DNA from: a virus
Taxonomy: Duplodnaviria; Heunggongvirae; Uroviricota; Caudoviricetes
Length of the DNA: 14,646 nucleotides
Direction: 5' to 3' (one strand)
Virus record (IMG/VR): IMGVR_UViG_2718218127_000001
Shown here: piece by piece, positions 1-14,646 of the stretch
Position numbering within the stretch: the first letter of the stretch is position 1
Layout: the number at the start of each line of letters is the position of its first letter
Notes under the pieces: generated by a model
Told to the model about the DNA's origin: nothing
Databases searched by the model: none
The model's input: the letters and a program-made list of their open reading frames with translations, nothing else
Made by a program: the position numbers and the translations under genes

Positions 1-825
1 CTATTTCTTCTCTGTAATTTTTACACTGTTTTCCAACTGCTTGATGCTGACCTGCGGGGTCGGCAACTCCTCAGGCATGGTTCCGCCAAGTTCCTGAATG
101 GTTTGCCTCACCTTGCGACCCACGTCAAAGTGTGTGGTGTTTGCTTGCTGTTTTGAATTCACGCCATCCCGCTTGAGTTTTTCTTCTGTTTGGGTAGCTC
201 GAAAGAGATTAGCCGCCAGTTCTGTTGAACCCATATGATCCAGGATCTTCTGATTCTTTTTCAGCCCCTTCCGCTGATGAATAGCTTTCTGATCTAATCC
301 ACCATACAGCCCCTGGTAACCATGATTCTGAAATATGGCGAAATCAGTAGCTGTCGCTACCCCAGCTTGCTGTGCTGCCTCAACCAATTGTTTGTTATGT
401 TCTTTCAACTCATTTCTCAGAAACAGACGCTTTTCGTCTTCACGAAGTTGCTTAAATGCTTCATCGTCAGCAAGCTCCTGCCGTCGGGTCTGGATAGCAA
501 AATAAGTCTGCCCTGCCGCAATGACCGGTTTCGCAGGGTCGCCGTTTTGTACTACCAGGTAACAGGCATAGCGGGAGAGTACGATGTCTTTTAATGCTCT
601 TTTGGCATTTGAGCCAATTTTGACCATATCGAGGATCTCCTCGAAATGGTCATCAATTGTGTGACCACTGTTCTCACAGGCTTCTTTGGCGCGCGTTAAT
701 ACAGGTATAAAGTGACGATACTCTGAATAACCCAGTAGTTTCCCAAGTTGTCTTGCTGACCATTGTTCTGCTCCGTTTGCATTAATCAGTTTTATCTCTT
801 CAAAAGGTTGATGATGTTCGTTCAT
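1..825 (-). CDS. dinD: DNA damage-inducible protein D (DinD-like), 274 aa from the internal ATG
   Basis: Track ORF 1..837 (-). The protein from MNEHHQPFEEIKLINANGAEQW matches my recollection of E. coli DinD. The track's extra MEWA residues are read across the Shine-Dalgarno (GGAGTGGG) that sits upstream of the ATG at 823-825. A LexA box lies about 46 bp upstream. Confidence 0.7.
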   Translation of the reverse strand: MNEHHQPFEEIKLINANGAEQWSARQLGKLLGYSEYRHFIPVLTRAKEACENSGHTIDDHFEEILDMVKIGSNAKRALKDIVLSRYACYLVVQNGDPAKPVIAAGQTYFAIQTRRQELADDEAFKQLREDEKRLFLRNELKEHNKQLVEAAQQAGVATATDFAIFQNHGYQGLYGGLDQKAIHQRKGLKKNQKILDHMGSTELAANLFRATQTEEKLKRDGVNSKQQANTTHFDVGRKVRQTIQELGGTMPEELPTPQVSIKQLENSVKITEKK

Positions 826-870
826 TGCCCACTCCATGTGATATCAATTGCAAAGAAAGTAAATCTGTAA

Positions 871-886
871 CTGTATTTATATACAG
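871..886. promoter_or_regulatory. LexA operator (SOS box) in the dinD promoter
   Basis: CTGTATTTATATACAG fits the CTGT-N8-ACAG consensus with an AT-rich spacer, directly upstream of the dinD start. In dinD orientation it reads AACTGTATATAAATACAGTT. Confidence 0.75.
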
Positions 887-1268
887 TTGTGAGTATCTCA
901 CGTTCTCAGTGTGCTGGGCAAAAAAACATCGCAAAATCTGGAGCAGGCACGCAAAACAGAATTGAATGTTGCGGGGAAGAAAAATGCCGCTCTGTTTGAG
1001 TGGCGGCATTTGTGAAGGCGGAAAAGTAAGAATTGGCGTTACGAGTTATTCGATGTTGAATCTGTTTATTGAGTAGTGGCTTTAAATGCCCGTGGTTGCT
1101 GTGTTTCTTGTAATGCGTTTTCTCAGTAGGTACACCCTTGTGTACACGGTATTTTGAGGTGCTGTCTTTGGCTGCTCGTTTTATGCTCTCATGCTTGCTG
1201 TTCTGGCCTCTTATCTTTTGCGCCTTATTGTATGATAGTGCTATCCCACAATAAGGAACCTGCCAGCT

Positions 1269-1628
1269 ATGAGAATGACCAGCCGCAAAAAAGAGATACT
1301 TAGCTACTTTGAACCGGATAACCTCGAATGGGTGACTGGTGAGATTGGTGCGCCGCCGTTCGATGTGTCGGGTGTGGCCTACCTGCTTCATGGCATGGTG
1401 TCGTTCGATAAGCGCCACCAGATCGAATCAACCCGGCGCACACTGGAAAGCATGGTTGCTGGTGGACTGCTTGAGCGGGTGACAGTGTATGAATCGCGCC
1501 AGATACGGCGCGGCGGTGATACTAACGCAACGGTCGTGCGCTACGGTTTACCCGGTCAGTGCGCTGTTATGCGCGATACTGGCGGCGCTGATAACGCAAT
1601 ATCAGGTGAATACATGCGGGTCAGTTAA
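1269..1628 (+). CDS. hypothetical protein, 119 aa; the only plus-strand gene, divergent from dinD; may be the distal island gene or chromosomal
   Basis: Track ORF with ATG start at 1269 and AAGGAA upstream. No family recognised. Confidence 0.45.
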   Translation: MRMTSRKKEILSYFEPDNLEWVTGEIGAPPFDVSGVAYLLHGMVSFDKRHQIESTRRTLESMVAGGLLERVTVYESRQIRRGGDTNATVVRYGLPGQCAVMRDTGGADNAISGEYMRVS

Positions 1629-1860
1629 TAGCCTGCAATCTGTCGTTGATGCGGCTCAGGTCGTAAACCCGGCGTTCAATATCCAGCATCAGGAAATTGT
1701 GGATCTCGGCCTGCTCAGGATTATCAGACTCTCTGGCCTGTAATAGCAATTCATTGTAACCATGCAAACCGCCTGAGTTTTCCGCCGGGGTGGCGCCTTT
1801 CCCACGCAGGCAGCTAATGGGCTGATTGCTCGTATAGTTACATGTGGAATAATCCCATAT

Positions 1861-2046
1861 CTACCTACGCGGCGCTGGCTTCTTCCACTGGTAGGCAGGT
1901 GCTCGCATCATTTCGCGGAACCTGTCGCGCCGGGCTATATCGGCATTAACTGAGCGTTCTATCTCCCGTTGATCTGCCAGTGTAAGCTGGTGGCCTCCGT
2001 GCTCAAGTTTGGCGATGGTCAATAAAGCTATTTCGCGTGGTGTCAT
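1861..2046 (-). CDS. hypothetical small protein, 61 aa
   Basis: Track ORF with ATG start and an AGAGGG motif upstream. No recognisable domain. Confidence 0.3.
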   Translation of the reverse strand: MTPREIALLTIAKLEHGGHQLTLADQREIERSVNADIARRDRFREMMRAPAYQWKKPAPRR

Positions 2047-2253
2047 ACGTCATACCCTCTGGAAGGATGAAACACGCCCGGATTAAATTTCATTTTTCGC
2101 GGGTATGAAAAAACGATGGGGCGGGCAGTCCTTAAGGCTCAGGGTTGCAGAGATTTGGCCTCCCCCTCCCGGTGATAGTTTATTGCTTGATGTGGACGGC
2201 TTGCTATATTGGCGGCGAATGCAAATTGTCGCAGAAGTCTATCCCGTTCCTTG

Positions 2254-2279
2254 ACGCCCCGTGCGGGCGTTTTGCTTTT
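2254..2279 (+). terminator. putative rho-independent terminator on the plus strand
   Basis: Stem ACGCCC, loop CGTGC, stem GGGCGT, then TTTGCTTTT. The opposite strand has no U-tract. Confidence 0.35.
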
Positions 2280-2889
2280 ACAAAGTCAGGCCAATGCCTC
2301 TGGCTGCTTTCCCCGCCTTACGCTCAACCATGCCCGTGATTCTATCTACTACCGGACTGAATGCCTGCCAGTAAGCCACCTCCATTGCTGACAACTCTGC
2401 CCGCTTCCTGTCAAACGTAGCCCAGCGCATCCCCTTTGGTTTTGGGAACATGCGAATGTCATTAAACAGATTATTGGCAAGGTCATTGCTTCCCCATATC
2501 GCGCATCGCTGCTGGCGTATCTTCATTCGCATCCTGTCCAGTCTGTCGGCGCTCTGGCTTTTATAGTGGAGTTTCCAGCACGCCCGGCAGCCAATATCTT
2601 TCTTGCCGATATACAGCTTTGCAGCCCGTTTCATACAGTGGGGACAAACGTACCATTCCCGGACGCCATACCCGGCTTGTGTGGTCGTGGTTCTGATTGC
2701 CCGTGTAACGCCGTTGATTGTCATGGCGTAGCTGTCGGCTTGCCGGAAGGTATACAACGTTCCGCTTTCGGTCTGGGTATAAAGCTGCGTCCCCGGTTCG
2801 GCGTCCGCCAGCCTGCTACGCATGTTCGCAAGGAATGGCAACCCTATACGGGGCAGGTCGGTGATATAGCTGCGCGTTCTGTCTCTCAC
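2278..2889 (-). CDS. hypothetical Cys4 zinc-ribbon protein, 203 aa
   Basis: Track ORF. The start is GTG, preceded by a perfect AGGAGG 7 nt upstream. Contains CPHC-x14-CRAC (C-x2-C ... C-x2-C). Confidence 0.55.
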   Translation of the reverse strand: MRDRTRSYITDLPRIGLPFLANMRSRLADAEPGTQLYTQTESGTLYTFRQADSYAMTINGVTRAIRTTTTQAGYGVREWYVCPHCMKRAAKLYIGKKDIGCRACWKLHYKSQSADRLDRMRMKIRQQRCAIWGSNDLANNLFNDIRMFPKPKGMRWATFDRKRAELSAMEVAYWQAFSPVVDRITGMVERKAGKAARGIGLTL

Positions 2890-2992
2890 TGGCGGGCCTC
2901 CTGCGAATTACTGCGCATTAACTGCGAACGGTGCGCAAAAATGAATGCGAAATAATATGCGTATTTTACTGTAAATTGCGCACTATTTTGCG

Positions 2993-3110
2993 CACTGCGA
3001 ACCAATGGCGCGAGCCAGAATATTTTGGACTGCCTAAATCGAATATGGCTTCCAGCCCGCTACTGGCGCGGTTCTCTCTTCATATGGGCTTTGAGTCTGT
3101 CCAGTACAGT
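2993..3110. repeat. regulatory repeat block A (copy 1 of a duplicated ~80-110 bp module)
   Basis: Shares with block B a conserved stretch of the form ACCA-TGGCGCGA-CCAGAATATT-TGG ... CCTAAATC ... TTCCAGCC ... CTGGCGCGG, followed by a CTGT-N5-ACAG dyad (about 3097-3109). Preceded by several TGCGCA hexamers. Confidence 0.6.
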
Positions 3111-3143
3111 CCAGTATTTCAACATCGGTGACTATACGGATTG

Positions 3144-3521
3144 CTAACATGCGCCGTTTTTTTTAACCCTTCGCAGATCCCGCCTTGCTTGCATTGAAAC
3201 GGATCTCGCTAAACTCAGCTCAAGCCGTGCGATTCTGTCGGCATGTAGCCCCATGAGTCCGTTAATCAATGTCATCTCGCGCCATTCTTCTGTTCCCGGC
3301 GTCGGATTAGTCGCCAGTAATAGCCCGTATCTCTCAGCCATCATGAGGTTTCTTGCACGATTTCGCACCAGCGGAGAAAGCGCATCTTCTCCCTCAAACG
3401 GGAAGAATGCCCGCCTACTGCGTTCGCCATGTTTGACGGCATTAGTATTGCCCAACGGTGCGCCTGCGCCTTTCCGCTTGCCACCCCATCCGGATCTTGA
3501 TTGTTGGCTATTTTTTTTCAT
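3144..3521 (-). CDS. hypothetical basic protein, 125 aa; possible small-terminase-like or packaging-redirecting protein
   Basis: Track ORF with ATG start. The N-terminus GKRKGAGAPLGNTNAVKHG resembles motifs I associate with small terminase-type DNA-binding proteins; this is from memory and unverified. Confidence 0.5.
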   Translation of the reverse strand: MKKNSQQSRSGWGGKRKGAGAPLGNTNAVKHGERSRRAFFPFEGEDALSPLVRNRARNLMMAERYGLLLATNPTPGTEEWREMTLINGLMGLHADRIARLELSLARSVSMQARRDLRRVKKNGAC

Positions 3522-3575
3522 TTAACGGCTCACTGTGCGCAAAAACCCTAACTGAATGCGCGGTTTTGCTGCGTA

Positions 3576-3705
3576 CCTGACTGCGTACTGCGTACCAGTG
3601 GCGCGAACCAGAATATTCTGGACGACCTAAATCACGCTCTGGTTTCCAGCCCTCTGCTGGCGCGGGTTTAGCGCTACTTGGGTTTAAAATCTGTCAAGAA
3701 CAGTC
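3576..3705. repeat. regulatory repeat block B (copy 2), upstream of the 125-aa gene
   Basis: Contains the perfect 14-bp palindrome CCAGAATATTCTGG (about 3608-3621), a CTGTCAAGAACAG dyad (about 3691-3703) and CTGCGTAC repeats. It is the direct-repeat partner of block A. Confidence 0.6.
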
Positions 3706-3735
3706 TAGAATTTTAGCCTGCGTTCGGTGCGAACC

Positions 3736-4086
3736 TCACGGCACAGACGAGTACCAGTAAAAGCCTGTTAGCCCGGCATCGCAGCGCTCACGATTAAGCA
3801 CACGTGGCGGGTTTTCTCTGGTCATCAACTCAAGCAAGGCATTGCTTCCCTGCGTCTCCAGTCGGTATTGCCTGTCGGTAGTGGTAATGGCATCCGGCAA
3901 TAACTTTATGGCGGCCTGGCTAAAGTCTCGCGGTGCGCCGTAAAATTGCGCATCAACAATATGAACCACATCGCCGTTAATCGTTGTCCGATAACGGTCT
4001 GGCTGTATAGTAAAGCCCCCACAATGGATAGCAGATAGTGCCGGTGCCGATGAGATCAGGACGGCTGCCAGAATGTATGGCTTCAT
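3736..4086 (-). CDS. hypothetical secreted protein, 116 aa
   Basis: Track ORF with ATG start and GGTGGGTGA upstream. The N-terminus MKPYILAAVLISSAPALSA looks like a Sec signal peptide. Two Cys residues. Its start overlaps the upstream stop as ATGA. Confidence 0.55.
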   Translation of the reverse strand: MKPYILAAVLISSAPALSAIHCGGFTIQPDRYRTTINGDVVHIVDAQFYGAPRDFSQAAIKLLPDAITTTDRQYRLETQGSNALLELMTRENPPRVLNRERCDAGLTGFYWYSSVP

Positions 4087-4724
4087 TCTTCACCCACCAA
4101 TTCATCCAGTTCAGCCAGCGTCATAGGCTTTGGTACAGGCTTGTCAATATCACCCATAATGCGCTGGAAGTTTCTGGCAGGCATATGGTTACGGTTCTCC
4201 AGTATTTTCGCCAGCGCGATAACATCCCACCATTTCAGGGCAATCAGCGCCTCAGCACGGGAAAGTGATATTCTCTGTATATCAGCATCCTCTCCACCAG
4301 CCACCCGGTATACCTCTGATAAATCACGAACATTTTTCATGTCTGCTTTCCCGGACGTTTCCATCAGTGCGTTAATATCATCCCCCGTATAGCGTGATTG
4401 CGCGACGATACCAGCCAGAGAGATAACCATATCCCGGCATACCTGGTCTATCAGACGTAATCTGGCGTCATCGTTCGAGAGGGTGTAAGACTTAACCTCA
4501 GCCACATTCCGTGGATAGTTGGCGTGCCATACCGCGACGGCTCCACACTCATCAACATCGCCGCTAAGGTAGGTTTTTGCCACTCGGTTATTACCCGATA
4601 ACGCAATTTCTACCTCCTGTATGCCGAAAAACCATGCGGCTATCGCATGACCTGCTTCGTGTATTGCGAGATGTCTGGGCCAGCGATAGCTGCCTAACTC
4701 GATAATGATGGGTTGCGTACTCAT
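4083..4724 (-). CDS. putative zinc metallopeptidase with an HEAGH motif (FtsH/M41-like active site), about 213 aa, no AAA+ or transmembrane region
   Basis: Track ORF 4083..4781. I prefer the internal ATG (MSTQPI...) because the longer form overlaps the SSB-like gene by 47 nt and the internal start has GAGAGGGAA upstream. The motif IHEAGHAIAAW is identical over seven residues to the FtsH zinc-binding signature. Confidence 0.5.
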   Translation of the reverse strand: MSTQPIIIELGSYRWPRHLAIHEAGHAIAAWFFGIQEVEIALSGNNRVAKTYLSGDVDECGAVAVWHANYPRNVAEVKSYTLSNDDARLRLIDQVCRDMVISLAGIVAQSRYTGDDINALMETSGKADMKNVRDLSEVYRVAGGEDADIQRISLSRAEALIALKWWDVIALAKILENRNHMPARNFQRIMGDIDKPVPKPMTLAELDELVGEE

Positions 4725-4734
4725 ATCTTCCCTC

Positions 4735-5196
4735 TCAGAATGGCGTTTCATCGTCGAATGGTGGGCGTTGGTCAAAATCATCAGGGGTATTATATAACTC
4801 CCATCCCGGCGCGGATTGTGTTGTGTGGCCCCTGCTGGCTCCGCTTGCTTTGACTGATTCGGCCCGCTTCCCGCCGGGGCGTACCGTTCTGGCGCTGATC
4901 ACGCTGTCGGCTACTACCTGATAACCTTGCTGTGTACCGCCATCCTTGCCCGTCCACTGATTGATCTGCATCGCTCCGGCAACACTGACTAAATCGCCTT
5001 TAACGTGTCCTGCCAGTGCGTCGGCCTGTTTGCCGAATGCCACCACGCCCAGCCAGAAAGTAACCTCTCCGCCCTCTGCTGTATGGCAGGGCAGTGCCAC
5101 CGCTAACCGTCCCATTGCCATGCTTGTACCGTTCGTTGTGGTACGGGTCTGGGGATCTGCCACCAGCCGCCCGTATGCTGAAATTTGTGCTGTCAT
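4735..5196 (-). CDS. single-stranded DNA-binding protein (SSB-like OB fold with acidic C-terminal tail), 153 aa
   Basis: Track ORF with ATG start and GAGGAA upstream. The pattern W..VVAFGK.A......KG..V.V.G.....W....G......VV parallels the E. coli SSB core, and the C-terminus ...PPFDDETPF resembles the SSB ...DFDDDIPF tail. Confidence 0.65.
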   Translation of the reverse strand: MTAQISAYGRLVADPQTRTTTNGTSMAMGRLAVALPCHTAEGGEVTFWLGVVAFGKQADALAGHVKGDLVSVAGAMQINQWTGKDGGTQQGYQVVADSVISARTVRPGGKRAESVKASGASRGHTTQSAPGWELYNTPDDFDQRPPFDDETPF

Positions 5197-5495
5197 AGAT
5201 ATTTCCTCATGTAGTCACTACCTCCGGGGATAATTTTCATTTCTTCCCTTAAAGGCCACTGCTCCGCCATTGCTGCGGTCGAGTGATTCCCGTCATCACG
5301 TCCGGCCTGTGCTGCCGTCCAGTGTGTTGCATATTCTGTAAATCCAATTTCTGCTGGCTGCCTCATCCAGTGGGCGATCATCCTCAAGGTCATTTGCAGG
5401 CTTTGGGTGTCGCCCTGTAATGCGCGTTTGTCAGTAAACCCCTTCAATGCTTCACGCTCCTGATAGGTCATTTTCTGGCTGGTTTCTGTATTCAT
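5193..5495 (-). CDS. hypothetical protein, 100 aa; first gene after the origin
   Basis: Track ORF with ATG start and GAGGTG 5 nt upstream. Its stop overlaps the SSB-like start as ATGA. Confidence 0.5.
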   Translation of the reverse strand: MNTETSQKMTYQEREALKGFTDKRALQGDTQSLQMTLRMIAHWMRQPAEIGFTEYATHWTAAQAGRDDGNHSTAAMAEQWPLREEMKIIPGGSDYMRKYL

Positions 5496-5548
5496 TGCCC
5501 ACCTCGTTATAAGCTACCCCCCCCATAGAATCTTTTTGGGGGTGTAAT

Positions 5549-5800
5549 ATCCCTACCAATCCCTACTAACTGGCTCAGGCCACGAATGGCAAGGCTTTCA
5601 GACTGGTAGACATTCAATTTTGTTGCCCTACATAACCCTACTTATCCCTACTAAATCACTTCAACGGCATTTTACTGCCTGTTTTATTTGGTAGGGATAA
5701 GTAGGGATAAGTAGGGATAAAAATATATATCCCTACCTAGTTTAAAGCCTTGCTACGTCTGGCCTCGTCTCGTTTTTAGTAGGGCAGTAGGGATAAGTGC
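5549..5800. repeat. iteron-type replication origin
   Basis: At least 11 copies of a TAGGGATAAG / CCCTAC core with 10-bp phasing: inverted-orientation copies near 5549-5566 and 5626-5651, three perfect tandem GTAGGGATAA units at 5691-5720, an AT-rich stretch AAAATATATAT, then further copies near 5731 and 5779-5796. Lies immediately 3' of the primase gene. Confidence 0.7.
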
Positions 5801-5813
5801 CGCCGTAAAAGTT

Positions 5814-8255
5814 TCAATCATCACTCTGCCCGCTCTCCACACCGTAAGCGCGTGGCATGAACTCCTCAGCCTTCTCGTTATAGCCAACGTTGGTTTGCGC
5901 TCTGCCGTTAATGCTTCTCGTCAGGTAGCTGGCTCGGTACTCTTTTGCTGCTGATTTTATGGCGCGTGAAAACTTATTGACGGAAAGCGGTTTACCCAAA
6001 CCGTGATACTCCATAAACGCCAGATAAAGATGATAAAGATACGTCCTCGGCTCTGGCTGGCCTGCCCATGTACCTCCGCCCATCATCATGCCTTTGGGTT
6101 CGTTCATGAAAAAAAGCGCCGCACACATATCGACAACCGGATCCGTGCCGCGTTTAACCTCTAGCGCCTCCTGCGAATCGCGCTGCTCTAGTAATAGTGC
6201 CTTTGCTTTGTTCTGGTCGGCAAAGGTGGTTAGCAGGTGGCGGATAATCACCGGGATTTCTCGCCTGATTTTTGCGGTTAAATCCGGGTCTTTGTCTGCG
6301 TCTGATACCGGGTTATTAAACGGGAATATCACGCGGCGGCGGGCAATGCCCCCGTTTCGCTCCGTGAATGTCATTGGCTCGTTATTGGTTGCCATAACAA
6401 CGGCATTTATCACGGTTGTGAACTGCTTTTCATATTTCCCATCAATCTCTACCGGATCGCCGCCCGTAATGGCTTTAATCCCCGCACCCTCTCCAACGTA
6501 GCGGGTCTGGTCAGGCATAATAATCAGGCTTTTCCCTACGAACTGCGCCCGTCCCCGTGCGGTGTCCAGCGTCATCATGCTACCGCTGGCGGTGTTGTGT
6601 TCACCTGCCAGCGTGGTTGCTATGCTGCTGAATACGGATTTCCCACTGCCGCCCTCGCCAGTTATCTCAATGAATAGCTGCCAGTCGTGACGCTTCGCCA
6701 GCACCATAAACAAGGCTGCTTTGATACGCTCGGCCTTATGATGGTCGCCAGCCGTTGCATGATTCAGCCAACGGGTAAAATTGGGGGCGCTGGTGGAAAT
6801 ATTCTCCCCCGGCGCTGGCGGGGTGTAGGTGATCCCATTGTGGTTCATCAGCCAGTTACCCGGCGAATGGGCGGAAAACGTCTGCGTAGCGAGGTCATAA
6901 ACGCCGTTATCAAAACCAATCAGATCCCCGCTCCGCTCACCAATTACCGGTATTTGCAGCTTCATGGTTGCGACAACCGATTTAATCCCTTTTTCGGTGT
7001 AGTGGGCTTCGTGCTCGTCGAAAATTGCCACCATAACCCTTTCTAATTCGCTGTCTGGTAGCTTCACCCATACGCCAGATTCGTAGCAGTAAACAGCGCC
7101 ACTATCAGGGTTGACCGCCAACATATCCCAGCGAGATGAAAGCAACCGCGCTTTCTGGCTGGCTGCCATTTGTGCAATATCTCCGACTTCGGCTTTACGG
7201 CGGGATTTACCGCCCACAATGGCCTGTAGTTGTGGTTTCACGGCTTCCCCCTGAATCTGGTACATCGAATCGTTAAACGCAGCCGTAGCGACTTCCAGCC
7301 CGTTTTGCTGGCGGTAGTCGTCCCAGTCGGCTTTGTAGTCTGTCGGCGGCAGCGCCACCCAGCCAGCCACGGATAAGGCGGCTTTCTCTGCGGCATCTTT
7401 GCCCGTGTTCGCCTGTTCGTCCTGCTGGTGGTCGTTATCTGCGGCAATGATAATTTGCGACTGCGGGTGTTTCCGGCGCATTACTCCGGCAACGTGGATC
7501 AGGTTCCCGGCGTCAATTGCCGCCACTGTAAGCGCGTCCGGGCGCATCAGGTGAACGGACAGGGCCGTCGCCAGCCCCTCGGCAATTAATACGCTCTGCG
7601 GCTGTTCTGGTGCGTTTACGGCGTGATATGCCCCGCGCTTTGCTGAACCTGTCAGGAGTCGCTTCTCTCCCTGCGGTGTAATGGTTTGCGCTGCTGCCAC
7701 TGCGCCGGATTCGTCCACCAGCTCCAGCAATAACGAACCATCCGGCATAACCGGATAGTTAAACCCGGTCAGCCCTTTTGATTGCAGGTAATCAGATTCT
7801 CCCTGTGTGGCACTCTGGCGCATTCCGGCATACAGACGGGCAAACGTAGCCCTTCGCTGCTCTGCATCCTCTGCTGCCTGTTTCTGGCGCTCCTGCTCAC
7901 GCTGCTGGCGGTCAGCTTCCAGTTGCTCTCTTCTATGGCTCGCTGCCACCGGGTCGGTTTGCGCTGCCCGGTAATCAATACCCAGCACATCAGCGGCAAG
8001 CTGTGCCGCCTCCGTAGTGTCGCAGTTGTTCACCTTCTTAATCAGGTCTAAACCGTCACCAGCGCCACACTGATTGCAGATAAAGCTACCGCGCCCGTTG
8101 TCGTCGAATCTGAAACGGTCTTTTCCACCACATGCAGGGCATGGAGAATGGCGGCGCGATGAATCAGGCACGTCGATAGACAATCCAGCCAGCACATAAG
8201 GCCAGCGCCCGGCGGCGGCACTGGTCACTTCGCGGATAAGGTCGATATTACGCAT
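5814..8255 (-). CDS. P4-alpha-like bifunctional DNA primase/helicase, 813 aa
   Basis: Track ORF with ATG start. N-terminal zinc ribbon CPACGGKDRFRFDD...FICNQCGAGDG, a central TOPRIM-like region, and a C-terminal NTPase with Walker A GEGGSGKS. Confidence 0.88.
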   Translation of the reverse strand: MRNIDLIREVTSAAAGRWPYVLAGLSIDVPDSSRRHSPCPACGGKDRFRFDDNGRGSFICNQCGAGDGLDLIKKVNNCDTTEAAQLAADVLGIDYRAAQTDPVAASHRREQLEADRQQREQERQKQAAEDAEQRRATFARLYAGMRQSATQGESDYLQSKGLTGFNYPVMPDGSLLLELVDESGAVAAAQTITPQGEKRLLTGSAKRGAYHAVNAPEQPQSVLIAEGLATALSVHLMRPDALTVAAIDAGNLIHVAGVMRRKHPQSQIIIAADNDHQQDEQANTGKDAAEKAALSVAGWVALPPTDYKADWDDYRQQNGLEVATAAFNDSMYQIQGEAVKPQLQAIVGGKSRRKAEVGDIAQMAASQKARLLSSRWDMLAVNPDSGAVYCYESGVWVKLPDSELERVMVAIFDEHEAHYTEKGIKSVVATMKLQIPVIGERSGDLIGFDNGVYDLATQTFSAHSPGNWLMNHNGITYTPPAPGENISTSAPNFTRWLNHATAGDHHKAERIKAALFMVLAKRHDWQLFIEITGEGGSGKSVFSSIATTLAGEHNTASGSMMTLDTARGRAQFVGKSLIIMPDQTRYVGEGAGIKAITGGDPVEIDGKYEKQFTTVINAVVMATNNEPMTFTERNGGIARRRVIFPFNNPVSDADKDPDLTAKIRREIPVIIRHLLTTFADQNKAKALLLEQRDSQEALEVKRGTDPVVDMCAALFFMNEPKGMMMGGGTWAGQPEPRTYLYHLYLAFMEYHGLGKPLSVNKFSRAIKSAAKEYRASYLTRSINGRAQTNVGYNEKAEEFMPRAYGVESGQSDD

Positions 8256-8589
8256 GGTTGCCTCCTGCCACGGTCGCGCCCATGTCTTTAACCATGCTTT
8301 GCCATATCTCGCGCCCGACGTCAGTCAATCCGTCCTTAGTGACGCAACGCTCAAGAAGCTCGACCCCCACGGTTTCCCACTGCGGGTAGGACACTTTCAT
8401 GGCTGCCAGTGTGTAGCTATCGATCAGGCTGCGAACGCCTTTTACTCCATTGACGATTTCCACACGGACGGCGAGGCCGTCCGCATCAACCATGAAATAG
8501 TCCCCGCCGCTGGTGGAGGTAATGTGGTTATACAGTGCCGACGCATATTTATTAGCCAGCGCATTCAGTCGGAAATTTTTAGTAATCAT
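8248..8589 (-). CDS. hypothetical protein, 113 aa
   Basis: Track ORF with ATG start and GAGGGG upstream. Overlaps the primase start by 8 nt. Confidence 0.55.
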   Translation of the reverse strand: MITKNFRLNALANKYASALYNHITSTSGGDYFMVDADGLAVRVEIVNGVKGVRSLIDSYTLAAMKVSYPQWETVGVELLERCVTKDGLTDVGREIWQSMVKDMGATVAGGNHA

Positions 8590-8597
8590 GTCGCCCC

Positions 8598-9224
8598 TCA
8601 GTGCGGCAGCGGCATTTCAGGCCAGCCGTTTTCATCCAGTTCAGCTATAAAGCTGTTGTGAAGTTCAGCAAGCGTTTCACGTCCGAACGGGGTAAGCTCG
8701 CCGCGCTCCGTATCCAGCATCGCCTTATAAAACACAATGGCTTTTTCCGTACCCTGTTCGACGCCGTATCGCTCAATCATTGCGCCCTCGATGTTGTTCG
8801 CCATCGCCAGCCGTTCAGCAAACGGGTAAATCACCATGCCCGCATTACCATTGGAGTAAATCGCCACCTGCGATGTTGTGCCGTCAGCCTCCGTGACGGA
8901 GGTTGTGCCGTTTTCGCGCTTCATTTCAGAAACGAACTTCGCAGCAATCAGCCAGCGCCACATAGTGACGTTATGCTGCGCGGTAAAGTCGAACCAGCCA
9001 CGCGCCCCGCCATCAGCAACGGCAAAATGAATGGCGTAGCCGATATCTGGCGTATCGTCGTACTCTCCCGCATCCAGACGGCTTACAGCGCTCTCATAGG
9101 TGATAATGGCTACATGCTCATACATCCCGGCATCATTGCGGGTCATGATGTTTACGCCGTGCGGTGTGGCTTCGGCGTGTAATAAGTCGGCATTTCCCGA
9201 TTTAATGGTCGGTGCGTTGCTCAT
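8598..9224 (-). CDS. hypothetical protein, 208 aa
   Basis: Track ORF with ATG start overlapping the upstream stop (ATGA). No domain recognised. Confidence 0.55.
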   Translation of the reverse strand: MSNAPTIKSGNADLLHAEATPHGVNIMTRNDAGMYEHVAIITYESAVSRLDAGEYDDTPDIGYAIHFAVADGGARGWFDFTAQHNVTMWRWLIAAKFVSEMKRENGTTSVTEADGTTSQVAIYSNGNAGMVIYPFAERLAMANNIEGAMIERYGVEQGTEKAIVFYKAMLDTERGELTPFGRETLAELHNSFIAELDENGWPEMPLPH

Positions 9225-9484
9225 GCGCTGCCCTCCGCATCAATTCTGGCTATATCGACAATCGTCAGGACTTTACTAAGCCAGCAATACACGATTTCGG
9301 CCTGTTCATCGTTTAGTTGAGTGGCTAAATCGGTCATAACGTGAGCCAGCCCATTGCGGGCGCGGGTCATGCGTTCTGCCGTTCGGTCTGCCAGCGTAAA
9401 ATCATCCGGGTAAGCCTGCTCGCGGGATAACATCGCTTCGGCTTCCAGCTCTGCCGGGTGGCGATAGATGGTAGTTATGTTCAT
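9221..9484 (-). CDS. hypothetical acidic protein, 87 aa
   Basis: Track ORF, part of the coupled operon. Confidence 0.45.
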   Translation of the reverse strand: MNITTIYRHPAELEAEAMLSREQAYPDDFTLADRTAERMTRARNGLAHVMTDLATQLNDEQAEIVYCWLSKVLTIVDIARIDAEGSA

Positions 9485-9795
9485 TTGCCCGCCCTCCCTT
9501 TGGCTTCTTTTTCACTGATTGAGCGCAAGAATGCGGCGTTTGCAGCGCTATCGTTCAGCGCCCGCGCAACTTCTCCGATATGTCCCAGCATTGCGCCTAA
9601 TCTGTACATATCAGCCCTAACGCTTTCCGCCGGGTAGTCATCGCTATTAGCCGCCCAGAACATGAGGCTACCGATGGCACTTACGCCCAGCATTAAATCA
9701 TTCACGGCATCACTGGCGCGGCTCTCAATTCCGTTCAGATCATCAGGTGTACAACCATCAAAGTCGCAGGACACTAAATCGTTATACAGGCTCAT
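9481..9795 (-). CDS. hypothetical protein, 104 aa
   Basis: Track ORF with ATG start overlapping the upstream stop (ATGA). Confidence 0.45.
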   Translation of the reverse strand: MSLYNDLVSCDFDGCTPDDLNGIESRASDAVNDLMLGVSAIGSLMFWAANSDDYPAESVRADMYRLGAMLGHIGEVARALNDSAANAAFLRSISEKEAKGRAGK

Positions 9796-9971
9796 GCTGC
9801 CACCTCACGAACGCGGGTAATCTGGATGTGGGAAAGGCGTTCATTTCTGGCCTGATTTAGCGCCTCAGCTTTGGCGCTGATCGCGCTGCGGGCGTCAACG
9901 ATATAAACGAACTCGACTAATTCGCCGCTCCGGGCGGTGGCGCATCCTGCAACACGGAAGTAATTAAGCAT
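9792..9971 (-). CDS. hypothetical small protein, about 59 aa from the internal ATG
   Basis: Track ORF 9792..10001 begins with TTG. The internal ATG (MLNYF...) has AGGGGG upstream and overlaps the preceding stop by 8 nt. Confidence 0.35.
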   Translation of the reverse strand: MLNYFRVAGCATARSGELVEFVYIVDARSAISAKAEALNQARNERLSHIQITRVREVAA

Positions 9972-10155
9972 GTGCGCCCCCTGTGCGAATACGTCCGGCA
10001 AAAAAGCAAACGTGATCCCGCGCCAGAATGCGGCGGGCTTCCTGCTCAGTCTCTGCGGCGATATGGTGAATTTTGGCGGTAATTGTCGGCATATCGCGGC
10101 GAACTGCTGCGATAATCCAGATAAATTGCGGTTTTTGGGTAGGGGTAGTAGCCAT
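9964..10155 (-). CDS. hypothetical small protein, 63 aa; first gene of the replication-module operon
   Basis: C-terminal part of the track's 250-aa GTG ORF. It has an ATG with a strong AAGGAGG 8 nt upstream (MATTPTQKPQ...). Confidence 0.45.
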   Translation of the reverse strand: MATTPTQKPQFIWIIAAVRRDMPTITAKIHHIAAETEQEARRILARDHVCFFAGRIRTGGAHA

Positions 10156-10182
10156 TATGGCAGCCTCCTTTGTGTTTAAGGA

Positions 10183-10221
10183 GTCACCGCCTGAGTTTCC
10201 ACGCTCTGAAATGGCGGTGAC
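10183..10221 (-). promoter_or_regulatory. stem-loop in the 5' leader of the replication-module operon
   Basis: Inverted repeat GTCACCGCC ... GGCGGTGAC (9-bp arms, about 21-nt loop). On the minus strand it is followed by TCCTT, which could pair with the AAGGAGG of the 63-aa gene. Confidence 0.3.
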
Positions 10222-10345
10222 GTTAGCAGGGGTGGAAATACCGGACACAAAGGAAACCGGCCTACGCGAACGTAGCCCCACTAACGCCACCATAGATACA
10301 GTACGGACGAGGCCGCTGATTTGATGTGCGTAGTGATCGGACACA

Positions 10346-10367
10346 AAAAAAGACGCTTTCGGCGTCT
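10346..10367 (-). terminator. putative rho-independent terminator on the minus strand
   Basis: Minus strand reads AGACGC-CGAAA-GCGTCT followed by TTTTTTT. It sits between the regulatory module and the replication module. Confidence 0.45.
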
Positions 10368-10654
10368 GTGTCGCCCTTAGTGTGTTCGGGTTTCCACGCC
10401 CGGTTGCTGATTTTGCAGCAACGCTTGGACTATAACAGCTTTTCTCTGCTAGGTGGTCATACCAGATAAAACCGTAACCCTTTAAGAGTTTTTCCTGTGC
10501 ACGGCTCACCATCTTTTTGTTGAGGGTAAGCGCCTCGCGTACTGGTAACGGAACTCCGGGCGCTGCGGTATCAATATCAGGTTTTGTAAGGTTGCAGATG
10601 TCAACTTTTGACAACATGCCAGCCAGATTAAAGGCTTCTTTCTGGGCGGCAGGT

Positions 10655-10837
10655 TCATTCAGTATCACGGCGCACCTCCACGAACTCATTAACGAATCTC
10701 TCCAAAGGCTGAACACATGGCGACTGATAGCCCTCGCGGTAAAAGGTCACTCGGTTATGCTCGACGCGCTGTACGGTCACTACAGCCCCGTGACTGTCCT
10801 TGTAACGGCTTCCCGGCATCGGATTATGGTTACGCAT
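10655..10837 (-). CDS. hypothetical small protein, 60 aa
   Basis: Track ORF with ATG start and GGAGGT 6 nt upstream. Overlaps the upstream stop by 8 nt. Confidence 0.5.
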   Translation of the reverse strand: MRNHNPMPGSRYKDSHGAVVTVQRVEHNRVTFYREGYQSPCVQPLERFVNEFVEVRRDTE

Positions 10838-11663
10838 GGTTTACCTCCAGACGTTTAGCGAGCCAGCGCTGAGAGAGGCGGATTAGCTCGGCTTTACGCA
10901 GGTCATATCCCATACCCATATCAATTAACGTGATATTGGTGCTTTCGAGATAGGCGAGGTGTTCAAGCTGTGCTGCGTTCATGCTGTCCCGTGGTTCGCC
11001 AGTAATGCCATTTGCCTGCGCCCACTGCTTCGCCGTCATGCCACCCAGCACGATACGGGCGATCATGTTGCTCTCGTTGCTGTAGTGGCGCTGCTGCGTC
11101 GTTTTACCCTGCTCGGCACGGGCCATATTCAGCGCATCGCACATTGGCTTAAAGTTGTTTGCGGCACTGATACGGGCTTTTAGCTGGCGACGATAGCGGG
11201 CGGCGATTTCAGGCACGCTACGCTGTAATTCTTCCTCGCACTGGATGAAATAACGGCGGATAGCGCGGCCCTGTTCGGTGCGTTCGACCATCGCCAGTTC
11301 TTTCGCCATTCCGACACTTAACAGATAGTCTTTGCCGGGTCTGCCAGACTGTTTAATCTTGCTGTAAGCCGCGCCATTCGGGCTTTTCCCCAGATTTGGG
11401 GAAATTGTTTTATGGACTGAGTAATCGTGCCCAATGGTGAAGTCATATTCAGAGATGCGATCAGCGATCCATGTAGAGAAGTCTTTTCCCACGCCCAACG
11501 CTTTGTGTAACGCTTTTGCGCTAACAATATTGGTTTCACGCCCACCGATATGACCAGGAATAACCGGGACAATTGTGGCAAATTCATTACCGTTAATTGT
11601 TCCCTGATAGGCGTTCAGATGAGGGGCGGCCTCAGAAATTAATCTGCTTTTTTCGATGTTCAT
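10830..11663 (-). CDS. phage antirepressor-like regulatory protein (AntA/KilAC-like), 277 aa
   Basis: Track ORF with ATG start and GGAGA upstream. The segment DYLLSVGMAKELAMVERTEQGRAIRRYFIQCEEEL resembles phage antirepressor / Bro-KilA type proteins; this assignment is from memory. Confidence 0.45.
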   Translation of the reverse strand: MNIEKSRLISEAAPHLNAYQGTINGNEFATIVPVIPGHIGGRETNIVSAKALHKALGVGKDFSTWIADRISEYDFTIGHDYSVHKTISPNLGKSPNGAAYSKIKQSGRPGKDYLLSVGMAKELAMVERTEQGRAIRRYFIQCEEELQRSVPEIAARYRRQLKARISAANNFKPMCDALNMARAEQGKTTQQRHYSNESNMIARIVLGGMTAKQWAQANGITGEPRDSMNAAQLEHLAYLESTNITLIDMGMGYDLRKAELIRLSQRWLAKRLEVNHA

Positions 11664-11675
11664 TTTCAGTCTCCG

Positions 11676-12110
11676 TTAGGCGGCGGTGAGATTGTCCGGG
11701 TATAGGTTGAGAATGTCGGCAATTTCAGGCTGAGAAAGTCCCTGATAGCCGCCAGCGTCGGCGTTATGGTTCACAAGCCGAATAACTTTCAGAACGTCAC
11801 CGCGCCCGGTAAAGCGATAGCGTAAATGTGACCCTATCCCGTCGGGGTTCTTTTCGTCTATACGCTCAAGCTGAATATCAAGCCTGCGCTCTAACTCACT
11901 GGCGTAGTTCCTTCCAGACGAAAGGCGGCAATAACGCAGAATGTCGTTTTCTGTCCATCCCTCTACGCCAGTACGCAGCATATAGACGCGGGCGCGGTGT
12001 TTCTTTGGGGTTCGCTTAGGTACTTGTACCGGGCTGGTGGTCGGCGTAATATCAGACGTGCGAATATCTGAGTTAGCCGCCTGCTGTACGGGGCGGTTTT
12101 TCTTTTTCAT
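11676..12110 (-). CDS. hypothetical basic protein, 144 aa
   Basis: Track ORF. Its ATG overlaps the alpA stop (TAATG), so it is translationally coupled to alpA. Confidence 0.5.
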   Translation of the reverse strand: MKKKNRPVQQAANSDIRTSDITPTTSPVQVPKRTPKKHRARVYMLRTGVEGWTENDILRYCRLSSGRNYASELERRLDIQLERIDEKNPDGIGSHLRYRFTGRGDVLKVIRLVNHNADAGGYQGLSQPEIADILNLYPDNLTAA

Positions 12111-12313
12111 TACGCCACCTTTCCCCGGCGCTCCGCCAGCCAGTTGTGAATATCAGCCGCATCAAAGGCGGTAATCTTCTCGCCCAGCTTTACCGGACGT
12201 GGTAGTGAACCGTTTCTTACTTTACGGTCGATGGTGGATACACTAACGCCCAGCAATTCAGCCAGGCGAAAGCGTCTGATATAGCCTTTTGTAGGGATAG
12301 TGTCGATGTTCAT
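12110..12313 (-). CDS. alpA: AlpA-family (Vis/excisionase-like) HTH transcriptional regulator, 67 aa
   Basis: Track ORF with ATG start and AAGAGG upstream. The helix-turn-helix LAELLGVSVSTIDRKVRNG and its small size and position next to a P4-type integrase are typical of AlpA/Vis. Confidence 0.72.
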   Translation of the reverse strand: MNIDTIPTKGYIRRFRLAELLGVSVSTIDRKVRNGSLPRPVKLGEKITAFDAADIHNWLAERRGKVA

Positions 12314-12425
12314 GATTCCCGTAACCTCTTAGCGATAGTTGTTGCTTCGTTACGGGTATTTAATGGTGTGTATGCTCAAAAGTGAATTACAGTAAATTTT
12401 ATTGTCACGATACTAAATTTTATTA

Positions 12426-13271
12426 TCATGATTTCTTCTTTCCTGCCGTGGTACGTTTTTCCGGCAATCTGTCCATGTCAGATATGATCTTCTTTAAATA
12501 ATCTGCAGATGGTTCATCATAATCGCCACCCACATGTGGCCAGTGGTCTATCGTAGCGTTTGCCCACGCTTCGTTGGTTTCTTTCCCGTTTTTCCCTTTG
12601 CACTCTTCAGGATAGTGCCGTTTCACATAAATCAACGCCATAATGCTATTCTCACGGTTTAGGCTATGTCGTGCTCTATTTCCATGCTCTATGTTTTTAA
12701 ATTCCTTTTCATAAAGATCGTGTGAACCCAAATGGAGTATGCTGGATATTGGCTGATTTTTATCCATGCTTTCAGCTATATATTCAACCCACGGTCTTGA
12801 TATATACAAATCTTCCACAGACGATACGGTGGTATCATATTCGCGAAAATCGTAGAAAAAGTAACATCCTGATGTGATGTCTAGTTCTTTTTTTATATAT
12901 GCTGGTGAGAATATGAGTGGAATGTCAGGGACTCTCTTAACCCCTGCAAGGGAAGCAATGAAATCTCTAGGAACGTGCCATAATCCACTTGCTGAGCACT
13001 TCATACCATCGAAAAAACCTTCATTTAGATATCTTTCGGTATCTTCTCTAGTAGAAATAATAGAACCAAATAATAAGTTTTCTATGCCTTTGCTGCCGTG
13101 GTCTGGTGGCAAGTTTCCCACTTGAAGGAGTACGCCTTCATACTTGTGAATTATTGTGCTCAAAAATATAGAGCCTGATACTCCCATAAGTAGAAGATCA
13201 TCGACTTCTATTTCTAATAAATTTGCTGCTCTATTAAGTCGGAAAAAAAGATTTGGTGGTAGTTTTTTCAT
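12426..13271 (-). CDS. hypothetical orphan cargo protein, about 281 aa, AT-rich
   Basis: Track ORF 12426..13286 begins with GTG. The ATG five codons in (MKKLPPN...) has AGGTGA upstream. Base composition is visibly more AT-rich than the flanking genes. No family recognised. Confidence 0.6.
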   Translation of the reverse strand: MKKLPPNLFFRLNRAANLLEIEVDDLLLMGVSGSIFLSTIIHKYEGVLLQVGNLPPDHGSKGIENLLFGSIISTREDTERYLNEGFFDGMKCSASGLWHVPRDFIASLAGVKRVPDIPLIFSPAYIKKELDITSGCYFFYDFREYDTTVSSVEDLYISRPWVEYIAESMDKNQPISSILHLGSHDLYEKEFKNIEHGNRARHSLNRENSIMALIYVKRHYPEECKGKNGKETNEAWANATIDHWPHVGGDYDEPSADYLKKIISDMDRLPEKRTTAGKKKS

Positions 13272-13386
13272 TGCGTCACCTTTCACGCTACGCCTTAATG
13301 AGCGATTGAGTCAGGCGGTAAGGCTTCCCGCTTTTCACCCCGTCGGGCTAGACTCAATCTGTCCTCTGATTCTTTACATATCTTGG

Positions 13387-14646
13387 TTACTTCGCCTTTC
13401 TCAGCGGTGTAACGTTGTATTCCTGCCCCTGTTCCAGTGCCACCAGCAATCCCGCCCACTGTGTTAACGCGGCCCGGCGTTCATCAAAGTATTGGTGGCG
13501 GTTATAGATACCCTCCACGCCTTTAATTTTGTGGTTGAGGCATCTTTCAGCCACTACGGGATCAACGCCCAGCGCGGCTAAATGGGTGCGGGCTGTGCGC
13601 CGGAAGTCGTGAATAGTGAAATTCGGCACGTCCGGCATTTCAGCGCGAACCTTAGCCAGTGCTACGGGTAAAGTGCTTTCCTGAATATGTGGGATCATGC
13701 GGTTTTGCATCTTTCTGGCTGGCAGTACCCATGCGCTGTTGCATGAGAACGTTTTAAGCTCTCTCAGCCATTCGACGGCTGGCGGTGCTAATGGAATGTC
13801 TATAGCGTCGCCGTTTTTGCTGCGTTCCTCTGGCAAGCGCCATACGGCTTTATCAAAATCGAACTCCTCCCAGCGGGCGGCGCATAACTCCATTTTGCGG
13901 ACGCATAACGCTAACAGTAATTTGAACGTGATTTCGTTCTGGCGACTGAATCCCTTAGCCGTGCGCATGGCTTTGAATAGCTGGATTAACTCATCGCGGG
14001 TTAACCAGCGGTCACGGGCAACTTCTTTCCCTCCAGCGTCGGCAACCTCAAAGGCTGAACACGGGTTAATCTCCAGTGCGTGCCGCTTAATGCCGTAGTC
14101 AAATATGCGGCGTGTCCAGCGCAGAACGTCCGTTGCTATGGTCGGCGCTCCACGGTCAACAATACCTTTCAGCATGTCATCGATATGGCGCGGCTTCACG
14201 TCCTCCACCTTCATGCTGCCAATGCAGGGGTTTATATCTTTGTCGATACGGCGGCGGAGTATATCGGGGTGCTTCCAGCGCGGAAGGATCTGACGCTCAA
14301 AGTATTCAGCGGCAAGCTCTGAAACGCGCATAGCGTTCTTCTCTGCTTCCATCTTCGCCAGTGCTTCGGTTTTGCGCCTCTGCTTCTCTCCTGCAACGTC
14401 ATAGCCCAGCGCAACGCGAGCCGATAGCTCTTTGGCTGTCTCTCTGGCCTTTGATAGTGATAGCTCGGCATATGAGCCAATCAGCATGGCGCGGGGTTTC
14501 CCTGCGAATTTATAGCGGAATCGCCAGACGGGGGTCTGGTAGTTTTCGCGGTATGAAAGATAAAGCCCGTTACCGTCAGAGCGTCCCTCGAATCGCTCCC
14601 CGGCCTTTATCCATGCGCGGATCTGCATGTCTGTGAGTTTTGGCAT
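13387..14646 (-). CDS. int: P4-type tyrosine integrase, 419 aa; start codon at the window edge
   Basis: Track ORF with ATG at 14644-14646. N-terminal arm-binding-like region (GLYLSYRENYQTPVWRFRYKF) and a C-terminal catalytic region with the HDFRRT...H..Y tyrosine-recombinase pattern. Confidence 0.9.
   Translation of the reverse strand: MPKLTDMQIRAWIKAGERFEGRSDGNGLYLSYRENYQTPVWRFRYKFAGKPRAMLIGSYAELSLSKARETAKELSARVALGYDVAGEKQRRKTEALAKMEAEKNAMRVSELAAEYFERQILPRWKHPDILRRRIDKDINPCIGSMKVEDVKPRHIDDMLKGIVDRGAPTIATDVLRWTRRIFDYGIKRHALEINPCSAFEVADAGGKEVARDRWLTRDELIQLFKAMRTAKGFSRQNEITFKLLLALCVRKMELCAARWEEFDFDKAVWRLPEERSKNGDAIDIPLAPPAVEWLRELKTFSCNSAWVLPARKMQNRMIPHIQESTLPVALAKVRAEMPDVPNFTIHDFRRTARTHLAALGVDPVVAERCLNHKIKGVEGIYNRHQYFDERRAALTQWAGLLVALEQGQEYNVTPLRKAK

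Follow-up and report, generated by a model that had tools for sequence, protein, structure and literature searches.

The closest described counterpart of the locus investigated here is EcCIRM13514, a PICI found at the yicC-dinD site of E. coli O145:H28 RM13514 (Fillol-Salom et al. 2018, PMC6092414, Table S1), whose published att is GAGCAGATTCAA (PMC6092414). A PICI from Citrobacter freundii, CfCIP10159, is listed at yicC-yicG with the att ATCGAGTAAG (PMC6092414, Table S1). Integration at the 3' end of yicC has also been described for the Vibrio elements MGIVflInd1, MGIVchUSA1 and MGIVmi1 (PMC5704250), reference PICIs integrated in yicC and displaying drifting identity blocks have been reported (bioRxiv 10.1101/2022.07.18.500453), 'prophage' integrations at yicC_dinD are documented for O157 (PMC9997748) and phage-like DNA between yicC and dinD is mentioned in another paper. 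EcCIMP1 (PMC11773190), which was considered as a possible match, was rejected as it sits at tRNA-Thr.

The DNA analysed here, referred to as the window, comprises 14,646 nucleotides, of which positions 838-1268 form the spacer between dinD and the first ORF of a mobile island. This spacer is very probably a composite, consisting of chromosomal DNA up to position 1064 followed by the int-distal att arm of a PICI-type AlpA/primase satellite island that has integrated at the 3' end of yicC. In this sense both the attachment site and the kind of element that uses it have been described before, and the value of the analysis lies in a base-exact island boundary (1064/1065), a named target (the 3' end of yicC), an explanation for the 'missing tRNA' and the recognition of the neighbouring SOS promoter as a bystander. 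The following features are referred to throughout the text:

1 to 837, minus strand: dinD (DNA damage-inducible protein D), assigned from an uninterrupted ORF, a Bro-N domain and the annotation of homologous regions.
871 to 886, unstranded: LexA box of the dinD promoter, CTGTATTTATATACAG, the sole CTGT-N8-ACAG in the window.
975 to 1011, minus strand: orphaned intrinsic terminator of yicC, with the stem AAATGCCGC/GCGGCATTT, a 12-nt loop and then TTTTTCTT.
1046 to 1064, minus strand: core of the left junction, TTATTCGATGTT--GAATCTG, defined by the end of homology at 1064 and the alignment of left junctions.
1065 to 1160, unstranded: int-distal arm of the attachment site (P' arm), the first island-specific DNA.
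1130 to 1147, unstranded: GTACAC-N6-GTACAC, two probable integrase arm-type sites separated by 12 nt from start to start.
1223 to 1256, unstranded: 34-nt near-palindrome, CCTTATTGTATGATAG / CTATCCCACAATAAGG, overlapping the RBS of the first island ORF.
1269 to 1628, plus strand: first island ORF, 119 aa, without assigned family, conserved at the int-distal end of the island family.
5814 to 8255, minus strand: primase, an 813-aa P4-family protein.
12110 to 12313, minus strand: AlpA-family regulator and excisionase candidate (PF05930 Phage_AlpA, E = 1.8e-7).
13387 to 14646, minus strand: P4-type tyrosine integrase (int), whose start codon is located at the last base of the window.

EcCIRM13514 shares with the window its site and orientation, with int next to yicC and the far end next to dinD, an integrase that is 85.7% identical at the protein level, an identical left-junction core TTATTCGATGTTGAATCTG and the same GTACAC dyad, and both elements encode an AlpA-type HTH protein, an antirepressor, an Icd-like protein, a primase and an SSB. 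The two differ in their remaining sequence, where apart from the ends and int the alignment is limited to short stretches of 68-72% identity, in their primases, with the P4-family protein of the window contrasting with 607 aa in EcCIRM13514, and in their accessory genes, and the published att of EcCIRM13514 is shifted by a few bases into yicC compared to the block defined here. CfCIP10159, which was compared via its published table entry, resembles the window in its location at the 3' end of yicC and in its att, which coincides with the 21-nt block at its stop-codon end, whereas it originates from another species and has no dinD as neighbour. The Vibrio elements similarly contain a tyrosine integrase aimed at the 3' end of yicC but, rather than being phage satellites, they are genomic islands mobilised by conjugative elements (SXT/R391); the relatives with 41% integrase identity that adjoin yicC in marine Gammaproteobacteria (L059, L061) may belong to the same category.

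P4-type elements replace the 3' end of their target tRNA or tmRNA gene with an element-borne copy. The same logic of 3'-end replacement applies to the present island, except that its target is a protein gene and not a tRNA, and the likeness to P4 and CP4-57-type elements extends to the architecture of the integrase, the AlpA/Vis-type regulator and the P4-family primase. Homologues of P4 sid, psu and delta were not detected in the island in searches of Pfam and PHROGs. The attachment site also resembles attP of phage lambda in its short core, in flanking arms with direct repeats at a distance of about 60-190 nt and in the presence of a separate arm-binding domain in the integrase, whereas the sequence and number of the repeats differ.

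The left boundary of the island was located in a megablast search of positions 700-2400 against 5,426 complete E. coli genomes, 4,719 of which were matched. In island-free genomes the match encompasses query positions 1-365 only (window 700-1064), in a region annotated as dinD next to yicC and at 99.5% nucleotide identity, and at least 80% of the query was covered in only 45 of the 5,426 genomes, all of them island carriers. The island-free strain 14EC017, where the stop codon of yicC is found 220 nt after dinD and both genes are on the minus strand, reads ...GTTACGAG TTATTCGATGTTCTGAATCTG at the end of homology, which, read on the opposite strand, encodes the six C-terminal residues of YicC and the stop (QIQNIE*). 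At the equivalent position, the window reads ...GTTACGAG TTATTCGATGTT--GAATCTG and, across the boundary, TTTATTGAGTAG... Of the last 21 nt of yicC (six codons plus stop), 19 are present at 1046-1064 and two are missing as a gap, so that this stretch represents the end of yicC in displaced form. Since homology to island-free strains stops at 1064, the last base of this copy, the boundary is placed at 1064/1065 and island-specific DNA begins at 1065. An earlier note on this DNA had suggested that the island starts within the 838-1268 spacer, as is now evident from the comparison with island-free E. coli, and had proposed the alignment with such strains as a test of whether 1269-2277 might be conserved chromosomal DNA, which the end of homology at 1064 shows not to be the case. 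Its suggestion that the att site might be found wholly beyond the integrase does not hold for the int-distal junction, which is located inside the spacer at 1046-1064. An uninterrupted dinD-yicC junction was found in 4192 of the 5426 complete E. coli genomes, with the remainder broken in the region of the yicC stop codon, and in about 23% of the genomes something resides at the yicC-dinD site.

The arrangement on both sides of the boundary recurs in related islands. We aligned the left junctions of ten E. coli islands (including L002, L003, L005-L008, L083, L085 and L086), which share the order ...ACGAG, a remnant of the yicC end, TGAATCTG and TTTATTGAG. The adjoining P' arm is conserved among islands that are otherwise unlike in content, with homology ending at 1155 in the GF4 island and at 1161 in EcCIRM13514, and because homology with these otherwise unrelated islands stops at 1155-1161, we assigned the arm of the attachment site to about 1065-1160. 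The same arm adjoins a core and an int arm in a locus from Serratia (L054). On the chromosomal side of the boundary, a hairpin at 982-1011 is followed by a T-run on the minus strand (fold -12.2 kcal/mol, z = -2.1), and the same terminator is found 36 nt downstream of the yicC stop codon in 14EC017. This hairpin is the native terminator of yicC, which the island has cut off from its gene and left on the dinD side, where it would be expected to end minus-strand transcription from the island ahead of dinD.

At the opposite end of the island, the integrase shows the arm, central and C-terminal catalytic domains of a P4-type (Arm-DNA-bind_3 / DUF4102) protein, as defined by matches to PF13356 Arm-DNA-bind_3 (E = 3.9e-18), PF22022 Phage_int_M (5.4e-17) and PF00589 Phage_integrase (6.2e-18), all above the gathering score. 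The int-proximal junction of the window and its yicC are probably located just past the right edge, as judged by analogy with the sister islands L003 and L007, which are 96% identical to the window at the nucleotide level in int and 97% identical at the left end, respectively; QDFD216 is 96.4% identical to window 12400-14646 and YZ22PE67 97.1% identical to 700-2400. In seven fetched E. coli islands, comprising six sisters (EC21Z-137, QDFD216, 042, 0H26, 19-5 and YZ22PE67) and EcCIRM13514 (RM13514), an intact yicC is found about 190 nt beyond int. The join between int and yicC in sister islands reads ...GCTGATAGC TTACTCGATATTCTGAATCTG CTCGCGCAT, the last part belonging to the body of yicC, and the block at this join in the seven E. 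coli islands, TTAYTC...CTGAATCTG, shows two differences to the empty site, both of which are synonymous. A strong island-supplied terminator (AAAAAAGCCCGC...GCGGGCTT) follows about 55 nt outside the block. The last six codons of yicC and its new terminator are in the sister islands of island origin.

P4-type integrases are usually directed to the 3' ends of tRNA genes, as the earlier note had pointed out while remarking that no tRNA-like sequence is visible in this DNA. ARAGORN indeed identified 0 tRNA or tmRNA genes in the window and Rfam none, with no RNA family found in 780-1320 at E<=1, and on the basis of both searches a tRNA or tmRNA target was rejected; the sister islands abut yicC instead. 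Integration is thus directed at a protein gene, yicC, more precisely at its 3' end, the far remnant of which is contained in the window at 1046-1064, while loci of integrase relatives contain the intact co-oriented gene. The second of the two alternatives raised in the note, a protein-gene target, is thus borne out by the sister islands and by loci from other genera.

The latter were identified in a scan for integrase relatives using one genome per species, which provided 73 loci. In 47 of these, with integrases of 41-95% identity, a complete and co-oriented yicC was detected by tblastn to end about 170-250 nt upstream of int. The hosts of the 47 loci span Gamma- and Betaproteobacteria and include the genera Enterobacter, Erwinia, Pectobacterium, Serratia, Yersinia, Pantoea, Aeromonas, Tolumonas, Zobellella, Chromobacterium, Vogesella and Azonexus. 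Between yicC and int the layout is conserved and consists of the stop codon, about 45 nt, a terminator, AAAGCGCA, two pairs of short repeats and int. Relatives with an identity of 26-31% reside beside genes for tRNA-Leu, -Met, -Glu, -Thr and -Ser or beside tmRNA, which agrees with the general preference of P4-type integrases. Three of the closest sisters, with an identity of 62-64%, are found at the 3' end of der/engA (L049) and at a mipA-family gene (L046, L047), and target switching among protein-gene 3' ends within a single integrase lineage is indicated. In the mipA loci, which are from Citrobacter and Leclercia, and in the der/engA locus from Klebsiella michiganensis, positions ~2170-2500 contain the same arm of terminator, AAAGCGCA and GTGTACCC repeats. 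The yicC clade retains its target and its attP layout from Enterobacterales to Betaproteobacteria, while the arm repeats change with the integrase. The insight from this survey across genera is modest, as it helps to predict the att sites of satellites and reveals no new principle.

Three things are observed, namely where the junction lies, which gene is targeted and that core, arms and repeats are conserved across genera, and from these we propose the following route of integration. The attP of the island would carry a 21-nt copy of the yicC 3' end, TTAYTCGATRTTCTGAATCTG (in minus-strand sense CAGATTCAGAAYATCGARTAA, encoding QIQNIE*), which the P4-type integrase would recombine with the same 21 nt in the chromosome. 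On the int-proximal side, yicC would in this way keep a synonymous C-terminus supplied by the island and gain an island-borne terminator, while on the int-distal side its original end and terminator would be stranded next to dinD. The GTACAC-N6-GTACAC at 1130-1147 would constitute the P'-arm pair of arm-type sites for the N-terminal domain of the integrase, with four similar sites on the other arm extending from int to yicC. Excision is presumably assisted by AlpA.

The core copy at the int-distal junction is complete (21 nt) in only one of the ten E. coli left junctions (ET979). Six of the ten islands share the 2-nt gap, which in identical form is found on two different flanking alleles, and the other three have lost 5, 10 and 11 nt. 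In these nine of ten islands, the deletions (2-11 nt) are restricted to the stretch from the yicC stop codon to TGAATCTG, and the TGAATCTG beside the island arm is kept in all ten junctions. With 2 nt removed from its core, both junctions of the window's island share exactly only TGAATCTG, which makes its competence for excision uncertain. The deletions may reflect either neutral decay of a non-coding remnant that was spread by recombination or scars at the site of cleavage. In a more specific version of the latter, decay would be non-random, with abortive cleavage by the integrase and subsequent repair repeatedly scarring the int-distal junction and locking satellites in the chromosome while selection on the C-terminus of yicC protects the other junction, a scenario that we regard as unlikely. 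More serious, although still doubtful, is the possibility that the window contains a decayed and immobile remnant, whose left junction is a scar with a core having lost 2 nt. This would be in line with the core-copy deletions in nine of ten left junctions, with a deletion of about 423 nt in the window at the adjoining pRiA4b ORF-3-like gene and with the truncated int of some sisters (L007). However, Int, AlpA and primase are all full-length in the window and its arm repeats are intact, the published PICI EcCIRM13514 has the same junction with a 2-nt gap, and this gap may fall outside the overlap region used in strand exchange.

A search with a synthetic P-core-P' query detected neither an attP, nor a circular form, nor a tandem join in the complete E. 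coli genomes (coverage <=54%). In loci from Serratia, Rahnella and Pantoea (L054 1620-2500, L036 2290-2330 and L063 2290-2320), the 21-nt yicC-end block or a degenerate copy of it is located between int-distal-type and int-proximal arms without yicC, thus resembling an attP or a join of tandem islands. In E. coli B18271 (L084 2490-2640), a left arm of 98.6% identity to that of the island continues at CTGAATCTG not into the dinD side but into a truncated acyltransferase gene, which is adjacent to a gene for a phage injection protein. This join could originate from integration at a secondary site, from a tandem array or from a rearrangement.

A short direct repeat of the GTGTACAC type had previously been noticed in the spacer, where it was considered as junction or operator sequence. 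The repeat is real, with copies of GTACAC at 1130-1135 and 1142-1147, the second of which is contained in the palindrome GTGTACAC (1140-1147). GTACAC-N6-GTACAC is found once in the window against 0.03 expected occurrences; the 7-mer TGTACAY alone is not significantly enriched in the window. As the dyad is located about 65-80 nt inside the island, to the right of the true junction, it does not mark the latter. Its block GTACACCCTT(G/A)TGTACACG is nearly invariant in the ten E. coli left junctions whereas the surrounding arm diverges, with EcCIRM13514 and GF4 clearly differing on both sides. GTACAY-N6-GTACAY is present in 53 of the 85 loci examined. About 40 int loci from other genera contain the dyad, mostly as a single match approximately 60-80 nt upstream of int, although a few of them deviate in its position or copy number. 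E. coli islands contain the dyad at both ends. The int-proximal arm contains the word four times, at about -81, -69, -51 and -37. The most repeated 7-mer of this arm reaches 4 copies per locus, as do shuffled controls, and since the per-locus repeat count is no better than in the latter, we relied on the fixed spacing of the dyad and its positional conservation. The repeated word shifts in diverged integrases, to GTGCACA in Azonexus and to GGTGGGC in the relatives of 41% identity. Based on the conserved repeats and on the Arm DNA-binding domain of the integrase, the dyad at 1130-1147 probably represents arm-type sites on the P' arm.

Alternatively, the repeat might serve the first island ORF, either as an intrinsic terminator, with the hairpin GTACACCCTTGTGTAC and the ACGGTATTTT after it halting plus-strand transcripts that enter from the direction of dinD, or as an operator with a regulator binding to GTGTACAC. 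Although 1130-1145 appears terminator-like on the plus strand in a consensus scan and GTGTACAC is itself palindromic, the hairpin has a weak stem, with only three G-C pairs out of six, and terminator-like sites are no more common than in shuffled sequence. Moreover, the same words recur four times on the int-side arm without a T-run and without that hairpin, the distance between dyad and int is fixed across genera and a better, different palindrome is found upstream of the first ORF at 1223-1256. We consider this explanation, and with it the operator reading of the earlier note, to be very unlikely, in view of the matching repeats that relatives carry in the interval from int to yicC, and retain the assignment of the dyad as putative arm-type sites.

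On the other side of the boundary, dinD is annotated in every homologous E. coli region that we fetched, with the RefSeq-style ATG at 825 and a further in-frame ATG upstream at 837. The LexA box at 871-886 is by count alone not a significant match, as 0.19 occurrences of CTGT-N8-ACAG are expected in the 14.6 kb, compared to the one observed, and the motif is present at least once in 36 of 200 shuffled sequences. Its assignment as dinD operator instead follows from its position, 46 nt upstream of the ATG at 825, and from its identity in island-free strains, the same sequence being present in 14EC017. The operator is part of the dinD promoter rather than of the island, and it is chromosomal DNA. 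The dinD start and the LexA box had correctly been described as intact and about 400 bp away from the first island ORF (837 to 1269, 432 nt), but the emphasis on the SOS promoter was misplaced, since the location of yicC determines the neighbour, dinD transcription proceeds in the direction opposite to the island and there is no second LexA box. The presence of dinD is incidental, a by-product of the adjacency of yicC and dinD in E. coli. Many mobile elements are SOS-induced, and SOS induction is in general known to be common among them. That the position would couple the island to the SOS response, with LexA-controlled transcription in the dinD region reading into or regulating the island end at a distance of only 179 nt between LexA box and first island base, is nevertheless highly improbable and was rejected, being without support for a functional coupling, as transcription of dinD runs away from the island, a second LexA box is absent from the 14.6 kb, the constant neighbour of integrase relatives in genera out to Betaproteobacteria is yicC, CfCIP10159 sits at yicC-yicG (PMC6092414, Table S1) and published elements of this kind are induced by a helper phage through AlpA (PMC6092414). 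In two island-bearing strains, dinD is annotated as pseudogene with an internal stop or a frameshift (L002 3001-3825 and L086 14127-14949); the gene is intact in the window and in other strains, with no evident link between the pseudogene state and the island.

The island extends over about 13.8 kb, from 1065 to 14646 plus approximately 170 nt by analogy with L003. Its genes for the integrase, the AlpA-family protein, an antirepressor, an Icd-like protein with a C4-type antisense RNA, the P4-family primase and an SSB are all on the minus strand. The combination of integrase, AlpA-type regulator and primase module in one direction is characteristic of Gram-negative PICIs, the location between yicC and dinD is the listed site of EcCIRM13514, and the organisation of the island fits that of published Gram-negative PICIs. 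The published criteria for Gram-negative PICIs further comprise a size of about 10-15 kb, a lack of phage structural and lysis genes, and helper-phage induction with packaging into phage-like particles. Structural and lysis families gave no match in Pfam or PHROGs among the subset of ORFs scanned, and many ORFs of the island have no assigned family. With no helper phage, packaging or capsid-remodelling gene identified in Pfam and PHROGs, the label 'satellite' derives from the gene organisation and from published relatives.

The 119-aa product of the first island ORF had no match in Pfam, PHROGs, NCBIfam or PDB sequences, and a homologue adjoins the P' arm in Serratia L054. The near-palindrome preceding it is kept in L054 and in L009, with homology to other islands starting at about 1224, and it is a candidate operator or RBS-sequestering hairpin and marks the start of a separately mobile module. 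Palindrome and ORF are kept together beside the island arm in Serratia aquatilis (L054), and the same module is also found at other E. coli island ends (L009, L084). At about 1621-1860, where sisters contain a 543-nt gene of the pRiA4b ORF-3 family (PF07929), the window is shorter by about 423 nt and has no such ORF, and we interpret this site as a deletion remnant. Further inside the island, Rfam matches above the gathering score on the minus strand identify a C4 antisense RNA (10210-10297), isrK (10346-10422) and a c4 a1b1 target (10383-10435), all within the 250-aa 'Icd-like' ORF (9964-10716) downstream of an antA/antB-type antirepressor gene and with nothing obvious following downstream. 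The region 10210-10435 is a P1/P7-type immI-like antisense control module of the island, and the long Icd-like ORF call is probably in part non-coding. Finally, the gap just downstream of the integrase contains, on the minus strand at 13292-13358, the Rfam int-alpA RNA motif with a score of 57 bits (gathering score 35.8).

Follow-up and report, generated by a model that had tools for sequence, protein, structure and literature searches.

The closest described relative of the element analysed here is EcCIMP1, a PICI of E. coli MP1 whose helper is the P22-like phage Kapi1 (PMC11773190). Its excision and transduction were shown experimentally, only with the helper phage and at a very low transfer frequency, and a module of P22-like ejection genes was proposed there for packaging (PMC11773190). 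Origins of Gram-negative PICIs comprise two iteron sets flanking an AT-rich region beside pri (PMC6092414), C4 and isrK matches have been reported in PICI 'Bro zones' (PMC10111431), and activation of the island operon by alpA has been demonstrated for EcCICFT073 and EcCIMP1. The biological definition of Gram-negative PICIs (PMC6092414) further includes a dedicated att site that prophages leave unused, together with induction by a helper phage, interference and specific packaging at high frequency; such helper dependence has been demonstrated for EcCICFT073 and, at low frequency, for EcCIMP1. We compared with these systems a viral DNA stretch of 14,646 nt (IMGVR_UViG_2718218127_000001; hereafter the window). 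Based on sequence comparison, its island belongs to an already described E. coli satellite lineage related to EcCIMP1, and with a probability of roughly 0.65 we read it as a complete, att-bounded Gram-negative PICI-type satellite of ~13.8 kb from this EcCIMP1-like lineage, at the yicC 3′ end and likely with a mobile cycle.

The island sits between dinD and yicC and is inserted at the 3′ end of yicC. Its integrase-distal att copy (Table 1) is a 19-nt imperfect version of the 21-bp yicC 3′ end TTAYTCGATRTTCTGAATCTG, and the int-side att is a 21-bp repeat of that end. The right end was read from contigs L017 and L020, whose sequence agrees with the final 4,260 bp of the window at 100% identity; they place it 189 bp past the window's right edge, inside the yicC stop region, and hence give a size of ~13.77 kb between the att repeats. 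The integrated end provides yicC with a synonymous replacement of its last codons, and the identical integrase protein always has yicC 189 bp away. All eight islands inspected at the yicC 3′ end are of the same type. The candidate arm-type sites near the left end resemble the repeat GGTGTAC(A/C)C, of which four copies lie just past the window edge, in the interval from int to yicC.

These limits revise an earlier, sequence-only reading of the window, which had started the island at 1269 and bounded it by dinD and the integrase edge. The dinD side held, while the true start is the att copy at 1046–1064 and the right end is at yicC; the rightward extension which that reading had proposed located both att site and target. 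Its placement of the element in the 10–15 kb size range of PICIs is borne out. All the components it listed are present (integrase, AlpA-type regulator, antirepressor-like protein, P4-alpha-like primase, iteron origin and small genes), but not on a single strand as it had claimed, since conserved orf119 lies on the plus strand. In the ORF list, 20 of 21 genes are on the minus strand, with int and alpA co-oriented, and the exception is terminal and conserved in relatives.

Table 1. Features of the yicC island, in window coordinates.
Feature	Position	Strand	Details
Integrase-distal att core copy	1046..1064		TTATTCGATGTTGAATCTG; compared with empty K-12 site and relatives
Candidate arm-type integrase sites	1127..1149		AGGTACACC / GTGTACAC; read from sequence, tentative
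orf119, conserved terminal gene	1269..1628	+	sole plus-strand gene
pRiA4b-ORF3-family remnant	1624..1833	-	last 70 codons; truncated by 420-bp deletion
orf61, small terminal gene	1861..2046	-	95–98% identical in 9/9 relatives; phrog_7271, unknown function
orf203, late-zone cargo gene	2278..2889	-	CxxC...CxxC motifs
orf125, small late-zone protein	3144..3521	-	invariant N-terminal motif SGWGGKRxGAGAPxGNxNAVKHGERS
orf116, small protein	3736..4086	-	N-terminal signal-peptide-like segment; translationally coupled to protease gene
Standalone FtsH-type (M41) zinc-protease domain	4083..4781	-	likely start gives 213 aa (4083–4724)
Single-strand DNA-binding protein (SSB)	4735..5196	-	Pfam SSB 1.1e-14
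orf100	5193..5495	-	between origin and SSB; 97–100% identical in 8/9 relatives
Replication origin	5547..5798		~10 copies of GTAGGGATA, 10-bp phasing
Primase-helicase, P4 alpha type	5814..8255	-	Zn-ribbon, Toprim, D5_N, DUF5906, Pox_D5 (Pfam)
orf113, orf208, orf87, orf104, orf69 (small backbone ORFs)	8248..10001	-	PHROG unknown-function families
Icd-like ORF, 63 aa	9964..10155	-	first gene downstream of C4 RNA
C4 target, b2-like	10161..10176	-	spans Shine-Dalgarno AAGGAGG of Icd-like ORF
C4/CI-type antisense immunity RNA	10210..10297	-	Rfam RF01695, 81.1 bits (gathering score 45), full length
Upstream C4 target region (a1/b1, P4 seqA-like)	10346..10435	-	Rfam RF01394 72.2 bits, RF03163 55.1 bits
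DUF4222 protein	10655..10837	-	Pfam 1.4e-22; 42% identical to EcCICFT073 DUF4222 protein
AntA/Bro-network antirepressor-like protein	10830..11663	-	Pfam AntA 1.9e-21; PHROG anti-repressor families
orf144	11676..12110	-	directly after alpA; 77–100% identical in 9/9 relatives
AlpA-family regulator	12110..12313	-	Pfam Phage_AlpA 1.8e-7, HTH_17
Two 21-nt direct repeats upstream of alpA	12393..12432		TRF score 66
orf286, low-GC cargo gene	12426..13286	-	variable int-alpA slot; GC 42–44%
int-alpA RNA motif	13292..13358	-	Rfam RF02996, 57.1 bits (gathering score 35.8)
Tyrosine integrase, yicC 3′-end-specific	13387..14646	-	Pfam, PHROG

Among 5,426 complete E. coli genomes, 458 carry the int-side junction and 923 the backbone; Klebsiella-type genomes also contain syntenic islands. 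Int, the primase and every backbone ORF are intact, with 88–100% identity to several relatives. The 419-aa integrase has Arm-DNA-bind_3, Phage_int_M and Phage_integrase domains (Pfam) and is 27% identical to P4 int; AlpA, encoded downstream of int on the same strand, shows 32–33% identity with both P4 Vis and the AlpA of EcCIMP1. The repeats upstream of alpA may be an operator, judging from their position. Terminal orf119 is 97–99% identical in all nine compared islands, including islands with other integrases, and the five small ORFs between the icd-like gene and the primase are conserved in relatives. Identity to EcCIMP1 counterparts is 98% for orf61 and orf119, 95% for orf113, 90% for the AntA protein, 78% for orf144 and 66% for orf208. 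Family searches returned no match for orf119 or orf144.

No ORF matched capsid, tail, portal, large terminase or lysis families in Pfam, PHROGs or NCBIfam, as had been claimed from the sequence alone, and structural and lysis genes are absent from the island and from seven related islands at the yicC site. With att copies at 1046–1064 and 189 bp past the window, nothing structural lies outside the island, and no structural or lysis gene follows just beyond the window. The delimited element contains none of the components forbidden in PICIs (tail, holin, cfPICI portal/connector), and the cfPICI hallmarks (own capsid, portal, head-tail connector, TerL) gave no matches. Searches for a capsid-morphogenesis gene found no Pfam, PHROG or NCBIfam match and no similarity to the EcCICFT073 capsid/decoration genes; no protein reached any TerS cut-off or resembled RppA. 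The integrase, antirepressor, primase and SSB would also fit a degraded prophage, but both ends are defined, the 13.8 kb hold no structural or lysis remnant, the same compact arrangement of genes is seen in hundreds of genomes, and phage records match over 49 bp at most; we consider this origin extremely improbable. The earlier call of a phage satellite rather than a prophage thus stands, on an att-delimited element free of structural and lysis genes whose backbone is homologous to that of helper-dependent EcCIMP1 (PMC11773190).

Packaging signals were also sought. Neither lambda-type nor P2/P4-type cos sites were found, and the P2-type cos 19-mer had no match at ≤3 mismatches. An isolated stretch at 2305–2318 that matches 14 nt of the P2/P4 cohesive-end core exactly was rejected as a cos site: it lies inside a coding region without flanking cos bases, and it is missing in the closest relative carrying that gene. 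The EcCIMP1 module of P22-like ejection genes is absent from the island. A phage-independent integrative island for cargo or defence, for example one that persists as an own-replicon episome or moves by conjugation, would account for the primase-origin replicon, the two variable cargo slots and the lack of a recognisable packaging gene. However, no relaxase, oriT, partition or conjugation gene and no PADLOC match was found, and the backbone relative EcCIMP1 needs a helper phage for excision and transfer, which makes phage-independent spread very unlikely.

The replication module combines features of several known elements. The 813-aa primase-helicase aligns with P4 alpha along its full length (812 aa, 38.5% identity). 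Its C-terminal (helicase) half shares 55% identity with the primase of EcCICFT073, and its first 348 aa share 72% with that of EcCIMP1. The SSB is ~52–61% identical to that of EcCICFT073. Immediately 3′ of the primase gene, the iterons are arranged as two sets in inverted orientation on either side of an AT-rich spacer (~5656–5690), a layout that fits Gram-negative PICI origins. At ≤1 mismatch the iteron sequence has 12 matches in the window, 9 of them within 5548–5795, and 12 matches were reached in 0 of 200 shuffles.

In P1, a single transcript carries the a1/b1 and a2/b2 targets and also yields, by processing, the C4 RNA; the second target lies over the icd ribosome-binding site. The C4, isrK/a1b1 and int-alpA RNAs of the island each score above the Rfam gathering score, and complementary C4 targets lie upstream and at the downstream ribosome-binding site. 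The upstream target region is also an Rfam isrK match and is closed by an intrinsic terminator at 10367–10346 (terminator scan). Downstream, the duplex between the C4 loop and the Shine-Dalgarno sequence has a computed energy of -20.2 kcal/mol, equalled in 1 of 500 shuffles. The C4 RNA was detected likewise in EcCIMP1, L001, L002 and P4, and the int-alpA motif in L001 and L002. The Icd-like ORF shares 85% identity with the protein annotated as Icd-like in EcCIMP1, 36% with the EcCICFT073 counterpart and 39% with the region that follows CI in P4, and PGAP gives it the Icd-like name in relatives. A predicted C4/CI antisense RNA module is thus common to the island and P4.

This module with its seqA-like target, the full-length alpha-type primase, the Vis-like AlpA, a P4-type integrase fold and the 14-nt cohesive-end match could together indicate a divergent P4-like satellite relying on a P2-like helper. 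The sequence-only reading had noted the absence of P4 sid, delta and psu, and tblastn of P4 proteins agrees: sid, delta, psu, eps, cnr, gop, beta and cII had no match at E≤0.01, the best leftovers being beta (E 0.016) and gop (0.28) over 12–18 residues. Nothing was found for psu, delta or sid at E≤1, and epsilon had no match in the window. [quoted passage not shown] The origin iterons are unrelated to P4 type-1 repeats, the 14-mer has the defects described above, and a P22-like phage serves as helper for the nearest relative (PMC11773190). A P2-dependent, P4-like element is therefore improbable.

Two variable slots hold cargo: the int-alpA slot (orf286) and the late zone (FtsH-like protease, orf116, orf125, orf203). 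The int-alpA slot is occupied by unrelated genes in relatives; orf286 homologues form only 9 clusters, all hypothetical, and PADLOC, Pfam, PHROG and NCBIfam gave no match. In the late zone, the FtsH-type protein has an HEAGH motif with invariant H22, E23, H26 and D128, its family profile matches the PDB FtsH protease domain (E 6.5e-11), and its AF2 model (pLDDT 90.7) has top Foldseek matches that are all FtsH, AFG3L2 or FtsHi. orf116 occurs together with orf232 in 4 of 9 relatives and orf203 is found in only 2 of 9 (63–72% identity); family searches matched neither. The N-terminal motif of orf125 is common to a phage small-terminase family: 25 residues are shared with NF040601 TerS in 35 of 35 orf125-family members, at 19 bits versus a cut-off of 120. 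In ~10-kb Klebsiella-type islands this family is the last same-strand gene after PerC. We speculate that orf125 is the best candidate for a terminase- or packaging-redirecting factor. Some cargo genes are the unexplored part of the island, which is otherwise an ordinary member of its lineage.

The conserved pRiA4b-ORF3 backbone gene is damaged. blastn revealed a 420-bp gap at ~1836–1838 relative to all six aligned relatives, none of which has the deletion, and the tblastn alignment spans only residues 111–180 of 180. A gene annotated intact in 9 of 9 relatives is thereby truncated, which would suit a grounded, defective copy of the same lineage, kept for its cargo and not mobilisable any more. 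Pointing the same way are the lack of a recognisable packaging determinant, the 2-nt difference between the att copies, and the very low transfer frequency of EcCIMP1 itself; decay does happen at the yicC locus, as three relatives have lost 10–11 nt of the int-distal att. Against this, int, alpA, the primase, origin and RNA module are all intact, and the 19-nt att is the majority form (5 of 8 islands), for which an imperfect attP is a simpler explanation than decay. We regard a defective copy as unlikely.

For a mobile satellite of the PICI type, the following cycle can be proposed by analogy. In the quiescent state, a constitutive C4/CI-type RNA would pair with its upstream (a1/b1, seqA-like) and downstream targets; as in P1 and P4, the downstream pairing would cover the Icd-like ribosome-binding site and block translation, and polarity or termination would keep the downstream replication genes off. 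The lytic cycle of a helper phage would induce alpA, which would activate the island operon. Int would then excise the element, the alpha-type primase-helicase and SSB would fire the iteron origin, and the replicated DNA would be packaged into helper capsids, with the orf125 TerS-motif protein, speculatively, redirecting the terminase. The AntA protein may act on the helper repressor.

Scored by the criteria of the SatelliteFinder model rather than with its own profiles (PMC10085698), the island has three of five PICI core components ("Type C"): integrase, regulation module (alpA) and primase-replicase. The earlier judgement that it is closer to PICIs than to P4 is supported, with two caveats. 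In gene order and origin layout the island agrees with Gram-negative PICIs (PMC6092414, PMC10111431), and it lacks four of the seven P4 core genes. The caveats are that the PICI core is incomplete, with no recognisable TerS/Rpp or capsid-morphogenesis gene, and that P4-like traits are kept in the C4/CI RNA with its targets and the full-length primase. The PICI score, the lack of a cos site and of the ejection module, the truncated pRiA4b-ORF3 gene, and an integrase and AlpA only ~30% identical to those of EcCIMP1 count against the PICI reading. P4-type RNA immunity and an alpha primase in a PICI layout without capsid-size genes may instead mean that yicC/EcCIMP1-like islands are a distinct lineage bridging P4 and PICIs and spreading by an undescribed packaging strategy, a proposal we hold as doubtful. 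Were it true, the orf125-family protein would redirect the helper terminase, and new roles in helper interference or phage defence would fall to the FtsH-like protease and the orphan orf286.

Among known systems, EcCIMP1 is matched in the order of int, alpA, orf144, AntA, DUF4222, Ash/C4/Icd-like, small ORFs, primase and orf61+orf119, with eleven backbone proteins 58–98% identical, the same C4 and isrK RNAs, and the same 'Type C' score. It differs in its integrase (29% identical), which targets tRNA-Thr rather than yicC, in its AlpA (33%), in a primase helicase half of DUF927 instead of D5/DUF5906 type, and in its late module of P22-like ejection genes, PerC and a second AlpA, whereas SSB, the FtsH-like protease, orf116, orf125 and orf203 occupy that position here; the pRiA4b-ORF3 gene is truncated only in the present island. 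With EcCICFT073 and canonical Gram-negative PICIs the island shares the unidirectional int-alpA-...-primase-ori-SSB layout (PMC6092414, PMC6739421), the paired iteron sets just after the primase, Icd-like and DUF4222 genes, and a 10–15 kb size without tail or lysis genes. Unlike them, it lacks RppA, capsid, head-decoration and PerC genes and a lambda-like cos site; EcCICFT073 itself has no C4 or isrK match at gathering score, and its primase has no counterpart of the Zn-ribbon/Toprim N-terminal half seen here. P4 is similar in its CI/C4 RNA, with a seqA-like target upstream and a second at the next ORF, and in its alpha primase-helicase, Vis/AlpA-like HTH protein and tyrosine integrase, but it has the sid, delta, psu, epsilon, cnr, gop, beta and cII genes and the cos site missing here, other origin repeats and gene order, and a divergent late operon. 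The isrK model of Salmonella Gifsy-1 matches the upstream target and terminator of the island. As in the P1/P7 immI region (c4-icd-ant), the C4 target is predicted by computed pairing to lie over the icd ribosome-binding site; in immI the antirepressor gene follows icd, whereas the island has it upstream of C4 and has the satellite replication genes downstream of icd.

We located both ends of the island by comparison with genomes in which the insertion site is empty or occupied. The window comes from E. coli. In K-12, dinD and yicC are adjacent, 220 bp apart; in the window, where dinD lies at 1-837 on the minus strand, and in related genomes, the gap is occupied by the island. Alignment of the empty K-12 site with the left junction of the window, and with the right junctions of relatives, gave a 21-bp identity block, TTAYTCGATRTTCTGAATCTG, which comprises the last six codons and the stop codon of yicC. 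The integrase-distal att copy in the window, at 1046-1064, has only 19 nt, the 'CT' being absent. The right end was located by searching public assemblies for the exact integrase protein. The final 4,260 bp of the window recur without change in two contigs, L017 (GCA_036422075.1) and L020, which continue from the integrase start through 189 bp to TTACTCGATATTCTGAATCTG and the body of yicC, followed by rph and pyrE. Both ends of the element are thus defined, giving a size of ~13.77 kb, of which only these 189 bp lie outside the window. The sequence-only reading had described a satellite beginning at 1269 with the integrase at its right edge. The satellite and the position of the integrase stand, while the start moves to the left att copy and the true right end to 189 bp past the integrase start. 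The rightward extension which that reading had proposed yielded the att site and its target, the 3′ end of yicC, and no further element genes. A tRNA was rejected as the integration target, since there is none in the window, and a literature search on a yicC/dinD integration hotspot found nothing relevant.

The island-borne att copy encodes the yicC end QIQNIE* with synonymous changes, and yicC is therefore preserved upon integration. Decay was rejected as the main reading of the 2-nt mismatch between att copies, because 5 of 8 islands examined at the yicC site have the identical 19-nt form; the difference was thus probably inherited from attP. Deletions of 10-11 nt were found at the left att in three relatives. 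Four GGTGTAC(A/C)C repeats are located between yicC and int (L017 2812-3000), within the 189 bp, and two related motifs at 1127-1149 in the window, near the other end of the element; the four repeats are probably arm-type Int sites, and the two motifs are candidates for such sites. Some yicC-site islands carry a second dinD of their own beside the chromosomal gene, as in contig L015 (1776-2600; E. coli XJ5.2) and also in hit H24.

Features of the island, in order from the integrase, with identity to EcCIMP1
Feature	Position	Strand	Remark	Identity to EcCIMP1 (%)
int	13387-14646	-	first in order	29
int-alpA RNA motif	13292-13358	-	Rfam, 57 bits	
orf286	12426-13286	-	low GC, no family match	
AlpA	12110-12313	-		33
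orf144	between AlpA and AntA	-		78
AntA antirepressor-like protein	10830-11663	-		90
DUF4222 gene	between AntA and RNA region	-		70
c4-a1b1 and isrK matches	10346-10435	-	Rfam	
C4 antisense RNA	10210-10297	-	Rfam, 81 bits vs gathering score 45	
Icd-like ORF, 63 aa	ATG at 10155	-		85
Five small conserved ORFs	between Icd-like ORF and primase-helicase	-		
Primase-helicase, 813 aa	5814-8255	-	followed by origin	72 (N-terminal 348 aa)
orf100 and SSB	after origin	-		
Four late-zone genes	after SSB	-		
Conserved terminal module		orf119 on +	orf61, truncated pRiA4b-ORF3-family gene, orf119	98 (orf61 and orf119)

None of the 21 ORFs matched capsid, portal, tail, large-terminase, holin or endolysin families in Pfam, PHROGs or NCBIfam, which bears out the earlier view of a satellite free of structural and lysis genes. 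The accompanying statement that all genes lie on one strand needs correcting for orf119, the one plus-strand gene. With PADLOC, no defence-system model matched any of the ten unknown proteins run. In the phage collection, no record was similar to the island past one 49-bp stretch of antA (11356-11404), which many Stx-converting and related short-tailed phages, as well as prophages in E. coli genomes, carry at 98% identity. The int-alpA RNA motif directly follows the int stop codon and precedes orf286, rather than standing beside alpA, and the cargo slot therefore falls between motif and alpA. Upstream of alpA, two 21-nt direct repeats resembling TAAATTTTATTATCACGATAC (12393-12432) overlap the stop codon of orf286 and may represent an operator for AlpA autoregulation.

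The hairpin loop of the C4 fold, UUUCCUUUGUGU (loop segment also given as CCUUUGUGU), pairs with AACACAAAGGAGGCUG at 10176-10161, a target within which lies the Shine-Dalgarno sequence for the Icd-like ORF. With an energy of -20.2 kcal/mol, this duplex was equalled in strength by 1 of 500 shuffled targets. A second single-stranded C4 segment, UUUCCAC, is complementary to GUGGAAA, found in the a1/b1 region on the upstream side and again downstream. The upstream target ends in an intrinsic terminator at 10367-10346. This same RNA-target arrangement is found in P1/P7 immI and in P4 immunity, and P4 gives the same two Rfam matches as the island. Matches to C4 and isrK have been reported in the 'Bro zone' of Gram-negative PICIs (PMC10111431), so the feature is informative but not new. 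A 250-aa ORF (9964-10716, minus strand), which PGAP labels 'Icd-like' or 'ash family' in relatives, runs across the isrK/a1b1 and C4 genes. Its match to Pfam Phage_ASH (residues 95-195) coincides exactly with the RNA-bearing part, and the Ash 'protein' domain may therefore reflect, in large part, conserved RNA sequence.

Directly 3′ of the primase stop codon, nine copies of GTAGGGATA (at most 1 mismatch) occupy 5548-5795; the whole window holds twelve, a number reached by none of 200 shuffles. These iterons are phased at 10 bp and form two inverted sets flanking an AT-rich spacer, the same two-set layout described for Gram-negative PICI origins (PMC6092414). The type-1 repeats of P4 are unrelated to them in sequence. 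An exact copy also occurs far from the origin, within the first alpA codons (12291-12299). Searches for cos sites were negative: a lambda-type cosN was rejected, as its only candidates were chance-level matches with 2 mismatches inside genes, and the P2/P4 cos 19-mer had no match in the window. Within orf203, the 14 nt of AGGCGGGGAAAGCA (2305-2318, minus strand) agree exactly with the core of the 19-nt cohesive end of P2/P4. We rejected this as a cos site because the flanks differ, the sequence is coding and all fetched relatives lack it; the agreement is probably due to chance.

Among the late-zone genes, orf232 (probably 213 aa) encodes an M41 protease domain of FtsH type that stands alone. 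This is supported by the match of its family profile to the FtsH protease domain in PDB (E 6.5e-11), by the invariance of H22, E23, H26 and D128, and by the AF2 model (pLDDT 90.7), whose top Foldseek matches were exclusively FtsH, AFG3L2 and FtsHi. The domain, at 4083-4781 on the minus strand, comes without an AAA+ or membrane part, and its gene is translationally coupled to one for a small signal-peptide protein (3736-4086, minus strand), the pair occurring in 4/9 late zones. In the 1624-1838 region the window lacks 420 bp present in all six aligned relatives; through this deletion the conserved pRiA4b-ORF3-family gene, annotated intact in 9/9 compared islands, has lost its first 110 codons and survives as a remnant at 1624-1833.

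The int-side junction was found in 458 of 5,426 complete E. coli genomes (about 8%), and the AntA-to-orf113 backbone in 923 (about 17%), at several loci and with other integrases; the lineage is thus a common, little-studied cargo vehicle. Across nine compared islands the backbone is conserved and two slots vary. One, between int and alpA, contains orf286 in three islands and unrelated genes in five others. In the other, the late zone, four islands have the protease with orf116 and two have orf203, but orf125 was found in none of the nine. Same-architecture islands of about 10 kb with a 419-aa integrase occur in another genus, on Klebsiella-type contigs L021-L023, at a syntenic locus adjoining yicG-ligB-gmk; their only post-SSB genes are PerC, an orf125 homologue and an opposite-strand orf119-like gene.

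There are thousands of 'Type C' PICI-like elements, which have int, alpA and a primase only; doubt as to whether they are functional keeps them out of conservative satellite censuses. The island is a further example, with both ends known and with a defined att site in a protein gene, the 3′ end of yicC, and it shares its backbone with the single Type C element that has been validated by experiment. For the packaging and interference roles still without a gene, it provides specific candidates in orf125, the FtsH-like protease domain and the conserved terminal module. Anatomy, RNA pairing, origin structure and homologies are established here. The mechanism, drawn by analogy from P1, P4, EcCICFT073 and EcCIMP1, would involve silencing by C4 RNA, induction through AlpA and packaging by a helper.

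Only four matches to P4 were found: int (27%), Vis (32-33%), the region downstream of CI (39-42%) and alpha (38.5%, full length). Its sid, delta and psu genes, already reported missing by the sequence-only reading, had no match in the window, nor had epsilon, cnr, gop, beta or cII. When SatelliteFinder's definitions were applied (PMC10085698), the element scored 3/5 PICI components and 3/7 P4 components. The earlier placement closer to PICIs than to P4 is supported by a gene order and an origin layout that match those of Gram-negative PICIs, and by the absence of four of the seven P4 core genes. The canonical EcCICFT073 has in common with the island the helicase half of the primase (55%), SSB (52-61%), DUF4222 (42%) and the Icd-like protein (36%), whereas its capsid, head-decoration, RppA and PerC genes are without counterpart in the window. 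The closest characterised relative is EcCIMP1, from E. coli MP1, which has the same gene order and, besides the identities in the table, 58%, 66% and 95% identity in orf87, orf208 and orf113; its int-alpA slot is empty, whereas that of the island holds orf286. EcCIMP1 excises and circularises only upon induction of its P22-like helper Kapi1, requires its own int and alpA, is transduced at low frequency, and was classed by its authors as a 'Type C #var01' PICI (PMC11773190). The element adds a member to this known lineage; the type of system is not new.

Follow-up and report, generated by a model that had tools for sequence, protein, structure and literature searches.

The stretch of DNA analysed here (hereafter the window; 14,646 nt) extends from dinD (1-837) to the gene for a P4-type integrase (13387-14646), and close to its dinD end lies a minus-strand gene for a small, basic, cysteine-containing protein, here called ZNR, preceded by a compact array of repeats called block A (Table 1). 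Between its two ends the window holds int and vis homologues, genes for AlpA (a homologue of the NCBI PM1773 family), AntA, DUF4222, a PerC-like protein and SSB, an Ash/Icd ORF, variable cargo, and a primase-helicase. This enzyme has a genuine Zn_Ribbon_Prim domain and shares 38% identity with P4 alpha along its entire length. Searches with Rfam located a C4 antisense RNA (81 bits), isrK (72 bits) and the c4-a1b1 target at 10210-10435 on the minus strand, within the Ash/Icd ORF region, as well as an int-alpA RNA at 13292-13358 on the same strand, between int and the next gene; together these make up an RNA-based immunity module of the P1/P4 type, housed in an island that is PICI-like. Immediately after the primase gene (5540-5800) are three direct TTATCCCTAC iterons, several inverted copies of GTAGGGATAA and an AT-rich spacer, an arrangement that appears origin-like; because this region is palindromic, it also drew spurious Rfam 'MIR5070' matches on both strands.

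A P4-type integrase, an alpha primase-helicase, Vis/AlpA and C4/CI-type immunity RNA together identify a P4-like satellite, while int, alpA and pri-rep, with an ori after pri and no virion structural genes, are the marks of a Gram-negative PICI. The window has both sets, and its backbone matches that of the E. coli PICI EcCICFT073 and also that of EcCIMP1 (PMC11773190). Homologues of sid, delta, psu and eps are absent from the window and from every ZNR locus; no P2 cos occurs in the window within three mismatches, and alignment of the lambda cos region against the whole window gave no match longer than 10 nt and no lambda cosN. By its gene content, the window is a P4-backbone, PICI-type satellite beside dinD. 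Across 58 genome loci, synteny within the Enterobacterales follows the order int, AlpA, further genes, primase, SSB, variable region, ZNR, o61 and island end, and the ZNR locus is present in 377 of 5426 complete E. coli genomes (about 7%). Direct att repeats of at least 13 bp were not found in 11 of 12 loci, and the single 13-bp match in the remaining one (L004) was taken as chance. One ZNR-type satellite from K. pneumoniae had been deposited as a circular 19.2-kb 'non-mobilizable plasmid' (CP031370.2; L103), and three more Klebsiella/Raoultella records of 17-23 kb also match ZNR; CP031370.2 and the records like it are probably excised replicating forms of the satellite, and the circular CP031370.2 is the sole, indirect hint of induction and packaging by a helper phage.

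Table 1. Features in and around the ZNR gene (positions in the window; a point in the strand column means that no strand is assigned).
Feature	Position	Strand	Remarks
o61, 61-aa ORF (phrog_7271), usual downstream neighbour of ZNR in Enterobacterales	1861..2046	-	cluster 4, 11 loci
GC-rich hairpin directly past ZNR stop codon	2253..2271	.	T-run after hairpin on + strand only
ZNR coding sequence	2278..2889	-	203 aa, pI 10.2; dN/dS; identical to WP_073528240.1
Zinc-ribbon core, C82-x2-C85-x15-C101-x2-C104	2578..2646	-	Cys conservation; AF2 places Cys after five-stranded antiparallel sheet
GTG start codon of ZNR	2887..2889	-	ATG/GTG/TTG in homologues; codons 2-22 constrained
Shine-Dalgarno AGGAGG of ZNR	2897..2902	-	7-nt spacer; overlapped by last TTCGCA hexamer
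Block A, eight T(G/T)CG(C/A)A hexamers	2902..3001	.	density vs background, simulations
Perfect 10-bp inverted repeat GTGCGCAAAA / TTTTGCGCAC bracketing 18-mer	2931..2995	.	repeat I4
Invariant 18-mer CATATTATTTCGCATTCA with -10-like TATTAT, probable core promoter of ZNR	2942..2959	-	upstream of 31 ZNR genes
o125, 125-aa upstream neighbour, Gly-rich basic motif GAPLGNTNAVKHG	3144..3521	-	weak partial TerS similarity

The ORF of 203 aa that the first-pass annotation reported at 2278-2889 is present, on the minus strand. Comparison with seven orthologues gave dN/dS values of 0.07-0.15, homologues of ZNR in the Enterobacterales form 86 clusters at 90% identity, and their alignment displays a conserved N-terminus, MRxxTRxYT..LP. 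Judged from this conservation, the ORF is a genuine translated gene and not a chance reading frame. Translation had been proposed to start at a GTG behind an ideal Shine-Dalgarno sequence, with the first internal methionine at residue 23, and each of these points held: AGGAGG (2902-2897) stands 7 nt from GTG (2889-2887), Met23 is the first internal methionine, and the codon aligned with this GTG is the first codon in the homologues as well, being GTG in L012-17 and L019-22, ATG in L018, L024-26 and L029-31, and TTG in L033 and L099. In addition, codons 2-22, which lie upstream of Met23, are under purifying selection (omega of 0.02-0.11 in divergent pairs), and the GTG start is confirmed through this comparison of homologues. 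The further remark that an ATG-only gene caller would miss or truncate ZNR does not apply. The exact 203-aa product is already in GenBank and RefSeq as a 'hypothetical protein' (APL75260.1 / WP_073528240.1), and PGAP annotates the 203-aa orthologue in NZ_CP104681 at full length; the gene is therefore unnamed, not overlooked. The source annotations all read 'hypothetical'.

The usual downstream neighbour, o61, is encoded on the same strand as ZNR at a median distance of 189 nt (cluster 4, 11 loci). Upstream, o125 gave weak partial matches to terminase small subunits (phrog_1889, E=0.0026; NF040601, E=6.6e-4 and far below the NF040601 cut-off), and it is also found in L001, L026, L031 and L077; by eye, a motif like GAPLGNTNAVKHG recurs in proteins of approximately 270 aa encoded immediately upstream of ZNR in distant islands. 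At 3736-4781 on the minus strand, a 232-aa ORF with a HEAGH metalloprotease-like motif overlaps a 116-aa ORF that on reading seems to have a signal peptide. Neither has a family match; both are found again in L017 and L020, where they belong to the variable cargo that separates SSB from ZNR. In four other loci (L012, 6400-9399; L018; L029; L002), the gene just upstream of ZNR encodes a tape-measure-like protein of about 1000-1100 aa with a sub-threshold match to TMP_2, an odd presence in related islands without tail genes.

The first-pass annotation had described ZNR as a Cys4 protein of the zinc-ribbon type with the arrangement CPHC-x14-CRAC. The classification stands while the gap does not, the actual arrangement being C82-P-H-C85-x15-C101-R-A-C104. 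The four cysteines are invariant in 30 close homologues (alignment A1) and invariant or nearly so among 28 distant relatives (alignment A2), although a few distant members have CxxxxC in place of CxxC. An AlphaFold2 model built with the family alignment (pLDDT 83, pTM 0.50) consists of a short helix (17-27), a five-stranded antiparallel sheet (35-81) leading into the Cys4 ribbon (82-104), and helices at 116-132 and 156-198, one of them about 40 residues long. Zinc ribbons are recognized by two conserved CxxC knuckles on beta-hairpins, and in the model strands flank both knuckles of ZNR. The protein is thus best described, from sequence and predicted structure, as one of the Cys4 zinc-ribbon type that presumably binds zinc. 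Its pI of 10.2 lies within the family range of 9.2-10.6, and the basic residues cluster in three parts of the protein (N-terminus, ribbon, and helix 116-135). A nucleic-acid-binding role fits this charge, and binding to DNA is plausible.

The structure prediction proposed in the first-pass annotation thus yielded a model, whereas the accompanying search for a fold relative, in the PDB and BFVD, returned none. Nor did ZNR match any family in Pfam (E <= 1), NCBIfam or PADLOC; matches to PHROG were insignificant (E >= 0.1), sequence searches of the PDB with two profiles gave no match, and tblastn against 50,697 phage records found nothing. The distant members likewise gave nothing beyond sub-threshold matches to generic zinc ribbons in the family libraries, and literature searches covering satellites, Rpp, DUF3987 and plasmids of Psychrobacter brought up no publication that mentions the protein. 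An exhaustive profile search nevertheless recovered 9424 cluster representatives at a threshold of E <= 1e-3, of which 2015 also passed E <= 1e-10. ZNR thus belongs to a large, unnamed family that has no Pfam or NCBIfam model. The family is basic, and most top-scoring representatives are about 200 aa long; distant members begin with MGGxGSGRW and have in common the core T.CNYGG.R.WF.CP.C..RVA.LY....F.CR.C..L.Y.SQ.E...R..KA.KIR..LG...KPKGMHW.TF.RL.

Distant members typically occur as the last, co-oriented gene of compact islands composed of int, HTH/AlpA, primase or polymerase and ZNR; such islands were seen in Gamma- and Betaproteobacteria and in Legionella, and also on metagenomic contigs of Desulfobacterota type. 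Among the 43 loci having enough sequence upstream of ZNR, 30 carry, no more than 10 kb upstream of it, a co-oriented homologue of an integrase, replication or AlpA gene. Outside such islands, members are carried by Psychrobacter RepM plasmids of 4.5-5.7 kb (hhalign probability 99.7%) and by the 10-kb Solidesulfovibrio plasmid pDCAR2 with the gene order HTH, 1131 aa, 209 aa and ZNR, and in Methylobacterium a member adjoins a serine resolvase; the Legionella member belongs to a six-gene island on a megaplasmid. The presence of members on small plasmids argues that the core function is not bound to one helper phage. On the Psychrobacter plasmids the ZNR gene adjoins an 'inovirus-type Gp2' gene. 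The loci of the Psychrobacter, Solidesulfovibrio and Legionella members are L100, L101 (2547-3038), L102 (4758-5282) and L106 (5713-6294). In Raoultella L023 (9695-10660) and at least two further homologues (P0209, P0221), ZNR carries an in-frame N-terminal fusion to an HGGxSTG domain (NF041373), whereas Klebsiella annotations list the two parts as distinct adjoining genes. Two loci carry tandem paralogues, two per locus (L024, at about 8465 and 10001; L042, 9741-11011).

Block A (2890-3010) is immediately 5' of ZNR on the gene's own strand, in agreement with the earlier placement of ZNR just downstream of it. Its centre is an 18-mer that, in the form CATATTATTTCG(T/C)ATTCA, precedes 31 different ZNR genes from several genera, including genes whose products are no more than 44-50% identical. 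Two lineages (L028, L029) have TATAAT instead of TATTAT within it, and the 18-mer is therefore most simply read as a -10 element plus start region. A consensus -35 element and a sigma-70 consensus promoter were not found for ZNR, and the promoter is thus probably factor-dependent. In IMG/VR, 13 of the 23 exact matches to the 18-mer adjoin ZNR and the other ten approximate the chance expectation; the 50,697 phage records do not contain it. Of the eight hexamers, four occupy the interval from the 18-mer to the Shine-Dalgarno sequence and are spaced about 10 bp apart, three are upstream and one is inside the 18-mer. Their density, eight in 130 nt, compares with 0.33 per 200 nt window-wide, a count of five was reached in none of 300 Markov simulations, and block A is the sole such cluster in the window.

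Similar arrays precede ZNR in many lineages in which the other genes differ (e.g., L033, L026 and L099). In L033, which has a different replication protein of 1425 aa, and in L001, whose primase is only 48% identical, the 18-mer, hexamers and ZNR still occur together. In L012 and L013, ZNR (95% identical) and the 18-mer are kept, but most hexamers, including the downstream ones, are missing; Providencia loci have other repeats in place of the hexamers. Among distant members, ZNR is often the last cistron of an operon, preceded by a short spacer or none, and repeats beside the gene are not consistently found. A second conserved box, AACGAAAC(G/C)GATA followed by TGCGCA, was noted about 100-130 nt upstream of the 18-mer in L014-L021, L028, L029 and L099; it is missing from the window, where o125 fills that place. 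With hexamers placed around the promoter and the Shine-Dalgarno sequence, the region looks like an operator that travels with its gene.

A number of other roles for this DNA were considered and rejected. Block A is set apart from a replication origin by the distinct TTATCCCTAC iterons after the primase gene and by its constancy when the primase is swapped; it gave no sign of a structured leader RNA (z = 0.33), and it matches neither the lambda nor the P2 cos site. As a target of C4 immunity RNA, the 18-mer and leader ranked only 267 of 304 windows in duplex energy. The 18-mer as a site on a helper phage was dismissed on its absence from phage genomes and on the near-chance number of its IMG/VR matches without ZNR. 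Lastly, a 14-mer in the 3' end of ZNR, AGGCGGGGAAAGCA (2305-2318, minus strand), matches the core of the P2/P4 cos site exactly. It was rejected as cos because close relatives vary within it; in addition, distant homologues use synonymous codons for an unchanged peptide RKAGKAA, and a search for the full 19-mer gave no match at up to three mismatches. The 14-mer match is, by the synonymous substitutions, a coincidence of RKAGKAA codons that are conserved as codons and not as DNA.

Given these features, ZNR is tentatively proposed to be an autoregulating, sequence-specific DNA-binding protein of the zinc-ribbon type that acts on its own control region, a reading that we hold to be possible rather than probable. 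The basic N-terminal sheet and the Cys4 ribbon would contact DNA and the long C-terminal helices would oligomerise the protein, which would bind the T(G/T)CG(C/A)A hexamers that flank its own promoter and cover its own Shine-Dalgarno sequence. Bound there, it would autoregulate its gene and build a nucleoprotein complex at the sole hexamer array of the window's island. The promoter-hexamer architecture is inherited together with ZNR, and the synteny of the locus is likewise an observation; zinc binding, DNA binding, the occupation of the hexamers by ZNR and not another protein, and any later action of the complex we infer. The layout resembles a promoter under tight, factor-dependent control with operators, and the preference follows from economy, an adjacent basic zinc-ribbon protein being the most economical binder. 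The loss of most hexamers in L012 and L013 despite a 95%-identical ZNR indicates that another protein could be the binder instead, and AlpA/Vis-type or helper proteins could serve.

Three other functions have to be weighed against autoregulation. ZNR could be a packaging-specificity factor, an analogue of the PICI Rpp or of a satellite TerS, that binds block A as a pac-like site and recruits the terminase of a helper. The gene lies downstream of primase, SSB and PerC, where EcCICFT073 carries capsid, decoration, cos and rppA, with the site just upstream; sid, delta and psu never accompany it, and ZNR is the only core gene of the minimal islands to which no excision or replication role is assigned. 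Block A is also single in the window's island, with hexamer clusters on either side of a conserved centre, and the neighbouring o125 has a short motif in common with TerS families. Against this, neither the sequence nor the predicted fold of ZNR resembles TerS or Rpp, and the 18-mer, being absent from the 50,697 phage genomes, is not a shared terminase cut site. Moreover, family members reside on plasmids of 4.5-10 kb without satellite features, and the last hexamer, over the Shine-Dalgarno sequence, is better explained by an operator. Packaging is considered an unlikely function.

ZNR could also be a helper-independent accessory of a self-replicating module that would serve the element's own DNA, for example in copy control, helicase/primase loading or maintenance. 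The block of HTH/AlpA, large primase-helicase or Rep, and then ZNR is found in chromosomal islands and in the Legionella megaplasmid island, the same linkage is seen on pDCAR2 and beside RepM on the tiny Psychrobacter plasmids, and a resolvase adjoins the Methylobacterium member; the co-oriented integrase, replication or AlpA genes in 30 of 43 loci, and a cysteine spacing equal to that of the T7 gp4 primase zinc-binding domain, point the same way. Yet the iterons at 5540-5800 are unrelated to the repeats beside ZNR, even the replacement of the primase (48% identity in L001) leaves ZNR and block A unchanged, and neither Zn_Ribbon_Prim nor any other replication family matches the protein; such an accessory role is judged decidedly unlikely. 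An effector directed at proteins or phage and not at island DNA, whether in helper interference, anti-phage defence or counter-defence, has a precedent in up2 of PICMI115, the gene after the primase with its own promoter, which is a defence gene dispensable for transfer (PMC10803314). Defence cargo does occur near the gene, with GmrSD immediately beside ZNR in L004 and RM/SIR2 genes on its flanks in L007. ZNR is, however, a conserved anchor gene and not variable cargo, and PADLOC has no match for it; an effector role seems very unlikely.

On the widest view, ZNR would represent a structurally unprecedented family of zinc-ribbon DNA-binding proteins and would complete, as a fifth member, the core gene set of minimal int-AlpA-primase islands throughout the Bacteria. 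It would supply the step at which these islands exploit a helper, marking island DNA (here via the hexamers and the 18-mer) for encapsidation by unrelated helper terminases. This extension is a doubtful one, and we advance it as a long shot; if the reading as a packaging mark were true, it would constitute a new solution to the problem that is solved by Rpp, TerS or Sid/Delta in known satellites. Integrase-AlpA-primase islands are among the commonest small mobile elements in the Proteobacteria, and ZNR, with its 9424 cluster representatives, is one of the few genes common to them. Once ZNR has a function, thousands of 'hypothetical' genes would gain an annotation and a mechanism of hijacking or maintenance not known before could come to light; the regulatory region of ZNR is conserved and readily testable.

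Comparison with known systems begins with the Ogr/Delta proteins. Like P4 Delta and P2 Ogr (PF04606), late-gene activators that work on helper and satellite late promoters by way of RNA polymerase alpha, ZNR is a small protein, predicted to bind zinc, from a satellite with a P4-type backbone, and like P4 Psid, block A is a repeat-rich region upstream of the gene. The first-pass annotation had set ZNR apart from this family, and rightly so: P4 delta, as a positive control, matched PF04606 at 6.5e-22 while ZNR gave no match, and the hhalign probability of ZNR against delta was 0.6%, indicating no sequence relationship. Ogr has the spacing C-x2-C-x22-C-x4-C in a domain of approximately 70-80 aa, whereas ZNR has C-x2-C-x15-C-x2-C in 203 aa with a sheet predicted at the N-terminus, followed by long helices; block A, when read through, showed no TGT-N12-ACA motif. 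The spacing in ZNR equals that of the zinc-binding domain of the T7 gp4 primase (C-x2-C-x15-C-x2-C), and both this domain type, including that of DnaG, and ZNR are linked to primase-helicase genes, but ZNR has no match to the Zn_Ribbon_Prim HMM.

With the terminase small subunits of phages and SaPIs, ZNR would have in common a small, oligomer-prone protein encoded beside a repeat-flanked site near the int-distal end, although ZNR matches no Pfam, NCBIfam or PHROG family and no phage record by tblastn. UP2 of the Vibrio island PICMI115 is likewise encoded behind the primase gene and from its own promoter, at the int-distal end of an island reduced to the minimum of int, alpA and prim. The likeness is one of gene position and layout; UP2 is lineage-restricted defence cargo. 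The parallel with Rpp (RppA/c1503) of E. coli PICIs extends to an island of the same backbone, a position after primase, SSB and PerC, a presumed DNA-binding activity, a unique cis site preceding the gene and a lack of phage homologues. After its replication genes, EcCICFT073 has capsid, decoration, cos and rppA, in contrast to cargo, o125, block A, ZNR and o61 in the window. Rpp proteins, which bind the helper TerS and block the helper, are, moreover, 139-154 aa with an N-terminal, TerS-like winged HTH and adjoin a lambda-like cosQ and cosN, whereas ZNR is predicted to combine a sheet with a zinc ribbon and its island has no lambda cosN. By these comparisons ZNR falls outside the Ogr/Delta, Rpp, TerS and primase zinc-binding families, and it resembles Delta and Rpp only as a small, presumed DNA-binding protein encoded at the int-distal side of a satellite, beyond the replication genes.

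Follow-up and report, generated by a model that had tools for sequence, protein, structure and literature searches.

The 14,646-nucleotide window, meaning the whole stretch of DNA analysed here, contains one non-coding module in two direct copies, each set ahead of one of two co-oriented genes. As an earlier note on this DNA had proposed, a single template has been copied. Comparison shows it to be strongly constrained in many related islands. The module measures about 135 bp, and each copy is then followed by short repeats of the TTCGCA type. Judged from the sequence, and with about even confidence, it may be a duplicated junction module of promoter/operator type whose half-site arrays bind an oligomeric protein (the putative binder). 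This is the leading reading, with a satellite-specific packaging site as its main rival.

The window represents a single mobile element, a P4/PICI-like phage satellite with all of its genes on the minus strand. The assignment follows from the C4, isrK and int-alpA RNAs, the integrase, the AlpA-like protein, the primase, the SSB and the shared strand. The relevant features are

13387-14646, minus strand: integrase gene, running off the right end
13292-13358: int-alpA RNA (Rfam)
12110-12313, minus strand: excisionase/AlpA-like protein
10346-10435: isrK/a1b1 partner of the C4 antisense RNA (Rfam)
10210-10297: C4 antisense RNA (Rfam)
5814-8255, minus strand: P4-type primase, 813 aa
4735-5196, minus strand: SSB
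3144-3521, minus strand: 125-aa gene between the two blocks, encoding a basic N-terminus with a short motif typical of small terminase subunits
2278-2889, minus strand: gene for a 203-aa zinc-ribbon protein, downstream of block A, GTG start
1-837: dinD, probably chromosomal flank

Beyond the primase and SSB genes lie small genes for proteins of 232, 116, 125, 203 and 61 aa. In the direction of transcription, block B occupies the gap between the 116-aa gene and the 125-aa gene, and block A the gap between the 125-aa gene and the 203-aa gene. Related E. coli loci carry the same annotation (Icd-like, AntA/AntB, P4-family primase, SSB and PerC genes), which places both blocks in the distal part of a P4/PICI-like satellite. 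Some 11 (T)ATCCCTAC iterons, arranged as two sets that oppose each other, occupy 5547-5798, directly after the primase gene, and the origin of the island is evident there, away from the blocks; TCCCTAC iterons are limited to 5550-5793 plus two stray sites.

The 125-aa gene is present in some relatives and absent from others. Its family matches terminase-small-subunit profiles weakly (E about 1e-3 to 1e-4 over ~20 residues) through a GxPxGNxNAxKHG motif, with phrog_1889 matched by 16 of 25 members, and in Klebsiella a DUF2280 gene follows the family member. Searches of the 203-aa and 125-aa proteins against Pfam, PHROGs, NCBIfam and PDB sequences returned nothing beyond this weak motif of the 125-aa protein, which in the PDB sequence search had no detectable similarity to solved structures, Rpp included. 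Structure models of the two proteins gave no informative matches.

The earlier note had described a direct repeat of about 80 bp upstream of the 203-aa and 125-aa genes. The repeat is real, and it actually extends over about 132 bp with one indel. The copies are located as follows

3579-3718, minus strand: block B core, non-coding, directly past the stop of the 116-aa gene (nhmmer 192 bits; aligned with 20 other copies)
2986-3125, minus strand: block A core, the module's other copy, starting ~20 nt past the stop of the 125-aa gene (MAFFT, BLASTN, nhmmer)
2918-2941 and 3522-3545, minus strand: 24-bp repeat D3, 83% identical, adjoining the 203-aa start and the 125-aa start, respectively

A repeat search paired 2989-3040 with 3582-3633 (87% identical) and 3046-3119 with 3640-3713 (73% identical). 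BLASTN aligned blocks A and B at 75.8% identity over 132 bp (E = 4e-21), MAFFT gave a mean column identity of 79%, and the identity over the core is 74-75%. The similarity is significant, with a local alignment score of 107 compared with 17.3 ± 2.5 in 500 dinucleotide shuffles (z = 36).

The module is widely distributed. After a first pattern scan of a genome collection that was too loose (most of its 114 matches were chance occurrences in unrelated phyla), 77 block copies in 56 loci were collected, all co-oriented with their flanking genes. In E. coli, 50 of 5,426 complete genomes carry the block, always on the chromosome and in one to four copies; further copies come from Cedecea, Kluyvera, Enterobacter, Atlantibacter, Shimwellia, Kosakonia and Klebsiella, from four IMG/VR contigs and from 32 metagenome contigs. 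The block is likewise present in a few small circular records, catalogued as plasmids, that have the appearance of excised islands. Its position is fixed: the homology starts 1-2 bp past the stop codon of the upstream gene, which encodes PerC, the 116-aa or the 125-aa protein, and the next gene is the 125-aa, 203-aa, DUF6979 or 61-aa gene at a distance of 43 to about 660 bp. In about 21 loci a 125-aa gene is enclosed by two copies that lie 590-800 bp from each other. The 125-aa gene is missing from many of the islands that bear the block and the 203-aa gene from some, and the block is found beside unrelated replicases (P4 alpha, DUF927 and DUF5906).

The block core of Kosakonia, Cedecea and Klebsiella is still 84-87% identical, whereas the third-codon-position identity of the adjacent 203-aa gene is 54-58% in Kosakonia and Cedecea and 45% in Klebsiella. 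This difference indicates either strong constraint on the sequence of the block or its more recent exchange than that of its neighbours. The constraint is not that of a small protein-coding gene, a possibility rejected for lack of a conserved open frame and of codon periodicity: all gene-strand frames are closed, the sole long frame on the plus strand does not stay in register from A to B, and three-base periodicity is absent from the block (variability by codon phase 0.126, 0.110 and 0.140).

Read on the minus strand, the module comprises three parts, namely tandem hexamers, a core of ~90 bp and a TTCGCA/TGCGAA array of variable length that reaches the promoter-proximal region and ribosome-binding site of the next gene. 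Within the first two parts the following elements were located

3693-3709, minus strand: tandem hexamers (S1) of block B, CTAGAC-TGTT-CTTGAC, containing a CTGT-N5-ACAG dyad and a TTGACA
3099-3115, minus strand: S1 of block A, CTGGAC-TGTA-CTGGAC
3608-3621, no strand assigned: perfect 14-bp palindrome CCAGAATATTCTGG, with a conserved centre AATATTC (chance expectation 0.03 matches)
3015-3028, no strand assigned: copy of the palindrome with one mismatch, CCAGAATATTTTGG

On the gene strand, S1 follows AAAT and consists of two hexamers 10 bp apart (CTGGAC-TGTN-CTGGAC, CTTGAC or CAGGAC), with the general form NTGGAC-N4-NTKGAC. One lineage has TAGTAC at both hexamer positions, and in Klebsiella the S1 hexamers stand alone, 13 bp before a DUF2280 gene. 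The CTGT-N5-ACAG dyads that had been noticed in both blocks are present (3097-3109 and 3691-3703, 35 and 33 bp from the stops of the 125-aa and 116-aa genes, respectively), but about 40% of copies have ACGG in place of ACAG, and the element makes more sense as a tandem pair of hexamers at a 10-bp spacing than as a dyad.

The core then runs through AAAMCC, a variable stretch of 14 bp, CCGCGCCAG-N4-GGGCTGG and GATTTAGG-NN-GTCCAAAATATTCTGGTTCGCGCCAYTGG; its constrained part of ~90 bp terminates in GTCCAAAATATTCTGGTTCGCGCC. The 14-bp palindrome was likewise correctly located in both blocks, perfect in B and with one mismatch in A, but its proposed role as a regulatory dyad did not survive comparison: it is perfect in only three of 68 copies, the commonest form has one mismatched pair and others have two or three, and no change is compensated. 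An operator for a dimeric protein centred on this palindrome was consequently rejected, since the dyad symmetry is not maintained. The conserved determinant is AATATTC with its asymmetric flanks and not the palindrome.

The hexamer arrays noted at both blocks are strongly clustered: of the 46 TNCGCA/TGCGNA matches in the window, 15 lie in 2800-3000 and five in 3400-3600. They consist of oriented (T)TCGCA/TGCGAA half-sites

2890-3003, all on the gene strand (minus): array A, nine (T)NCGCA half-sites spaced 7-19 bp apart, reaching from the block end as far as the 203-aa Shine-Dalgarno sequence
3522-3600, minus strand: array B, five NCGCA half-sites in the interval from block B to the 125-aa start

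The array B/125-aa leader is a shortened version of a leader of ~236 bp in relatives. Across 49 distinct arrays there is one CGCA per 37 bp, about seven times the chance frequency, with a consensus aRTnCGCAGt and a strand bias of about 2:1. A perfect 12-bp palindrome, TGCGAATTCGCA, lies just downstream of the block in 28 island loci (~0.2 expected), and relatives with longer spacers (up to ~550 bp) have one or two perfect copies of it 40-60 bp past the block. The arrays thus combine over-representation, clustering next to promoters and perfect inverted repeats, as in a putative operator, and they overlap two signals of the 203-aa gene, its conserved -10 region and its Shine-Dalgarno sequence. 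The window, the alpA/int control region included, contains no other half-site cluster. In Providencia and Serratia, the TGCGNA arrays are found on the downstream side of the 203-family gene, where two convergent genes face each other. We know of no operator that matches the TTCGCA/TGCGAA half-site.

These features suggest that the module acts as DNA and marks the junction ahead of the distal 125-aa and 203-aa genes. A sequence-specific and probably oligomerizing protein would bind the half-site array and a second factor the core and hexamers, and together they would set downstream expression, whether as a gate on transcription reading in from the upstream operon or through control of a weak local promoter. 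Whereas the repeat, its conservation, its fixed orientation and position, the half-site arrays and a recombinant hybrid block are observed, protein binding, a role in transcription and the nature of the binder are inferred. Two promoter-like elements are relevant

2952-2957, minus strand: TATTAT, probably the -10 box of the 203-aa gene's own promoter, ~63 nt ahead of the GTG start and not part of the A/B homology
3683-3711, plus strand: sigma-70-like site TTTAAA-17-TAGAAT, overlapping S1/S2 and directed antisense toward the upstream gene

TATTAT is invariant in all 25 distinct regions upstream of the 203-aa gene and is kept in Serratia and Providencia relatives without the block, with ATGACA-16-TATTAT read from the Providencia sequence. 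In islands of the E. coli type, GTGCGCAA repeats occupy the -35 position of this promoter, and the predicted leader of the 203-aa gene has three or four units resembling UCGCAGUAA, and the final one overlaps the Shine-Dalgarno sequence.

Several observations speak against the junction control module. A consensus scan and a PWM scan of 49 distinct copies both failed to find a sigma-70-like promoter conserved on the gene strand of the block, which also has no predicted terminator; most copies have CTGGAC, CAGGAC or TAGTAC in place of the TTGACA in S1. The idea of two promoters built on one shared template is therefore not borne out for the shared block itself. The Providencia and Serratia arrays between convergent genes do not fit a simple operator, and the Klebsiella hexamers so close to the DUF2280 gene leave no room for a promoter, which counts against a promoter role.

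Two kinds of regulator had been suggested as the binder. AlpA is unlikely because there is no CGCA cluster near the alpA/int control region; AlpA of EcCICFT073 activates its own promoter (PMC6092414). A helper-phage late activator of the Ogr/Delta type is not supported either, as the blocks contain no TGT-N12-ACA site, the sole match in the window being at 10599-10616; an Ogr/Delta-activated late promoter as in P2/P4, with TGT-N12-ACA ~55 bp upstream of the start, was accordingly rejected. The occurrence of both TAGTAC and CTGGAC hexamer variants in one island argues against a single co-evolving binder encoded by the island. Another candidate was a ribbon-helix-helix protein whose gene lies close to the arrays in Serratia, Klebsiella and Providencia; it was rejected, given that its own promoter has a different repeat (ACAGT/ACTGT) and that its gene is absent from the window.

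Operators of ribbon-helix-helix proteins are built from heptads or iterons, as for the omega repressor of pSM19035 and the met-boxes of MetJ, and the omega repeats also serve as centromere-like sites. The arrays resemble such operators in having variable short direct and inverted repeats over 100-500 bp that overlap promoters, but differ in the ACAGT/ACTGT repeat of the neighbouring ribbon-helix-helix gene found elsewhere and in the lack of such a gene in the window. Duplicated control regions are familiar from phages and satellites, such as OL/OR of lambda and the late promoters Psid and PLL of P4, and P2 Cox binds arrays of cox-boxes upstream of PLL. The blocks share with OL/OR and Psid/PLL the reuse of one template ahead of two transcription units, and with the cox-box arrays the presence of short, mostly co-oriented motifs beside a weak promoter. 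Unlike the P4 late promoters, they lack the TGT-N12-ACA activator site and a detected gene-strand promoter.

The main rival to the junction control module, possible if unlikely, is that block and array form a cis-acting pac- or cosB-like packaging recognition site of the satellite family, recognized by the 125-aa or 203-aa protein together with the helper terminase, with the array resembling the R elements of small terminases. The module lies directly upstream of genes with the small-terminase-like motif (the phrog_1889 matches described above, with DUF2280 next in Klebsiella), and since lambda cosN and P2 cos are both missing from the window, the packaging site of the island is unaccounted for. 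The conservation of the block above that of its neighbouring genes and its fixed orientation would also suit a packaging site, and the arrays of Providencia and Serratia, near the 203-family gene and not upstream of it, look more like a pair of site and binder than like an operator. Two packaging sites per satellite have precedents in cos1/cos2 of EcCICFT073 and in SaPIbov4 (PMC6739421, PMC6092414).

EcCICFT073, a PICI with an Rpp-specific cosB, is a close parallel to this proposal (PMC6739421, PMC6092414). Like the present island it is a Gram-negative satellite with int, alpA and pri, and in both there are two related cis sites near small genes resembling the terminase small subunit, and repeats that could be binding elements. 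The window differs in having no lambda-type cosQ/cosN and in a 125-aa protein without detectable similarity to Rpp. In its most specific form, which is distinctly unlikely, the sequence-based proposal would make the block and TTCGCA arrays the packaging-recognition site of widespread enterobacterial PICI/P4-like satellites without a lambda or P2 cos, read by mini-terminase-like proteins of the island (the 125-aa and/or 203-aa families), with the copies as alternative packaging sites as in EcCICFT073.

The lambda and P2 cos sequences GGGCGGCGACCT and GGCGAGGCGGGGAAAGCAC have no match in the blocks with up to three mismatches, and the block resembles none of 50,697 phage records (nothing at E ≤ 1e-5 and, even at E ≤ 10, chance matches only). 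A cos site of lambda or P2/P4 type was rejected on these grounds, the cohesive-end sequence of the helper being absent from the blocks. The lack of phage similarity also speaks against a satellite-specific packaging site. The terminase-motif matches are weak and short, and the islands that carry the block without the 125-aa gene, or in some cases without the 203-aa gene, count against it too. The overlap of the arrays with a conserved -10 box and Shine-Dalgarno sequence fits regulation better, and two functional sites 600 bp apart would make for awkward cutting of the genome.

A quite improbable alternative is that the plus-strand site TTTAAA-17-(C/T)AGAAT over the tandem hexamers is the functional promoter, with the core and arrays as its upstream regulatory region. 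Its antisense transcript would enter the 3' end of the upstream gene and damp the operon or block read-through. It is the only sigma-70-like site found in the blocks of the window and, in the PWM scan of 49 distinct copies, the only promoter-like site at a fixed position in most of them, and the homology stops abruptly just past its -10 box, beside the upstream stop codon. However, the transcribed sequence differs between islands (PerC, 116-aa or 125-aa gene), so there would be no conserved RNA product; block A and the TAGTAC variants match the -35 or -10 poorly, and the proposal draws only on consensus matching in an AT-rich stretch.

A structured RNA within the operon transcript (an sRNA, a leader or a put/nut-like antitermination element) is very improbable. 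The block does sit in a transcribed spacer between co-oriented genes, a CCCGCG-N5-CGCGGG hairpin could form in some copies, and CUGU/ACGG could still pair through G-U wobble. Nevertheless, there is no Rfam match in the blocks at the gathering threshold or even at E ≤ 10. RNAalifold of 21 copies found a single compensated pair, the covariation term being -0.34 and the consensus energy -10.7 kcal/mol for ~200 nt. Single-sequence folding of either strand gave z-scores (-1.4 to +0.2) that are not significant, and the palindrome and hairpins are broken without compensation.

In P4, the crr region has two direct 120-bp repeats downstream of the alpha gene that carry replicase iterons. The present blocks are likewise direct repeats, ~135 bp long, downstream of an alpha primase gene of P4 type and adjoined by short reiterated motifs, but an analogous role in replication is scarcely credible, as they contain neither the (T)ATCCCTAC iterons of the island origin nor the P4 iteron TGTTCACC and co-occur with unrelated replicases.

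The earlier suggestion that the direct repeats could mediate recombination is supported by a natural A/B hybrid block in an island without the 125-aa gene. This locus (L002) has a single block that is A-like beside the 203-family gene and B-like at its distal end, with the switch from A to B falling inside the shared CTGCGnACCAnTGGCGCG. Such a hybrid is the product expected from homologous exchange between direct repeats and indicates that the copies recombine. Other islands have mosaic copies (L038) or copies truncated after model position 108. The duplication may have originated with a 125-aa gene that carried its own copy of the module as a cassette, and homologous recombination between the direct copies would then delete or insert this gene.

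Satellites of this family (int, alpA, P1-type c4/icd/ant immunity, primase and often PerC) are widespread among Enterobacterales and bring anti-phage genes with them, and the control and packaging of their distal genes are so far undescribed. A non-coding module better conserved across genera than the neighbouring proteins provides a concrete handle on both. The module also serves as a portable homology patch for swapping genes, which explains part of the mosaic structure of the islands. The factor that binds the block, whether from the island or from the helper, is likely to represent a switch or recognition step for the late satellite cycle.

Apart from the conserved non-coding blocks on either side of the 125-aa gene, the window carries the following elements.
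1269-1628, + strand: a 119-aa ORF near the island end, on the strand opposite to the other genes
5547-5798: an iteron array, (T)ATCCCTAC(T), with about 11 units of 9-10 bp and a 10-bp period
10210-10435: C4 antisense RNA, its a1/b1 target and isrK (Rfam matches)
13292-13358: int-alpA RNA (Rfam match)

The iterons form two opposed sets that flank an AT-rich centre directly downstream of the primase gene, and this region is very probably the replication origin of the island. The primase is of the P4 type and is adjoined in this island by a P1-type ImmI immunity region (c4/icd/ant). The 119-aa ORF gave no Pfam match and is kept in relatives (88% identical in locus L001); it contains a stretch, RTLESMVAGGLLERV, that by eye resembles a winged-helix motif, and its product is a candidate DNA-binding regulator.

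Further palindromes and repeats were observed in the related islands.
L049 3607-3618, L165 3836-3847 and 3867-3878, and 26 further loci: TGCGAATTCGCA, a perfect 12-bp palindrome
L165 4406-4431 (Klebsiella), also L137 and L166: TTCTGGACAGTTCTGGACGG, the tandem-hexamer element without the rest of the block
L169 3470-3900 (Serratia fonticola): GGTACGCA (five copies), GGAAAC/GTTTCC (five) and GGTCGGA (four)
L126 6540-6600, L127 6660-6710 and L129 7430-7470: ACAGT/ACTGT repeats at the promoter of a ribbon-helix-helix gene

In islands with long spacers the 12-bp palindrome follows the block at a distance of 40-60 bp; the window lacks it. The lone tandem-hexamer element falls within a 57-bp gap between a DUF2280 gene and a 126-aa homolog of the gene flanked by the blocks. 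In S. fonticola the three different reiterated motifs follow one another within the intergenic spacer, about 1 kb long, that precedes a distant 125-aa homolog. The ribbon-helix-helix gene, which encodes a protein of about 140 aa and is read from the opposite strand, occurs in Providencia, Serratia and Klebsiella islands, where the ACAGT/ACTGT repeats around the promoter of this gene are conserved.

Two circular records, L172 (NZ_CP033626.1, 22.9 kb) and L171 (NZ_CP146545.1, 17.8 kb), are labelled as non-mobilisable plasmids and look like excised islands of the same satellite family as the window. In L172 the block is closely preceded by genes for a tape measure protein and an HGGxSTG-domain protein; a stretch of this record occurs in two copies, perhaps because of an overlap left by assembly.

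Genes of anti-phage type (GmrSD_N/DUF262, SocA_Panacea and Abi_2) were identified in two loci.
L128: 3869-4894
L129: 972-1870 and 5927-6925

Since such genes adjoin the homolog of the 203-aa zinc-ribbon gene in Dickeya and Klebsiella islands, the region around this gene family is suggested to be a hotspot for defence cargo.

Follow-up and report, generated by a model that had tools for sequence, protein, structure and literature searches.

The stretch of DNA analysed here, the window (14,646 nucleotides, IMG/VR virus record IMGVR_UViG_2718218127_000001), is an island that sits in E. coli between yicC and dinD, and it carries a gene for a small and very basic protein of 125 amino acids (aa). 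The question raised by this locus is what such a protein does for the island. By stealing the packaging machinery of phages, satellites spread genes for virulence, resistance and defence, and to our knowledge only the Rpp route, with lambda-type cos helpers, and the capsid-forming PICIs are understood among the satellites of Gram-negative bacteria. An earlier note on this DNA, made from the sequence alone, proposed that the 125-aa protein may hijack or mimic a small terminase (TerS).

The reading frame pointed out in that note runs from ATG to stop, and its product has a pI of 11.4, with 24 K+R as compared to 11 D+E. The N-terminus of the protein is MKKNSQQSRSGWGGKRKGAGAPLGNTNAVKHGERSRRAFFP, and residues 14–32 are GKRKGAGAPLGNTNAVKHG. 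A search of about 5.8 billion proteins gave about 108 homologues with E≤1e-3, every one of them named 'hypothetical', from Escherichia, Klebsiella, Kluyvera, Serratia, Dickeya, Pectobacterium, Salmonella, Rosenbergiella and other Enterobacterales. The homologues, the conservation of residues and the dN/dS values of 0.07–0.16 against diverged homologues show that this is a real gene under purifying selection, and not a chance ORF. No Pfam domain was found in the protein or its relatives, PADLOC gave no matches for it and nine neighbouring ORFs, and tblastn did not find a homologue in 50,697 phage records. Sequence searches of the PDB chains with the protein, the family profile and a profile of the wider motif gave nothing relevant. 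Judging from these searches the family is uncharacterised, without a name in Pfam or PHROG, and restricted to islands of Enterobacterales. A promoter and terminator scan found no sigma-70 consensus promoter on the strand of the gene.

All genes of the window except one, a 119-aa ORF, lie on the minus strand (Table 1). An int-alpA RNA accompanies the integrase and alpA, and the spacer after the primase gene contains the iterons TTATCCCTAC, direct and inverted, around an AT-rich core, which is what would be expected of an origin. The other genes are an AntA-type gene, a C4/isrK/icd-like immunity-type region, SSB, a 232-aa HExxH (M41-like) protein, a 116-aa signal-peptide protein and a 61-aa ORF. 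For the 203-aa zinc-ribbon ORF there were no Pfam, PHROG, PADLOC or PDB matches, and tblastn against the phage records gave one weak satellite match for this ORF and none for the 61-aa neighbour. The island has no P4 sid, psu or delta and no structural or lysis genes. With its integrase, its AlpA-type regulator and a primase-replicase with an adjacent iteron origin, the window has the layout of a PICI-type satellite. The gene for the 125-aa protein comes after the replication module and before variable cargo or accessory genes, and in PICIs the genes for packaging and interference lie in the slot after the replication module (PMC6739421; PMC10085698).

Table 1. Positions of the features discussed in the text, counted from the first letter of the window.
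Feature	Position	Strand	Remarks
203-aa zinc-ribbon ORF	2278..2889	minus	directly downstream of the gene for the 125-aa protein
Downstream block copy	2890-3143	minus	leader of the next gene
Gene for the 125-aa basic protein	3144..3521	minus	ATG-to-stop ORF
Predicted two-helix hairpin, codons 50-124	3150..3374	minus	AlphaFold2 model and conservation
Near-invariant Gly-rich basic arm, codons 7-41	3399..3503	minus	QQSRSGWGGKRxGAGAPxGNTNAVKHGERSRRAFFP
Upstream block copy	3522-3735	minus	leader/promoter region of the gene for the 125-aa protein
Putative iteron origin	5496-5813		318-nt spacer right after the primase gene
P4-family primase-helicase	5814-8255	minus	
alpA	12110-12313	minus	
Integrase	13387-14646	minus	

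Most of residues 7–39 are at least 90% conserved in the family alignment, and G20, A21, P22, N25, N27, G32, E33, S35 and R81 are invariant. In the AlphaFold2 model, made with the family alignment, residues 1–37 have a pLDDT below 50 and are predicted to be disordered. They are followed by a short helix and then by two long antiparallel helices, residues 50–71 and 78–124, with a pLDDT of about 93–97 over residues 51–120. The conserved residues of this hairpin are R55, N58, L59, G66, R81, L85, G88 and H93, and from the model it is presumably an element for oligomerisation or partner binding. An HTH was neither predicted in the model nor matched in Pfam, and fold searches with the model gave generic helical hairpins only, with TerS not among the matches.

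The arm is the only part of the protein with similarity to anything outside the family, and the annotated families that it matches are all TerS, which agrees with the association that the earlier note had made for the Gly-rich basic motif. The protein matches phrog_1889, 'terminase small subunit', with E=0.0026 over residues 14–33, and this match is found for 41 of the 44 members of the family, as compared to six for phrog_509 and none for other annotated families. NCBIfam NF040601, 'TerS_not_xtmA', is matched with E=6.6e-4 over residues 9–33. The score of 19.4 bits for NF040601 is far below its curated cut-off of 120 bits. The PF10668 profile had no match in the protein. A profile search of 1.8 billion representatives gave 270 proteins, mostly small and similar in the motif only, near the N-terminus, and the motif common to these remote proteins is GG(K/R)RxGAGAPxGNxNAxKHG. 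Among the 78 that were examined, phrog_1889 was found in 22, phrog_509 in 11 and phrog_9231 in 11, all of them TerS families, with E-values down to 1e-12.

The TerS of Streptococcus phage Javan11 (243 aa, directly upstream of TerL) consists of a PF10668 HTH, then GAPKGNKNAVGHGAPKGNTNAVKHG and then helices. With hhalign, the family was aligned to residues 78–125 of this protein with 93.9% probability (E=1.6e-7, 42 columns), from the motif on into the first helix. A protein search with the Streptococcus TerS gave near-identical sequences only, and a diverse TerS profile could therefore not be built. The motif is also present in a 109-aa protein of an IMG/VR phage contig (L062). This protein begins with MEDNKNNKNGWGGKREGAGAPTGNTN, its gene and the start of the TerL gene (Terminase_3) overlap, and an SU10-type portal and a capsid come next. 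The position of this protein shows that the motif and a small domain without an HTH can fill the TerS slot. The similarity of the 125-aa protein to TerS is limited to about 25–45 residues of a Gly/Ala/Asn-rich motif and never covers the whole protein. The motif was also found in small proteins of Chloroflexi and Alphaproteobacteria with housekeeping (non-phage) neighbourhoods, which shows that it is not specific for TerS.

The TerS proteins that come closest are of the YqaS/YjcR type (PF10668, phrog_1889, NF040601; Javan11 is an example), and they have the shared TerS motif GAPxGNxNAxKHG, F/Y-x-P and a helix in common with the 125-aa protein. They have about 240 aa, their motif is preceded by an HTH and their C-terminal region is longer, and they are encoded upstream of TerL, whereas the 125-aa protein lacks both the HTH and the C-terminal part. 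Its gene is not upstream of a TerL gene, and TerL is absent from the window and from the related islands.

The gene does lie between two copies of a duplicated block, as described in the earlier note. The copies align over about 200 nt, with 73–87% identity over the matched segments and a spacing of 594 nt. Read on the strand of the gene, each copy has a pair of direct repeats, the palindrome CCAGAATATTCTGG, which is conserved in part, and T(T/G/A)CGCA repeated as an array. The upstream copy has the pair CTAGAC-N4-CTTGAC, the palindrome and four T(T/G/A)CGCA at 3536–3594, and the downstream copy has nine T(T/G/A)CGCA on the same strand within 2902–3001, about 12 nt apart on average. The two members of the repeat pair co-vary from one block copy to another, as CTGGAC-N4-CTGGAC, TTAGTAC-N3-TTAGTAC or CTAGAC..CTTGAC. 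Nine repeats per 100 nt can be compared with a maximum of 4 in 1000 Markov-1 simulations. Over the whole window TDCGCA is not enriched (43 observed as compared to 36±6 expected), and it is only the clustering that is significant. Among 5426 complete E. coli genomes about 50 carry the block, the median number of copies being two, and in related islands the same block also precedes other genes. Rfam gave no match to the block, neither in a gathering-threshold scan of the window nor in an E-value scan of positions 2800–3800. A conserved RNA structure is unsupported, since RNAalifold with eight copies gave a covariation term of +0.52 and one compensatory pair.

The arrays are distinct from the iterons of the putative origin. 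A sister island (L001), with a primase that is 98.4% identical, has neither the gene for the 125-aa protein nor the array. The arrays were also considered as the origin used by the primase, which was rejected because there is a separate iteron origin and because the sister island has nearly the same primase without arrays. It is with the gene that the arrays travel, and not with the primase or the origin. In Klebsiella, Serratia, Rosenbergiella and other bacteria, homologues are preceded by arrays of GGTACGCA/TGCGCA, and two branches of the family, those of Pectobacterium and Salmonella, have no T(T/G/A)CGCA arrays. The flanking duplication could not be upheld as a feature of the whole family, it was found only in the E. 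coli relatives of the window (L002–L004) and partially in Atlantibacter and Shimwellia.

A comparison of the neighbourhoods showed that a DUF2280 (PF10045, phrog_546) gene adjoins the homologue, on the same strand, in about 21 of about 50 loci (about 40%), drawn from genome, IMG/VR and assembly collections and many of them not independent of each other, and also in L074 and L075. Three arrangements were observed. In the Escherichia coli, Klebsiella and Enterobacter types, DUF2280 is 0–60 nt downstream, sometimes with overlapping stop and start codons, in Serratia it is about 340 nt downstream, and in Salmonella it is upstream of the homologue. The islands L066–L068 belong to the same family as that of the window, with integrase, AlpA, AntA, icd-like, SSB and the M41-like protein, and a primase of P4 type or DUF927 type, and in these DUF2280 occupies the slot of the 203-aa ORF. 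DUF2280 was not found in the island of the window when jackhmmer seeded with DUF2280 was run against the window ORFs, and the 125-aa protein itself has no match to the DUF2280 profile of Pfam. The 232-aa M41-like neighbour was tried as a counterpart of the COG4900 metallopeptidase found beside DUF2280 in phages, and this was rejected as there is no similarity.

DUF2280 is encoded in 324 phage records. In the Pseudomonas phage BUCT566, the Acinetobacter phage Acba_3, the Klebsiella phage KP12 and the Citrobacter phage Omnitron its gene is immediately upstream of TerL or overlaps it, and DUF2280 followed by TerL is also the order in a table of A. baumannii prophages (PMC7760358). In the literature searched, DUF2280 is listed with its function unknown. 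The DUF2280 proteins of Omnitron and of the satellites have about 20 residues at the C-terminus in common, a tail that reads ...T(D/N)LTxxxAAxxY(K/R)xMMG. The same tail ends two unrelated proteins of 209 and 223 aa in the TerS slot, before the Omnitron-type TerL of prophages, and it is the only part that these proteins have in common with DUF2280. For the TerS of lambda it is established that TerL is bound via the C-terminus (PMC9026076), and we interpret the tail as the TerL-docking segment. It is absent from the 125-aa protein and from every ORF of the window.

One contig (L078) gives a picture of a satellite of this kind inside a candidate helper. It has a satellite of 12.5 kb, with the order P4-type integrase, primase, DUF2280 and homologue of the 125-aa protein, embedded in a prophage between a DUF2213 gene and the cement and capsid genes. 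The TerL of the prophage is 96% identical to that of Omnitron, and its TerS-slot protein is of the 209-aa type. This configuration resembles one described in PMC10111431. From the gene order and the shared tail, DUF2280 would be a small terminase carried by the satellite, in the manner of SaPIs, and the family of the 125-aa protein its companion. The coupling of the family to DUF2280 and to repeat arrays appears to be undescribed.

The obvious system to compare with is Rpp. RppA, RppB and RppC, of E. coli cos-type PICIs, are proteins of 144–153 aa with a winged HTH like that of lambda Nu1 and, in the C-terminal part, a three-helix coiled-coil dimerisation domain, and their islands retain a lambda-like cosN and cosQ (PMC6739421, PMC9026076). 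By the logic of Murialdo and Feiss (PMC9026076), a DNA-specificity subunit without the TerL-binding region borrows a small terminase to reach TerL. The same borrowing is proposed here for the 125-aa protein, which is likewise a small island-encoded protein after the replication module, but it belongs to another family and folds differently, its 125 aa comprising a disordered Gly-rich arm and a hairpin of two helices where Rpp has a winged HTH and a three-helix domain. Structures of RppC are available in the PDB (6HLK, 6HN7), and neither the sequence nor the profile of the 44-sequence family had any match at E≤10 among all PDB chains, RppC included. The model gave no fold match to RppC, and two further candidate ORFs of the window did not match RppC either. 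The lambda cosN 12-mer had three matches at two mismatches in the window, as compared to 1.4 expected, none of them near the gene, and the cos sequence of P2/P4 is absent from the window. Since RppC was matched neither in sequence nor in fold, and since the protein lacks a winged HTH and the island a lambda-like cosN, we rejected the 125-aa protein as an Rpp. The proposed hijack or mimicry is supported in part: the TerS-type motif and the packaging context are real, and what fails is identity with Rpp.

There is also some likeness to other systems that redirect packaging. The packaging module of SaPIs has a satellite TerS and Ppi, and the islands of the relatives pair DUF2280 with a small gene of the family. 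This resembles a satellite TerS that has at its side a small protein acting on the packaging of the helper. No homology to Ppi is claimed, and the island of the window is without a TerS-type gene. Unlike the TerS and Ppi module, the gene for the 125-aa protein is linked to a repeat array. In the PLE of Vibrio cholerae several small proteins, Gpi, GpsA and GpsB, re-specify the packaging motor of the helper, and Gpi targets TerL directly (PMC11417361). Their sequences and hosts are unrelated to those studied here, and that the 125-aa protein would also re-specify packaging is our proposal.

We tentatively prefer to see the 125-aa protein as a member of a packaging module, an adaptor with a TerS arm that gives DNA specificity to a phage-satellite-like island, which is the most coherent reading, at somewhat less than even odds. 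It is conceivable that the hairpin oligomerises the protein, and that the basic Gly-rich arm then binds the T(T/G/A)CGCA arrays on either side of the gene. A TerL-docking tail is missing from the protein itself, and it would therefore work through a small terminase that has one. This partner may be the DUF2280 protein of the island, where there is one, and the TerS of the helper in islands like that of the window. The helper terminase would in this way be directed onto the DNA of the island, probably at the expense of the helper. The DNA binding, the oligomerisation, the partner binding and the packaging effect in this scheme are only what we infer for the protein. For a role in packaging we count the annotated matches, which are to TerS only, the hhalign result with Javan11, the TerS slot in L062, the adjacency of DUF2280 together with its TerS-like position and tail, the helper context in L078, the position of the gene in the island, and the non-random arrays that co-occur with it. 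Against it we count the short TerS likeness at 19 bits as compared to 120, the motif in non-phage proteins, the generic fold, and the island of the window being without DUF2280, an ORF with the docking tail or a recognisable cos site. We also count against it that the branches of Pectobacterium and Salmonella lack the arrays, that the position of the arrays upstream of start codons also suits operators, that there were no homologues in the 50,697 phage records, and that many of the compared loci are not independent.

The position of the arrays is what brings a transcription regulator into consideration. The 125-aa protein would then be a small DNA-binding regulator of distal packaging or accessory genes, the arrays would be operators in its own leader and in that of the next gene, and the likeness to TerS would be due to a shared DNA-binding arm. 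The arrays are directly upstream of two start codons, inside the duplicated leader/promoter block, and this block stands before other genes as well in the related islands. The motif in small non-phage proteins of other phyla also fits with a regulator, as does an island that encodes no TerL-docking tail or TerS partner, and PerC-family regulators are frequent neighbours of the genes of the family, which suggests that the region is regulatory in character. However, neither an HTH nor another fold known from regulators is present in the protein, Pfam gave no match to it, the annotated profile matches are all to TerS, and the linkage to a TerS-slot gene is tight, in some cases overlapping, and found in three arrangements. 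Moreover, nine repeats in the same orientation with an irregular spacing of 7–19 nt are unusual for a dimeric regulator, and would seem more like the site of a terminase or an initiator. Taken together, we regard a regulator as rather unlikely.

Another explanation can be that the protein does not recognise DNA at all, and is a pure interference factor like the Ppi of SaPIs or the Gpi of PLE, which binds the TerS or TerL of the helper and blocks its packaging, with the arrays as unrelated promoter features. In the packaging operons of SaPIs the interference genes are found beside the TerS gene, and the gene studied here, which is island-specific and absent from phage genomes, in related islands adjoins a satellite gene of TerS type in the same way. 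A terminase-like arm could also serve as a decoy. This leaves the co-occurrence of arrays and gene unexplained, and conservation in the protein is highest in an arm that is very basic and disordered, which suggests contact with nucleic acid; we find pure interference improbable. Replicons of the P4 family use two iteron regions, and with iterated short direct repeats and AT-rich stretches flanking the gene, the arrays could in principle be a second site for replication or partition, comparable to the P4 crr or to a par site, with the 125-aa protein as its binding factor. To us this is very improbable. What largely excludes it is the classical iteron origin, a separate one that directly follows the primase gene, together with the sister island, where nearly the same primase is found without the arrays and without the gene, and the module furthermore occurs with several primase types and in loci that have no primase within 10 kb.

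Returning to the adaptor, the preferred reading can be taken one step further. The family may be a new class of satellite packaging specifier, in which an arm and a hairpin, without HTH or docking tail, assemble on iterated T(T/G/A)CGCA arrays, so that a separate TerS, either the DUF2280 of the satellite or the TerS of the helper, is reprogrammed, in effect as a two-part small terminase, and DUF2280 may be a small-terminase family with a portable tail. We consider this wider version doubtful. If it is true, the task done by Rpp in lambda-dependent PICIs would have been solved a second time, by a protein of unrelated structure.

What the finding means depends on the role of the protein. A protein that does nothing but regulate would make it an ordinary finding. 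The family recurs in many islands of Enterobacterales and is repeatedly coupled to a TerS-slot gene, also in satellites embedded in Omnitron-like prophages. If the 125-aa protein redirects packaging, this would explain the mobilisation of a large set of islands without Rpp, DUF2280 would gain a function, and the cis site would become testable.

The slot that DUF2280, the gene upstream of TerL in phages, holds in related islands is occupied here by an ORF of 203 aa. It encodes a CxxC...CxxC zinc ribbon and had no match in Pfam, PHROG, PADLOC or PDB. Its sole outside match, a weak one by tblastn (E=7e-4), fell in a stretch of the Streptococcus satellite Javan652 that carries no annotation. A 61-aa protein is encoded nearby, and in the Serratia loci L024 and L023 the gene for this protein lies immediately upstream of the homologue of the basic 125-aa protein; the two families may form one module. 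The 232-aa protein with a HEAGHA zinc-metalloprotease motif adjoins SSB, an arrangement that is conserved across related islands, and its relatives are labelled 'peptidase M41 family' in RefSeq, while a Pfam search with the protein itself gave no match. We also considered whether it corresponds to the COG4900 metallopeptidase-like gene found beside phage DUF2280, but on comparison the two were unrelated.

Coordinates of the features in the window and in the compared loci
Feature	Location	Strand	Remarks
61-aa protein	window 1861-2046	-	phrog_7271; C-terminal end ...APAYQWKKPAPRR
203-aa zinc-ribbon ORF	window 2278-2889	-	
Direct-repeat pair	window 3683-3712 and 3089-3119		5' end of each duplicated block; also in block copies of L002-L005 and L020
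Palindrome CCAGAATATTCTGG	window 3608-3621 and 3015-3028		imperfect in second copy
232-aa HEAGHA protein	window 4083-4781	-	
Iteron spacer	window 5496-5813		directly after primase gene; TTATCCCTAC repeats around AT-rich core
C4 antisense RNA, its a1/b1 targets, isrK	window 10210-10435	-	Rfam
int-alpA RNA	window 13292-13358	-	Rfam
Tail-bearing TerS-slot proteins	L072 6001-6474; L078 1654-2283 and 19096-19569; L085 1185-1856; L066 10436-10909		
Embedded satellite, ~12.5 kb	L078 7462-19963		IMG/VR UViG_2861008536_000008

The duplicated blocks on either side of the gene for the basic protein each carry a direct-repeat pair, the halves of which co-vary between block copies (CTGGAC-N4-CTGGAC, TTAGTAC-N3-TTAGTAC, CTAGAC..CTTGAC and CTGGAC..CAGGAC). 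Because the pair varies in concert, it suggests a putative binding site with a specificity that would differ from island to island. The blocks also share a palindrome, the core of which, AGAATATTC, may be similar to an RcsAB-box-type site. The spacer behind the primase gene, with about four direct iterons and about five inverted ones reading GTAGGGAT, is very likely the replication origin of the island. Next to the C4/isrK RNA region lie the AntA gene and an ORF that resembles icd, and the whole forms a P1/P7-type immunity cassette. The int-alpA RNA has the integrase gene on one side and a 286-aa ORF (12426-13286, adjoining alpA) on the other.

Beyond Enterobacterales, small proteins with an N-terminal MPRGGKRPGAGAPKGNLNALKHG... 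are widespread, and some proteins, such as P0128, P0129 and P0163, have the motif in tandem, with two to four copies each. At the Chloroflexi MAG loci L031-L040 and the Alphaproteobacteria loci L041-L042 these proteins are found amid housekeeping genes and not in phage or island surroundings. Far full-length relatives of the basic protein occur in small integrase-bearing islands at L028 (Tolumonas) and L035-L036 (Colwellia, Pseudoalteromonas), directly followed by what, from sequence reading alone, appears to be defence cargo: a Cas3-like helicase accompanied by other genes of CRISPR-associated appearance, the specificity subunit of a type I R-M system, and an Mrr-like gene.

In L078, a satellite is embedded in an Omnitron-like prophage; it begins with a P4-type integrase, continues with a primase, and has DUF2280 and the homologue of the basic protein at its other end. 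It is inserted in the head-gene region, with DUF2213 on one side and the cement and major-capsid genes on the other, in the same orientation as the prophage late genes. The Salmonella loci L074/L075 were grouped with this observation.

The TerS-slot proteins are of three N-terminally unrelated types, DUF2280, a 209-aa HTH type and a 223-aa type, and the sole similarity among them is a C-terminal tail, ...LTxxxAAxxY(K/R)xMMG. Except for the satellite copies, the tail-bearing genes precede an Omnitron-type TerL, and the satellite proteins with this tail presumably serve a TerL of the same type. The shared C-terminus appears to be a portable peptide for docking to TerL.

Follow-up and report, generated by a model that had tools for sequence, protein, structure and literature searches.

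A probable PICI-type replication origin with a mirrored iteron array downstream of the primase-helicase gene of an Escherichia coli island

In this work we ask what role is played by a repeat-filled 318-bp gap that separates a primase-helicase gene from the next gene in a 14,646-nt stretch of DNA (IMG/VR record IMGVR_UViG_2718218127_000001; hereafter the window). A sequence-only reading of the window had proposed an iteron-type origin immediately 3' of the primase gene, and our comparisons bear this out: the position and anatomy of the array and the kind of initiator encoded beside it match those of PICI-type origins, and its repeats stand in register with those of the tested EcCICFT073 origin. 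We put the probability that the gap is the single vegetative origin of a PICI integrated at the E. coli yicC-dinD site at roughly 0.85, an estimate based on sequence comparison. The window origin adds a member to a known kind of origin, and the new part is its repeat word; since origins of this kind were described and tested in 2018, the find will be unsurprising to a specialist.

A mirrored array of short iterons

Bounded by the primase stop codon (5814-5816, minus strand) on one side and by a 100-aa gene on the other, the array lies in a region where all long ORFs are on the minus strand, and its first iteron follows the stop codon by 17 nt (Table 1). About 11 copies of a 10-bp phased GTAGGG/CCCTAC motif had been noted here, and a count returned eleven cores between 5551 and 5792, compared with three in the other 14.4 kb of the window (6534, 10139 and 12291). 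Among 200 shuffles of the window, which held 4.28 GTAGGG copies on average, none (0/200) reached the 14 copies found on the two strands; these figures imply about 0.07 expected copies in the 242 bp of the array, so that by our own calculation the Poisson probability of at least eleven is about 1e-20. Read on the plus strand, CCCTAC starts at 5551, 5561, 5626, 5636, 5646 and 5731 and GTAGGG at 5691, 5701, 5711, 5779 and 5787, with 10 bp from copy to copy between neighbours, the 5779/5787 pair (8 bp) being the exception. The three perfect tandem units described at 5691-5720 are present, each reading GTAGGGATAA, and two further perfect copies were found at 5642-5651 (minus strand) and 5787-5796.

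A degenerate copy, GTAGAC at 5606-5611, brings the number to twelve, because this variant occupies position +203 from the primase stop, where relatives (L028, L036 and L004) have a full iteron in minus orientation. Counted from the primase stop, with signs for orientation and the degenerate copy in parentheses, the cores lie at 22-, 30-, 78+, 98-, 108-, 118-, 163+, 173+, 183+, (203-), 248+ and 258+. They form a mirror of the plan A(2) B(1) C(3), C'(3) B'(1) A'(2), with six sites in each arm. The best centre of symmetry falls at 5671.0, where self-complementarity over +/-124 nt reaches 57%, compared with 39% at the second-best centre, and an 80-nt imperfect inverted repeat was detected independently in the same region. 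The earlier description of two opposed clusters was right about the opposed arms; it was incomplete in that the array is a dyad with a twelfth, degenerate copy. The AT-rich stretch described inside the array was recovered as well, the GC content being 32-40% across 5600-5760 versus about 50% in the flanks. Away from the array, lone 9/10 matches to the iteron occur at 12291-12300, at the 5' end of alpA (GTAGGGATAG), and at 6530-6539, within the primase gene (GTAGGGAAAA); by our estimate, chance would supply about one such match.

Table 1. Coordinates of the island genes, iterons and other elements discussed in the text
Feature	Position	Strand	Remark
dinD, chromosomal gene	1-837
ssb, single-strand DNA-binding protein	4735-5196	-	Pfam SSB E=1.1e-14; EcCICFT073 synteny
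Hypothetical gene (100 aa), directly after the origin	5193-5495	-	weak phrog_4935 match (E=2.6e-4), sole family match
Whole intergenic (putative origin) region	5496-5813		primase stop to next gene start
C8-N13-G5 inverted repeat CCCCCCCCATAGAATCTTTTTGGGGG	5517-5542		just upstream of the ribosome-binding site of the 100-aa gene
Iteron pair A'	5547-5566	-	GTAGGGATTG and GTAGGGATAT
Non-iteron motif CTGAAAGCC	5593-5601	-	just after iteron B'
Degenerate iteron B'	5606-5615	+	GTAGACATTC; mirror partner of B; full GTAGGG copy in relatives
Iteron triplet C'	5622-5651	-	GTAGGGATAA, GTAGGGTTAT and GTAGGGCAAC
Central spacer, 39 bp	5652-5690		67% A+T; holds the dyad centre 5671; candidate melting site
Iteron triplet C	5691-5720	+	three perfect GTAGGGATAA units
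Pure A+T tract, 14 bp	5717-5730		ATAAAAATATATAT; between B and C; other candidate melting site
Single iteron B	5727-5736	-	GTAGGGATAT; orientation opposite to its neighbours
Iteron pair A	5779-5796	+	GTAGGGCAGT and GTAGGGATAA, 8 bp apart
P4-alpha-like primase-helicase (Pri-Rep), 813 aa	5814-8255	-	presumed initiator; Pfam, NCBIfam and structure matches
C-terminal domain of the primase, aa 696-813	5817-6170	-	presumed iteron-binding winged helix; 1KA8 homology
ORF (250 aa) with Ash-family domain and C-terminal Icd-like cell-division-inhibitor domain	9964-10716
alpA, AlpA-type regulator	12110-12313	-
int, tyrosine integrase with arm-binding domain	13387-14646	-

The island and its presumed initiator

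The genes of the window follow one another on one strand in the order int, alpA, antA (AntA), icd, primase, array and ssb, and the order int, alpA and pri-rep with a single direction of transcription is that of Gram-negative PICIs. The window integrase is 86% identical to the integrase of EcCIRM13514, a published PICI at yicC-dinD. This likeness and the presence of dinD identify the window as an E. coli PICI inserted at that site. A search of the window for the 12-bp att core given in the literature, GAGCAGATTCAA, was negative. At 95% identity or more, the origin region was found in 76 of 5426 complete E. coli genomes (about 1.4%), always in the chromosome. A megablast of positions 4000-9000 against a phage collection gave no match, and a literature search for the iteron word returned papers on the I-SceI site alone, because TAGGGATAA is the start of that site.

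In strain E41 (L001, 7135-9872), a near-identical replication module is joined to other cargo, consisting of a DUF4297-domain protein and a 550-aa hypothetical protein that are possibly a defence pair. The E41 island has a shorter integrase and occupies another chromosomal site.

The 813-aa primase matches the Pfam families Zn_Ribbon_Prim, Toprim_3, D5_N, DUF5906 (SF3 helicase) and, at its C-terminus, Pox_D5, as well as the NCBIfam model TIGR01613 for P4-family primases. Its Zn-ribbon, Toprim, SF3-helicase and Pox_D5 domains are those expected of the P4-alpha type, a likeness for which we take the domain order of P4 alpha itself as the basis. Residues 387-649 match the SaPI5 PriRep helicase (7OLA, E=2.5e-11), and residues 360-800, spanning the helicase and C-terminal part, share 55% identity with the Pri-Rep of EcCICFT073. 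Towards the C-terminus, residues 704-796 align to a 100-residue C-terminal fragment of P4 alpha (PDB 1KA8, E=4e-8), which we take to be its origin-binding domain, and residues 696-813 are presumed on this homology to form a winged helix. Structure prediction added no support here: the full-length AlphaFold model has pLDDT below 50 over most of residues 480-813, and a model of the C-terminal domain (mean pLDDT 58.8) returned nothing below E=2 in a Foldseek search against the PDB. By homology, the primase would be an SF3 helicase initiator with a C-terminal iteron-binding winged helix, as characterizes PICIs.

Comparison with PICI, P4 and plasmid origins

Origins of Gram-negative PICIs are described as two iteron sets with an AT-rich region between them, immediately 3' of the gene for the initiator (PMC6092414). 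The gap examined here shares each of these features, being positioned 3' of pri-rep, with iterons that fall within the range of 6-12, in two opposed sets with an AT-rich region between them. The closest tested counterpart is EcCICFT073, in which a pri-ori plasmid was maintained and its delta-ori and delta-pri versions were not (Fillol-Salom et al. 2018, ISME J, PMC6092414). As in the window, its genes run on one strand, in the order int, alpA, icd, small genes, primase, a gap of about 290 bp, a small gene, ssb and perC, so that its origin too sits directly 3' of pri-rep and ahead of a small gene and ssb. Its cores, read as GGTAGAYA in the CFT073 genome, lie at 17-, 26-, 73+, 94-, 105-, 114-, 146+, 157+, 178-, 225+ and 234+ from the primase stop, and the two arrays, of eleven to twelve short iterons each, match in order, orientation and spacing. 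The islands differ in attachment site and in iteron word (GGTAGAYA versus GTAGGGATA), and the EcCICFT073 initiator is a protein of 584 aa that is not alignable with the Zn-ribbon and Toprim part (aa 1-359) of the window primase.

A second E. coli island, EcCIRM13514, shares with the window both the yicC-dinD site and the layout of the array after the primase gene, whereas its primase has 607 aa with a C-terminal domain only 30% identical and its iterons use the P4 word TGTTCACC. Since the integrases of these islands are alike and their primases and iterons are not, the replication module has been swapped between islands sharing an integration module. Across the published E. coli PICI modules of CFT073, ATCC 25922, RM13514 and 042 (a comparison of four islands, with EcCIED1a outside it), both initiator length and iteron word differ from those of the window.

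More distant parallels are found in the SaPIs, in which Rep is an SF3 helicase that loads itself and binds the iterons through a winged helix at its C-terminus (Qiao et al. 2022, PMC9371898). In their origins, 6-12 iterons follow rep directly, as two opposed sets on either side of an AT-rich centre (PMC9371898). The window resembles these systems in its SF3 initiator, with a helicase matching 7OLA, and in the opposed iteron sets after the initiator ORF; it differs from them in that the protein kinship is distant and that the SaPIs are Gram-positive elements with divergent regulatory genes and iterons of 5-6 bp with other words. Classical iteron plasmids (pSC101, R6K, RK2, F and P1) likewise have initiator repeats beside an AT-rich region and a winged-helix initiator, but their repeats are direct and 17-22 bp long, their initiators are not helicases, and they require DnaA boxes and often IHF sites. 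The gap does not fit this class: its 10-bp units are mirrored, and neither a DnaA box (at most one mismatch) nor an IHF consensus was found in it (5496-5813).

The sequence-only reading had likened the placement of the array to that in P4-type replicons as well as in PICIs. For PICIs the analogy holds in full, whereas for P4 it holds for crr, because the neighbour of the alpha gene is not ori: in the GenBank record (NC_001609), crr, with ten type 1 repeats, lies directly 3' of alpha, and the annotated ori lies upstream of alpha, about 2.1 kb from its start and about 4.5 kb from crr. P4 is like the window in the homologous C-terminus of its initiator (1KA8) and in having iterons clustered directly after the initiator gene. 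It is unlike the window in requiring two cis sites, ori and crr, against the one cluster of the island, and in that crr is built of two 120-bp direct repeats while the window array is a dyad. The crr units and the right arm of the origins compared here nevertheless have in common, in this order, a (-) iteron, CTGAAA and two (+) iterons. A further claim, that the iteron differs from the P4 repeats, is correct for the window word GTAGGGATAA: the P4 repeats contain GTGAAC, and the array is free of type I iterons of TGTTCACC sequence. It does not extend to the wider family, since the P4 word is used by some close primase relatives and by EcCIRM13514. Among the window ORFs scanned, no Pfam or PHROG match was found to the capsid-size or helper-control proteins of P4.

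The arrangement in P4 gives rise to an alternative in which the array would be a crr-like helper site, acting in cis by looping on a separate island origin at which synthesis starts. That the P4 cluster at the 3' end of alpha is crr, with the annotated origin about 4.5 kb off, speaks for such a role, as does the resemblance of the crr units to the right arm of these origins. Against it, no second cluster of the iteron word was found in the 14.6-kb window, which extends from int to dinD, in 28.5 kb around the E41 island (locus L001), or in the +/-4 kb flanks of 18 relatives from the genome collection; furthermore, a pri-ori fragment of EcCICFT073 with a matching layout was enough for plasmid maintenance. 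We consider a helper role highly unlikely and favour a single-site PICI-type origin, because the window and the E41 locus have a single cluster each and the flanks of the relatives show no further one.

Iteron word, C-terminal domain and the function of the array

The sequence-only reading had expected the primase to have its own origin specificity and proposed a comparison of iterons across homologous primases. We carried out this comparison on 44 loci, comprising the window, 40 relatives from genome and viral collections, P4, EcCICFT073 and EcCIRM13514. A repeat array was found just after the primase stop in 43 of the 44, L007 being the exception, and in position-by-position mapping 24 representatives follow the plan of the window, P4 excepted. 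The word itself varies: GTAGGGATA in the group of the window, GTAGACGTA in a Klebsiella-type group (L029-L037 and L045), GGTAGAYA in CFT073, GGTAGAGA in L005, GGTAGGGTT in L013 and L044, the P4 word GGTGAACA in L006, L016, L018, L019, L038, RM13514 and P4, and CTGAAYA in a Yersinia group.

Comparisons within the primase indicate that the iteron word tracks the C-terminal domain and not the helicase domain. Two relatives with the P4 word (L016 and L038) share 81% identity with the window in the helicase and 33% in the C-terminal domain, whereas three with the window word GTAGGGATA (L021, L034 and L039) share 81-82% and 90-92%, respectively. The L029 group, in which the word is GTAGACGTA, is 88% identical in the helicase and 66% identical over aa 755-792, a segment that varies together with the iteron word across the relatives, although the sequences are related and the number of independent word changes is small, perhaps five to seven. 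Between the window and L016, a Tatumella-type island, DNA homology is interrupted from 6166, near aa 697, to 5495, so the C-terminal domain and the origin were replaced together. Throughout, the layout was kept while the word changed with the C-terminal domain: the origins of five word classes can be aligned over their full length with a mean column identity of 62%, each iteron being replaced in register. The expectation of a primase with its own origin specificity is thereby supported across the 44 loci, insofar as specificity can be read from sequence. Within the GTAGGG class, core hexamers are conserved at 92% against 66% for spacers, figures obtained on related sequences in an alignment anchored on the repeats.

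Conserved elements other than iterons were also identified in the gap. The motif CTGAAAGCC recurs without mismatch in three classes of origin (GTAGGG, GTAGACG and GGTAGAYA, the last of which includes the tested EcCICFT073 origin), each time at an equivalent distance from the primase stop (+187 to +217), and it occurs on the other strand in origins of the GGTGAACA class. A GGCCAG element recurs in the spacer that mirrors the one holding CTGAAAGCC, and the P4 crr units have CTGAAAT at a similar place. The C8-N13-G5 inverted repeat has a counterpart, CCCCCAAAAAGATT...GGGGGG, in other iteron classes, and might be either a part of the origin or a control element for the downstream gene. ORFs in the gap are limited to 21-44 aa and are without support, and an Rfam scan of the region gave microRNA-hairpin matches only (20-33 bits, against gathering scores of 76-100), which we ascribe to the palindrome.

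The second of these elements bears on another alternative, in which the repeats would serve mainly as operators for the 100-aa gene, ssb and the genes beyond, or in copy-number handcuffing, and not as an initiation site. The array does lie directly upstream of the next gene, the conserved C/G inverted repeat abuts the ribosome-binding site of that gene, and plasmid iterons commonly double as regulatory sites. Against a purely regulatory function, no sigma-70 promoter or intrinsic terminator consensus was found in a scan of 5150-6100, all genes share one strand in the manner of an operon, and the layout of the array is that of a tested origin; regulation could, moreover, coexist with origin function without replacing it. 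An operator role to the exclusion of initiation accordingly seems very improbable. A role of the array in packaging or recombination, or as some other cis site or a decaying repeat with no present function, is barely credible. In favour of such a role, every PICI should have a cos or pac site, and ORF family scans and a cosN search revealed neither a cos site nor a packaging gene in the window. Against it, a lambda-type cosN sequence is absent, the GTAGGG-class cores are far better kept than the spacers, and the terminase of a helper phage or the integrase would not be expected to read a site whose layout stays constant while its word changes together with the C-terminal domain of the primase.

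Returning to the array as a vegetative origin, a mechanism can be proposed by analogy. The mode of action of P4 alpha is well established and serves as one of our two models. On the basis of alpha and of the SaPI Reps (PMC9371898), the 813-aa primase-helicase would bind the roughly 10-bp GTAGGGATAA iterons through its C-terminal winged helix, and SF3 helicase rings would assemble on both mirror arms, with about one helical turn between neighbouring sites. The AT-rich centre would then melt, either in the spacer at 5652-5690 or in the tract at 5717-5730. This predicted location is uncertain, because the central spacer has an A+T content of only 67% and the AT-richest tract occupies different spacers in different members: a TATATAT-rich tract is found at the B-C position in the GTAGGG, GTAGACG and GGTAGAG classes, while in EcCICFT073 and EcCIRM13514 the part richest in A+T is the A-B spacer, unlike in the window, where it lies between B and C and at the centre. 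The Toprim domain of the primase would subsequently lay primers for a host polymerase to take over, without involvement of host DnaA or IHF sites; the island encodes an SSB of its own just downstream.

A broader and more doubtful reading is that this primase family constitutes a natural library of mutually orthogonal initiator-origin pairs. Its parts are that the C-terminal domain and the origin may travel as a cassette, with breakpoints near aa 697 and at the next gene start; that all twelve iterons may change in step with a few residues in aa 755-792, which we tentatively take for the recognition helix and wing; that CTGAAAGCC, conserved irrespective of the iteron word, may be needed in cis in its own right, perhaps to signal priming or loading; and that P4 crr may be a tandem-duplicated half of an ancestral origin. 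Taken as a whole, with the cassette, the CTGAAAGCC element and the crr relationship included, we regard this reading as unlikely; if true, several satellites, including P4, could share a cell without competing for an initiator.

For the island itself, the array would show where replication of the PICI starts and where its initiator probably makes contact, which should help in the annotation and engineering of such islands. The occurrence of closely related primases with different words on one origin scaffold amounts to a natural domain-swap set, which could be used to study how winged-helix initiators read their sites and whether co-resident satellites escape replication cross-talk. The most useful by-product of this work is the collection of naturally occurring combinations of C-terminal domain and iteron word.

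Along much of the array in Klebsiella-type origins (L029-L035, about 330 nt after the primase stop, and L048, 15649-15973), GTAGACGTA and GTAGAGGTA alternate. The one locus with no array downstream, from Serratia fonticola (L007, 6415-7800), has an intact-looking primase with a C-terminal domain of 54% identity, and could be a decayed island or have its origin elsewhere. L048 is a 22.9-kb circular sequence deposited as K. pneumoniae 'plasmid unnamed1' (NZ_CP033626.1) and represents a whole island of this primase family, with a GTAGACG/GTAGAGG array and no other typed replicon. Its first 200 nt are repeated at 18205 and its annotation has a duplicated gene set, which suggests that the true circle is about 18.2 kb and that the first 4.6 kb or so were duplicated in assembly. 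Such a circle agrees with episomal replication, and could also be an excised or misassembled island. L048 additionally carries a gene for a tape measure protein.

Follow-up and report, generated by a model that had tools for sequence, protein, structure and literature searches.

The left operon of P4 runs in the order PLL, vis/alpA, PLE, seqA, CI RNA, kil in eta, epsilon, orf151, ORF106 (cnr) and alpha. The P4 mechanism has been summarised, and the Rfam C4 and isrK models are known to match Gram-negative PICIs (GN-PICIs) (PMC10111431). The immI region of P1 and P7 is ordered a1 b1, c4, a2 b2, icd and ant1/2; the annotated P1 record places b2 on the icd ribosome-binding site, gives an ATGA overlap between icd and ant1, and describes icd as 'apparently required for expression of ant'. 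In the isrK-orf45-anrP region of Salmonella Gifsy-1, experiments have established that the downstream gene is expressed only if the short ORF is translated (PMC4825925). GN-PICIs of the EcCICFT073 type are organised in Integration, Bro, Replication and Late zones (PMC6092414, PMC10111431), and Icd-like proteins have been described in most Enterobacter satellites.

Here, we analysed a window of 14,646 nucleotides of viral DNA (IMGVR_UViG_2718218127_000001), which carries a tRNA-integrating satellite island of the P4/PICI type. The island is ordered integrase, AlpA, an AntA/DUF4222 'Bro zone', the operon under study, primase, iterons and SSB. Its late zone within the window holds no recognisable morphogenesis or redirecting genes, and no sid, psu or delta domain was detected with Pfam in the other window ORFs tested. 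We consider that the operon, whose layout is already a known kind, is probably an early operon of the P4/P1 type within a GN-PICI-like island, gated by RNA and coupled in translation.

Six small ORFs ahead of a P4-type primase

The six ORFs lie on the minus strand and follow one another from 10155 down to 8248: ORF63 (9964..10155), ORF59 (9792..9971), ORF104 (9481..9795), ORF87 (9221..9484), ORF208 (8598..9224) and ORF113 (8248..8589), each named for its length in amino acids. They lead into a P4 alpha-type primase-helicase (5814..8255, minus strand), the last gene in the chain. The initial annotation had described six head-to-tail ORFs of these sizes, with ATGA or 8-nt overlaps at nearly every junction, and all six were recovered, with overlaps at five of the six junctions. 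From ORF63 to the primase, the junctions measure -8, -4, -4, -4, +8 and -8 nt: an 8-nt overlap between ORF63 and ORF59 (ATGCTTAA), an ATGA at each of ORF59/ORF104, ORF104/ORF87 and ORF87/ORF208, an 8-nt gap without overlap between ORF208 and ORF113, which is the exception, and an 8-nt overlap of ORF113 with the primase. A G-rich Shine-Dalgarno-like motif is present upstream of every start (25 nt inspected per start).

Gene content of the slot between icd and the primase was compared, as had been proposed, across 18 related loci from E. coli, Kluyvera, Buttiauxella, Rosenbergiella, Tatumella, Serratia, Proteus and others. The same tight spacing (-1, -4, -8 or -11, or a few nt apart) is seen throughout, and the small genes swap as cassettes: each locus holds two to nine small ORFs drawn from many distinct families, and single genes are gained or lost exactly, with junctions preserved, both among related loci and among E. 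coli variants. In Icd, ORF87, ORF208 and ORF113, third-position substitutions are in excess and pN/pS (dN/dS) is about 0.1-0.36; ORF87, ORF208 and ORF113 are under purifying selection. Because the junctions recur in 18 loci, third positions vary in excess and homologues exist, the ORFs and their junctions exceed chance expectation.

The primase shares 38.5% identity with P4 alpha over 812 residues (E 3e-173) and contains the Pfam domains Zn_Ribbon_Prim, Toprim_3, D5_N, DUF5906 and Pox_D5. Just 3' of it, at 5547..5798 and without assigned strand, are at least 12 copies of 10-bp iterons (TATCCCTAC / GTAGGGATA) in both orientations, a cluster that is a candidate replication origin.

The RNA leader and the open frame across it

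Two RNA elements overlooked by the initial annotation lie upstream of ORF63, both on the minus strand. The isrK / c4-a1b1 element (10346..10435), equivalent to P4 seqA, is supported by Rfam matches to isrK directly upstream of ORF63 (72 bits, gathering score 50) and to c4-a1b1 at 10435-10346 (55 bits, gathering score 46.7). It is followed by a C4/CI-type antisense immunity RNA, matched over its full length by RF01695 at 10297-10210 (81.1 bits against a gathering score of 45). All three models also match P4 itself at the CI/seqA region, and an Rfam scan places C4 and isrK directly upstream of icd in 6 of the 18 related loci too.

Within the isrK element, an intrinsic terminator hairpin (10367..10351) precedes a T run, and TATAGT at 10434..10429 is a candidate -10 box, read by eye and assigned to a promoter because of the analogy with P1 P51b; a promoter scan returned no consensus sigma-70 site in 5400-11000. 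The C4 RNA exposes a b' loop, UUUCCUUUGUGU (10256..10245), and a single-stranded a', UUUCCAC (10238..10232). The latter is complementary over 7 nt each to a1 (GTGGAAA, 10397..10391, a perfect match) and to a2 (GTGGAAA, 10202..10196), whereas b1, at about 10385..10374, is imperfect in the window (a 5+4 match with a bulge). The b' loop is complementary over 12 nt to b2, ACACAAAGGAGG (10175..10164), which completes the mRNA target region (10164..10202, minus strand) and includes AGGAGG, the Shine-Dalgarno of ORF63, positioned 8 nt ahead of its ATG at 10155 and covered by the pairing. Loop and target covary: among 17 related loci we found 10 distinct b' loops, each with a matching b2 in its own locus, and at least five a' tails, each paired with its own a1/a2. 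Cognate loop/target duplexes have a mean energy of -27.9 kcal/mol, against -17.0 for non-cognate ones. The antisense "immunity" RNA upstream of ORF63 is therefore predicted to block ORF63 translation.

ORF63 itself, predicted to head the genes translated from the internal promoter, matches the Icd-like family NF033153 (73.5 bits, cut-off 25, E 1e-20), with 41% identity to the C-terminus of the P4 eta frame, that is, Kil, and 30% to P1 Icd (E 3e-8); pN/pS is about 0.1-0.2. The kil counterpart anticipated for this slot can thus be named, and ORF63 is, by sequence homology, a relative of a host cell-division inhibitor or killer, a function it may share. We show that ORF63 in addition forms the 3' part of an extended ORF in the same frame (10716/10689..9964, 241-250 codons; 9964..10689 on the minus strand from ATG 10689, giving 241 aa, with the frame already open from GTG 10716), likewise missed before. 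This eta-like ORF spans the RNA leader, passing isrK, C4 and the targets before it ends as ORF63. Upstream of the Icd motif the frame is open for 207 codons, against 10 and 20 in the other two frames; in the 18 related loci the corresponding values are 185-333 against 1-42. Spacer indels compensate to multiples of three and so keep the frame, which is conserved where the amino-acid sequence of the leader is not, and translation across the RNA genes looks non-protein-like. Pfam Phage_ASH matches residues 86-186, and in related loci the start usually overlaps the upstream gene by 1-8 nt.

These features suggest, with good though not complete confidence, that one RNA switch of the P1 immI / P4 immunity type gates the whole early/replication operon. 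In the repressed state, modelled by homology with P1 and P4, a constitutive leader promoter would yield a short isrK-like RNA, with read-through producing the C4/CI antisense precursor. The a' and b' of mature C4 would pair with a2 and b2 of the same mRNA, the b2 duplex would hide the ORF63 Shine-Dalgarno, and Rho would cut the untranslated transcript short. ORF59 to ORF113 and the primase would then go unmade because each start lies within a few bases of the preceding stop. In the induced state, modelled on P4 eta, transcription would arrive from the upstream alpA-antA promoter, and ribosomes would cross isrK, C4 and a2/b2 in the long ORF running in frame into icd; the translated RNA would stay covered, so that immunity is bypassed and the chain through the primase is expressed. 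The operon offers no obvious rut-like region for Rho loading, because its coding strand is G-rich rather than C-rich. Since Gifsy-1 isrK activates in trans, the direction of regulation should not be taken for granted. A switch on the first ribosome-binding site, together with the nested eta-like ORF, would explain the head-to-tail arrangement.

Proteins of the slot and their possible roles

It had been stated that none of the six proteins has a nameable domain. This does not hold for ORF63, and holds in part for ORF208, a two-part protein with a beta-rich N-terminal domain (residues ~15-80). Residues ~85-194 of ORF208 align with P4 ORF106 (DUF5375; hhalign probability 84%, E 7.9e-6), suggesting remote homology. 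ORF208 matches phrog_1515 (E 6e-48) and phrog_5991 (E 5.5e-4), the latter being the family of P4 ORF106, and members of the ORF208 family carry PF17345; Pfam DUF5375 gives no match on ORF208 itself. Its AlphaFold2 model (pLDDT 90) found no fold match, and its dN/dS is 0.15-0.32. P4 ORF106 is taken to be Cnr, a replication regulator, as reportedly described by Terzano 1994 and Ziegelin 1997, and with this related domain ORF208 is likely to modulate the replication initiator.

For ORF59, ORF104, ORF87 and ORF113, the profile, defence-library and fold searches returned no functional match, and thus none backing derepression or killing of helper or host; these ORFs behave as real small proteins that are cassette-like and exchanged between islands. 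ORF113, a small alpha/beta protein, has an AlphaFold2 model of pLDDT 93 with no known fold match. ORF87 (dN/dS 0.13-0.23) and ORF104 are small helical proteins without relatives among PDB sequences; ORF87 is linked to a second slot family, F16/f20 (E about 1e-5), and ORF104 to same-length distant homologues (26-32% identity) and to phrog_6805 (E 4e-15). ORF104 is a dispensable cassette, exactly absent from E. coli B18271, and there are natural E. coli variants that separately lack ORF208, again cleanly; therefore, neither is essential for primase expression. ORF59, a small protein of narrow range which has no match in Pfam, NCBIfam, PHROG or PADLOC, is the least supported of the six. Among 1.84 billion proteins it has only 8 representatives, of which some are fused in frame to eta/icd, and it has one homologue of 35% identity at the same position in Tatumella; its E. 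coli copies differ by three synonymous and one non-synonymous change, and a TTG-started version of 69 aa is likewise open.

The initial annotation, which our results support in part, had equated the slot with the P4 early operon. Homology bears this out for four parts, namely the leader RNAs, ORF63, the ORF208 domain and the primase. It had further put the small proteins forward as candidate manipulators of the helper phage or host, by analogy with P4 proteins that derepress or kill them. We regard it as a tentative possibility that ORF59, ORF104, ORF87, ORF113 and perhaps ORF208 are such effectors (derepressors, killers, anti-defence or anti-helper proteins), with coupling providing early co-expression. 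The ORF63 family has P1 and P4 members that block cell division or are lethal to the cell, the slot is a hotspot of cassette exchange as is typical of arms-race loci, and ORF208 and ORF113 are predicted to fold confidently without a known match. ORF208 homologues lie in the early-left regions of lambdoid Stx phages and phiP27. In ORF104, pN exceeds pS among E. coli copies (0.049 against 0.015), with 10 amino-acid changes against about one synonymous change in near-identical islands, but with 13 substitutions in all the excess falls short of significance by a rough estimate. Moreover, the epsilon counterpart fails, as none of the six ORFs matches PF25738 'Derepression' or P4 ORF151, nor do the candidate effectors resemble any antirepressor or PADLOC family. 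Selection on ORF87, ORF208 and ORF113 is of the ordinary purifying kind, and the P4 relative of the ORF208 domain, taken to be Cnr, regulates replication and is not known to be helper-directed.

It is likewise a tentative possibility that ORF208, ORF113 and possibly others are accessory replication proteins that bind and tune the alpha-type primase-helicase at the adjacent putative iteron origin, like P4 Cnr, in which case the slot would be a module for replication and not for host manipulation. Consistent with this are the ORF106 alignment, the iterons just downstream of the primase, and the position of ORF208 and/or ORF113 directly ahead of the primase in 16 of 18 loci; in two Proteus loci (L023, L025) the slot ends in ORF104 instead. 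Wherever ORF113 is carried, its 3' end and the start of the primase share 8 nt. However, some islands that look intact lack ORF208 and some lack ORF113, ORF113 is similar to neither ORF106 nor ORF208, the phage homologues of ORF208 have no annotated primase in the stretch shown, and our equation of ORF106 with Cnr meets the UniProt name 'Uncharacterized protein ORF106'. In P4-like elements the cnr family, located between epsilon and alpha, is present in 90% (PMC8628076), again in line with a replication role. That some ORFs, chiefly ORF59, matter by translation alone, with ribosomes blocking Rho before the primase and the products irrelevant, seems improbable. The eta-like leader is a precedent in the same operon, ORF59 is nearly familyless, and ORF104 lacks purifying selection among close copies. 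Yet icd, ORF87, ORF208 and ORF113 are constrained at dN/dS 0.1-0.36, ORF208 and ORF113 are modelled as high-confidence folds, ORF104 is conserved in distant homologues and belongs to a PHROG family, and the ORF59 protein is nearly invariant across E. coli, Klebsiella and Enterobacter copies.

Comparison with described systems

The RNA-gated, translation-coupled operon that we favour shares with P4 the same Rfam RNAs in the same order, an upstream AlpA-type gene, a Kil/Icd homologue that closes a long ORF begun in the same frame upstream of the RNA genes, small stop/start-overlapping ORFs running into an alpha-type primase, and an ORF106/DUF5375-like domain gene near that primase. Unlike P4, the island has no epsilon (PF25738) or orf151 homologue, and the middle of its slot is filled by the unrelated families ORF59, ORF104, ORF87 and ORF113. 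Its ORF106-like domain carries an additional domain at the N-terminus, AntA and DUF4222 genes stand between alpA and the leader, and an SSB gene and the iteron block follow the primase.

As in P1/P7 immI, C4 is full-length, a1/b1 lie upstream and a2/b2 downstream of it, and b2 sits on the icd ribosome-binding site; loop/target variants exist as they do between heteroimmune P1 and P7, and the Icd-family first gene overlaps the next (ATGA in P1, 8 nt here). The cargo, in contrast, is five small ORFs and a primase rather than the Ant antirepressor, an AntA-domain gene being found upstream. The eta-like frame is open for 207 codons against 11 in P1, and an isrK-type intrinsic terminator separates a1/b1 from C4. 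With Gifsy-1 the island has in common an isrK-type RNA that has a terminator of its own and is read through into a short ORF, whose stop overlaps the next start, whereas the Gifsy-1 sRNA is a trans-acting activator with an antirepressor as cargo (PMC4825925); the island leader adds a canonical C4 with covarying targets and serves a replication operon. With GN-PICIs it shares the order of genes, namely int, alpA, the Bro-network genes (AntA, Phage_ASH/eta), a primase with DUF5906 and finally SSB.

Coupled reading frames upstream of the primase

All genes of the window lie on the minus strand. Six small ORFs, named here by their length in amino acids (ORF63, ORF59, ORF104, ORF87, ORF208 and ORF113), run in that order (10155..8248, minus strand) into an 813-aa primase that follows directly (8255..5814, minus strand). 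The initial annotation described them as head-to-tail frames joined by stop/start overlaps at nearly every junction, and the sizes and junctions are confirmed apart from ORF208/ORF113, which are separated by a short gap of 8 nt. ORF63 and ORF59 overlap by 8 nt (ATGCTTAA), the ORF59/ORF104, ORF104/ORF87 and ORF87/ORF208 junctions are each ATGA, and ORF113 overlaps the primase by 8 nt. A G-rich Shine-Dalgarno-like motif lies at most 25 nt upstream of every start codon in the chain; the coding strand of the operon is G-rich, and a consensus promoter scan found no sigma-70 site. Among 5426 E. coli genomes, 518 partially match this 1.9-kb block and only 34 cover at least 80% of it, the remaining matches mostly sharing ORF63 alone.

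A primase scan with one genome per species yielded 76 loci, and substitution patterns were taken from these and four further E. coli islands. The reading frames, on whose conservation in homologues the initial annotation had staked its proposal, show an excess of third-position changes in ORF63 (pN/pS ~0.1-0.2), ORF87 (dN/dS 0.13-0.23), ORF208 (dN/dS 0.15-0.32) and ORF113 (dN/dS 0.10-0.36). The AlphaFold2 models of ORF208 (pLDDT 90, pTM 0.85) and ORF113 (pLDDT 93, pTM 0.85) are confident. ORF104 has same-length homologues at 26-32% identity and matches a PHROG family (E 4e-15); its pN of 0.049 against a pS of 0.015 among close E. coli copies reflects too few changes to interpret. The weakest coding case of the six is ORF59, which is almost unchanged among Enterobacteriaceae copies. 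Tatumella has one homologue of it, 35% identical and correspondingly placed, and only 8 representatives occur in 1.84 billion proteins.

As a separate observation, ORF104 (9481-9795) carries 10 amino-acid changes against about one synonymous change in near-identical E. coli islands, where the flanking ORF59 is invariant. The excess of pN over pS may reflect diversifying selection, in a sample too small to tell; a claim of positive selection was dropped because 13 substitutions are too few to carry it.

An immunity-RNA leader and an Icd-type first gene

The main point overlooked by the initial annotation is an immunity-RNA leader between a DUF4222 gene (10837..10655) and ORF63. All its elements are on the minus strand: a c4-a1b1 element (RF03163, 10435..10383; Rfam 55.1 bits against a gathering score of 46.7), an isrK element (10422..10346; 72 bits) ending in a terminator-like hairpin (10367..10351), and a full-length C4 antisense RNA (RF01695, 10297..10210; 81.1 bits against a gathering score of 45, model positions 1-87). 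The C4 hairpin loop, b' (UUUCCUUUGUGU, 10256..10245), is complementary over 12 nt to the downstream target b2 (ACACAAAGGAGG, 10175..10164), which includes the ORF63 Shine-Dalgarno sequence AGGAGG, 8 nt before the ATG. The single-stranded a' segment UUUCCAC (10238..10232) can pair over 7 nt with GUGGAAA both at a2 downstream of C4 (10202..10196) and at a1 upstream of it (10397..10391, a perfect match), and the upstream b1 copy is an imperfect, interrupted match. The loops and tails vary across 17 loci, with 10 distinct loops and no fewer than 5 distinct tails, each paralleled by changes in the b2 and a1/a2 sites of its own locus, and the predicted duplex energy averages -27.9 kcal/mol for cognate pairs compared with -17.0 kcal/mol for non-cognate ones.

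When the leader (10150-10425) is folded alone, a1/b1 pair in cis with a'/b' of C4 (MFE -107.8 kcal/mol, z = -4.1), a fold reminiscent of the inactive 'structure A' of the isrK-orf45 RNA of the Salmonella prophage Gifsy-1. Short direct repeats in variable number (ACTACGCGAGG / AGTACGCGCAC) occur with small hairpins upstream of the isrK element in related loci (leaders of L002, L003, L049 and L054, ~300-450 nt upstream of icd, the ORF63 gene) and at ~10520-10545 in the window. These repeats could serve as operators or as binding sites for proteins within the long frame described below.

ORF63 belongs to the phage_ICD_like family (NCBIfam NF033153; 73.5 bits, cut-off 25, E 1e-20). Compared with the P1 and P4 records taken by accession, it shares 30% identity with P1 Icd (E 3e-8) and 41% with the C-terminus of the P4 eta reading frame; tblastn of ORF63 against a phage collection returned nothing at E 1e-3. 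An in-frame ORF of 241-250 codons spans isrK, C4 and a2/b2 and ends as ORF63, and we refer to it as the eta-like ORF. Judged from the sequence, it probably starts at ATG 10689, where it shares 35 nt with the 3' end of the DUF4222 gene. In 18 of 18 loci, 185-333 codons ahead of the Icd motif stay open in the icd frame, against 1-42 codons in either of the other frames, and indels in the spacer between C4 and icd compensate to multiples of three. Together with the same layout in P4, this identifies the P4 arrangement of kil nested within eta. PGAP calls a long (~235-355 aa) 'Icd-like' or 'ash family' CDS across the RNA genes at homologous loci. Such a long ORF was considered a PGAP overcall and then an unexplained anomaly, and both views were dropped because it matches the known eta/kil arrangement. 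Labels such as 'ash family protein' and long 'Icd-like' CDSs can thus be corrected to the eta frame read across RNA genes.

A related observation concerns Pfam Phage_ASH (PF10554, 'Ash protein family'), which matches the eta-frame translation of the a1b1/isrK-C4-a2b2 region (window 10132-10434) and likewise the immunity-RNA region of P4 (L080, ~8420-8705); the real P4 epsilon belongs to a different family, PF25738. PF10554 served as the epsilon marker in one survey (PMC8628076), so 'ash/epsilon' calls in surveys may mark the immunity-RNA leader. The annotation of E. coli B18271 (L081, 2154-2660) lists the eta-like frame as an 'ash family' pseudogene, interrupted, and calls a 64-aa icd separately, which appears to be a natural case of decay of the long frame.

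Exchangeable genes between icd and the primase

The initial annotation could name no domain in the six proteins and suggested profile and structure searches. These put a name, Icd, to ORF63 and otherwise gave only unnamed PHROG families (Pfam, NCBIfam, PHROG and PADLOC). Searches of Pfam, NCBIfam, PADLOC and PDB sequences gave no useful lead for ORF113, ORF104, ORF87 or ORF59; when the PDB sequences were queried by profile or by sequence with ORF208, ORF113, ORF104, ORF87 and ORF63, no hit fell below E 0.1, and the ORF113 model had no PDB fold match. RefSeq/PGAP names ORF87 'nicotinic acetylcholine receptor subunit beta' and ORF104 'ubiquinol-cytochrome C reductase' (window 9221-9795; also L001 and L083). 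We found no domain support for either name, and both misleading labels can be corrected.

Among PHROG families, ORF208 matches phrog_1515 at E 6e-48 and has a weak match, at E 5.5e-4, to phrog_5991, to which P4 ORF106 (Pfam DUF5375, PF17345) belongs. Pfam gives no DUF5375 match on ORF208 itself; PF17345 is carried by about 30 ORF208-family members among those listed, and short family members reach P4 ORF106 by blastp (E 2.4e-4). An hhalign comparison of P4 ORF106 with the ORF208 family profile aligned ORF106 10-101 to ORF208 85-194 (probability 84%, E 7.9e-6). UniProt calls this P4 protein 'Uncharacterized protein ORF106'; we take it to be Cnr, which regulates copy number and binds to P4 alpha at its DNA-binding domain, as Terzano in 1994 and Ziegelin in 1997 reportedly described. 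The cnr gene lies between epsilon and alpha, and its family occurs in 90% of P4-like elements (PMC8628076). ORF208 also has homologues at ~33% identity in the temperate lambdoid phages phiP27 and Stx-converting phages. The phiP27 copy (L084, NC_003356, 4420-5058) sits in the early-left region, with regulatory genes to one side and xis/int to the other; the part of the genome shown contains no annotated primase, which cautions against a strictly primase-specific role. Separately, an Enterobacter island (L065, 5489-6654) has ORF208 in duplicate, as tandem paralogues of 187 aa (26% identity) and 196 aa (69% identity) that lie ahead of ORF113 and the primase. ORF113 itself was considered a paralogue of the C-terminal half of ORF208 on account of a similar order of secondary structure, and this was rejected because hhalign finds no similarity; hhalign of ORF113 against P4 ORF106 found none either.

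We compared the icd-to-primase slot, the stretch holding the small ORFs between these genes, across related islands, as the initial annotation had recommended. In 18 loci, slot content varies by cassette and the tight junctions are kept. The slot holds 2-9 small ORFs from many distinct families, joined nearly always at -1, -4, -8 or -11 nt or by a gap of a few bases. Of the 18 loci, 16 have ORF208 and/or ORF113 ahead of the primase, and the two Proteus loci (L023 and L025) end in ORF104. Middle positions are filled by interchangeable families of 55-105 aa that look helical from their sequences. E. coli B18271 lacks exactly ORF104, with the ATGA junction re-formed; E. coli SEV4 and S1-INA-02-B lack exactly ORF208. 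Another island reads Icd, a 64-aa ORF, ORF87, a 73-aa ORF, ORF208, ORF113 and a 123-aa ORF before the primase. These exact natural losses of single genes and the swapped slot content imply that the genes are individually dispensable cassettes within a conserved coupled architecture.

It is possible, if on the unlikely side, that the slot is a translation-coupled cassette array through which each satellite maintains and exchanges its own set of small effectors, with a heteroimmune RNA switch releasing them all together. If so, ORF208, related to P4 ORF106 but longer at its N terminus, and ORF113 would be new folds, and ORF104, ORF87, ORF59 and their alternates (helical proteins of 60-90 aa of the slot families F8, F16 and F18) would include new anti-helper, anti-defence or host-takeover proteins. 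The initial annotation proposed all six ORFs as candidates for helper or host manipulation. Our results delimit a short list of conserved, well-folded and unexplained proteins, ORF208, ORF113, ORF104 and ORF87, which are predicted to be expressed when the satellite wakes and are reasonable candidates for replication control or helper/host interference.

Proposed switch and relation to P1, P4 and PICIs

From the observed anatomy, covarying complementarity, nested open frame, homologies and selection, a mechanism can be proposed by analogy with P1, P4 and Gifsy-1. C4 would occlude the icd ribosome-binding site, and the untranslated icd mRNA would then undergo Rho-dependent termination. Upon icd translation, the stop/start overlaps would hand ribosomes down the chain to the primase, and translation of the eta-like ORF from an upstream alpA-antA transcript would override immunity. 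Points that weigh against a direct transfer of this scheme are the imperfect b1 of the window, the G-rich coding strand, the negative promoter scan and the activating sRNA at the Gifsy-1 isrK locus. By this analogy, the locus would be a clean example of a single small antisense RNA gating a whole satellite replication operon, and the 10 loop/target specificities offer a ready-made natural set of orthogonal RNA switches.

The island also carries a tyrosine integrase, an int-alpA RNA motif, AlpA, AntA, DUF4222, the leader, the operon, iterons and SSB. The int-alpA motif (13292-13358), between the integrase and a 286-aa ORF, scores 57 bits in Rfam against a gathering score of 35.8 and also occurs in many related loci. 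The 10-bp iterons (TATCCCTAC / GTAGGGATA, 5547-5798), at least 12 copies in both orientations and many at 10-bp phasing, are found in the 318-nt intergenic stretch that immediately follows the primase stop; an imperfect palindrome of 80 nt is part of this block, which is a likely replication origin. Rfam MIR5070 matches on both strands are spurious, caused by the iterons. At a related Photorhabdus asymbiotica locus, a CRISPR array with 8 repeats of Rfam CRISPR-DR4 (L029, 12995-13442) lies ~3.5 kb downstream of the P4-type primase locus. In E. coli PC6, a close relative of the island borders tRNA-Thr, beside proA. The gene order of Gram-negative PICIs, integrase, alpA, a Bro zone (AntA, DUF4222, Phage_ASH) and a primase with DUF5906 / SSB, is found here, and the window combines their Integration-Bro-Replication-Late organisation with a P4-type replication and immunity core. 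For the psu-delta-sid capsid-hijack module of P4-like satellites as defined by Moura de Sousa and Rocha, Pfam detected no Psu or delta/Ogr domain in the other window ORFs tested, and Sid has no Pfam model.

The annotated P1 record has the same a1-b1/c4/a2-b2/icd layout as the window leader, with b2 on the icd ribosome-binding site, an ATGA overlap between icd and ant1, and icd described as 'apparently required for expression of ant'. C4 RNA, the a'/b' targets, the a1/b1 copy and an Icd-family first gene are thus common to both. The cargo coupled to icd differs, being the Ant antirepressor in P1 and ORF59 to ORF113 plus the primase in the window, where an AntA-domain gene (11663..10830, minus strand) lies upstream of the leader. 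P1 also lacks an eta-like frame (11 open codons only), whereas P4 has one (a historical 137-aa 'cI' ORF and 79 further open codons), with Rfam C4 and isrK matches at its CI and seqA positions. In P4, a constitutive promoter inside eta drives a transcript that is soon terminated through CI/seqA RNA interactions and yields CI RNA; Kil is a truncated product of the eta frame; and full-length Eta is translated only from the upstream late promoter, coupled to the alpA homologue, its translation blocking termination and allowing read-through into downstream genes (PMC10111431). According to the same study, relatives of CI and seqA can be detected with the Rfam models C4 and isrK, which match several Gram-negative PICIs (PMC10111431). 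The Gifsy-1 isrK locus, also related to the window leader, uses an activating sRNA.

The initial analogy with the P4 early operon was therefore right in outline, in that an RNA leader, a Kil homologue and an alpha-type primase (38.5% identity to P4 alpha over 812 aa, E 3e-173, matching domains) are present. Its epsilon component was not found: none of the six ORFs matched epsilon, the P4 protein for helper derepression (PF25738), in Pfam at E<=1 or by blastp, and P4 ORF151 was likewise unmatched. What novelty remains is in the cassette proteins that lack characterisation, chiefly ORF208 and ORF113. A type of regulation known since the 1990s, and previously reported for PICIs, explains the six-ORF arrangement itself, and our results do not overturn current understanding of an architecture worked out in P1 and P4 in that decade.

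Follow-up and report, generated by a model that had tools for sequence, protein, structure and literature searches.

A P4-type immunity cassette, probably an antisense-RNA switch, ahead of the replication genes of a satellite-type island

The stretch at positions 10156-10654 of the window (the whole 14,646-nucleotide viral DNA analysed, IMG/VR record IMGVR_UViG_2718218127_000001) most probably represents an immunity cassette of the P4 type, carried by a satellite-type island, an antisense-RNA switch placed before the replication genes; we put the probability of this reading at about 0.8. The cassette is made up of RNA elements within a frame that is required to stay translatable, and is not a plain non-coding region, an ordinary gene or a decayed gene. 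It is a clear but ordinary further example of the switch known from satellite phage P4 and phage P1, and it extends the known biology of P4, P1 and Gifsy-1 without constituting a new kind of system; the modest and testable additions made here are a frame-conservation result, a specificity code and a possible hairpin switch. We observed the identity and order of the elements, their complementarities, their covariation and the conservation of the frame. The cassette is most likely what keeps the replication genes of the island silent and provides the route to switching them on. Its recognition also corrects an annotation error. The same DNA has been annotated as a 233-234-aa 'Icd-like protein', as a pseudogene for an 'ash family protein' or as a 'transcriptional repressor', and the correct label is mainly an RNA cassette within a frame that needs only to be translatable.

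The genes around the cassette are the following.

13387-14646, minus strand: integrase
10655..12313, minus strand: co-oriented genes upstream of the cassette (Pfam, PHROGs, PGAP)
12110-12313, minus strand: alpA
10830-11663, minus strand: AntA antirepressor
10655-10837, minus strand: DUF4222 gene
9964..10155, minus strand: icd/kil-like gene of 63 aa; following the RNAs, it is the first that can be translated independently
5814..9971, minus strand: downstream operon that the switch is predicted to control, made up of five small genes overlapping by 4-8 nt and, after them, the P4-family primase
5814-8255, minus strand: P4-family primase with Zn_Ribbon_Prim, Toprim_3, DUF5906 and D5_N domains
after the primase in gene order, minus strand: SSB

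From the integrase onward the order on the minus strand is integrase, an int-alpA RNA motif, a 286-aa ORF, alpA, a 144-aa ORF, AntA, the DUF4222 gene and the cassette. The NCBIfam model phage_ICD_like matched residues 11-58 of the 63-aa protein (E = 1e-20), and in the 250-aa frame that contains it the match covered only residues 198-245, the last 48 of the long frame; identity of the 63-aa protein was 41% with P4 Kil and 33% with Icd of phage D6. No Pfam or PHROG match to sid, psu or delta was found among the ORFs of the window, which is perhaps not the whole island. Because of this and of the int-alpA-primase layout, the element looks like a PICI-type satellite related to P4. Near-identical islands occur in E. 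coli: 482 of 5426 complete genomes had a match, and in 37 the match covered at least 80% of the query. The island of E. coli CUWW10 lies at a tRNA-Thr gene and adjoins proA. The layout of four zones described for satellites (integration, Bro, replication and late genes; PMC10111431) is the same as that seen here. The same paper (Mageeney et al. 2023, PMC10111431) mentions in passing that the Rfam C4 and isrK models find matches within Bro-network genes of several GN-PICIs and HE-PICIs; unlike the present work, it treats these 'Bro-zone' RNAs without target mapping, covariation or reading-frame analysis.

An Rfam search, one of the checks that the earlier note had proposed, returned three curated families on the minus strand of the cassette (c4-a1b1, isrK and the C4 antisense RNA), all full-length and above the gathering threshold. 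Together with the sites that they contain or target, they define the elements below.

10429..10437, minus strand: putative constitutive promoter, equivalent to PLE/PisrK, with the extended -10 TGtTATAGT, placed by alignment
10383..10435, minus strand: c4-a1b1 motif (RF03163), 55.1 bits against a gathering threshold of 46.7
10346..10422, minus strand: short RNA like IsrK and P4 seqA (isrK, RF01394), 72.2 bits against a gathering threshold of 50, full length
10422-10403, 10403-10387 and 10367-10351, minus strand: hairpins of the IsrK-like RNA, the second being the a1 hairpin and the third the terminator stem-loop, with its T-run at 10351-10345
10398-10390, minus strand: a1 core, CGUGGAAAC, in a hairpin loop
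10386-10372, minus strand: b1 site, AACACACUAAGGGCG, which varies jointly with b'
10298..10345, minus strand: spacer between terminator and C4, differing in length among loci in multiples of 3 only
10210..10297, minus strand: antisense RNA like C4 and P4 CI (RF01695), 81.1 bits against a gathering threshold of 45, model positions 1-87 of 87
within it, minus strand: an outer stem of 17 bp enclosing two hairpins, with the b' loop UUUCCUUUGUGU at 10256-10245 and the a' junction AUUUCCAC at 10239-10232
10214-10212, minus strand: 3' CCA of C4, following the stem
10183..10221, minus strand: conserved 9-bp hairpin with a2 in its loop, also present in P4 and in the P1-like phage D6
10203-10195, minus strand: a2, again CGUGGAAAC, in the loop of that hairpin
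10165-10183, minus strand: local CUCCUU/AAGGAG hairpin, in which CUCCUU at 10183-10178 pairs with the Shine-Dalgarno AAGGAG
10176-10164, minus strand: b2 target, AACACAAAGGAGG, including the icd Shine-Dalgarno AAGGAGG (10170-10164)

Of 24 related loci, 22 were also matched by the Rfam models; these come from 15 or more enterobacterial genera, and the match lies each time just upstream of an Icd-like gene. In the other two the RNAs were absent even with a permissive Rfam threshold. Comparisons were made on a set of 24 sequences consisting of the window, P4 and 22 loci. P4 itself was matched by the same models, C4 on its CI RNA (8507-8420) and isrK on seqA (8692-8615). P4 and the window align column for column through GGAGGCUGCC and AUG-GCU-AC, with a shared order of seqA, terminator, CI RNA, seqC, Shine-Dalgarno and kil and a common SD-GCUGCC-AUG junction. 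Judged from this alignment, the locus is homologous to the P4 immunity region and not just analogous to it. The suggestion that an RNA-based switch analogous to that of P4 gates the replication operon has thus come out stronger than it was put, with the same Rfam models and collinearity that extends to the first gene.

The IsrK-like RNA ends in the stem-loop at 10367-10351 followed by seven T (10351-10345), which coincides with the 3' end of the isrK match. A terminator scan of 9900-10900 returned this minus-strand site as the only terminator-like one, in agreement with the earlier reading of the hairpin and T7 tract as an intrinsic terminator. Across the 24 sequences 98.9% of the cells of the isrK-like fold were paired, and compensatory changes on both sides were seen at 6 of 16 pairs. 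When pairing partners were slid by 1-3 columns as a control, for this fold and for that of C4, only 31-53% remained paired. Upstream of this RNA, P4 has TTGCCT, 18 nt and TATAGT, and 22 loci have TTGCCG, 18 nt and TATGGT. In the window and in locus L010 the -35 is displaced by an insertion, and both have TG one base upstream of the -10. A generic sigma-70 scan of 9900-10900 gave no site, so the promoter is placed solely by this alignment, and transcription would start at about G10422.

For the C4-like RNA, the minimum free energy structure was the Rfam family fold (-38.9 kcal/mol, z = -4.75). Its pairing was almost complete in the 24 sequences (99.6% of cells), and 14 of 27 pairs had changed on both sides. 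The 3' CCA is strongly conserved, with C84 and C85 invariant and A86 present in at least 90%. Structure prediction and covariance analysis, which had been suggested as checks, thus both gave positive results, here and for the leader as a whole (below).

The a' junction and b' loop of C4 have two sets of predicted targets. In the window the b':b2 duplex comprises 12 contiguous pairs (-15.0 kcal/mol) and covers the icd Shine-Dalgarno, whereas the b':b1 pairing is imperfect and bulged (-9.0 kcal/mol); the a' junction AUUUCCAC can pair with CGUGGAAAC at both a1 and a2, with -8.1 kcal/mol each. The main predicted contact of the Shine-Dalgarno is accordingly placed, by modelling, between the b' loop of C4 and b2. 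The 24 sequences contain 7 types of a' and 18 types of b', and the targets vary jointly with them; a' reads UUUCCAC in the window type, UUCUCAC in that of L030 and P4 and GUUCCAA in that of L027. Mean duplex energies for cognate and non-cognate combinations were -9.4 and -2.9 kcal/mol at a1, the same two values at a2, -11.3 and -3.1 kcal/mol at b1, and -14.0 and -5.2 kcal/mol at b2. Concerted switches of a', a1 and a2 were observed even among E. coli islands that are 93-98% identical, and one of these switches leads to the P4-type a sequence. This a/b specificity code yields a testable prediction of mutual immunity among satellites.

The stem-loop with 9-bp arms that had been noticed at 10221-10183 proved to be a conserved element. 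In the 24 sequences, P4 included, 97.4% of its cells were paired, with compensatory changes at 5 of the 9 pairs. Its 5' arm is shared with the base of the C4 outer stem (common nucleotides 10221-10215), so the two structures compete, and at two positions full compensation was seen in the downstream arm of the hairpin against mere wobble in the C4 stem. The whole 283-nt leader folded better than shuffled sequences (z = -4.0), and in this full-leader fold the 9-bp hairpin coexists with a cis duplex between b' and the Shine-Dalgarno. In 13 of 22 loci, folds constrained to form the a2 hairpin had the Shine-Dalgarno paired to the b' loop; in most loci the canonical C4 fold was still better than the a2-hairpin alternative by 3-17 kcal/mol. 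The competition between the conserved a2 hairpin and the C4 stem is left unexplained by the simple model. Folding suggests that a cis-silenced conformer of the unprocessed RNA, like 'structure A' of Gifsy-1, is possible.

Two other roles for this segment were considered and rejected. The earlier note had pointed to a TCCTT after the stem-loop that could pair with the Shine-Dalgarno. Such pairing can indeed form through CUCCUU at 10183-10178 and AAGGAG, and the segment containing it and the 9-bp stem-loop folds with -22.5 kcal/mol (z = -3.4), but the hairpin occurs only in the window, L010 and L015 (3 of the 24 sequences) and in D6, and was dropped as a family feature and as the core of the switch. 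Pairing of the downstream arm of the 9-bp hairpin in trans with C4 was also discarded, the order of the elements not being collinear with the a'/a2 and b'/b2 pairings.

By analogy with P4, P1 and Gifsy-1, the switch would work as follows. Transcripts would start at about 10422 from a weak constitutive promoter near 10437-10429, and most would end at the intrinsic terminator (10367-10345) to give a 77-nt IsrK/seqA-like RNA carrying a1 and b1. Read-through RNA would hold the C4/CI-like RNA (10297-10210), which would be excised with RNase P acting at its 5' end; the tRNA-like stem and the CCA may assist this processing. The complementarities and the covariation show that the a' junction and b' loop of C4 pair with a2 and b2, and also with a1 and b1. 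Pairing of b' with b2 would block translation of icd, leaving bare nascent RNA on which transcription would end early, as it does with Rho in P4, so that all genes of the operon as far as the primase would stay silent. After induction, transcripts from alpA would be translated through the cassette as the long ORF, from GTG 10668 and coupled to the DUF4222 gene. The ribosomes would melt the RNA structures and so prevent termination, allowing the replication genes to be expressed.

The same elements could be used differently if the logic of Gifsy-1 (isrK, STnc1160, orf45, anrP) were dominant, with the IsrK-like RNA acting in trans as an activator or decoy and control being mainly translational and not by termination. 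Gifsy-1 likewise has a short terminated IsrK RNA and a translationally silent read-through transcript that carries a C4/CI-like RNA; the literature treats IsrK as structurally homologous to seqA and STnc1160 as similar to CI (PMC4825925). The isrK match in the window is full length, terminator included, a' and b' find complements in a1 and b1, b' is paired with the Shine-Dalgarno in the predicted cis fold, and IsrK activates translation of orf45-anrP in Salmonella. The gene context here is nevertheless P4-like (primase operon and eta-like frame) and not of the AntQ/AnrP kind: in Gifsy-1 an antirepressor and, indirectly, the AntQ antiterminator lie downstream, in place of the primase operon. 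In addition, P4 seqA is needed to establish immunity, according to the paper that writes of P4's 'IsrK-C4 immunity system' (PMC3632133). Activation in trans has been shown for IsrK of Gifsy-1, and for the window the comparison is one of sequences. We regard dominance of the Gifsy-1 logic as rather unlikely. It is compatible with the model of a P4-type switch given above.

The remaining question was whether the cassette is also coding. The features concerned are two.

9964..10668, minus strand: long Eta/Ash-like ORF, 234 aa from GTG 10668, spanning the promoter and all RNA elements, in frame with icd/kil
10675..10679, minus strand: GGAGG Shine-Dalgarno of the Eta-like start, 6 nt upstream of GTG 10668

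In the ORF list a GTG frame of 250 aa (9964-10716, minus strand) does run through the whole stretch, as had been stated. The likely start of the long ORF is GTG 10668, which PGAP chose in E. coli CUWW10; begun there, the ORF shares 14 nt with the end of the DUF4222 gene. Pfam Phage_ASH (PF10554) matched residues 79-179, that is nt 10434-10132 (E = 1.2e-23), and matched P4 Eta equally; this span coincides exactly with the RNA cassette. PHROG 6928 also matched the long ORF. The N-terminal 76 residues had no Pfam or PHROG match on their own, and the long frames share an N-terminal peptide motif (MPALQKLPFSGL in P4 Eta, MPAVQKRDFPLAGLM in L004, EPAAQKEAFNLAGML in the window). An internal ATG frame (MLSKVDICNL...) that had seemed partly protein-like lies within this conserved translatable frame and is simply the N-terminal part of the long ORF. 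A 50-aa ORF at 10506-10658, whose ATG overlaps the DUF4222 stop, was set aside; it has no family matches and is not the conserved frame.

The frame was conserved as such. From a1b1 to the icd start one frame was free of stops in 24 of 24 sequences, the others generally containing stops (up to 7 each), and the long ORF was open in all seven E. coli islands. The distance from the start of isrK to the start of C4 was 98, 101, 125, 128, 140 or 185 nt, each of which equals 2 modulo 3. In L031 a 59-nt insertion and a 2-nt deletion (net +57 nt) retained the frame. No third-position bias accompanied this openness in the RNA segments. Among the seven E. coli islands, variable sites at codon positions 1, 2 and 3 numbered 2, 4 and 6 in a1b1/isrK, 4, 7 and 3 in C4, and 5, 5 and 6 in a2b2, as against 6, 5 and 23 in icd, where the bias is strong. 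Column entropies of the diverse loci agree, with means at the three positions of 0.80, 0.74 and 0.77 in C4 compared with 0.45, 0.37 and 0.99 in icd. Variability across the region matched by Phage_ASH was thus flat over the codon positions, not the pattern of amino-acid-level constraint. The statement that the stretch has no convincing protein-coding signal therefore held for codon bias in the RNA segments and failed for the frame itself, with its openness, in-frame indels and Phage_ASH match, and the proposed check for codon-level selection was split in the same way, finding none in the RNA segments but conserved openness of the frame.

The P1-like phage D6 was informative in this regard. Matches of the isrK type and to C4 were found in it, along with the a2 hairpin and icd, but each frame has 2-7 stops. 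Since D6 has the same RNAs yet stops in all frames, the open frame is not a by-product of the RNA sequences. Given a frame that is kept open, indels that preserve it, no codon bias and the closed frames of D6, translation itself seems to be selected. The act of translation would then be under selection, as in the model for P4, where ribosomes translate eta solely off the late transcript from upstream and so prevent termination, Kil being a truncated and separately translated form (PMC10111431). Contrasting the open frame of satellites with the closed frames of a P1-like phage gives a simple way to examine by computation whether termination is prevented by translation.

These data also bear on three other accounts of the stretch. 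If it were a purely non-coding structured leader and the long ORF an accident that is never translated, the flat codon positions and the N-terminal 76 residues without a family match would be expected. Such a leader would have no call for spacer lengths that all agree modulo 3, for a 57-nt net replacement that stays in frame, for a frame open in every sequence of the set and every E. coli island but closed in D6, or for a conserved N-terminal peptide motif behind a coupled start with GGAGG, and P4 eta has been reported to be translated (PMC10111431); we consider this account improbable. A genuine 234-aa protein gene (Ash or 'Icd-like'), in which the amino-acid sequence is important and the RNA matches are incidental, would be in line with the Pfam Phage_ASH and PHROG 6928 matches and with annotation as a CDS by PGAP. 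It is very hard to reconcile with compensatory base-pair changes in the stems (14 of 27 C4 pairs), with three separate sites that covary mutually, with codon-position entropies that are flat in C4 and not in icd, or with a Pfam domain that coincides exactly with the RNA elements; P4 itself carries an older 'cI protein' annotation for what has since come to be described as an RNA. That the stretch is the decayed remnant of a former gene, which the earlier note had named as its alternative, has in its favour that PGAP calls an 'ash family protein' pseudogene in L029 and L031. The frame of the window is free of stops and frameshifts, that of L031 is open, that of L029 continues in the phase of the next gene, and conservation of the elements extends over 15 or more enterobacterial genera, leaving decay with a next to negligible probability. 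The preferred reading remains that of RNA elements within a translatable frame.

Placed beside known systems, the cassette is closest to P4, whose immunity region consists of PLE, seqA, cI RNA/seqB, seqC, nested eta/kil, epsilon, orf151 and the alpha primase. The likeness comprises the order and spacing of the RNA elements, the same Rfam models, a homologous first gene, a long ORF that spans the cassette, matches Phage_ASH and is coupled to the upstream gene, a P4-family primase downstream and an alpA/vis-type gene upstream. Even the coupling is similar, as the first ATG of P4 eta overlaps the orf88 stop in the way that GTG 10668 overlaps the DUF4222 end. Differences were found in a' (AUUUCCAC in the window, AUUCUCAC in P4) and in b', in the distance from isrK to C4 (125 nt in the window, 185 nt in P4), in the putative promoter, where the window combines an extended -10 with loss of the conserved -35 spacing, and in the genes, the window having the 144-aa ORF, AntA and DUF4222 between alpA and the long ORF and no matches to sid, psu or delta. 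The immI region of P1 and P7 (c4 antisense RNA, a1/b1, a2/b2, icd, ant) was represented by D6. Matches to C4 and of the isrK type are common to D6 and the window, as are the a2 hairpin, the CUCCUU/AAGGAG hairpin at the Shine-Dalgarno and, immediately downstream, an icd homologue. The antirepressor of D6 comes after icd, whereas in the window AntA lies upstream and small ORFs and the primase follow icd, so that no antirepressor is translationally coupled downstream of icd as in immI. The isrK-to-C4 distance of D6 is 123 nt (0 modulo 3), and D6 lacks an eta-like frame, each of the three frames having stops across the cassette.

The nested arrangement of eta and kil is not universal, because 8 loci have their long frame in the phase of the gene after icd and not in that of icd; the same was seen in the E. 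coli locus L029. The +1 frame across icd was free of stops in 8 of 8 loci of this kind compared with 3 of 15 in-phase loci (one-sided p = 3e-4, uncorrected and ignoring shared ancestry; L022, in which the icd anchor was not located, is excluded from the phase statistics). The third possible phase never occurred. We advance tentatively, and at somewhat less than even odds, the idea that in PICI- and P4-type satellites the Ash/Eta frame is a 'translated leader', in which the act of translation alone is selected as a ribosome-driven bypass of the RNA lock. The restriction of the frame to the phase of icd or of the next gene fits such a leader. So would a conserved a2 hairpin that switches the unprocessed transcript to the cis-silenced fold, with b' paired to the Shine-Dalgarno, and a two-site a/b code that serves as a combinatorial barcode setting heteroimmunity between co-resident satellites.

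Immunity specificity in these islands may be set in part by a′, the C4 site complementary to a1 upstream and a2 downstream. Concerted differences at a1 (10390-10398), a′ (10232-10239) and a2 (10195-10203) were observed when the window was compared with three E. coli islands (L027, L030 and L031), and the a-site pair of L030, GUGAGAA/UUCUCAC, is of the P4 type. These islands are 93-98% identical to the window, and the concerted changes suggest that immunity specificity was switched recently. Two related loci, L021 and L023, gave neither a C4 nor an isrK match even at E <= 0.1, yet carry an Icd-like match and an int-alpA RNA; this makes the RNA cassette a separable module.

The DNA of the RNA genes has attracted conflicting protein annotations. 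PGAP applies two different labels to it, depending on the genome:

L001 11183-11884, 'Icd-like protein' of 233-234 aa
L027, L028 and L030, 483-1187 in each, 'Icd-like protein' of 233-234 aa
L029 462-968 and 995-1189, 'ash family protein' pseudogene, then 64-aa Icd-like protein
L031 462-1025 and 1053-1247, 'ash family protein' pseudogene, then 64-aa Icd-like protein

In PHROG 6928 the same DNA is labelled 'transcriptional repressor'; a 137-aa 'cI gene product' is still present in the P4 record. Each of these protein labels overlies RNA genes. Lambdoid phages (mEp460, Stx2 phages and ST64B) provide a further example of these RNAs within annotated ORFs: there, the DNA matched by the segment between C4 and the start of icd falls within annotated Rha or antirepressor genes (phage matches H22-H39).

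The phase of the long Eta/Ash-like frame that spans the RNA elements was compared with that of icd. In nine loci (L006, L008, L012, L016, L017, L019, L020, L025 and L029) it is the gene after icd, not icd itself, that is in phase with the long frame, which crosses icd stop-free in the +1 frame. Modulo 3, the C4-to-icd distance is always either 0 or 1.

Other features of the window are as follows:

13292-13358, minus strand, int-alpA RNA motif (RF02996, 57.1 bits)
10506-10658, minus strand, 50-aa basic ORF whose ATG overlaps the DUF4222 stop (ATGA)
within 1-5500, minus strand, co-oriented ORFs of 232, 116, 125, 203 and 170 aa downstream of SSB

The int-alpA motif, also found in most related loci, is flanked in the window by the integrase and a 286-aa ORF without family matches. 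The 50-aa ORF is probably spurious, because it has no family matches and lies outside the conserved frame. None of the five ORFs downstream of SSB has a Pfam match, and most also lack a PHROG match; an incomplete ORF of 278 aa at the edge of the window, on the same strand, matches PHROG 8036, of unknown function. Positions 1-5500 may represent an accessory or defence zone of the island.

Follow-up and report, generated by a model that had tools for sequence, protein, structure and literature searches.

Predicted control elements at the alpA end of a long coupled operon in an EcCIMP1-like PICI of Escherichia coli

Judged from gene order and junctions, the region between positions 10655 and 12313 belongs to one long operon of an EcCIMP1-like phage-inducible chromosomal island (PICI), in which the genes are translationally coupled, and forms the end next to the promoter. 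The reading that we favour, with a probability of about 0.6, is a switch in two tiers, in which the alpA promoter and a leader hairpin would come first and a C4 RNA checkpoint second, and in which the AntA-domain protein would belong to neither tier and act as a downstream effector. The most informative parts of the region are a conserved RNA hairpin that appears to hide the alpA ribosome-binding site and a predicted winged-helix protein of 144 aa, the gene for which is coupled to alpA. They bear on how helper phages switch on Gram-negative PICIs, and the region covering alpA and the gene for the 144-aa protein was matched in 672 of 5426 E. coli genomes, or about one-eighth of the complete genomes.

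Layout of the island and the role of alpA

The window, that is the whole 14.6-kb stretch of DNA analysed, is an EcCIMP1-like Gram-negative PICI of E. coli and a further example of an already known satellite type. The genes for the integrase, AlpA and the primase are co-oriented on one strand of about 14.6 kb, as compared to an expected island size of about 10–17 kb, and the class corresponds to "Type C" of SatelliteFinder according to its published description. No capsid, tail or lysis domains were found in the window with Pfam, and no sid, delta, psu or epsilon genes were recognized in it. In the E. coli chromosome the island is located between yicC and dinD, with the order int-AlpA-AntA-DUF4222-Icd-primase. 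The published PICI plan comprises four zones, including a Bro zone and C4/isrK RNAs, and AntA, Bro and Rha genes in PICIs are already in the literature.

All features described here are on the minus strand, in the order int, int-alpA RNA motif, AT-rich cargo gene, alpA, the gene for the 144-aa protein, the AntA gene, DUF4222, an Eta/Ash-like ORF across the C4 module, icd, small ORFs and primase. The gene for the tyrosine integrase (13387–14646; Pfam Arm-DNA-bind_3, Phage_int_M and Phage_integrase) is directly followed by the int-alpA RNA motif (Rfam RF02996, 13292–13358; 57.1 bits versus a gathering threshold of 35.8), which has UAAGG at its end, just upstream of the cargo ORF, and for which 13 of 20 related loci show the same position, about 1.0–1.15 kb upstream of alpA. 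The cargo ORF (12426–13286; 281–286 aa), between this motif and alpA, has a GC content of 0.39–0.40, as compared to about 0.52 elsewhere. Its product had no match in Pfam, PHROG, PADLOC or NCBIfam and is represented by only 9 clusters among 5.8 billion proteins. A relationship between the N-terminus of the cargo protein and AlpA was considered and rejected, the profile comparison being non-significant (probability 0.4%).

EcCIMP1, an E. coli PICI mobilised by phage Kapi1 (Pick et al., 2025, PMC11773190), has the same order of alpA (67 aa), a gene for a 143-aa protein, AntA (277 aa), DUF4222, Ash/Icd, small ORFs and primase. The identity between the window and EcCIMP1 is 89.5% for the AntA protein, 78% for the 144-aa protein and 63% for DUF4222, but only 31% for AlpA, which represents a different allele. 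EcCIMP1 also differs in its integrase, leader and attachment site (tRNA-Thr near proA), lacks the 286-aa cargo gene, and contains a second alpA-like gene as well as captured genes for ejection proteins.

The alpA gene (12110–12313; 67 aa) is in the canonical PICI position, and its product matches Pfam Phage_AlpA (PF05930; 1.8e-7, 31.3 bits versus a cut-off of 21) and HTH_17, with a sub-threshold match to TIGR01764 "excise" of NCBIfam (24.5 bits versus a cut-off of 28.8). By its profile match for the family, and by its counterparts in EcCIMP1 and EcCICFT073 for the role, the product is taken to be an AlpA/Vis-type winged-HTH activator and excision factor, in agreement with the preliminary description, which had named AlpA as the activator of the island. 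In EcCIMP1, alpA is the helper-induced master activator and is needed for excision and transfer (PMC11773190); in EcCICFT073 it is likewise needed and helper-induced. For both of these islands, dependence on a helper phage has been shown for induction, excision and packaging. When the Gram-negative PICIs were defined in a paper from 2018, work on the phage factor that induces alpA was still in progress. In 27 of 27 loci, alpA allele and integrase clade vary together (10/10 for the window-type and 17/17 for the MP1-type), which is the pairing expected of a directionality factor; simple linkage would also fit.

The alpA leader and the protein coupled to alpA

The inverted repeat CCCGTAAC-N23-GTTACGGG (12318–12356) has arms at 12356–12349 and 12325–12318, separated by a loop of 23 nt. 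It ends 4 nt before the ATG of alpA, covers the spacer and the G-rich Shine-Dalgarno-like bases, and is present in both the MFE and the centroid fold. The sequence features listed in the preliminary description were all found where it had placed them, and so was this hairpin over the alpA Shine-Dalgarno sequence; this sequence alone, however, supports the hairpin at chance level, with 35 inverted repeats (≥8 nt, within 40 nt) in the window and a local folding z-score of −1.5. Its significance derives from the comparative data, namely covariation, the other alpA allele and the folding controls. Across 20 leaders, 83.9% of the cells were paired and compensatory changes were observed at 7 of 11 pairs. 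The covariation score was 0.230, as compared to 0.099 in shuffled data, in which the observed value was never reached (0/500), and 0.06–0.08 in slid controls. Stem variants among the relatives include CCCCTAAC/GTTAGGGG, CCCCGTTAC/GTAACGGGG, TCTCGTAAC/GTTACGAGA and ATACCCCT/AGGGGTAT, and in the other alpA allele unrelated stems bury GAGG, AGGAG or GGGG of the Shine-Dalgarno sequence. The leaders had folding z-scores of −2.6 and −1.7, versus 0.3 to −0.9 at control gene starts, and mean pairing probabilities at positions −15 to −4 of 0.76 and 0.70, versus 0.43–0.53 at the controls. As judged from these alignments and folds, the hairpin is a conserved covarying helix that includes the alpA ribosome-binding region. 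No Rfam family covers it, and no description of an alpA leader hairpin was found in a literature search. A 15-mer scan of viral contigs for further leaders yielded mostly chance matches, four being usable. The leader of EcCIMP1 has a geometry unlike that of the window, with its main inverted repeat ending 21 nt before the ATG.

The putative alpA promoter (12358–12386) consists of a −35 element TTCACT (12386–12381), a 17-nt spacer and a −10 element TTAAAT (12363–12358). Since the 5' arm of the hairpin directly adjoins the −10-like hexamer, transcripts from this promoter are predicted to start inside the arm. In 44 non-redundant leaders, the −10-like hexamer has its positional peak precisely 10 nt before GTAAC (mean score 0.37 versus about −4.5 elsewhere), a peak that may be inflated by shared ancestry and that is clear only in the window-type alpA leaders, being weak in the other allele. 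A simple promoter scan called neither the alpA promoter nor an internal promoter, and no terminator was found between the cargo gene and alpA. Two direct repeats of the form AATAAAATTTA(C/G)T(G/A)T, 21 nt apart (12389–12424), have their 3' end 3 nt upstream of the putative −35 element. The pattern matched twice in the sequence and twice in 0 of 200 shuffles; because it was defined after the sequence had been seen, this statistic lends weak support, and the repeats are a weak candidate for an activator-binding site. The operator-like repeats upstream of the alpA promoter are highly mosaic. Mimicry of phage promoters was rejected, since a blastn search of 50,697 phage records with two operator types as queries found nothing meaningful.

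In related islands, the alpA promoter is switched on by the helper phage and AlpA then boosts its own expression, with reporter data from EcCICFT073 and EcCIMP1 for its action on its own promoter and on the island operon. In the first tier of the switch proposed here, an anti-Shine-Dalgarno sequence in the 5' arm pairs with the G-rich bases before the alpA start codon, as shown by the covariation. Transcripts from the alpA promoter would begin inside the 5' arm and be translatable, and transcripts that read through from int and the cargo gene would contain the hairpin in full and leave alpA silent, in a manner that resembles the fold-back of IS10. In IS10, the 5' arm is present only on transcripts that enter from outside, where it pairs with the ribosome-binding region, and the element's own promoter starts inside or after the arm; Davis, Simons and Kleckner are said to have described in 1985 this fold-back inhibition of transposase translation on read-through transcripts of IS10/Tn10. 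The alpA leader is comparable to IS10 by analogy only, its start site in the window being deduced from the positional signal of the −10-like hexamer.

A hairpin present on every alpA transcript could instead serve as a regulated gate that is opened in trans, by an RNA or protein of the helper, an RNA helicase or RNase III. The same covariation and the same burial of the Shine-Dalgarno sequence would be expected of such a gate, the other allele shows the −10 geometry only weakly, and the idea in the preliminary description fits such a gate. The −10 peak that abuts the 5' arm in window-type leaders argues against it, as do the loops, which are poorly conserved between the two alpA alleles, and no candidate trans factor is known; we consider the gate possible but rather unlikely. 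That the inverted repeat is a palindromic DNA operator for a dimeric protein, and not an RNA structure, is highly improbable despite its promoter-proximal position and other palindromes farther upstream in relatives, in view of an arm spacing that varies between 13 and 26 nt and reaches 42 nt in the other allele, of arms that change compensatorily to unrelated sequences, and of a 3' arm that consistently keeps Shine-Dalgarno-like G runs.

Directly downstream, alpA overlaps by 1 nt (TAATG; GCGTAATG) with the ORF for the 144-aa protein (11676–12110), the coupling and the basic character of the product (pI 9.75, with a pI of 11.5 for residues 1–45) being as first described. A TAATG or TGATG junction to alpA occurs in approximately 37 of 47 loci. 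The protein is predicted to have a winged-helix domain preceded by a basic, disordered tail (AF2 model, pLDDT 88), and the model allows us to classify it with confidence as a winged-helix protein. It forms 98 clusters at 50% identity, and some RefSeq records name it "PM1773 family protein", a term for which a literature search returned nothing. No homologue was found in 50,697 phage records, no match in Pfam, PHROG, NCBIfam or PADLOC, and only generic HTH matches when the model was compared to viral structures with Foldseek. As far as can be judged from the loci compared, the pair of alpA and the 144-aa gene is invariant in this lineage and the partner is satellite-specific. From its fold and position, the protein is probably a DNA-binding co-factor of AlpA, with which it would be made together in the first tier. 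The covarying hairpin, the predicted winged-helix protein co-translated with AlpA and the mosaic operator-like repeats upstream of the promoter are all testable points.

An exchangeable slot downstream of the pair

The next ORF, of 277 aa (10830–11663), encodes an AntA domain at residues 47–129 (Pfam PF08346; 1.9e-21, 76.9 bits versus a cut-off of 27). The protein matches PHROG 5817 "anti-repressor Ant" (3e-37), and its C-terminal part matches PHROG 2657 and PADLOC PDC-S22 (1.2e-9). The preliminary description had called it antirepressor-like, had proposed a domain search and had counted the lack of any antirepressor-type domain against its proposal; since a domain with an antirepressor name is present, that objection does not arise. 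The 8-nt overlaps described for this interval are found at the junction with the following 60-aa ORF (ATGCGTAA), but the junction between the 144-aa and 277-aa ORFs is a 12-nt gap containing GGAG, so that the plural is only loosely right.

The position of this gene in the switch was not upheld. In 46 loci, the slot downstream of the invariant alpA/144-aa pair is occupied by an AntA gene in 26 cases, Bro-N in 11 and Rha in 2, with no recognisable cassette in the remaining 7, some of which are truncated contigs. Over roughly the first 75 nt, the slot gene is equally similar whichever cassette types are compared, and beyond this stretch the identity is 0.22–0.32 between types versus about 0.7 within a type. 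The AntA gene is thus, on the pattern of these alignments, the occupant of a swappable slot, already described as the PICI "Bro zone". Because the slot may hold AntA, Bro-N, Rha or nothing, AntA is not a fixed part of the switch. The AntA/Bro-N/Rha cassette is most likely an effector aimed at the DNA or regulators of the helper or of a competing phage.

More specifically, the cassette might be a sequence-specific DNA-binding regulator or interference factor that acts on helper or competitor promoters, or a part of a superinfection immunity of the EcCIMP1 type; we hold this as a tentative possibility. EcCIMP1 confers an unexplained superinfection immunity with no known defence system (PMC11773190). 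The CapR protein of PLE is a proven repressor of the helper capsid promoter, and domains of the Bro network have been described as DNA-interactive (Nielsen et al., 2023, PMC10111431). Like CapR, the slot protein is a satellite-encoded Bro-network protein in a dynamic zone after the integration module; a DNA target in the helper is known for CapR, and none was identified for the slot protein. The PDC-S22 match of its C-terminal half and the match of a second Bro-N protein of the window (1–837) to PDC-S13 (1e-121) also favour such a role, but the "PDC" families of PADLOC are candidates and not proven defence genes. The AlphaFold model of the 277-aa protein is too poor to be used (pLDDT 51.5, with near-identical sequences as input), and a search of the PDB by sequence found no relative.

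The preliminary description had suggested that the island may derepress a resident prophage. On this reading the protein would be a true antirepressor that binds the repressor of a helper prophage already in the cell, whereby the satellite would induce its own helper in the way of P4 epsilon and P2, and exchange of cassettes would retarget it to other helpers. The AntA domain and the PHROG Ant match are in line with such a function; exchange among AntA, Bro-N and Rha, which are commonly annotated as phage antirepressors or regulators, fits the retargeting; the gene is under the helper-responsive alpA promoter, upstream of the RNA checkpoint; and in the immA region of N15, too, an Ash/icd unit is accompanied by a Bro-N protein annotated as an anti-repressor. 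However, the validated antirepressor Ant1 of P1 has an ANT/KilAC domain and no AntA, and is barely similar to the 277-aa protein (BLASTP E = 0.011, 23% identity), which falls short of homology to a validated antirepressor. EcCIMP1, with its 89.5% identical protein, left the titres of the helper Kapi1 after induction and a helper cI-lux reporter unchanged (PMC11773190), where the island as a whole was studied. Furthermore, the seven loci without a recognisable cassette weigh against this function, and a helper that activates alpA is already induced, so that antirepression would be useful only on arrival in a new lysogen. We therefore consider it unlikely that the protein is an antirepressor; the name has little evidence behind it, is unproven and should not be read as a function. 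A literature search for a tested antirepressor of the AntA type in Stx phages found none. A full-length AntA homologue is present in the Edwardsiella phage EPP-1, in an unannotated genomic context.

The C4 module and a proposed second tier

The ORF of 60 aa (10655–10837; Pfam DUF4222, 1.4e-22) shares 8 nt with the AntA gene and 14 nt with the ORF that follows. That next, Eta/Ash-like ORF (9964–10668) has a GTG start at 10668 with GGAGG 6 nt upstream, and its product matches Pfam Phage_ASH at residues 95–195 (nt 10434–10132) and NCBIfam phage_ICD_like (1e-20). It spans the immunity RNAs, and its 3' end is the nested icd (ATG at 10155, to 9964). The P1/P4-type antisense-RNA immunity module (10210–10435) was identified with Rfam and consists of the c4-a1b1 targets (10383–10435; 55.1 bits), an isrK-like element (10346–10422; 72.2 bits) with a terminator-like hairpin at 10351–10367, and the C4 RNA (10210–10297; 81.1 bits), all above gathering. 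C4 contains GTTTCC, the complement of a GGAAAC that occurs both upstream of C4 and immediately ahead of the Shine-Dalgarno sequence of icd. With a C4 RNA, upstream a1/b1 and a downstream icd target, the module has, at the level of sequence, the complete arrangement of C4/cI-type immunity. The preliminary description had confined the switch to 10830–12313, and the module, which would form the second tier, is located outside these limits. The rest of the coupled operon (5814–9971) contains five small ORFs and then the P4-type primase-helicase gene (5814–8255; Pfam Zn_Ribbon_Prim, Toprim_3, D5_N, DUF5906 and Pox_D5), with overlaps of 4–8 nt, the 8-nt overlap recurring between icd and the next ORF and between p113 and primase.

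In the second tier, translation would run through DUF4222 into the Eta/Ash-like ORF across the C4 module. By analogy with P4 and P1, the module would terminate or silence transcripts that start internally, and ribosomes arriving from upstream would override it, an idea borrowed from P4, such that icd and the replication genes are expressed. In P1 immI (c4 RNA, icd, ant1/ant2), C4 is similarly located between upstream a1/b1 and a downstream site before the icd Shine-Dalgarno sequence, followed by icd. The antirepressor genes of P1 are downstream of c4 and icd and under their control, whereas the AntA gene of the window is upstream and would escape that control.

A bolder combination of these elements is quite doubtful in our view. 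It would make the hairpin, the abutting promoter and the coupled 144-aa protein an undescribed PICI control unit, in which the hairpin insulates alpA from read-through, AlpA needs the 144-aa protein as its partner to sense or amplify the helper signal, and the cassette, with its common 25-residue leader, is a helper-specific effector that manipulates, and possibly derepresses, the resident helper. If true, such a unit would be a direct handle on how helper phages induce PICIs.

A comparable gene order is found in the left operon of the satellite phage P4 (late promoter PLL, vis, eta/kil, cI RNA and alpha primase), which likewise begins with an AlpA-family gene translationally coupled to the next ORF. 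Common to both is an Ash/Eta-type ORF that spans an immunity RNA of the C4/cI type, with a P4-type primase gene after it. The window differs from P4 by three extra genes, those for the 144-aa protein, AntA and DUF4222, between alpA and the Eta-like ORF.

Gene order and the alpA operon

All genes of the window were called on the minus strand. The tyrosine integrase gene (14646-13387) is followed by the Rfam int-alpA RNA motif (13358-13292), an AT-rich cargo ORF (13286-12426; GC 0.39-0.40) with no domain match and only 9 related clusters, a 112-nt spacer and alpA (12313-12110), which was confirmed by a match to the Pfam family Phage_AlpA. Further downstream are ORFs of 144 aa (12110-11676), 277 aa (11663-10830; Pfam AntA, residues 47-129) and 60 aa (10837-10655; Pfam DUF4222), a longer ORF terminating as icd at 9964, five small ORFs and a P4-type primase-helicase gene (8255-5814). 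The junctions agree with the preliminary description: the alpA stop overlaps the start of the 144-aa ORF (TAATG), a 12-nt gap with an internal GGAG precedes the 277-aa ORF, and the latter overlaps the 60-aa ORF by 8 nt (ATGCGTAA). From icd to the primase gene, all junctions are overlaps of 4-8 nt or short gaps, and alpA to primase thus represents a single chain of about twelve coupled ORFs.

The region is present in many E. coli chromosomes, including that of E. coli EC21Z-137, where a yicC/dinD-flanked island of about 13 kb has a gene order identical to that of the window. A comparative paper on Gram-negative PICIs recognizes four zones, for integration (Int and AlpA), the "Bro zone", replication and late functions, of which the Bro zone is dynamic and combines Bro-N-network proteins that undergo domain swapping (including AntA, Rha and Phage_ASH) with C4/isrK immunity RNAs. 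The gene set considered here belongs to this PICI type already described. EcCIMP1, the island of E. coli MP1, shares the module, with identities of 89.5% for AntA, 78% for the 144-aa protein, 63% for DUF4222 and only 31% for AlpA. Its alpA gene is required for excision, circularization and transfer mediated by the helper phage Kapi1, and its alpA promoter region responds to helper induction but not to DNA damage alone (PMC11773190). The genes had been proposed to act as an induction switch, and comparison with islands of the same organization gives this a firm basis for AlpA as the helper-responsive activator.

Integrase clades, set at 60% identity or higher, and alpA alleles co-vary perfectly (17/17 and 10/10), which fits with AlpA working together with its cognate integrase, while the 144-aa gene and the cassette gene that follows it are common to both alleles. 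This pattern also agrees with a published observation on the relatives of EcCIMP1, namely variable Int and AlpA beside conserved antirepressor, Ash and primase (PMC11773190).

In this lineage (loci L170-L246), the int-alpA motif is separated from alpA, being located directly after int and about 1.0-1.15 kb 5' of alpA. It is followed by the variable cargo gene, for which its terminal AAGG could serve as Shine-Dalgarno sequence. There is a loose resemblance between the conserved N-terminus of the cargo protein (MKKLPPN-FF-L-RAA-LLEI) and the beginning of AlpA; a profile comparison of the two was not significant.

A covarying hairpin in the alpA leader

The hairpin noted over the alpA start region was recovered as an inverted repeat (CCCGTAAC-N23-GTTACGGG) at 12356-12318, which stops 4 nt short of the alpA ATG and appears in both the MFE and centroid folds. 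In this sequence alone it is unremarkable, with a local folding z-score of -1.5 and, across the window, a total of 35 inverted repeats of 8 nt or more within 40 nt. Its support comes from relatives. Leaders of the window-type alpA allele were gathered from genome, viral and metagenome contigs, yielding 55-64 distinct sequences depending on the stretch compared, and in nearly all of these a stem occupies the corresponding position but differs in sequence (CCCGTAAC/GTTACGGG, CCCCTAAC/GTTAGGGG, CCCCATAAC/GTTATGGGG, CCCCGTTAC/GTAACGGGG, TCTCGTAAC/GTTACGAGA, GCTTCTTGTAAC/GTTACGAGAAGC, ATACCCCT/AGGGGTAT, and a class TAACTTC/GGAGTTA in which GGAG is included in the pairing). In an alignment of 20 leaders, 83.9% of the cells were paired and in 7 of the 11 pairs both partners had changed, with a covariation score of 0.230, as compared to 0.099 for shuffled alignments (0/500 of which reached 0.230) and 0.06-0.08 when the partner was slid by 1-3 columns.

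Leaders of the other, MP1-type allele contain unrelated stems (TCTCGTAA/TTACGAGG, GCTCCTGT/ACAGGAGT, CCCCCTGT/ACAGGGGG, GTTACCTTGTTT/AGATGAGGTAAC), the 3' arms of which include GAGG, AGGAG or GGGG. Mean folding z-scores were -2.6 for window-type leaders and -1.7 for the other allele, with pairing probabilities of 0.76 and 0.70 at positions -15 to -4; at control starts in the same loci (antA, p208, primase, int), the corresponding values were 0.3 to -0.9 and 0.43-0.53. Since the arm spacing is variable, the changes are compensatory and Shine-Dalgarno-like bases are consistently included, the patterns point to an RNA structure rather than a protein operator. Rfam has no family for the hairpin, and no description of it was found in the literature searched. 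We conclude that the hairpin is real and that it probably controls the translation of alpA.

When 44 non-redundant leaders of the window type were scored for -10-like hexamers, the signal peaked exactly 10 nt 5' of the G in GTAAC, with a mean of 0.37 vs. about -4.5 elsewhere; shared ancestry could inflate this positional signal. The putative -10 in the window is TTAAAT (12363-12358), with TTCACT located 17 nt upstream. A transcript starting about 7 nt past this putative -10 would begin inside the 5' arm, so that the stem could not form; read-through transcripts from int and the cargo gene would carry the complete stem, and terminator prediction gave none between these genes and alpA. This geometry suggests that the hairpin insulates alpA from outside transcription, as is the case in the fold-back inhibition of IS10. 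A simpler explanation, to which we give about equal weight, is that the hairpin is a regulated gate on every alpA transcript, and the weaker -10 signal in the other allele speaks in its favor.

Upstream of the putative -35, the window contains two direct repeats, AATAAAATTTA(C/G)T, placed 21 nt apart, while related loci carry quite different repeats, such as TCGCAACGAAAA-N4-TTTTCGTTGCGA and GGTACAGT-N6-ACTGTACC. At least five unrelated types of palindromes or direct repeats were observed in the 60 nt upstream of the hairpin in loci L006-L248, beside nearly identical alpA genes. Such mosaicism fits with exchangeable inputs from different helpers; no counterpart was found in phage genomes (50,697 records) by blastn with two operator types. 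A sigma-70-like match (TTGTCA-16-TATCAT, 10/12 positions) on the plus strand at 12402-12429, directed away from alpA and antisense to the end of the cargo gene, overlaps the direct repeats, and such matches are no commoner in this region than in shuffled sequences.

The 144-aa protein and the exchangeable slot

Searches of Pfam, PHROGs, NCBIfam and PADLOC with the 144-aa protein, named "PM1773 family protein" in some RefSeq records, gave no match. It belongs to a small family, with 98 clusters at 50% identity in a search of 1.84 billion representatives and no homolog among 50,697 phage records, and 672 of the 5426 complete E. coli genomes have a match to the alpA/144-aa region. Across 46 loci drawn from Enterobacterales, Orbaceae and Tolumonas, an alpA-family gene is located directly 5' with overlapping stop and start codons. 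About 37 of 47 junctions read TAATG or TGATG, most of the remaining ones being start-calling artefacts, and the overlap was seen with both alpA alleles, which are 31% identical to each other. As judged from fold and position, this is probably a satellite-specific, DNA-binding partner of AlpA. Most deserving of follow-up are the leader hairpin with its covariation, the way it is placed relative to the promoter, and this invariant winged-helix partner.

In three contigs (L011, L019, L029), labeled Chryseobacterium, Paenochrobactrum (a metagenome-assembled genome) and Pseudomonas lundensis, this Enterobacterales-type island encodes a 144-aa protein with 62-88% identity, which may reflect contamination, mis-binning or genuine transfer.

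The slot that starts 13-16 nt 3' of the 144-aa gene contains an AntA gene in 26 of the 46 loci, a Bro-N gene (about 195 aa) in 11, a Rha-type gene in 2 and no recognizable gene in 7, a group that includes truncated contigs. The first approximately 75 nt encode a leader like M-x-IEKSRFNSEAAP and show the same level of similarity whether cassettes of one type or of different types are compared; beyond this point, identity is 0.22-0.32 between types vs. about 0.7 within a type. The leader of about 25 residues (M-x-IEKSR-F/L-x-SEAAP...) is common to AntA, Bro-N and Rha cassettes (window 10830-10905; slot genes of L003-L039), and many cassettes share the 3' end ...(E/A/G)-(V/N)-H-(A)-stop, which overlaps the next start. 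The cassette boundaries are therefore inside the coding sequence. By these sequence comparisons, cassettes or domains have been exchanged in the slot downstream of a shared leader, in agreement with the published Bro zone, and cassette type reassorts freely relative to the alpA allele.

The search for an antirepressor-type domain returned AntA, and the 277-aa protein falls in the PHROG "anti-repressor Ant" families; a 2026 PICI survey likewise enters Bro, AntA/AntB and Rha as "putative antirepressors". The label is nevertheless weak, the family name being its sole basis, and the gene is an exchangeable cassette. The proposed interpretation as a whole is partly supported. P1 Ant1, annotated as antagonizing C1 repression via an Ant1/Ant2/C1 complex, has an ANT/KilAC domain and no AntA, and matches the 277-aa protein only at E = 0.011; the annotated "anti-repressor" of N15, gene 30, is a Bro-N protein. 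No solved structural relative of the AntA protein was found, and the predicted model was too poor for use. The whole EcCIMP1 island left Kapi1 titers after induction and a cI reporter unchanged, and added an unexplained superinfection immunity (PMC11773190). The C-terminal half of the AntA protein matches a PADLOC candidate family. We therefore treat the protein, from its fold and position, as an effector made early from the alpA promoter, with DNA or regulators of a helper or competing phage as the probable target; true antirepression is a less likely possibility.

C4 antisense immunity and distal features

A complete P1/P4-type antisense immunity module, which we read as a second tier of the induction switch, was identified with Rfam just outside the region of the preliminary description. 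On the minus strand, it consists of a1/b1 targets (10435-10383), an isrK-like element (10422-10346) with a terminator-like hairpin (10367-10351) and C4 RNA (10297-10210). GTTTCC in C4 is complementary to GGAAAC 5' of C4 and to GGAAAC just before the icd Shine-Dalgarno sequence, mirroring the annotated c4-icd-ant layout of P1. Unlike in P1, the AntA gene is located 5' of C4/icd, and therefore outside their control.

An Eta-like ORF starts with GTG at 10668, 6 nt after a GGAGG and with a 14-nt overlap with the DUF4222 stop, and crosses all immunity RNAs in frame into icd. In P4, as summarized in the comparative PICI paper, translation through eta from the upstream late promoter prevents cI-dependent termination. 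By analogy, transcripts from the alpA promoter would read through the C4 checkpoint, and internally started ones would not. In the ORF called as 9964-10716, residues 95-195 (nt 10434-10132) match Pfam Phage_ASH, a match also seen in N15 gene 32. This stretch coincides with the c4-a1b1, isrK and C4 RNA genes, so that the RNAs may account, at least in part, for the conservation of the "protein family".

Just 3' of the primase gene, at 5547-5798, ten-base iterons, (A/G)GTAGGGATAA and the complement ATCCCTAC, occur in both orientations with 10-nt spacing and probably represent the replication origin; weak matches to Rfam MIR5070 on both strands (5622-5721) were rejected as artefacts of the iterons. 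At the far end of the island, a second Bro-N-domain protein of 278 aa (1-837, minus strand) matches the PADLOC candidate defence family PDC-S13 (1e-121) and a "Type I specificity subunit" model (4e-114).

Follow-up and report, generated by a model that had tools for sequence, protein, structure and literature searches.

The window, i.e., the whole stretch of 14,646 nt analyzed here, bears genes for int, alpA, AntA, an Ash/Icd-like protein, a P4-family primase and SSB, on the minus strand throughout. The tyrosine integrase at 13387-14646 (minus strand) encodes a 419 aa protein with the Arm-DNA-bind_3, Phage_int_M and Phage_integrase domains of Pfam, and its attachment site lies upstream of int, outside the window. 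At 12110-12313 (minus strand), alpA encodes a 67 aa protein matching the Pfam families Phage_AlpA (1.8e-7) and HTH_17 (1.1e-6); AlpA is presumed to be the island's master activator or excisionase-type regulator, a role taken from PMC6092414. The Bro zone RNAs are C4, isrK and c4-a1b1. This layout agrees with the four-zone scheme described for Gram-negative PICI-type satellites (PMC10111431) and shows the gene order of Gram-negative PICIs, and by gene content the island fits a Gram-negative PICI-type satellite of E. coli. It resembles P4 only in its primase, Ash/Icd-like gene and C4 RNA. P4-like psu, delta and sid genes were not found, as the ORFs at 906-5495 had no Pfam match except SSB and none of the three is present in the RefSeq annotation.

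Between int and alpA lies a further gene (12426-13271, minus strand), hereafter the slot gene, immediately downstream of int and co-directional with it. The called ORF translates into a 281 aa protein from an ATG start, and a GTG at 13286, upstream of this ATG, is an alternative start that would give 286 aa. The ATG is preceded by AAAGGTGA, and this start context is kept in related loci. The same CDS has been annotated in the RefSeq genome of E. coli S43 as a "hypothetical protein" (WP_073528249.1). Its GC content is 0.392 and its GC3 0.344, against 0.51-0.58 and 0.50-0.64 for the island genes at 2278-14646 (int and alpA included), and sliding windows place the drop (GC 0.385-0.405) at 12400-13400, which bears out the AT-rich, foreign look ascribed to the gene from the letters alone. 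The ORF is intact in 37 of the 38 E. coli genomes carrying it, with identities of 97.8-100%. The slot protein itself matched nothing in Pfam, NCBIfam, PHROGs or PADLOC. Three of the checks proposed in the earlier note thus returned no match: the Pfam search, the PADLOC search (PADLOC-DB 2.0, no model at E ≤ 1 for the slot protein and no defence model for it or its 76 relatives), and the Foldseek structure search (nothing at E < 0.06 in PDB and BFVD). A PDB sequence profile search also found nothing.

Concerning the DNA upstream of the slot gene, a 9-bp inverted repeat had been reported at about 13304-13359, and it is indeed there with perfect arms (13304-13312 and 13351-13359, 9 nt, 100% complementary, 38 nt apart), between the int stop at 13387 and the start of the slot gene. 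It is the outer stem of a three-way junction at 13292-13358 (minus strand), the int-alpA RNA motif (Rfam RF02996), matched at 57.1 bits (E = 7.7e-10), where the gathering score is 35.8, over model positions 1-71 of 71. The idea that the gene is bracketed by structured DNA is hence right about the presence of structure upstream, but that part is a known RNA motif. The spacer alone has an unremarkable fold energy (z = -0.68). Across six loci, 96.8% of the cells in the stems are paired and 7 of the 21 pairs change on both sides, against 31-44% paired in slid controls, and the window element thus fits this known RNA, with its three helices kept by compensatory changes. At nine loci, which is every locus with the motif, it is established about 20 nt upstream of the slot-gene start; loci that lack the slot gene, or in which this gene abuts int, lack the motif as well. 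In the window it does lie between int and alpA, but the 846-nt slot gene separates it from alpA; at the other eight loci, too, a slot gene of about 0.9 kb intervenes between the motif and alpA. RF02996 is better described as the leader of the slot-gene family. If this leader role is true, the motif gains a genomic role and, should it prove regulatory, its first function. Closer to the start codon, at 13273-13288 (minus strand), the sequence and its MFE fold predict a hairpin, GCGU-GAAAGGUG-ACGC, with the slot-gene Shine-Dalgarno in the loop; across six loci 91.7% of its cells are paired, with one-sided changes only.

The slot protein consists of three parts. The N-terminal domain (codons 1-50, 13122-13271, minus strand) is conserved and predicted to be a winged helix-turn-helix (wHTH) of the AlpA/MerR/Xis type, with a strand at residues 9-11, helices at 12-19 and 23-32, and a long beta hairpin from residue 38. 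Its first 45 residues or so align in register with the island's own AlpA, and its predicted fold resembles MerR-type wHTH domains and a phage Xis. The Pfam threshold is not reached: neither Phage_AlpA nor HTH_17 exceeded its gathering score for the slot protein, and a weak HTH_17 match (E = 0.005) was obtained for only one of the 76 relatives. The remark that no domain can be recognized in the protein no longer stands, its N-terminus being a probable AlpA/MerR-like winged helix. Compared with AlpA, Vis and Xis proteins (HTH_17, MerR superfamily), however, the slot protein is four times longer and has two extra regions. The first of them, the middle region (codons 43-175, 12747-13145, minus strand), is hypervariable and beta-rich and could not be aligned across allele classes, with a column entropy of 3.3-3.6 bits versus 1.7-2.4 at both ends; its only conserved motifs are GLW (residues 96-98) and DLYISR (154-159). 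The second, the C-terminal domain (codons 176-281, 12429-12746, minus strand), is conserved and helical, harbors the conserved residues H196, R206-E207, C224, W236 and H243, and ends in a basic tail, RTTAGKKKS. AF2 modeled residues 201-270 with a pLDDT of 92-98 from a 76-sequence input, used instead of a nine-sequence input with which the pLDDT was 64. No structural or sequence match to this domain was found by PDB profile search or by Foldseek against PDB and BFVD, and a resemblance of its motif to the C-terminus of the island's AntA was rejected by hhalign (E = 0.048, 11 columns).

Although described as an orphan, the slot gene is far from being one. Profile search retrieved relatives in 172 clusters at 50% identity, nearly all of 260-350 aa, so that there are at least that many clusters of an unnamed, fast-evolving and uncharacterized family of modular proteins of about 300 aa, of which the slot protein is a member. 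The family gene directly follows a tyrosine integrase in all eight distinct informative contexts, which represent different attachment sites and several genera; alpA comes next in at least seven of the eight, with the primase farther on. The family consequently holds a fixed int-alpA position in one clade of Enterobacterales satellites of the P4/PICI type. Among the 76 relatives, 23 match phrog_7144 (function unknown), and neither Pfam nor PADLOC gave anything useful. The same two collections gave nothing meaningful for five other slot alleles, the best match being PDC-S31 (E = 0.002) in one allele. Scans of genome contigs yielded no family relatives, a scan of viral contigs found the family at two loci only, tblastn against 50,697 phage records had no match, and our literature search found no paper characterizing the family. 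The small ORF between int and alpA of EcCIMP1 is unrelated, and EcCICFT073 lacks both the slot gene and the int-alpA RNA. Whatever the function, the "hypothetical protein" label on about 170 clusters could be replaced by a family definition.

Comparison with other islands revealed how the gene travels. Against locus L007, a block at 12200-13290, which runs from within the 5' part of alpA through its promoter region and a pair of direct repeats to the slot gene, is 96-100% identical, whereas its flanks are 68-92% identical (mostly 70-82%); by gene, nucleotide identity is 98.0% for the slot gene, 79.8% for int and 91.7% for alpA. Against L003 the pattern is reversed, with flanks mostly 86-99% identical, near-identical int and AlpA (AlpA 87% at the amino acid level), and a block that cannot be aligned, holding a different slot protein and different repeats. 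About 1.1 kb, i.e., the slot gene, the repeats and the alpA promoter region, is thus exchanged between islands as one cassette, and the separate acquisition suspected from base composition is supported by both contrasts. These contrasts also mean that it is the slot gene with which the repeats go, and neither Int nor AlpA. The slot does vary between related islands, as had been supposed, but not mainly by holding different genes: at the yicC site of E. coli, four of the six distinct allele classes sampled are homologues of the slot family, and the variation is therefore mostly among diverged forms of a single gene. As for selection, the comparison with the 98%-identical L007 allele places 11 of the 13 nonsynonymous changes in the middle region, next to a single synonymous one (pN/pS about 3), against a pN/pS of 0.25 in the C-terminal domain; with 17 substitutions in all behind these ratios, the N- and C-terminal domains appear to be under purifying selection.

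Two readings of the gene fare badly in the light of these data. The first takes it for unrelated orphan cargo, or a decaying remnant without function, with incidental flanking repeats; the missing database annotation would suit it, and so would an AT-rich composition typical of recently acquired or silenced DNA. Against this stand the ORF preserved in nearly all carrier genomes, the selection on both ends of the protein, 172 related clusters with conserved synteny, and a covarying Rfam motif upstream, and the reading, already largely refuted, is hardly credible. The second would make the protein an accessory factor of integration and excision, namely a second Xis/AlpA-like directionality or architectural protein working with the integrase. 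The slot gene is immediately downstream of int (4-20 nt after the int stop in some alleles) and its N-terminal fold resembles Xis/AlpA, yet a 98%-identical allele goes with 79.8%-identical integrases and near-identical integrases go with unrelated alleles; because alleles and integrases pair so freely, the slot gene does not co-evolve with Int. Moreover, known excisionases are much smaller than this protein of about 300 aa with its variable middle, and over 2 kb separate the candidate sites described below from the attachment site, so that we regard such a role as very improbable. For the same distance, and because they do not track Int, these sites were also rejected as arm-type integrase sites.

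These sites are the direct repeats ATCATGATAATAAAATTTA and ATCGTGACAATAAAATTTA (12414-12432 and 12393-12411, minus strand), 17 of whose 19 nt are identical. Tandem AT-rich repeats had been noted at the 3' end of the gene and are present, but as units of 19 nt with a period of 21 bp rather than 22. The 112-bp spacer that precedes alpA (GC 0.33) holds both copies, the one at 12414-12432 overlapping the slot-gene stop codon, and each is an imperfect dyad around AAAATTT. No extra copy with up to three mismatches was found in the window, and none in 200 shuffles, a weak control because the pattern was derived from the data. L007 carries identical repeats. A homologous core, CATGATA..TAATTTTAGTGTAATTCAC, occurs in L009, L012 and L013 as a 13-bp palindrome pair, also 21 bp apart, and the window repeats may have arisen from this core, of which L009 shows one copy, by a neutral tandem duplication of 21 bp. 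Across family loci, a two-site layout with 20-22 bp spacing recurs in six independent sequence classes; in these six the best direct repeat starts at or just after the stop codon, the units are unrelated between classes, and the motifs were seen nowhere else in the DNA examined for each locus. In loci L002, L004 and L005 the downstream position is taken by a hairpin, to which L002 and L004 add a T-run, and the element there may be just a terminator. The class of the downstream DNA goes with the C-terminal class of the slot protein. L012 and L013 share their C-terminus and downstream sites although the HTH sequences at their N-termini differ, so that what the sites follow is the C-terminal class or mere physical linkage, and not demonstrably the wHTH. 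Searching the 19-mer in IMG/VR gave seven scattered single matches in unrelated large contigs, which we judged to be chance. The repeats were also considered as replication iterons, but the actual iterons are at 5547-5798. Downstream of the repeats lies a putative alpA promoter (12358-12386, minus strand) with a -35 TTCACT (12386-12381), a 17-nt spacer and a -10 TTAAAT (12363-12358). It fits 8 of 12 consensus positions, and for this reason the consensus scan did not report it; the same arrangement is found in L009, L012 and L013. From sequence, the repeats are candidate protein-binding sites centered at about -72 and -51 of this promoter. As parts of a recurring two-site layout by the alpA promoter, the downstream repeats, formerly read as one side of a bracket around a defence gene, suit a regulatory role no less than a defensive one.

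Helper phages are known to switch on alpA transcription by a route that has not been identified, and no global repressor is known for Gram-negative PICIs (PMC6092414). Our best explanation, quite possible though short of probable, is that the slot protein is a sensor-regulator of alpA, which may govern the island's master switch, and not ordinary cargo. The slot gene would be transcribed with int, the int-alpA element serving as its 5' leader, and the protein, probably as two dimers, would bind the two allele-specific dyad-like sites 21 bp apart, which start at the slot-gene stop and lie some 50 and 70 bp ahead of where the weak candidate alpA promoter starts. Binding there would set whether AlpA, the master activator, gets made, either by repression (occlusion, or a roadblock of int read-through) or by activation from a class-I-like position, and the variable middle would be the input through which one particular helper phage, or else a signal from the host, bears on this choice, as with Stl in SaPIs, a repressor of island genes that is inactivated when a helper-phage protein binds it. 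The synteny of the family, the recurring downstream sites, the repeats tracking the slot gene and the inclusion of the alpA promoter region in the swapped block all argue for this reading, and purifying selection at the ends with a changing middle is as expected of a fixed output with a changing input. The slot protein would thus be a testable candidate for the helper input to alpA in one large island clade. EcCICFT073, which serves as the model of Gram-negative PICIs, is helper-inducible (PMC6092414) without slot gene and RNA, so the module is optional, which is one difference from Stl/Rpr of SaPIs and other Gram-positive PICIs. The likeness to Stl comprises an int-adjacent gene, a predicted N-terminal HTH, a divergent remainder differing between islands and the proposed gating of the island switch by the helper, by analogy with the role of Stl (PMC6092414), with no sequence or fold relationship detected beyond the generic HTH. 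Stl operators, on the other hand, lie between divergent promoters, whereas the candidate sites here are upstream of the alpA -35, at the 3' end of the slot gene. Orientation, co-directional with alpA and not divergent from the regulated operon as in stl, and the weak promoter match speak against a regulator, as do the optional nature of the module, the L012/L013 comparison, the hairpins of some alleles, the possible neutral duplication and the small number of substitutions behind pN/pS. In its strongest form, the regulatory reading would make the family the missing helper-sensing master regulator of a large Gram-negative satellite clade, i.e., a Stl analogue whose wHTH and C-terminal domain hold the two alpA-promoter sites, whose middle binds a helper protein, whose synthesis is controlled by the int-alpA RNA, and whose gene, operator and promoter are swapped together to change helper specificity; as a whole this is unlikely.

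A serious rival, if on the doubtful side, is an accessory anti-phage or helper-interference protein of the island's 5' accessory region. Here the middle would sense a phage component, the wHTH would autoregulate or bind phage DNA, in the way that CapR of PLE represses a helper gene, and allele turnover would reflect an arms race. An AT-rich, horizontally shuffled and optional gene with a hypervariable middle (pN/pS about 3) suits such a protein, and so does its position in the inferred int operon, which would have it expressed while the island is quiescent. Immune systems are reported from either end, 5' or 3', of PICIs (PMC11364771, section 6), which upholds that much of the earlier proposal of an integrase-proximal defence slot, but the slot protein, its 76 relatives and the five other alleles gave no meaningful PADLOC match, and the searches brought up no nuclease, NTPase, TIR, Sir2, membrane or other effector-like domain. 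The slot is also integrase-proximal, AT-rich and exchanged via conserved flanks, like PICI 5'-end immune regions and P4-like hotspots; defence hotspots, however, usually hold many unrelated systems, whereas this slot is largely monopolized by one family swapped with the alpA promoter region, and the two-site layout by that promoter and its co-transfer would be left unexplained. Were defence or interference true, the protein would stand as a new system made of a single gene, one that has a DNA-binding head and is missed by current defence catalogues.

Returning to alpA regulation, P2-type C immunity repressors act at a promoter on a direct repeat of two half-sites, spaced by about two turns of the helix. 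The likeness is one of layout and not a claim of homology, and the P2 sites flank the -10 whereas the candidate sites here lie upstream of the -35 element. The repeats were also inspected for a P2 Ogr/delta-type TGT-N12-ACA box, and the idea was dropped because only a reversed ACA-N11-TGT was seen. Finally, an inverted repeat, CCCGTAAC-N23-GTTACGGG (12315-12359, minus strand; arms 12315-12325 and 12349-12359, 91% complementary), spans the ribosome-binding region of alpA. This conserved element could represent an RNA hairpin or else a DNA site of the AlpA type; all E. coli loci have it, regardless of which slot allele they carry, and in L006 its outer pair is compensated.

The window holds an island of ~13.5 kb that sits between dinD and yicC in E. 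coli S43 (NZ_CP010237.1), with all of its genes on the minus strand. The integrase gene int (13,387-14,646) comes first in gene order, followed by the slot gene (12,426-13,271), alpA (12,110-12,313), a 144-aa ORF (11,676-12,110), AntA, DUF4222, an Ash/Icd-like gene, several small ORFs and a P4-family primase (5,814-8,255) with an SSB. This layout agrees with the four-zone scheme of Gram-negative PICIs, in which integration, Bro, replication and late zones are distinguished (PMC10111431); psu, delta and sid were not found in the island. From its sequence, the slot gene product is predicted to be a satellite-encoded modular wHTH protein. The earlier note had described an AT-rich, foreign and swappable orphan gene next to the integrase, and every element that it observed is real. 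The ORF encodes 281 aa from an ATG at 13,271, with a GC of 0.392 and a GC3 of 0.344 against a GC of 0.50-0.58 for every island gene at 2,278-14,646, while sliding-window GC falls to 0.385-0.405 over this region. The 9-bp inverted repeat is present at 13,304-13,312 and 13,351-13,359, and so are the two direct repeats (12,393-12,411 and 12,414-12,432), at a length of 19 nt rather than ~22 bp, 17/19 identical and with a period of 21 bp. The second of them overlaps the stop codon.

The interpretation built on these observations was partly right: foreign, swappable and integrase-proximal are upheld, while "orphan" and "no domain" have to be withdrawn. Concerning the first of these, the gene has 172 related proteins and a fixed synteny. 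A word-indexed search gave nine clusters only (E. coli, Shigella, Leclercia and Enterobacter), and their profile matched 172 of 1.84 billion representative proteins at E ≤ 1e-3 and 51 at E ≤ 1e-10. Nearly all relatives are 260-350 aa long, many match as two stretches (N-terminal and C-terminal), and phrog_7144 (function unknown) matches 23 of 76. The contexts of nine family members were looked up, and eight, all distinct places, were readable, the contig of L022 being too short. Each of the eight has the family gene directly after a tyrosine integrase with the Arm-DNA-bind_3 domain; alpA is next in at least seven, and a primase lies further on where the locus reaches that far. Attachment sites differ among them and include yicC, mipA and der. 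In each of seven related islands of E. coli inserted at yicC, the slot carries exactly one gene (216-321 aa), AT-rich as well (GC 0.355-0.425). With the window included, these islands fall into six distinct allele classes: four are clear family members (profile E-values 1e-49 to 1e-80), that of L005 is marginal (E-value = 5e-5) and that of L006 is unrelated. None of these classes has a Pfam or PADLOC assignment. The slot can hold something else too, since in L006 (NZ_CP191548.1, 1,025-2,145) an unrelated 216-aa ORF overlaps the int stop, with 470 bp of very AT-rich spacer between it and alpA.

The inverted repeat upstream of the slot gene is the outer stem of the Rfam int-alpA RNA (RF02996), located at 13,292-13,358 on the minus strand with 57.1 bits (gathering score, 35.8). 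An alignment of six loci, comprising three helices and a small hairpin around the Shine-Dalgarno sequence, showed 96.8% of cells paired and both-side changes in 7 of 21 pairs; when the 3' partners were slid by 1-3 columns as a control, just 31-44% were paired. The motif is present in the window and in L003, L004, L005, L007, L013, L016, L019 and L022, ending ~20 nt before the slot-gene start in each of these nine loci. Loci in which the slot gene abuts int (L002, L008, L009, L012, L017) lack it, as do L006 and EcCICFT073, the experimentally studied PICI of E. coli CFT073 (L031; NC_004431.1, 1,377,930-1,379,713), where int and alpA are separated by a 365-bp spacer without a slot gene. The name of the motif therefore misfits the best-known int-alpA junction, and by its distribution the motif behaves as a 5' leader of the slot gene and not of alpA.

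Conservation in the slot protein falls mainly in four spots, between which it is highly variable: residues 1-40 (consensus PPxxYxxLxRAAxLLxCExxDLxHxxxxGxI), the GLW motif (96-98), DLYISR (154-159) and residues 196-270 (H196, R206-E207, C224, W236, H243). The AlphaFold2 model (76-sequence alignment, mean pLDDT 83) has an N-terminus of a strand, two helices and a long beta hairpin (pLDDT >90), a middle of lower confidence and a helical C-terminal domain (pLDDT ~97). Residues 1-52, taken as a profile, align in register with the AlpA protein alignment (probability 60%, E-value = 8.5e-5). Of all 19 proteins of the window, AlpA is their top match, and none matches the C-terminal domain. The alignment and the model offer modest but consistent indications that the N-terminus, for which no domain had been recognised, is an AlpA/MerR-type winged helix, while the rest of the protein has no recognisable relative. 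The L003 protein (NZ_CP162161.1, 1,139-2,062) has its N-terminus and middle in common with that of the window (26% identity over 220 residues) and a different C-terminus; L002 and L004 have a common C-terminus (77% identity) and differ elsewhere. Domain shuffling thus occurs inside the family.

Downstream of the gene, the coding strand reads, in order, the stop codon overlapping ATCATGATAATAAAATTTA, GT, ATCGTGACAATAAAATTTA, CTGTAA, TTCACT, 17 nt, TTAAAT and the inverted repeat CCCGTAAC-N23-GTTACGGG (12,315-12,359, minus strand), which covers the alpA ribosome-binding region. TTCACT-17-TTAAAT, found again in L009, L012 and L013, is a candidate alpA promoter with 8 of 12 consensus positions, unreported by the consensus scan; if this assignment holds, the centres of the direct repeats fall near -72 and -51. 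Direct repeats were sought in 13 family loci between -24 and +95 nt of the stop codon, and in eight (window, L003, L012, L013, L015, L016, L017 and L021) the best one had 20-22 bp spacing. These eight belong to six unrelated sequence classes; in each, the first unit begins at the stop codon or immediately behind it, and many units are themselves dyads (L012, ACTAAAAATTAGT and ACTAATTTTTAGT; L017, GAGTAAC..TTACTC, twice). No further copy of the motifs was found in the DNA examined of each locus. A single hairpin replaces the repeats in L002, L004 and L005, and with the T-run that follows in L002 and L004 it looks like a terminator. The repeats follow the slot allele and not Int or AlpA. As L012 and L013 have the C-terminal domain and downstream sites in common and differ in the N-terminal HTH, the repeats correlate either with the class of C-terminus or simply with physical proximity. 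The pair of the window may stem from a 21-bp tandem duplication of a core seen once in L009. The inverted repeat at 12,315-12,359 is kept in every E. coli locus regardless of the slot allele, with a compensated outer pair in L006. The candidate -10 suggests that the alpA transcript starts within its 5' arm; if so, only transcripts that read through from int could form the hairpin, which would prevent alpA from being translated there. Alternatively, it may be an AlpA autoregulatory DNA site.

The window allele occurs in 38 of 5,426 complete E. coli genomes (97.8-100% nucleotide identity). Compared with L007, the island of strain 19SZHZ803Rt, identity is 98.0% for the slot gene, 98.2% for the 112-bp downstream spacer, 91.7% for alpA and 79.8% for int (pS 0.67). 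That the protein serves the integrase as an accessory is unlikely, because the slot gene is not co-evolving with Int. A 100-bp scan against L007 gave a 96-100% block at ~12,200-13,300 between flanks of 68-92% (mostly 70-82%), and the scan against L003 is its mirror image, with flanks mostly at 86-99% and the block unalignable. Hence ~1.1 kb was exchanged as one unit, supporting separate acquisition; it runs from the slot gene through the repeats and the alpA promoter region into the first third of alpA, with one edge between the slot-gene Shine-Dalgarno sequence and the int-alpA RNA and the other within alpA. Against L007, codons 1-42 show 0 nonsynonymous and 1 synonymous changes (pN/pS 0), codons 43-175 show 11 and 1 (pN/pS ~3) and codons 176-281 show 2 and 2 (pN/pS 0.25), a pattern of fixed ends and a changing middle from small counts. 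A decaying remnant is largely excluded by family, synteny and this selection pattern.

The putative DNA-binding head, int/alpA synteny, structured leader, co-transferred two-site element and hypervariable middle, taken together, are best fitted by a sensor-regulator of alpA acting at the alpA promoter, a reading that we hold tentatively, at somewhat below an even chance. The protein would regulate alpA from the two-site element adjoining the candidate promoter. Gram-negative PICIs have no known master repressor; AlpA acts as an activator, and the factor by which helper phages switch on alpA transcription has yet to be identified (PMC6092414), a gap that such a regulator, if real, would address. 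However, the module is optional, as EcCICFT073 can be induced without it. The serious rival, held somewhat less likely, is an anti-phage or helper-interference protein: immune systems have been reported at the 5' or 3' ends of PICIs (PMC11364771) and AT-richness, shuffling and a variable domain would all fit, but the promoter-proximal sites would be left unexplained. The defence idea of the earlier note is not refuted but lacks support, no meaningful PADLOC match having come from the protein, 76 relatives or five further slot alleles.

Elsewhere in the island, the C4 antisense RNA (10,210-10,297; 81 bits), isrK (10,346-10,422; 72 bits) and c4-a1b1 target sites (10,383-10,435; 55 bits), all Rfam matches on the minus strand, form a P4/P1-type RNA immunity module (10,210-10,435) in or adjoining the Ash/Icd-like ORF, and the trio is also found in L009, L012, L013, L016, L018, L019 and L021. 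The alpA stop overlaps the start of the 144-aa ORF at 12,107-12,113, base 12,110 being common to both genes, which suggests translational coupling; RefSeq names the counterpart in the related islands H13 and H17 "PM1773 family protein". Downstream of the primase gene, a 318-bp gap contains at least 10 copies of a 10-bp unit, (A/T)TCCCTAC / GTAGGGAT, at 5,547-5,798, in both orientations and often with 10-bp spacing. This region, which also produces spurious MIR5070 Rfam matches on both strands, is probably the replication origin of the island. The first ORF (1-837, minus strand) is the host gene dinD, with a Bro-N domain, placing the left end of the island at ~840-1,270, and a truncated IS1096 passenger TnpR-family pseudogene lies at ~1,622-1,834 (RefSeq annotation).
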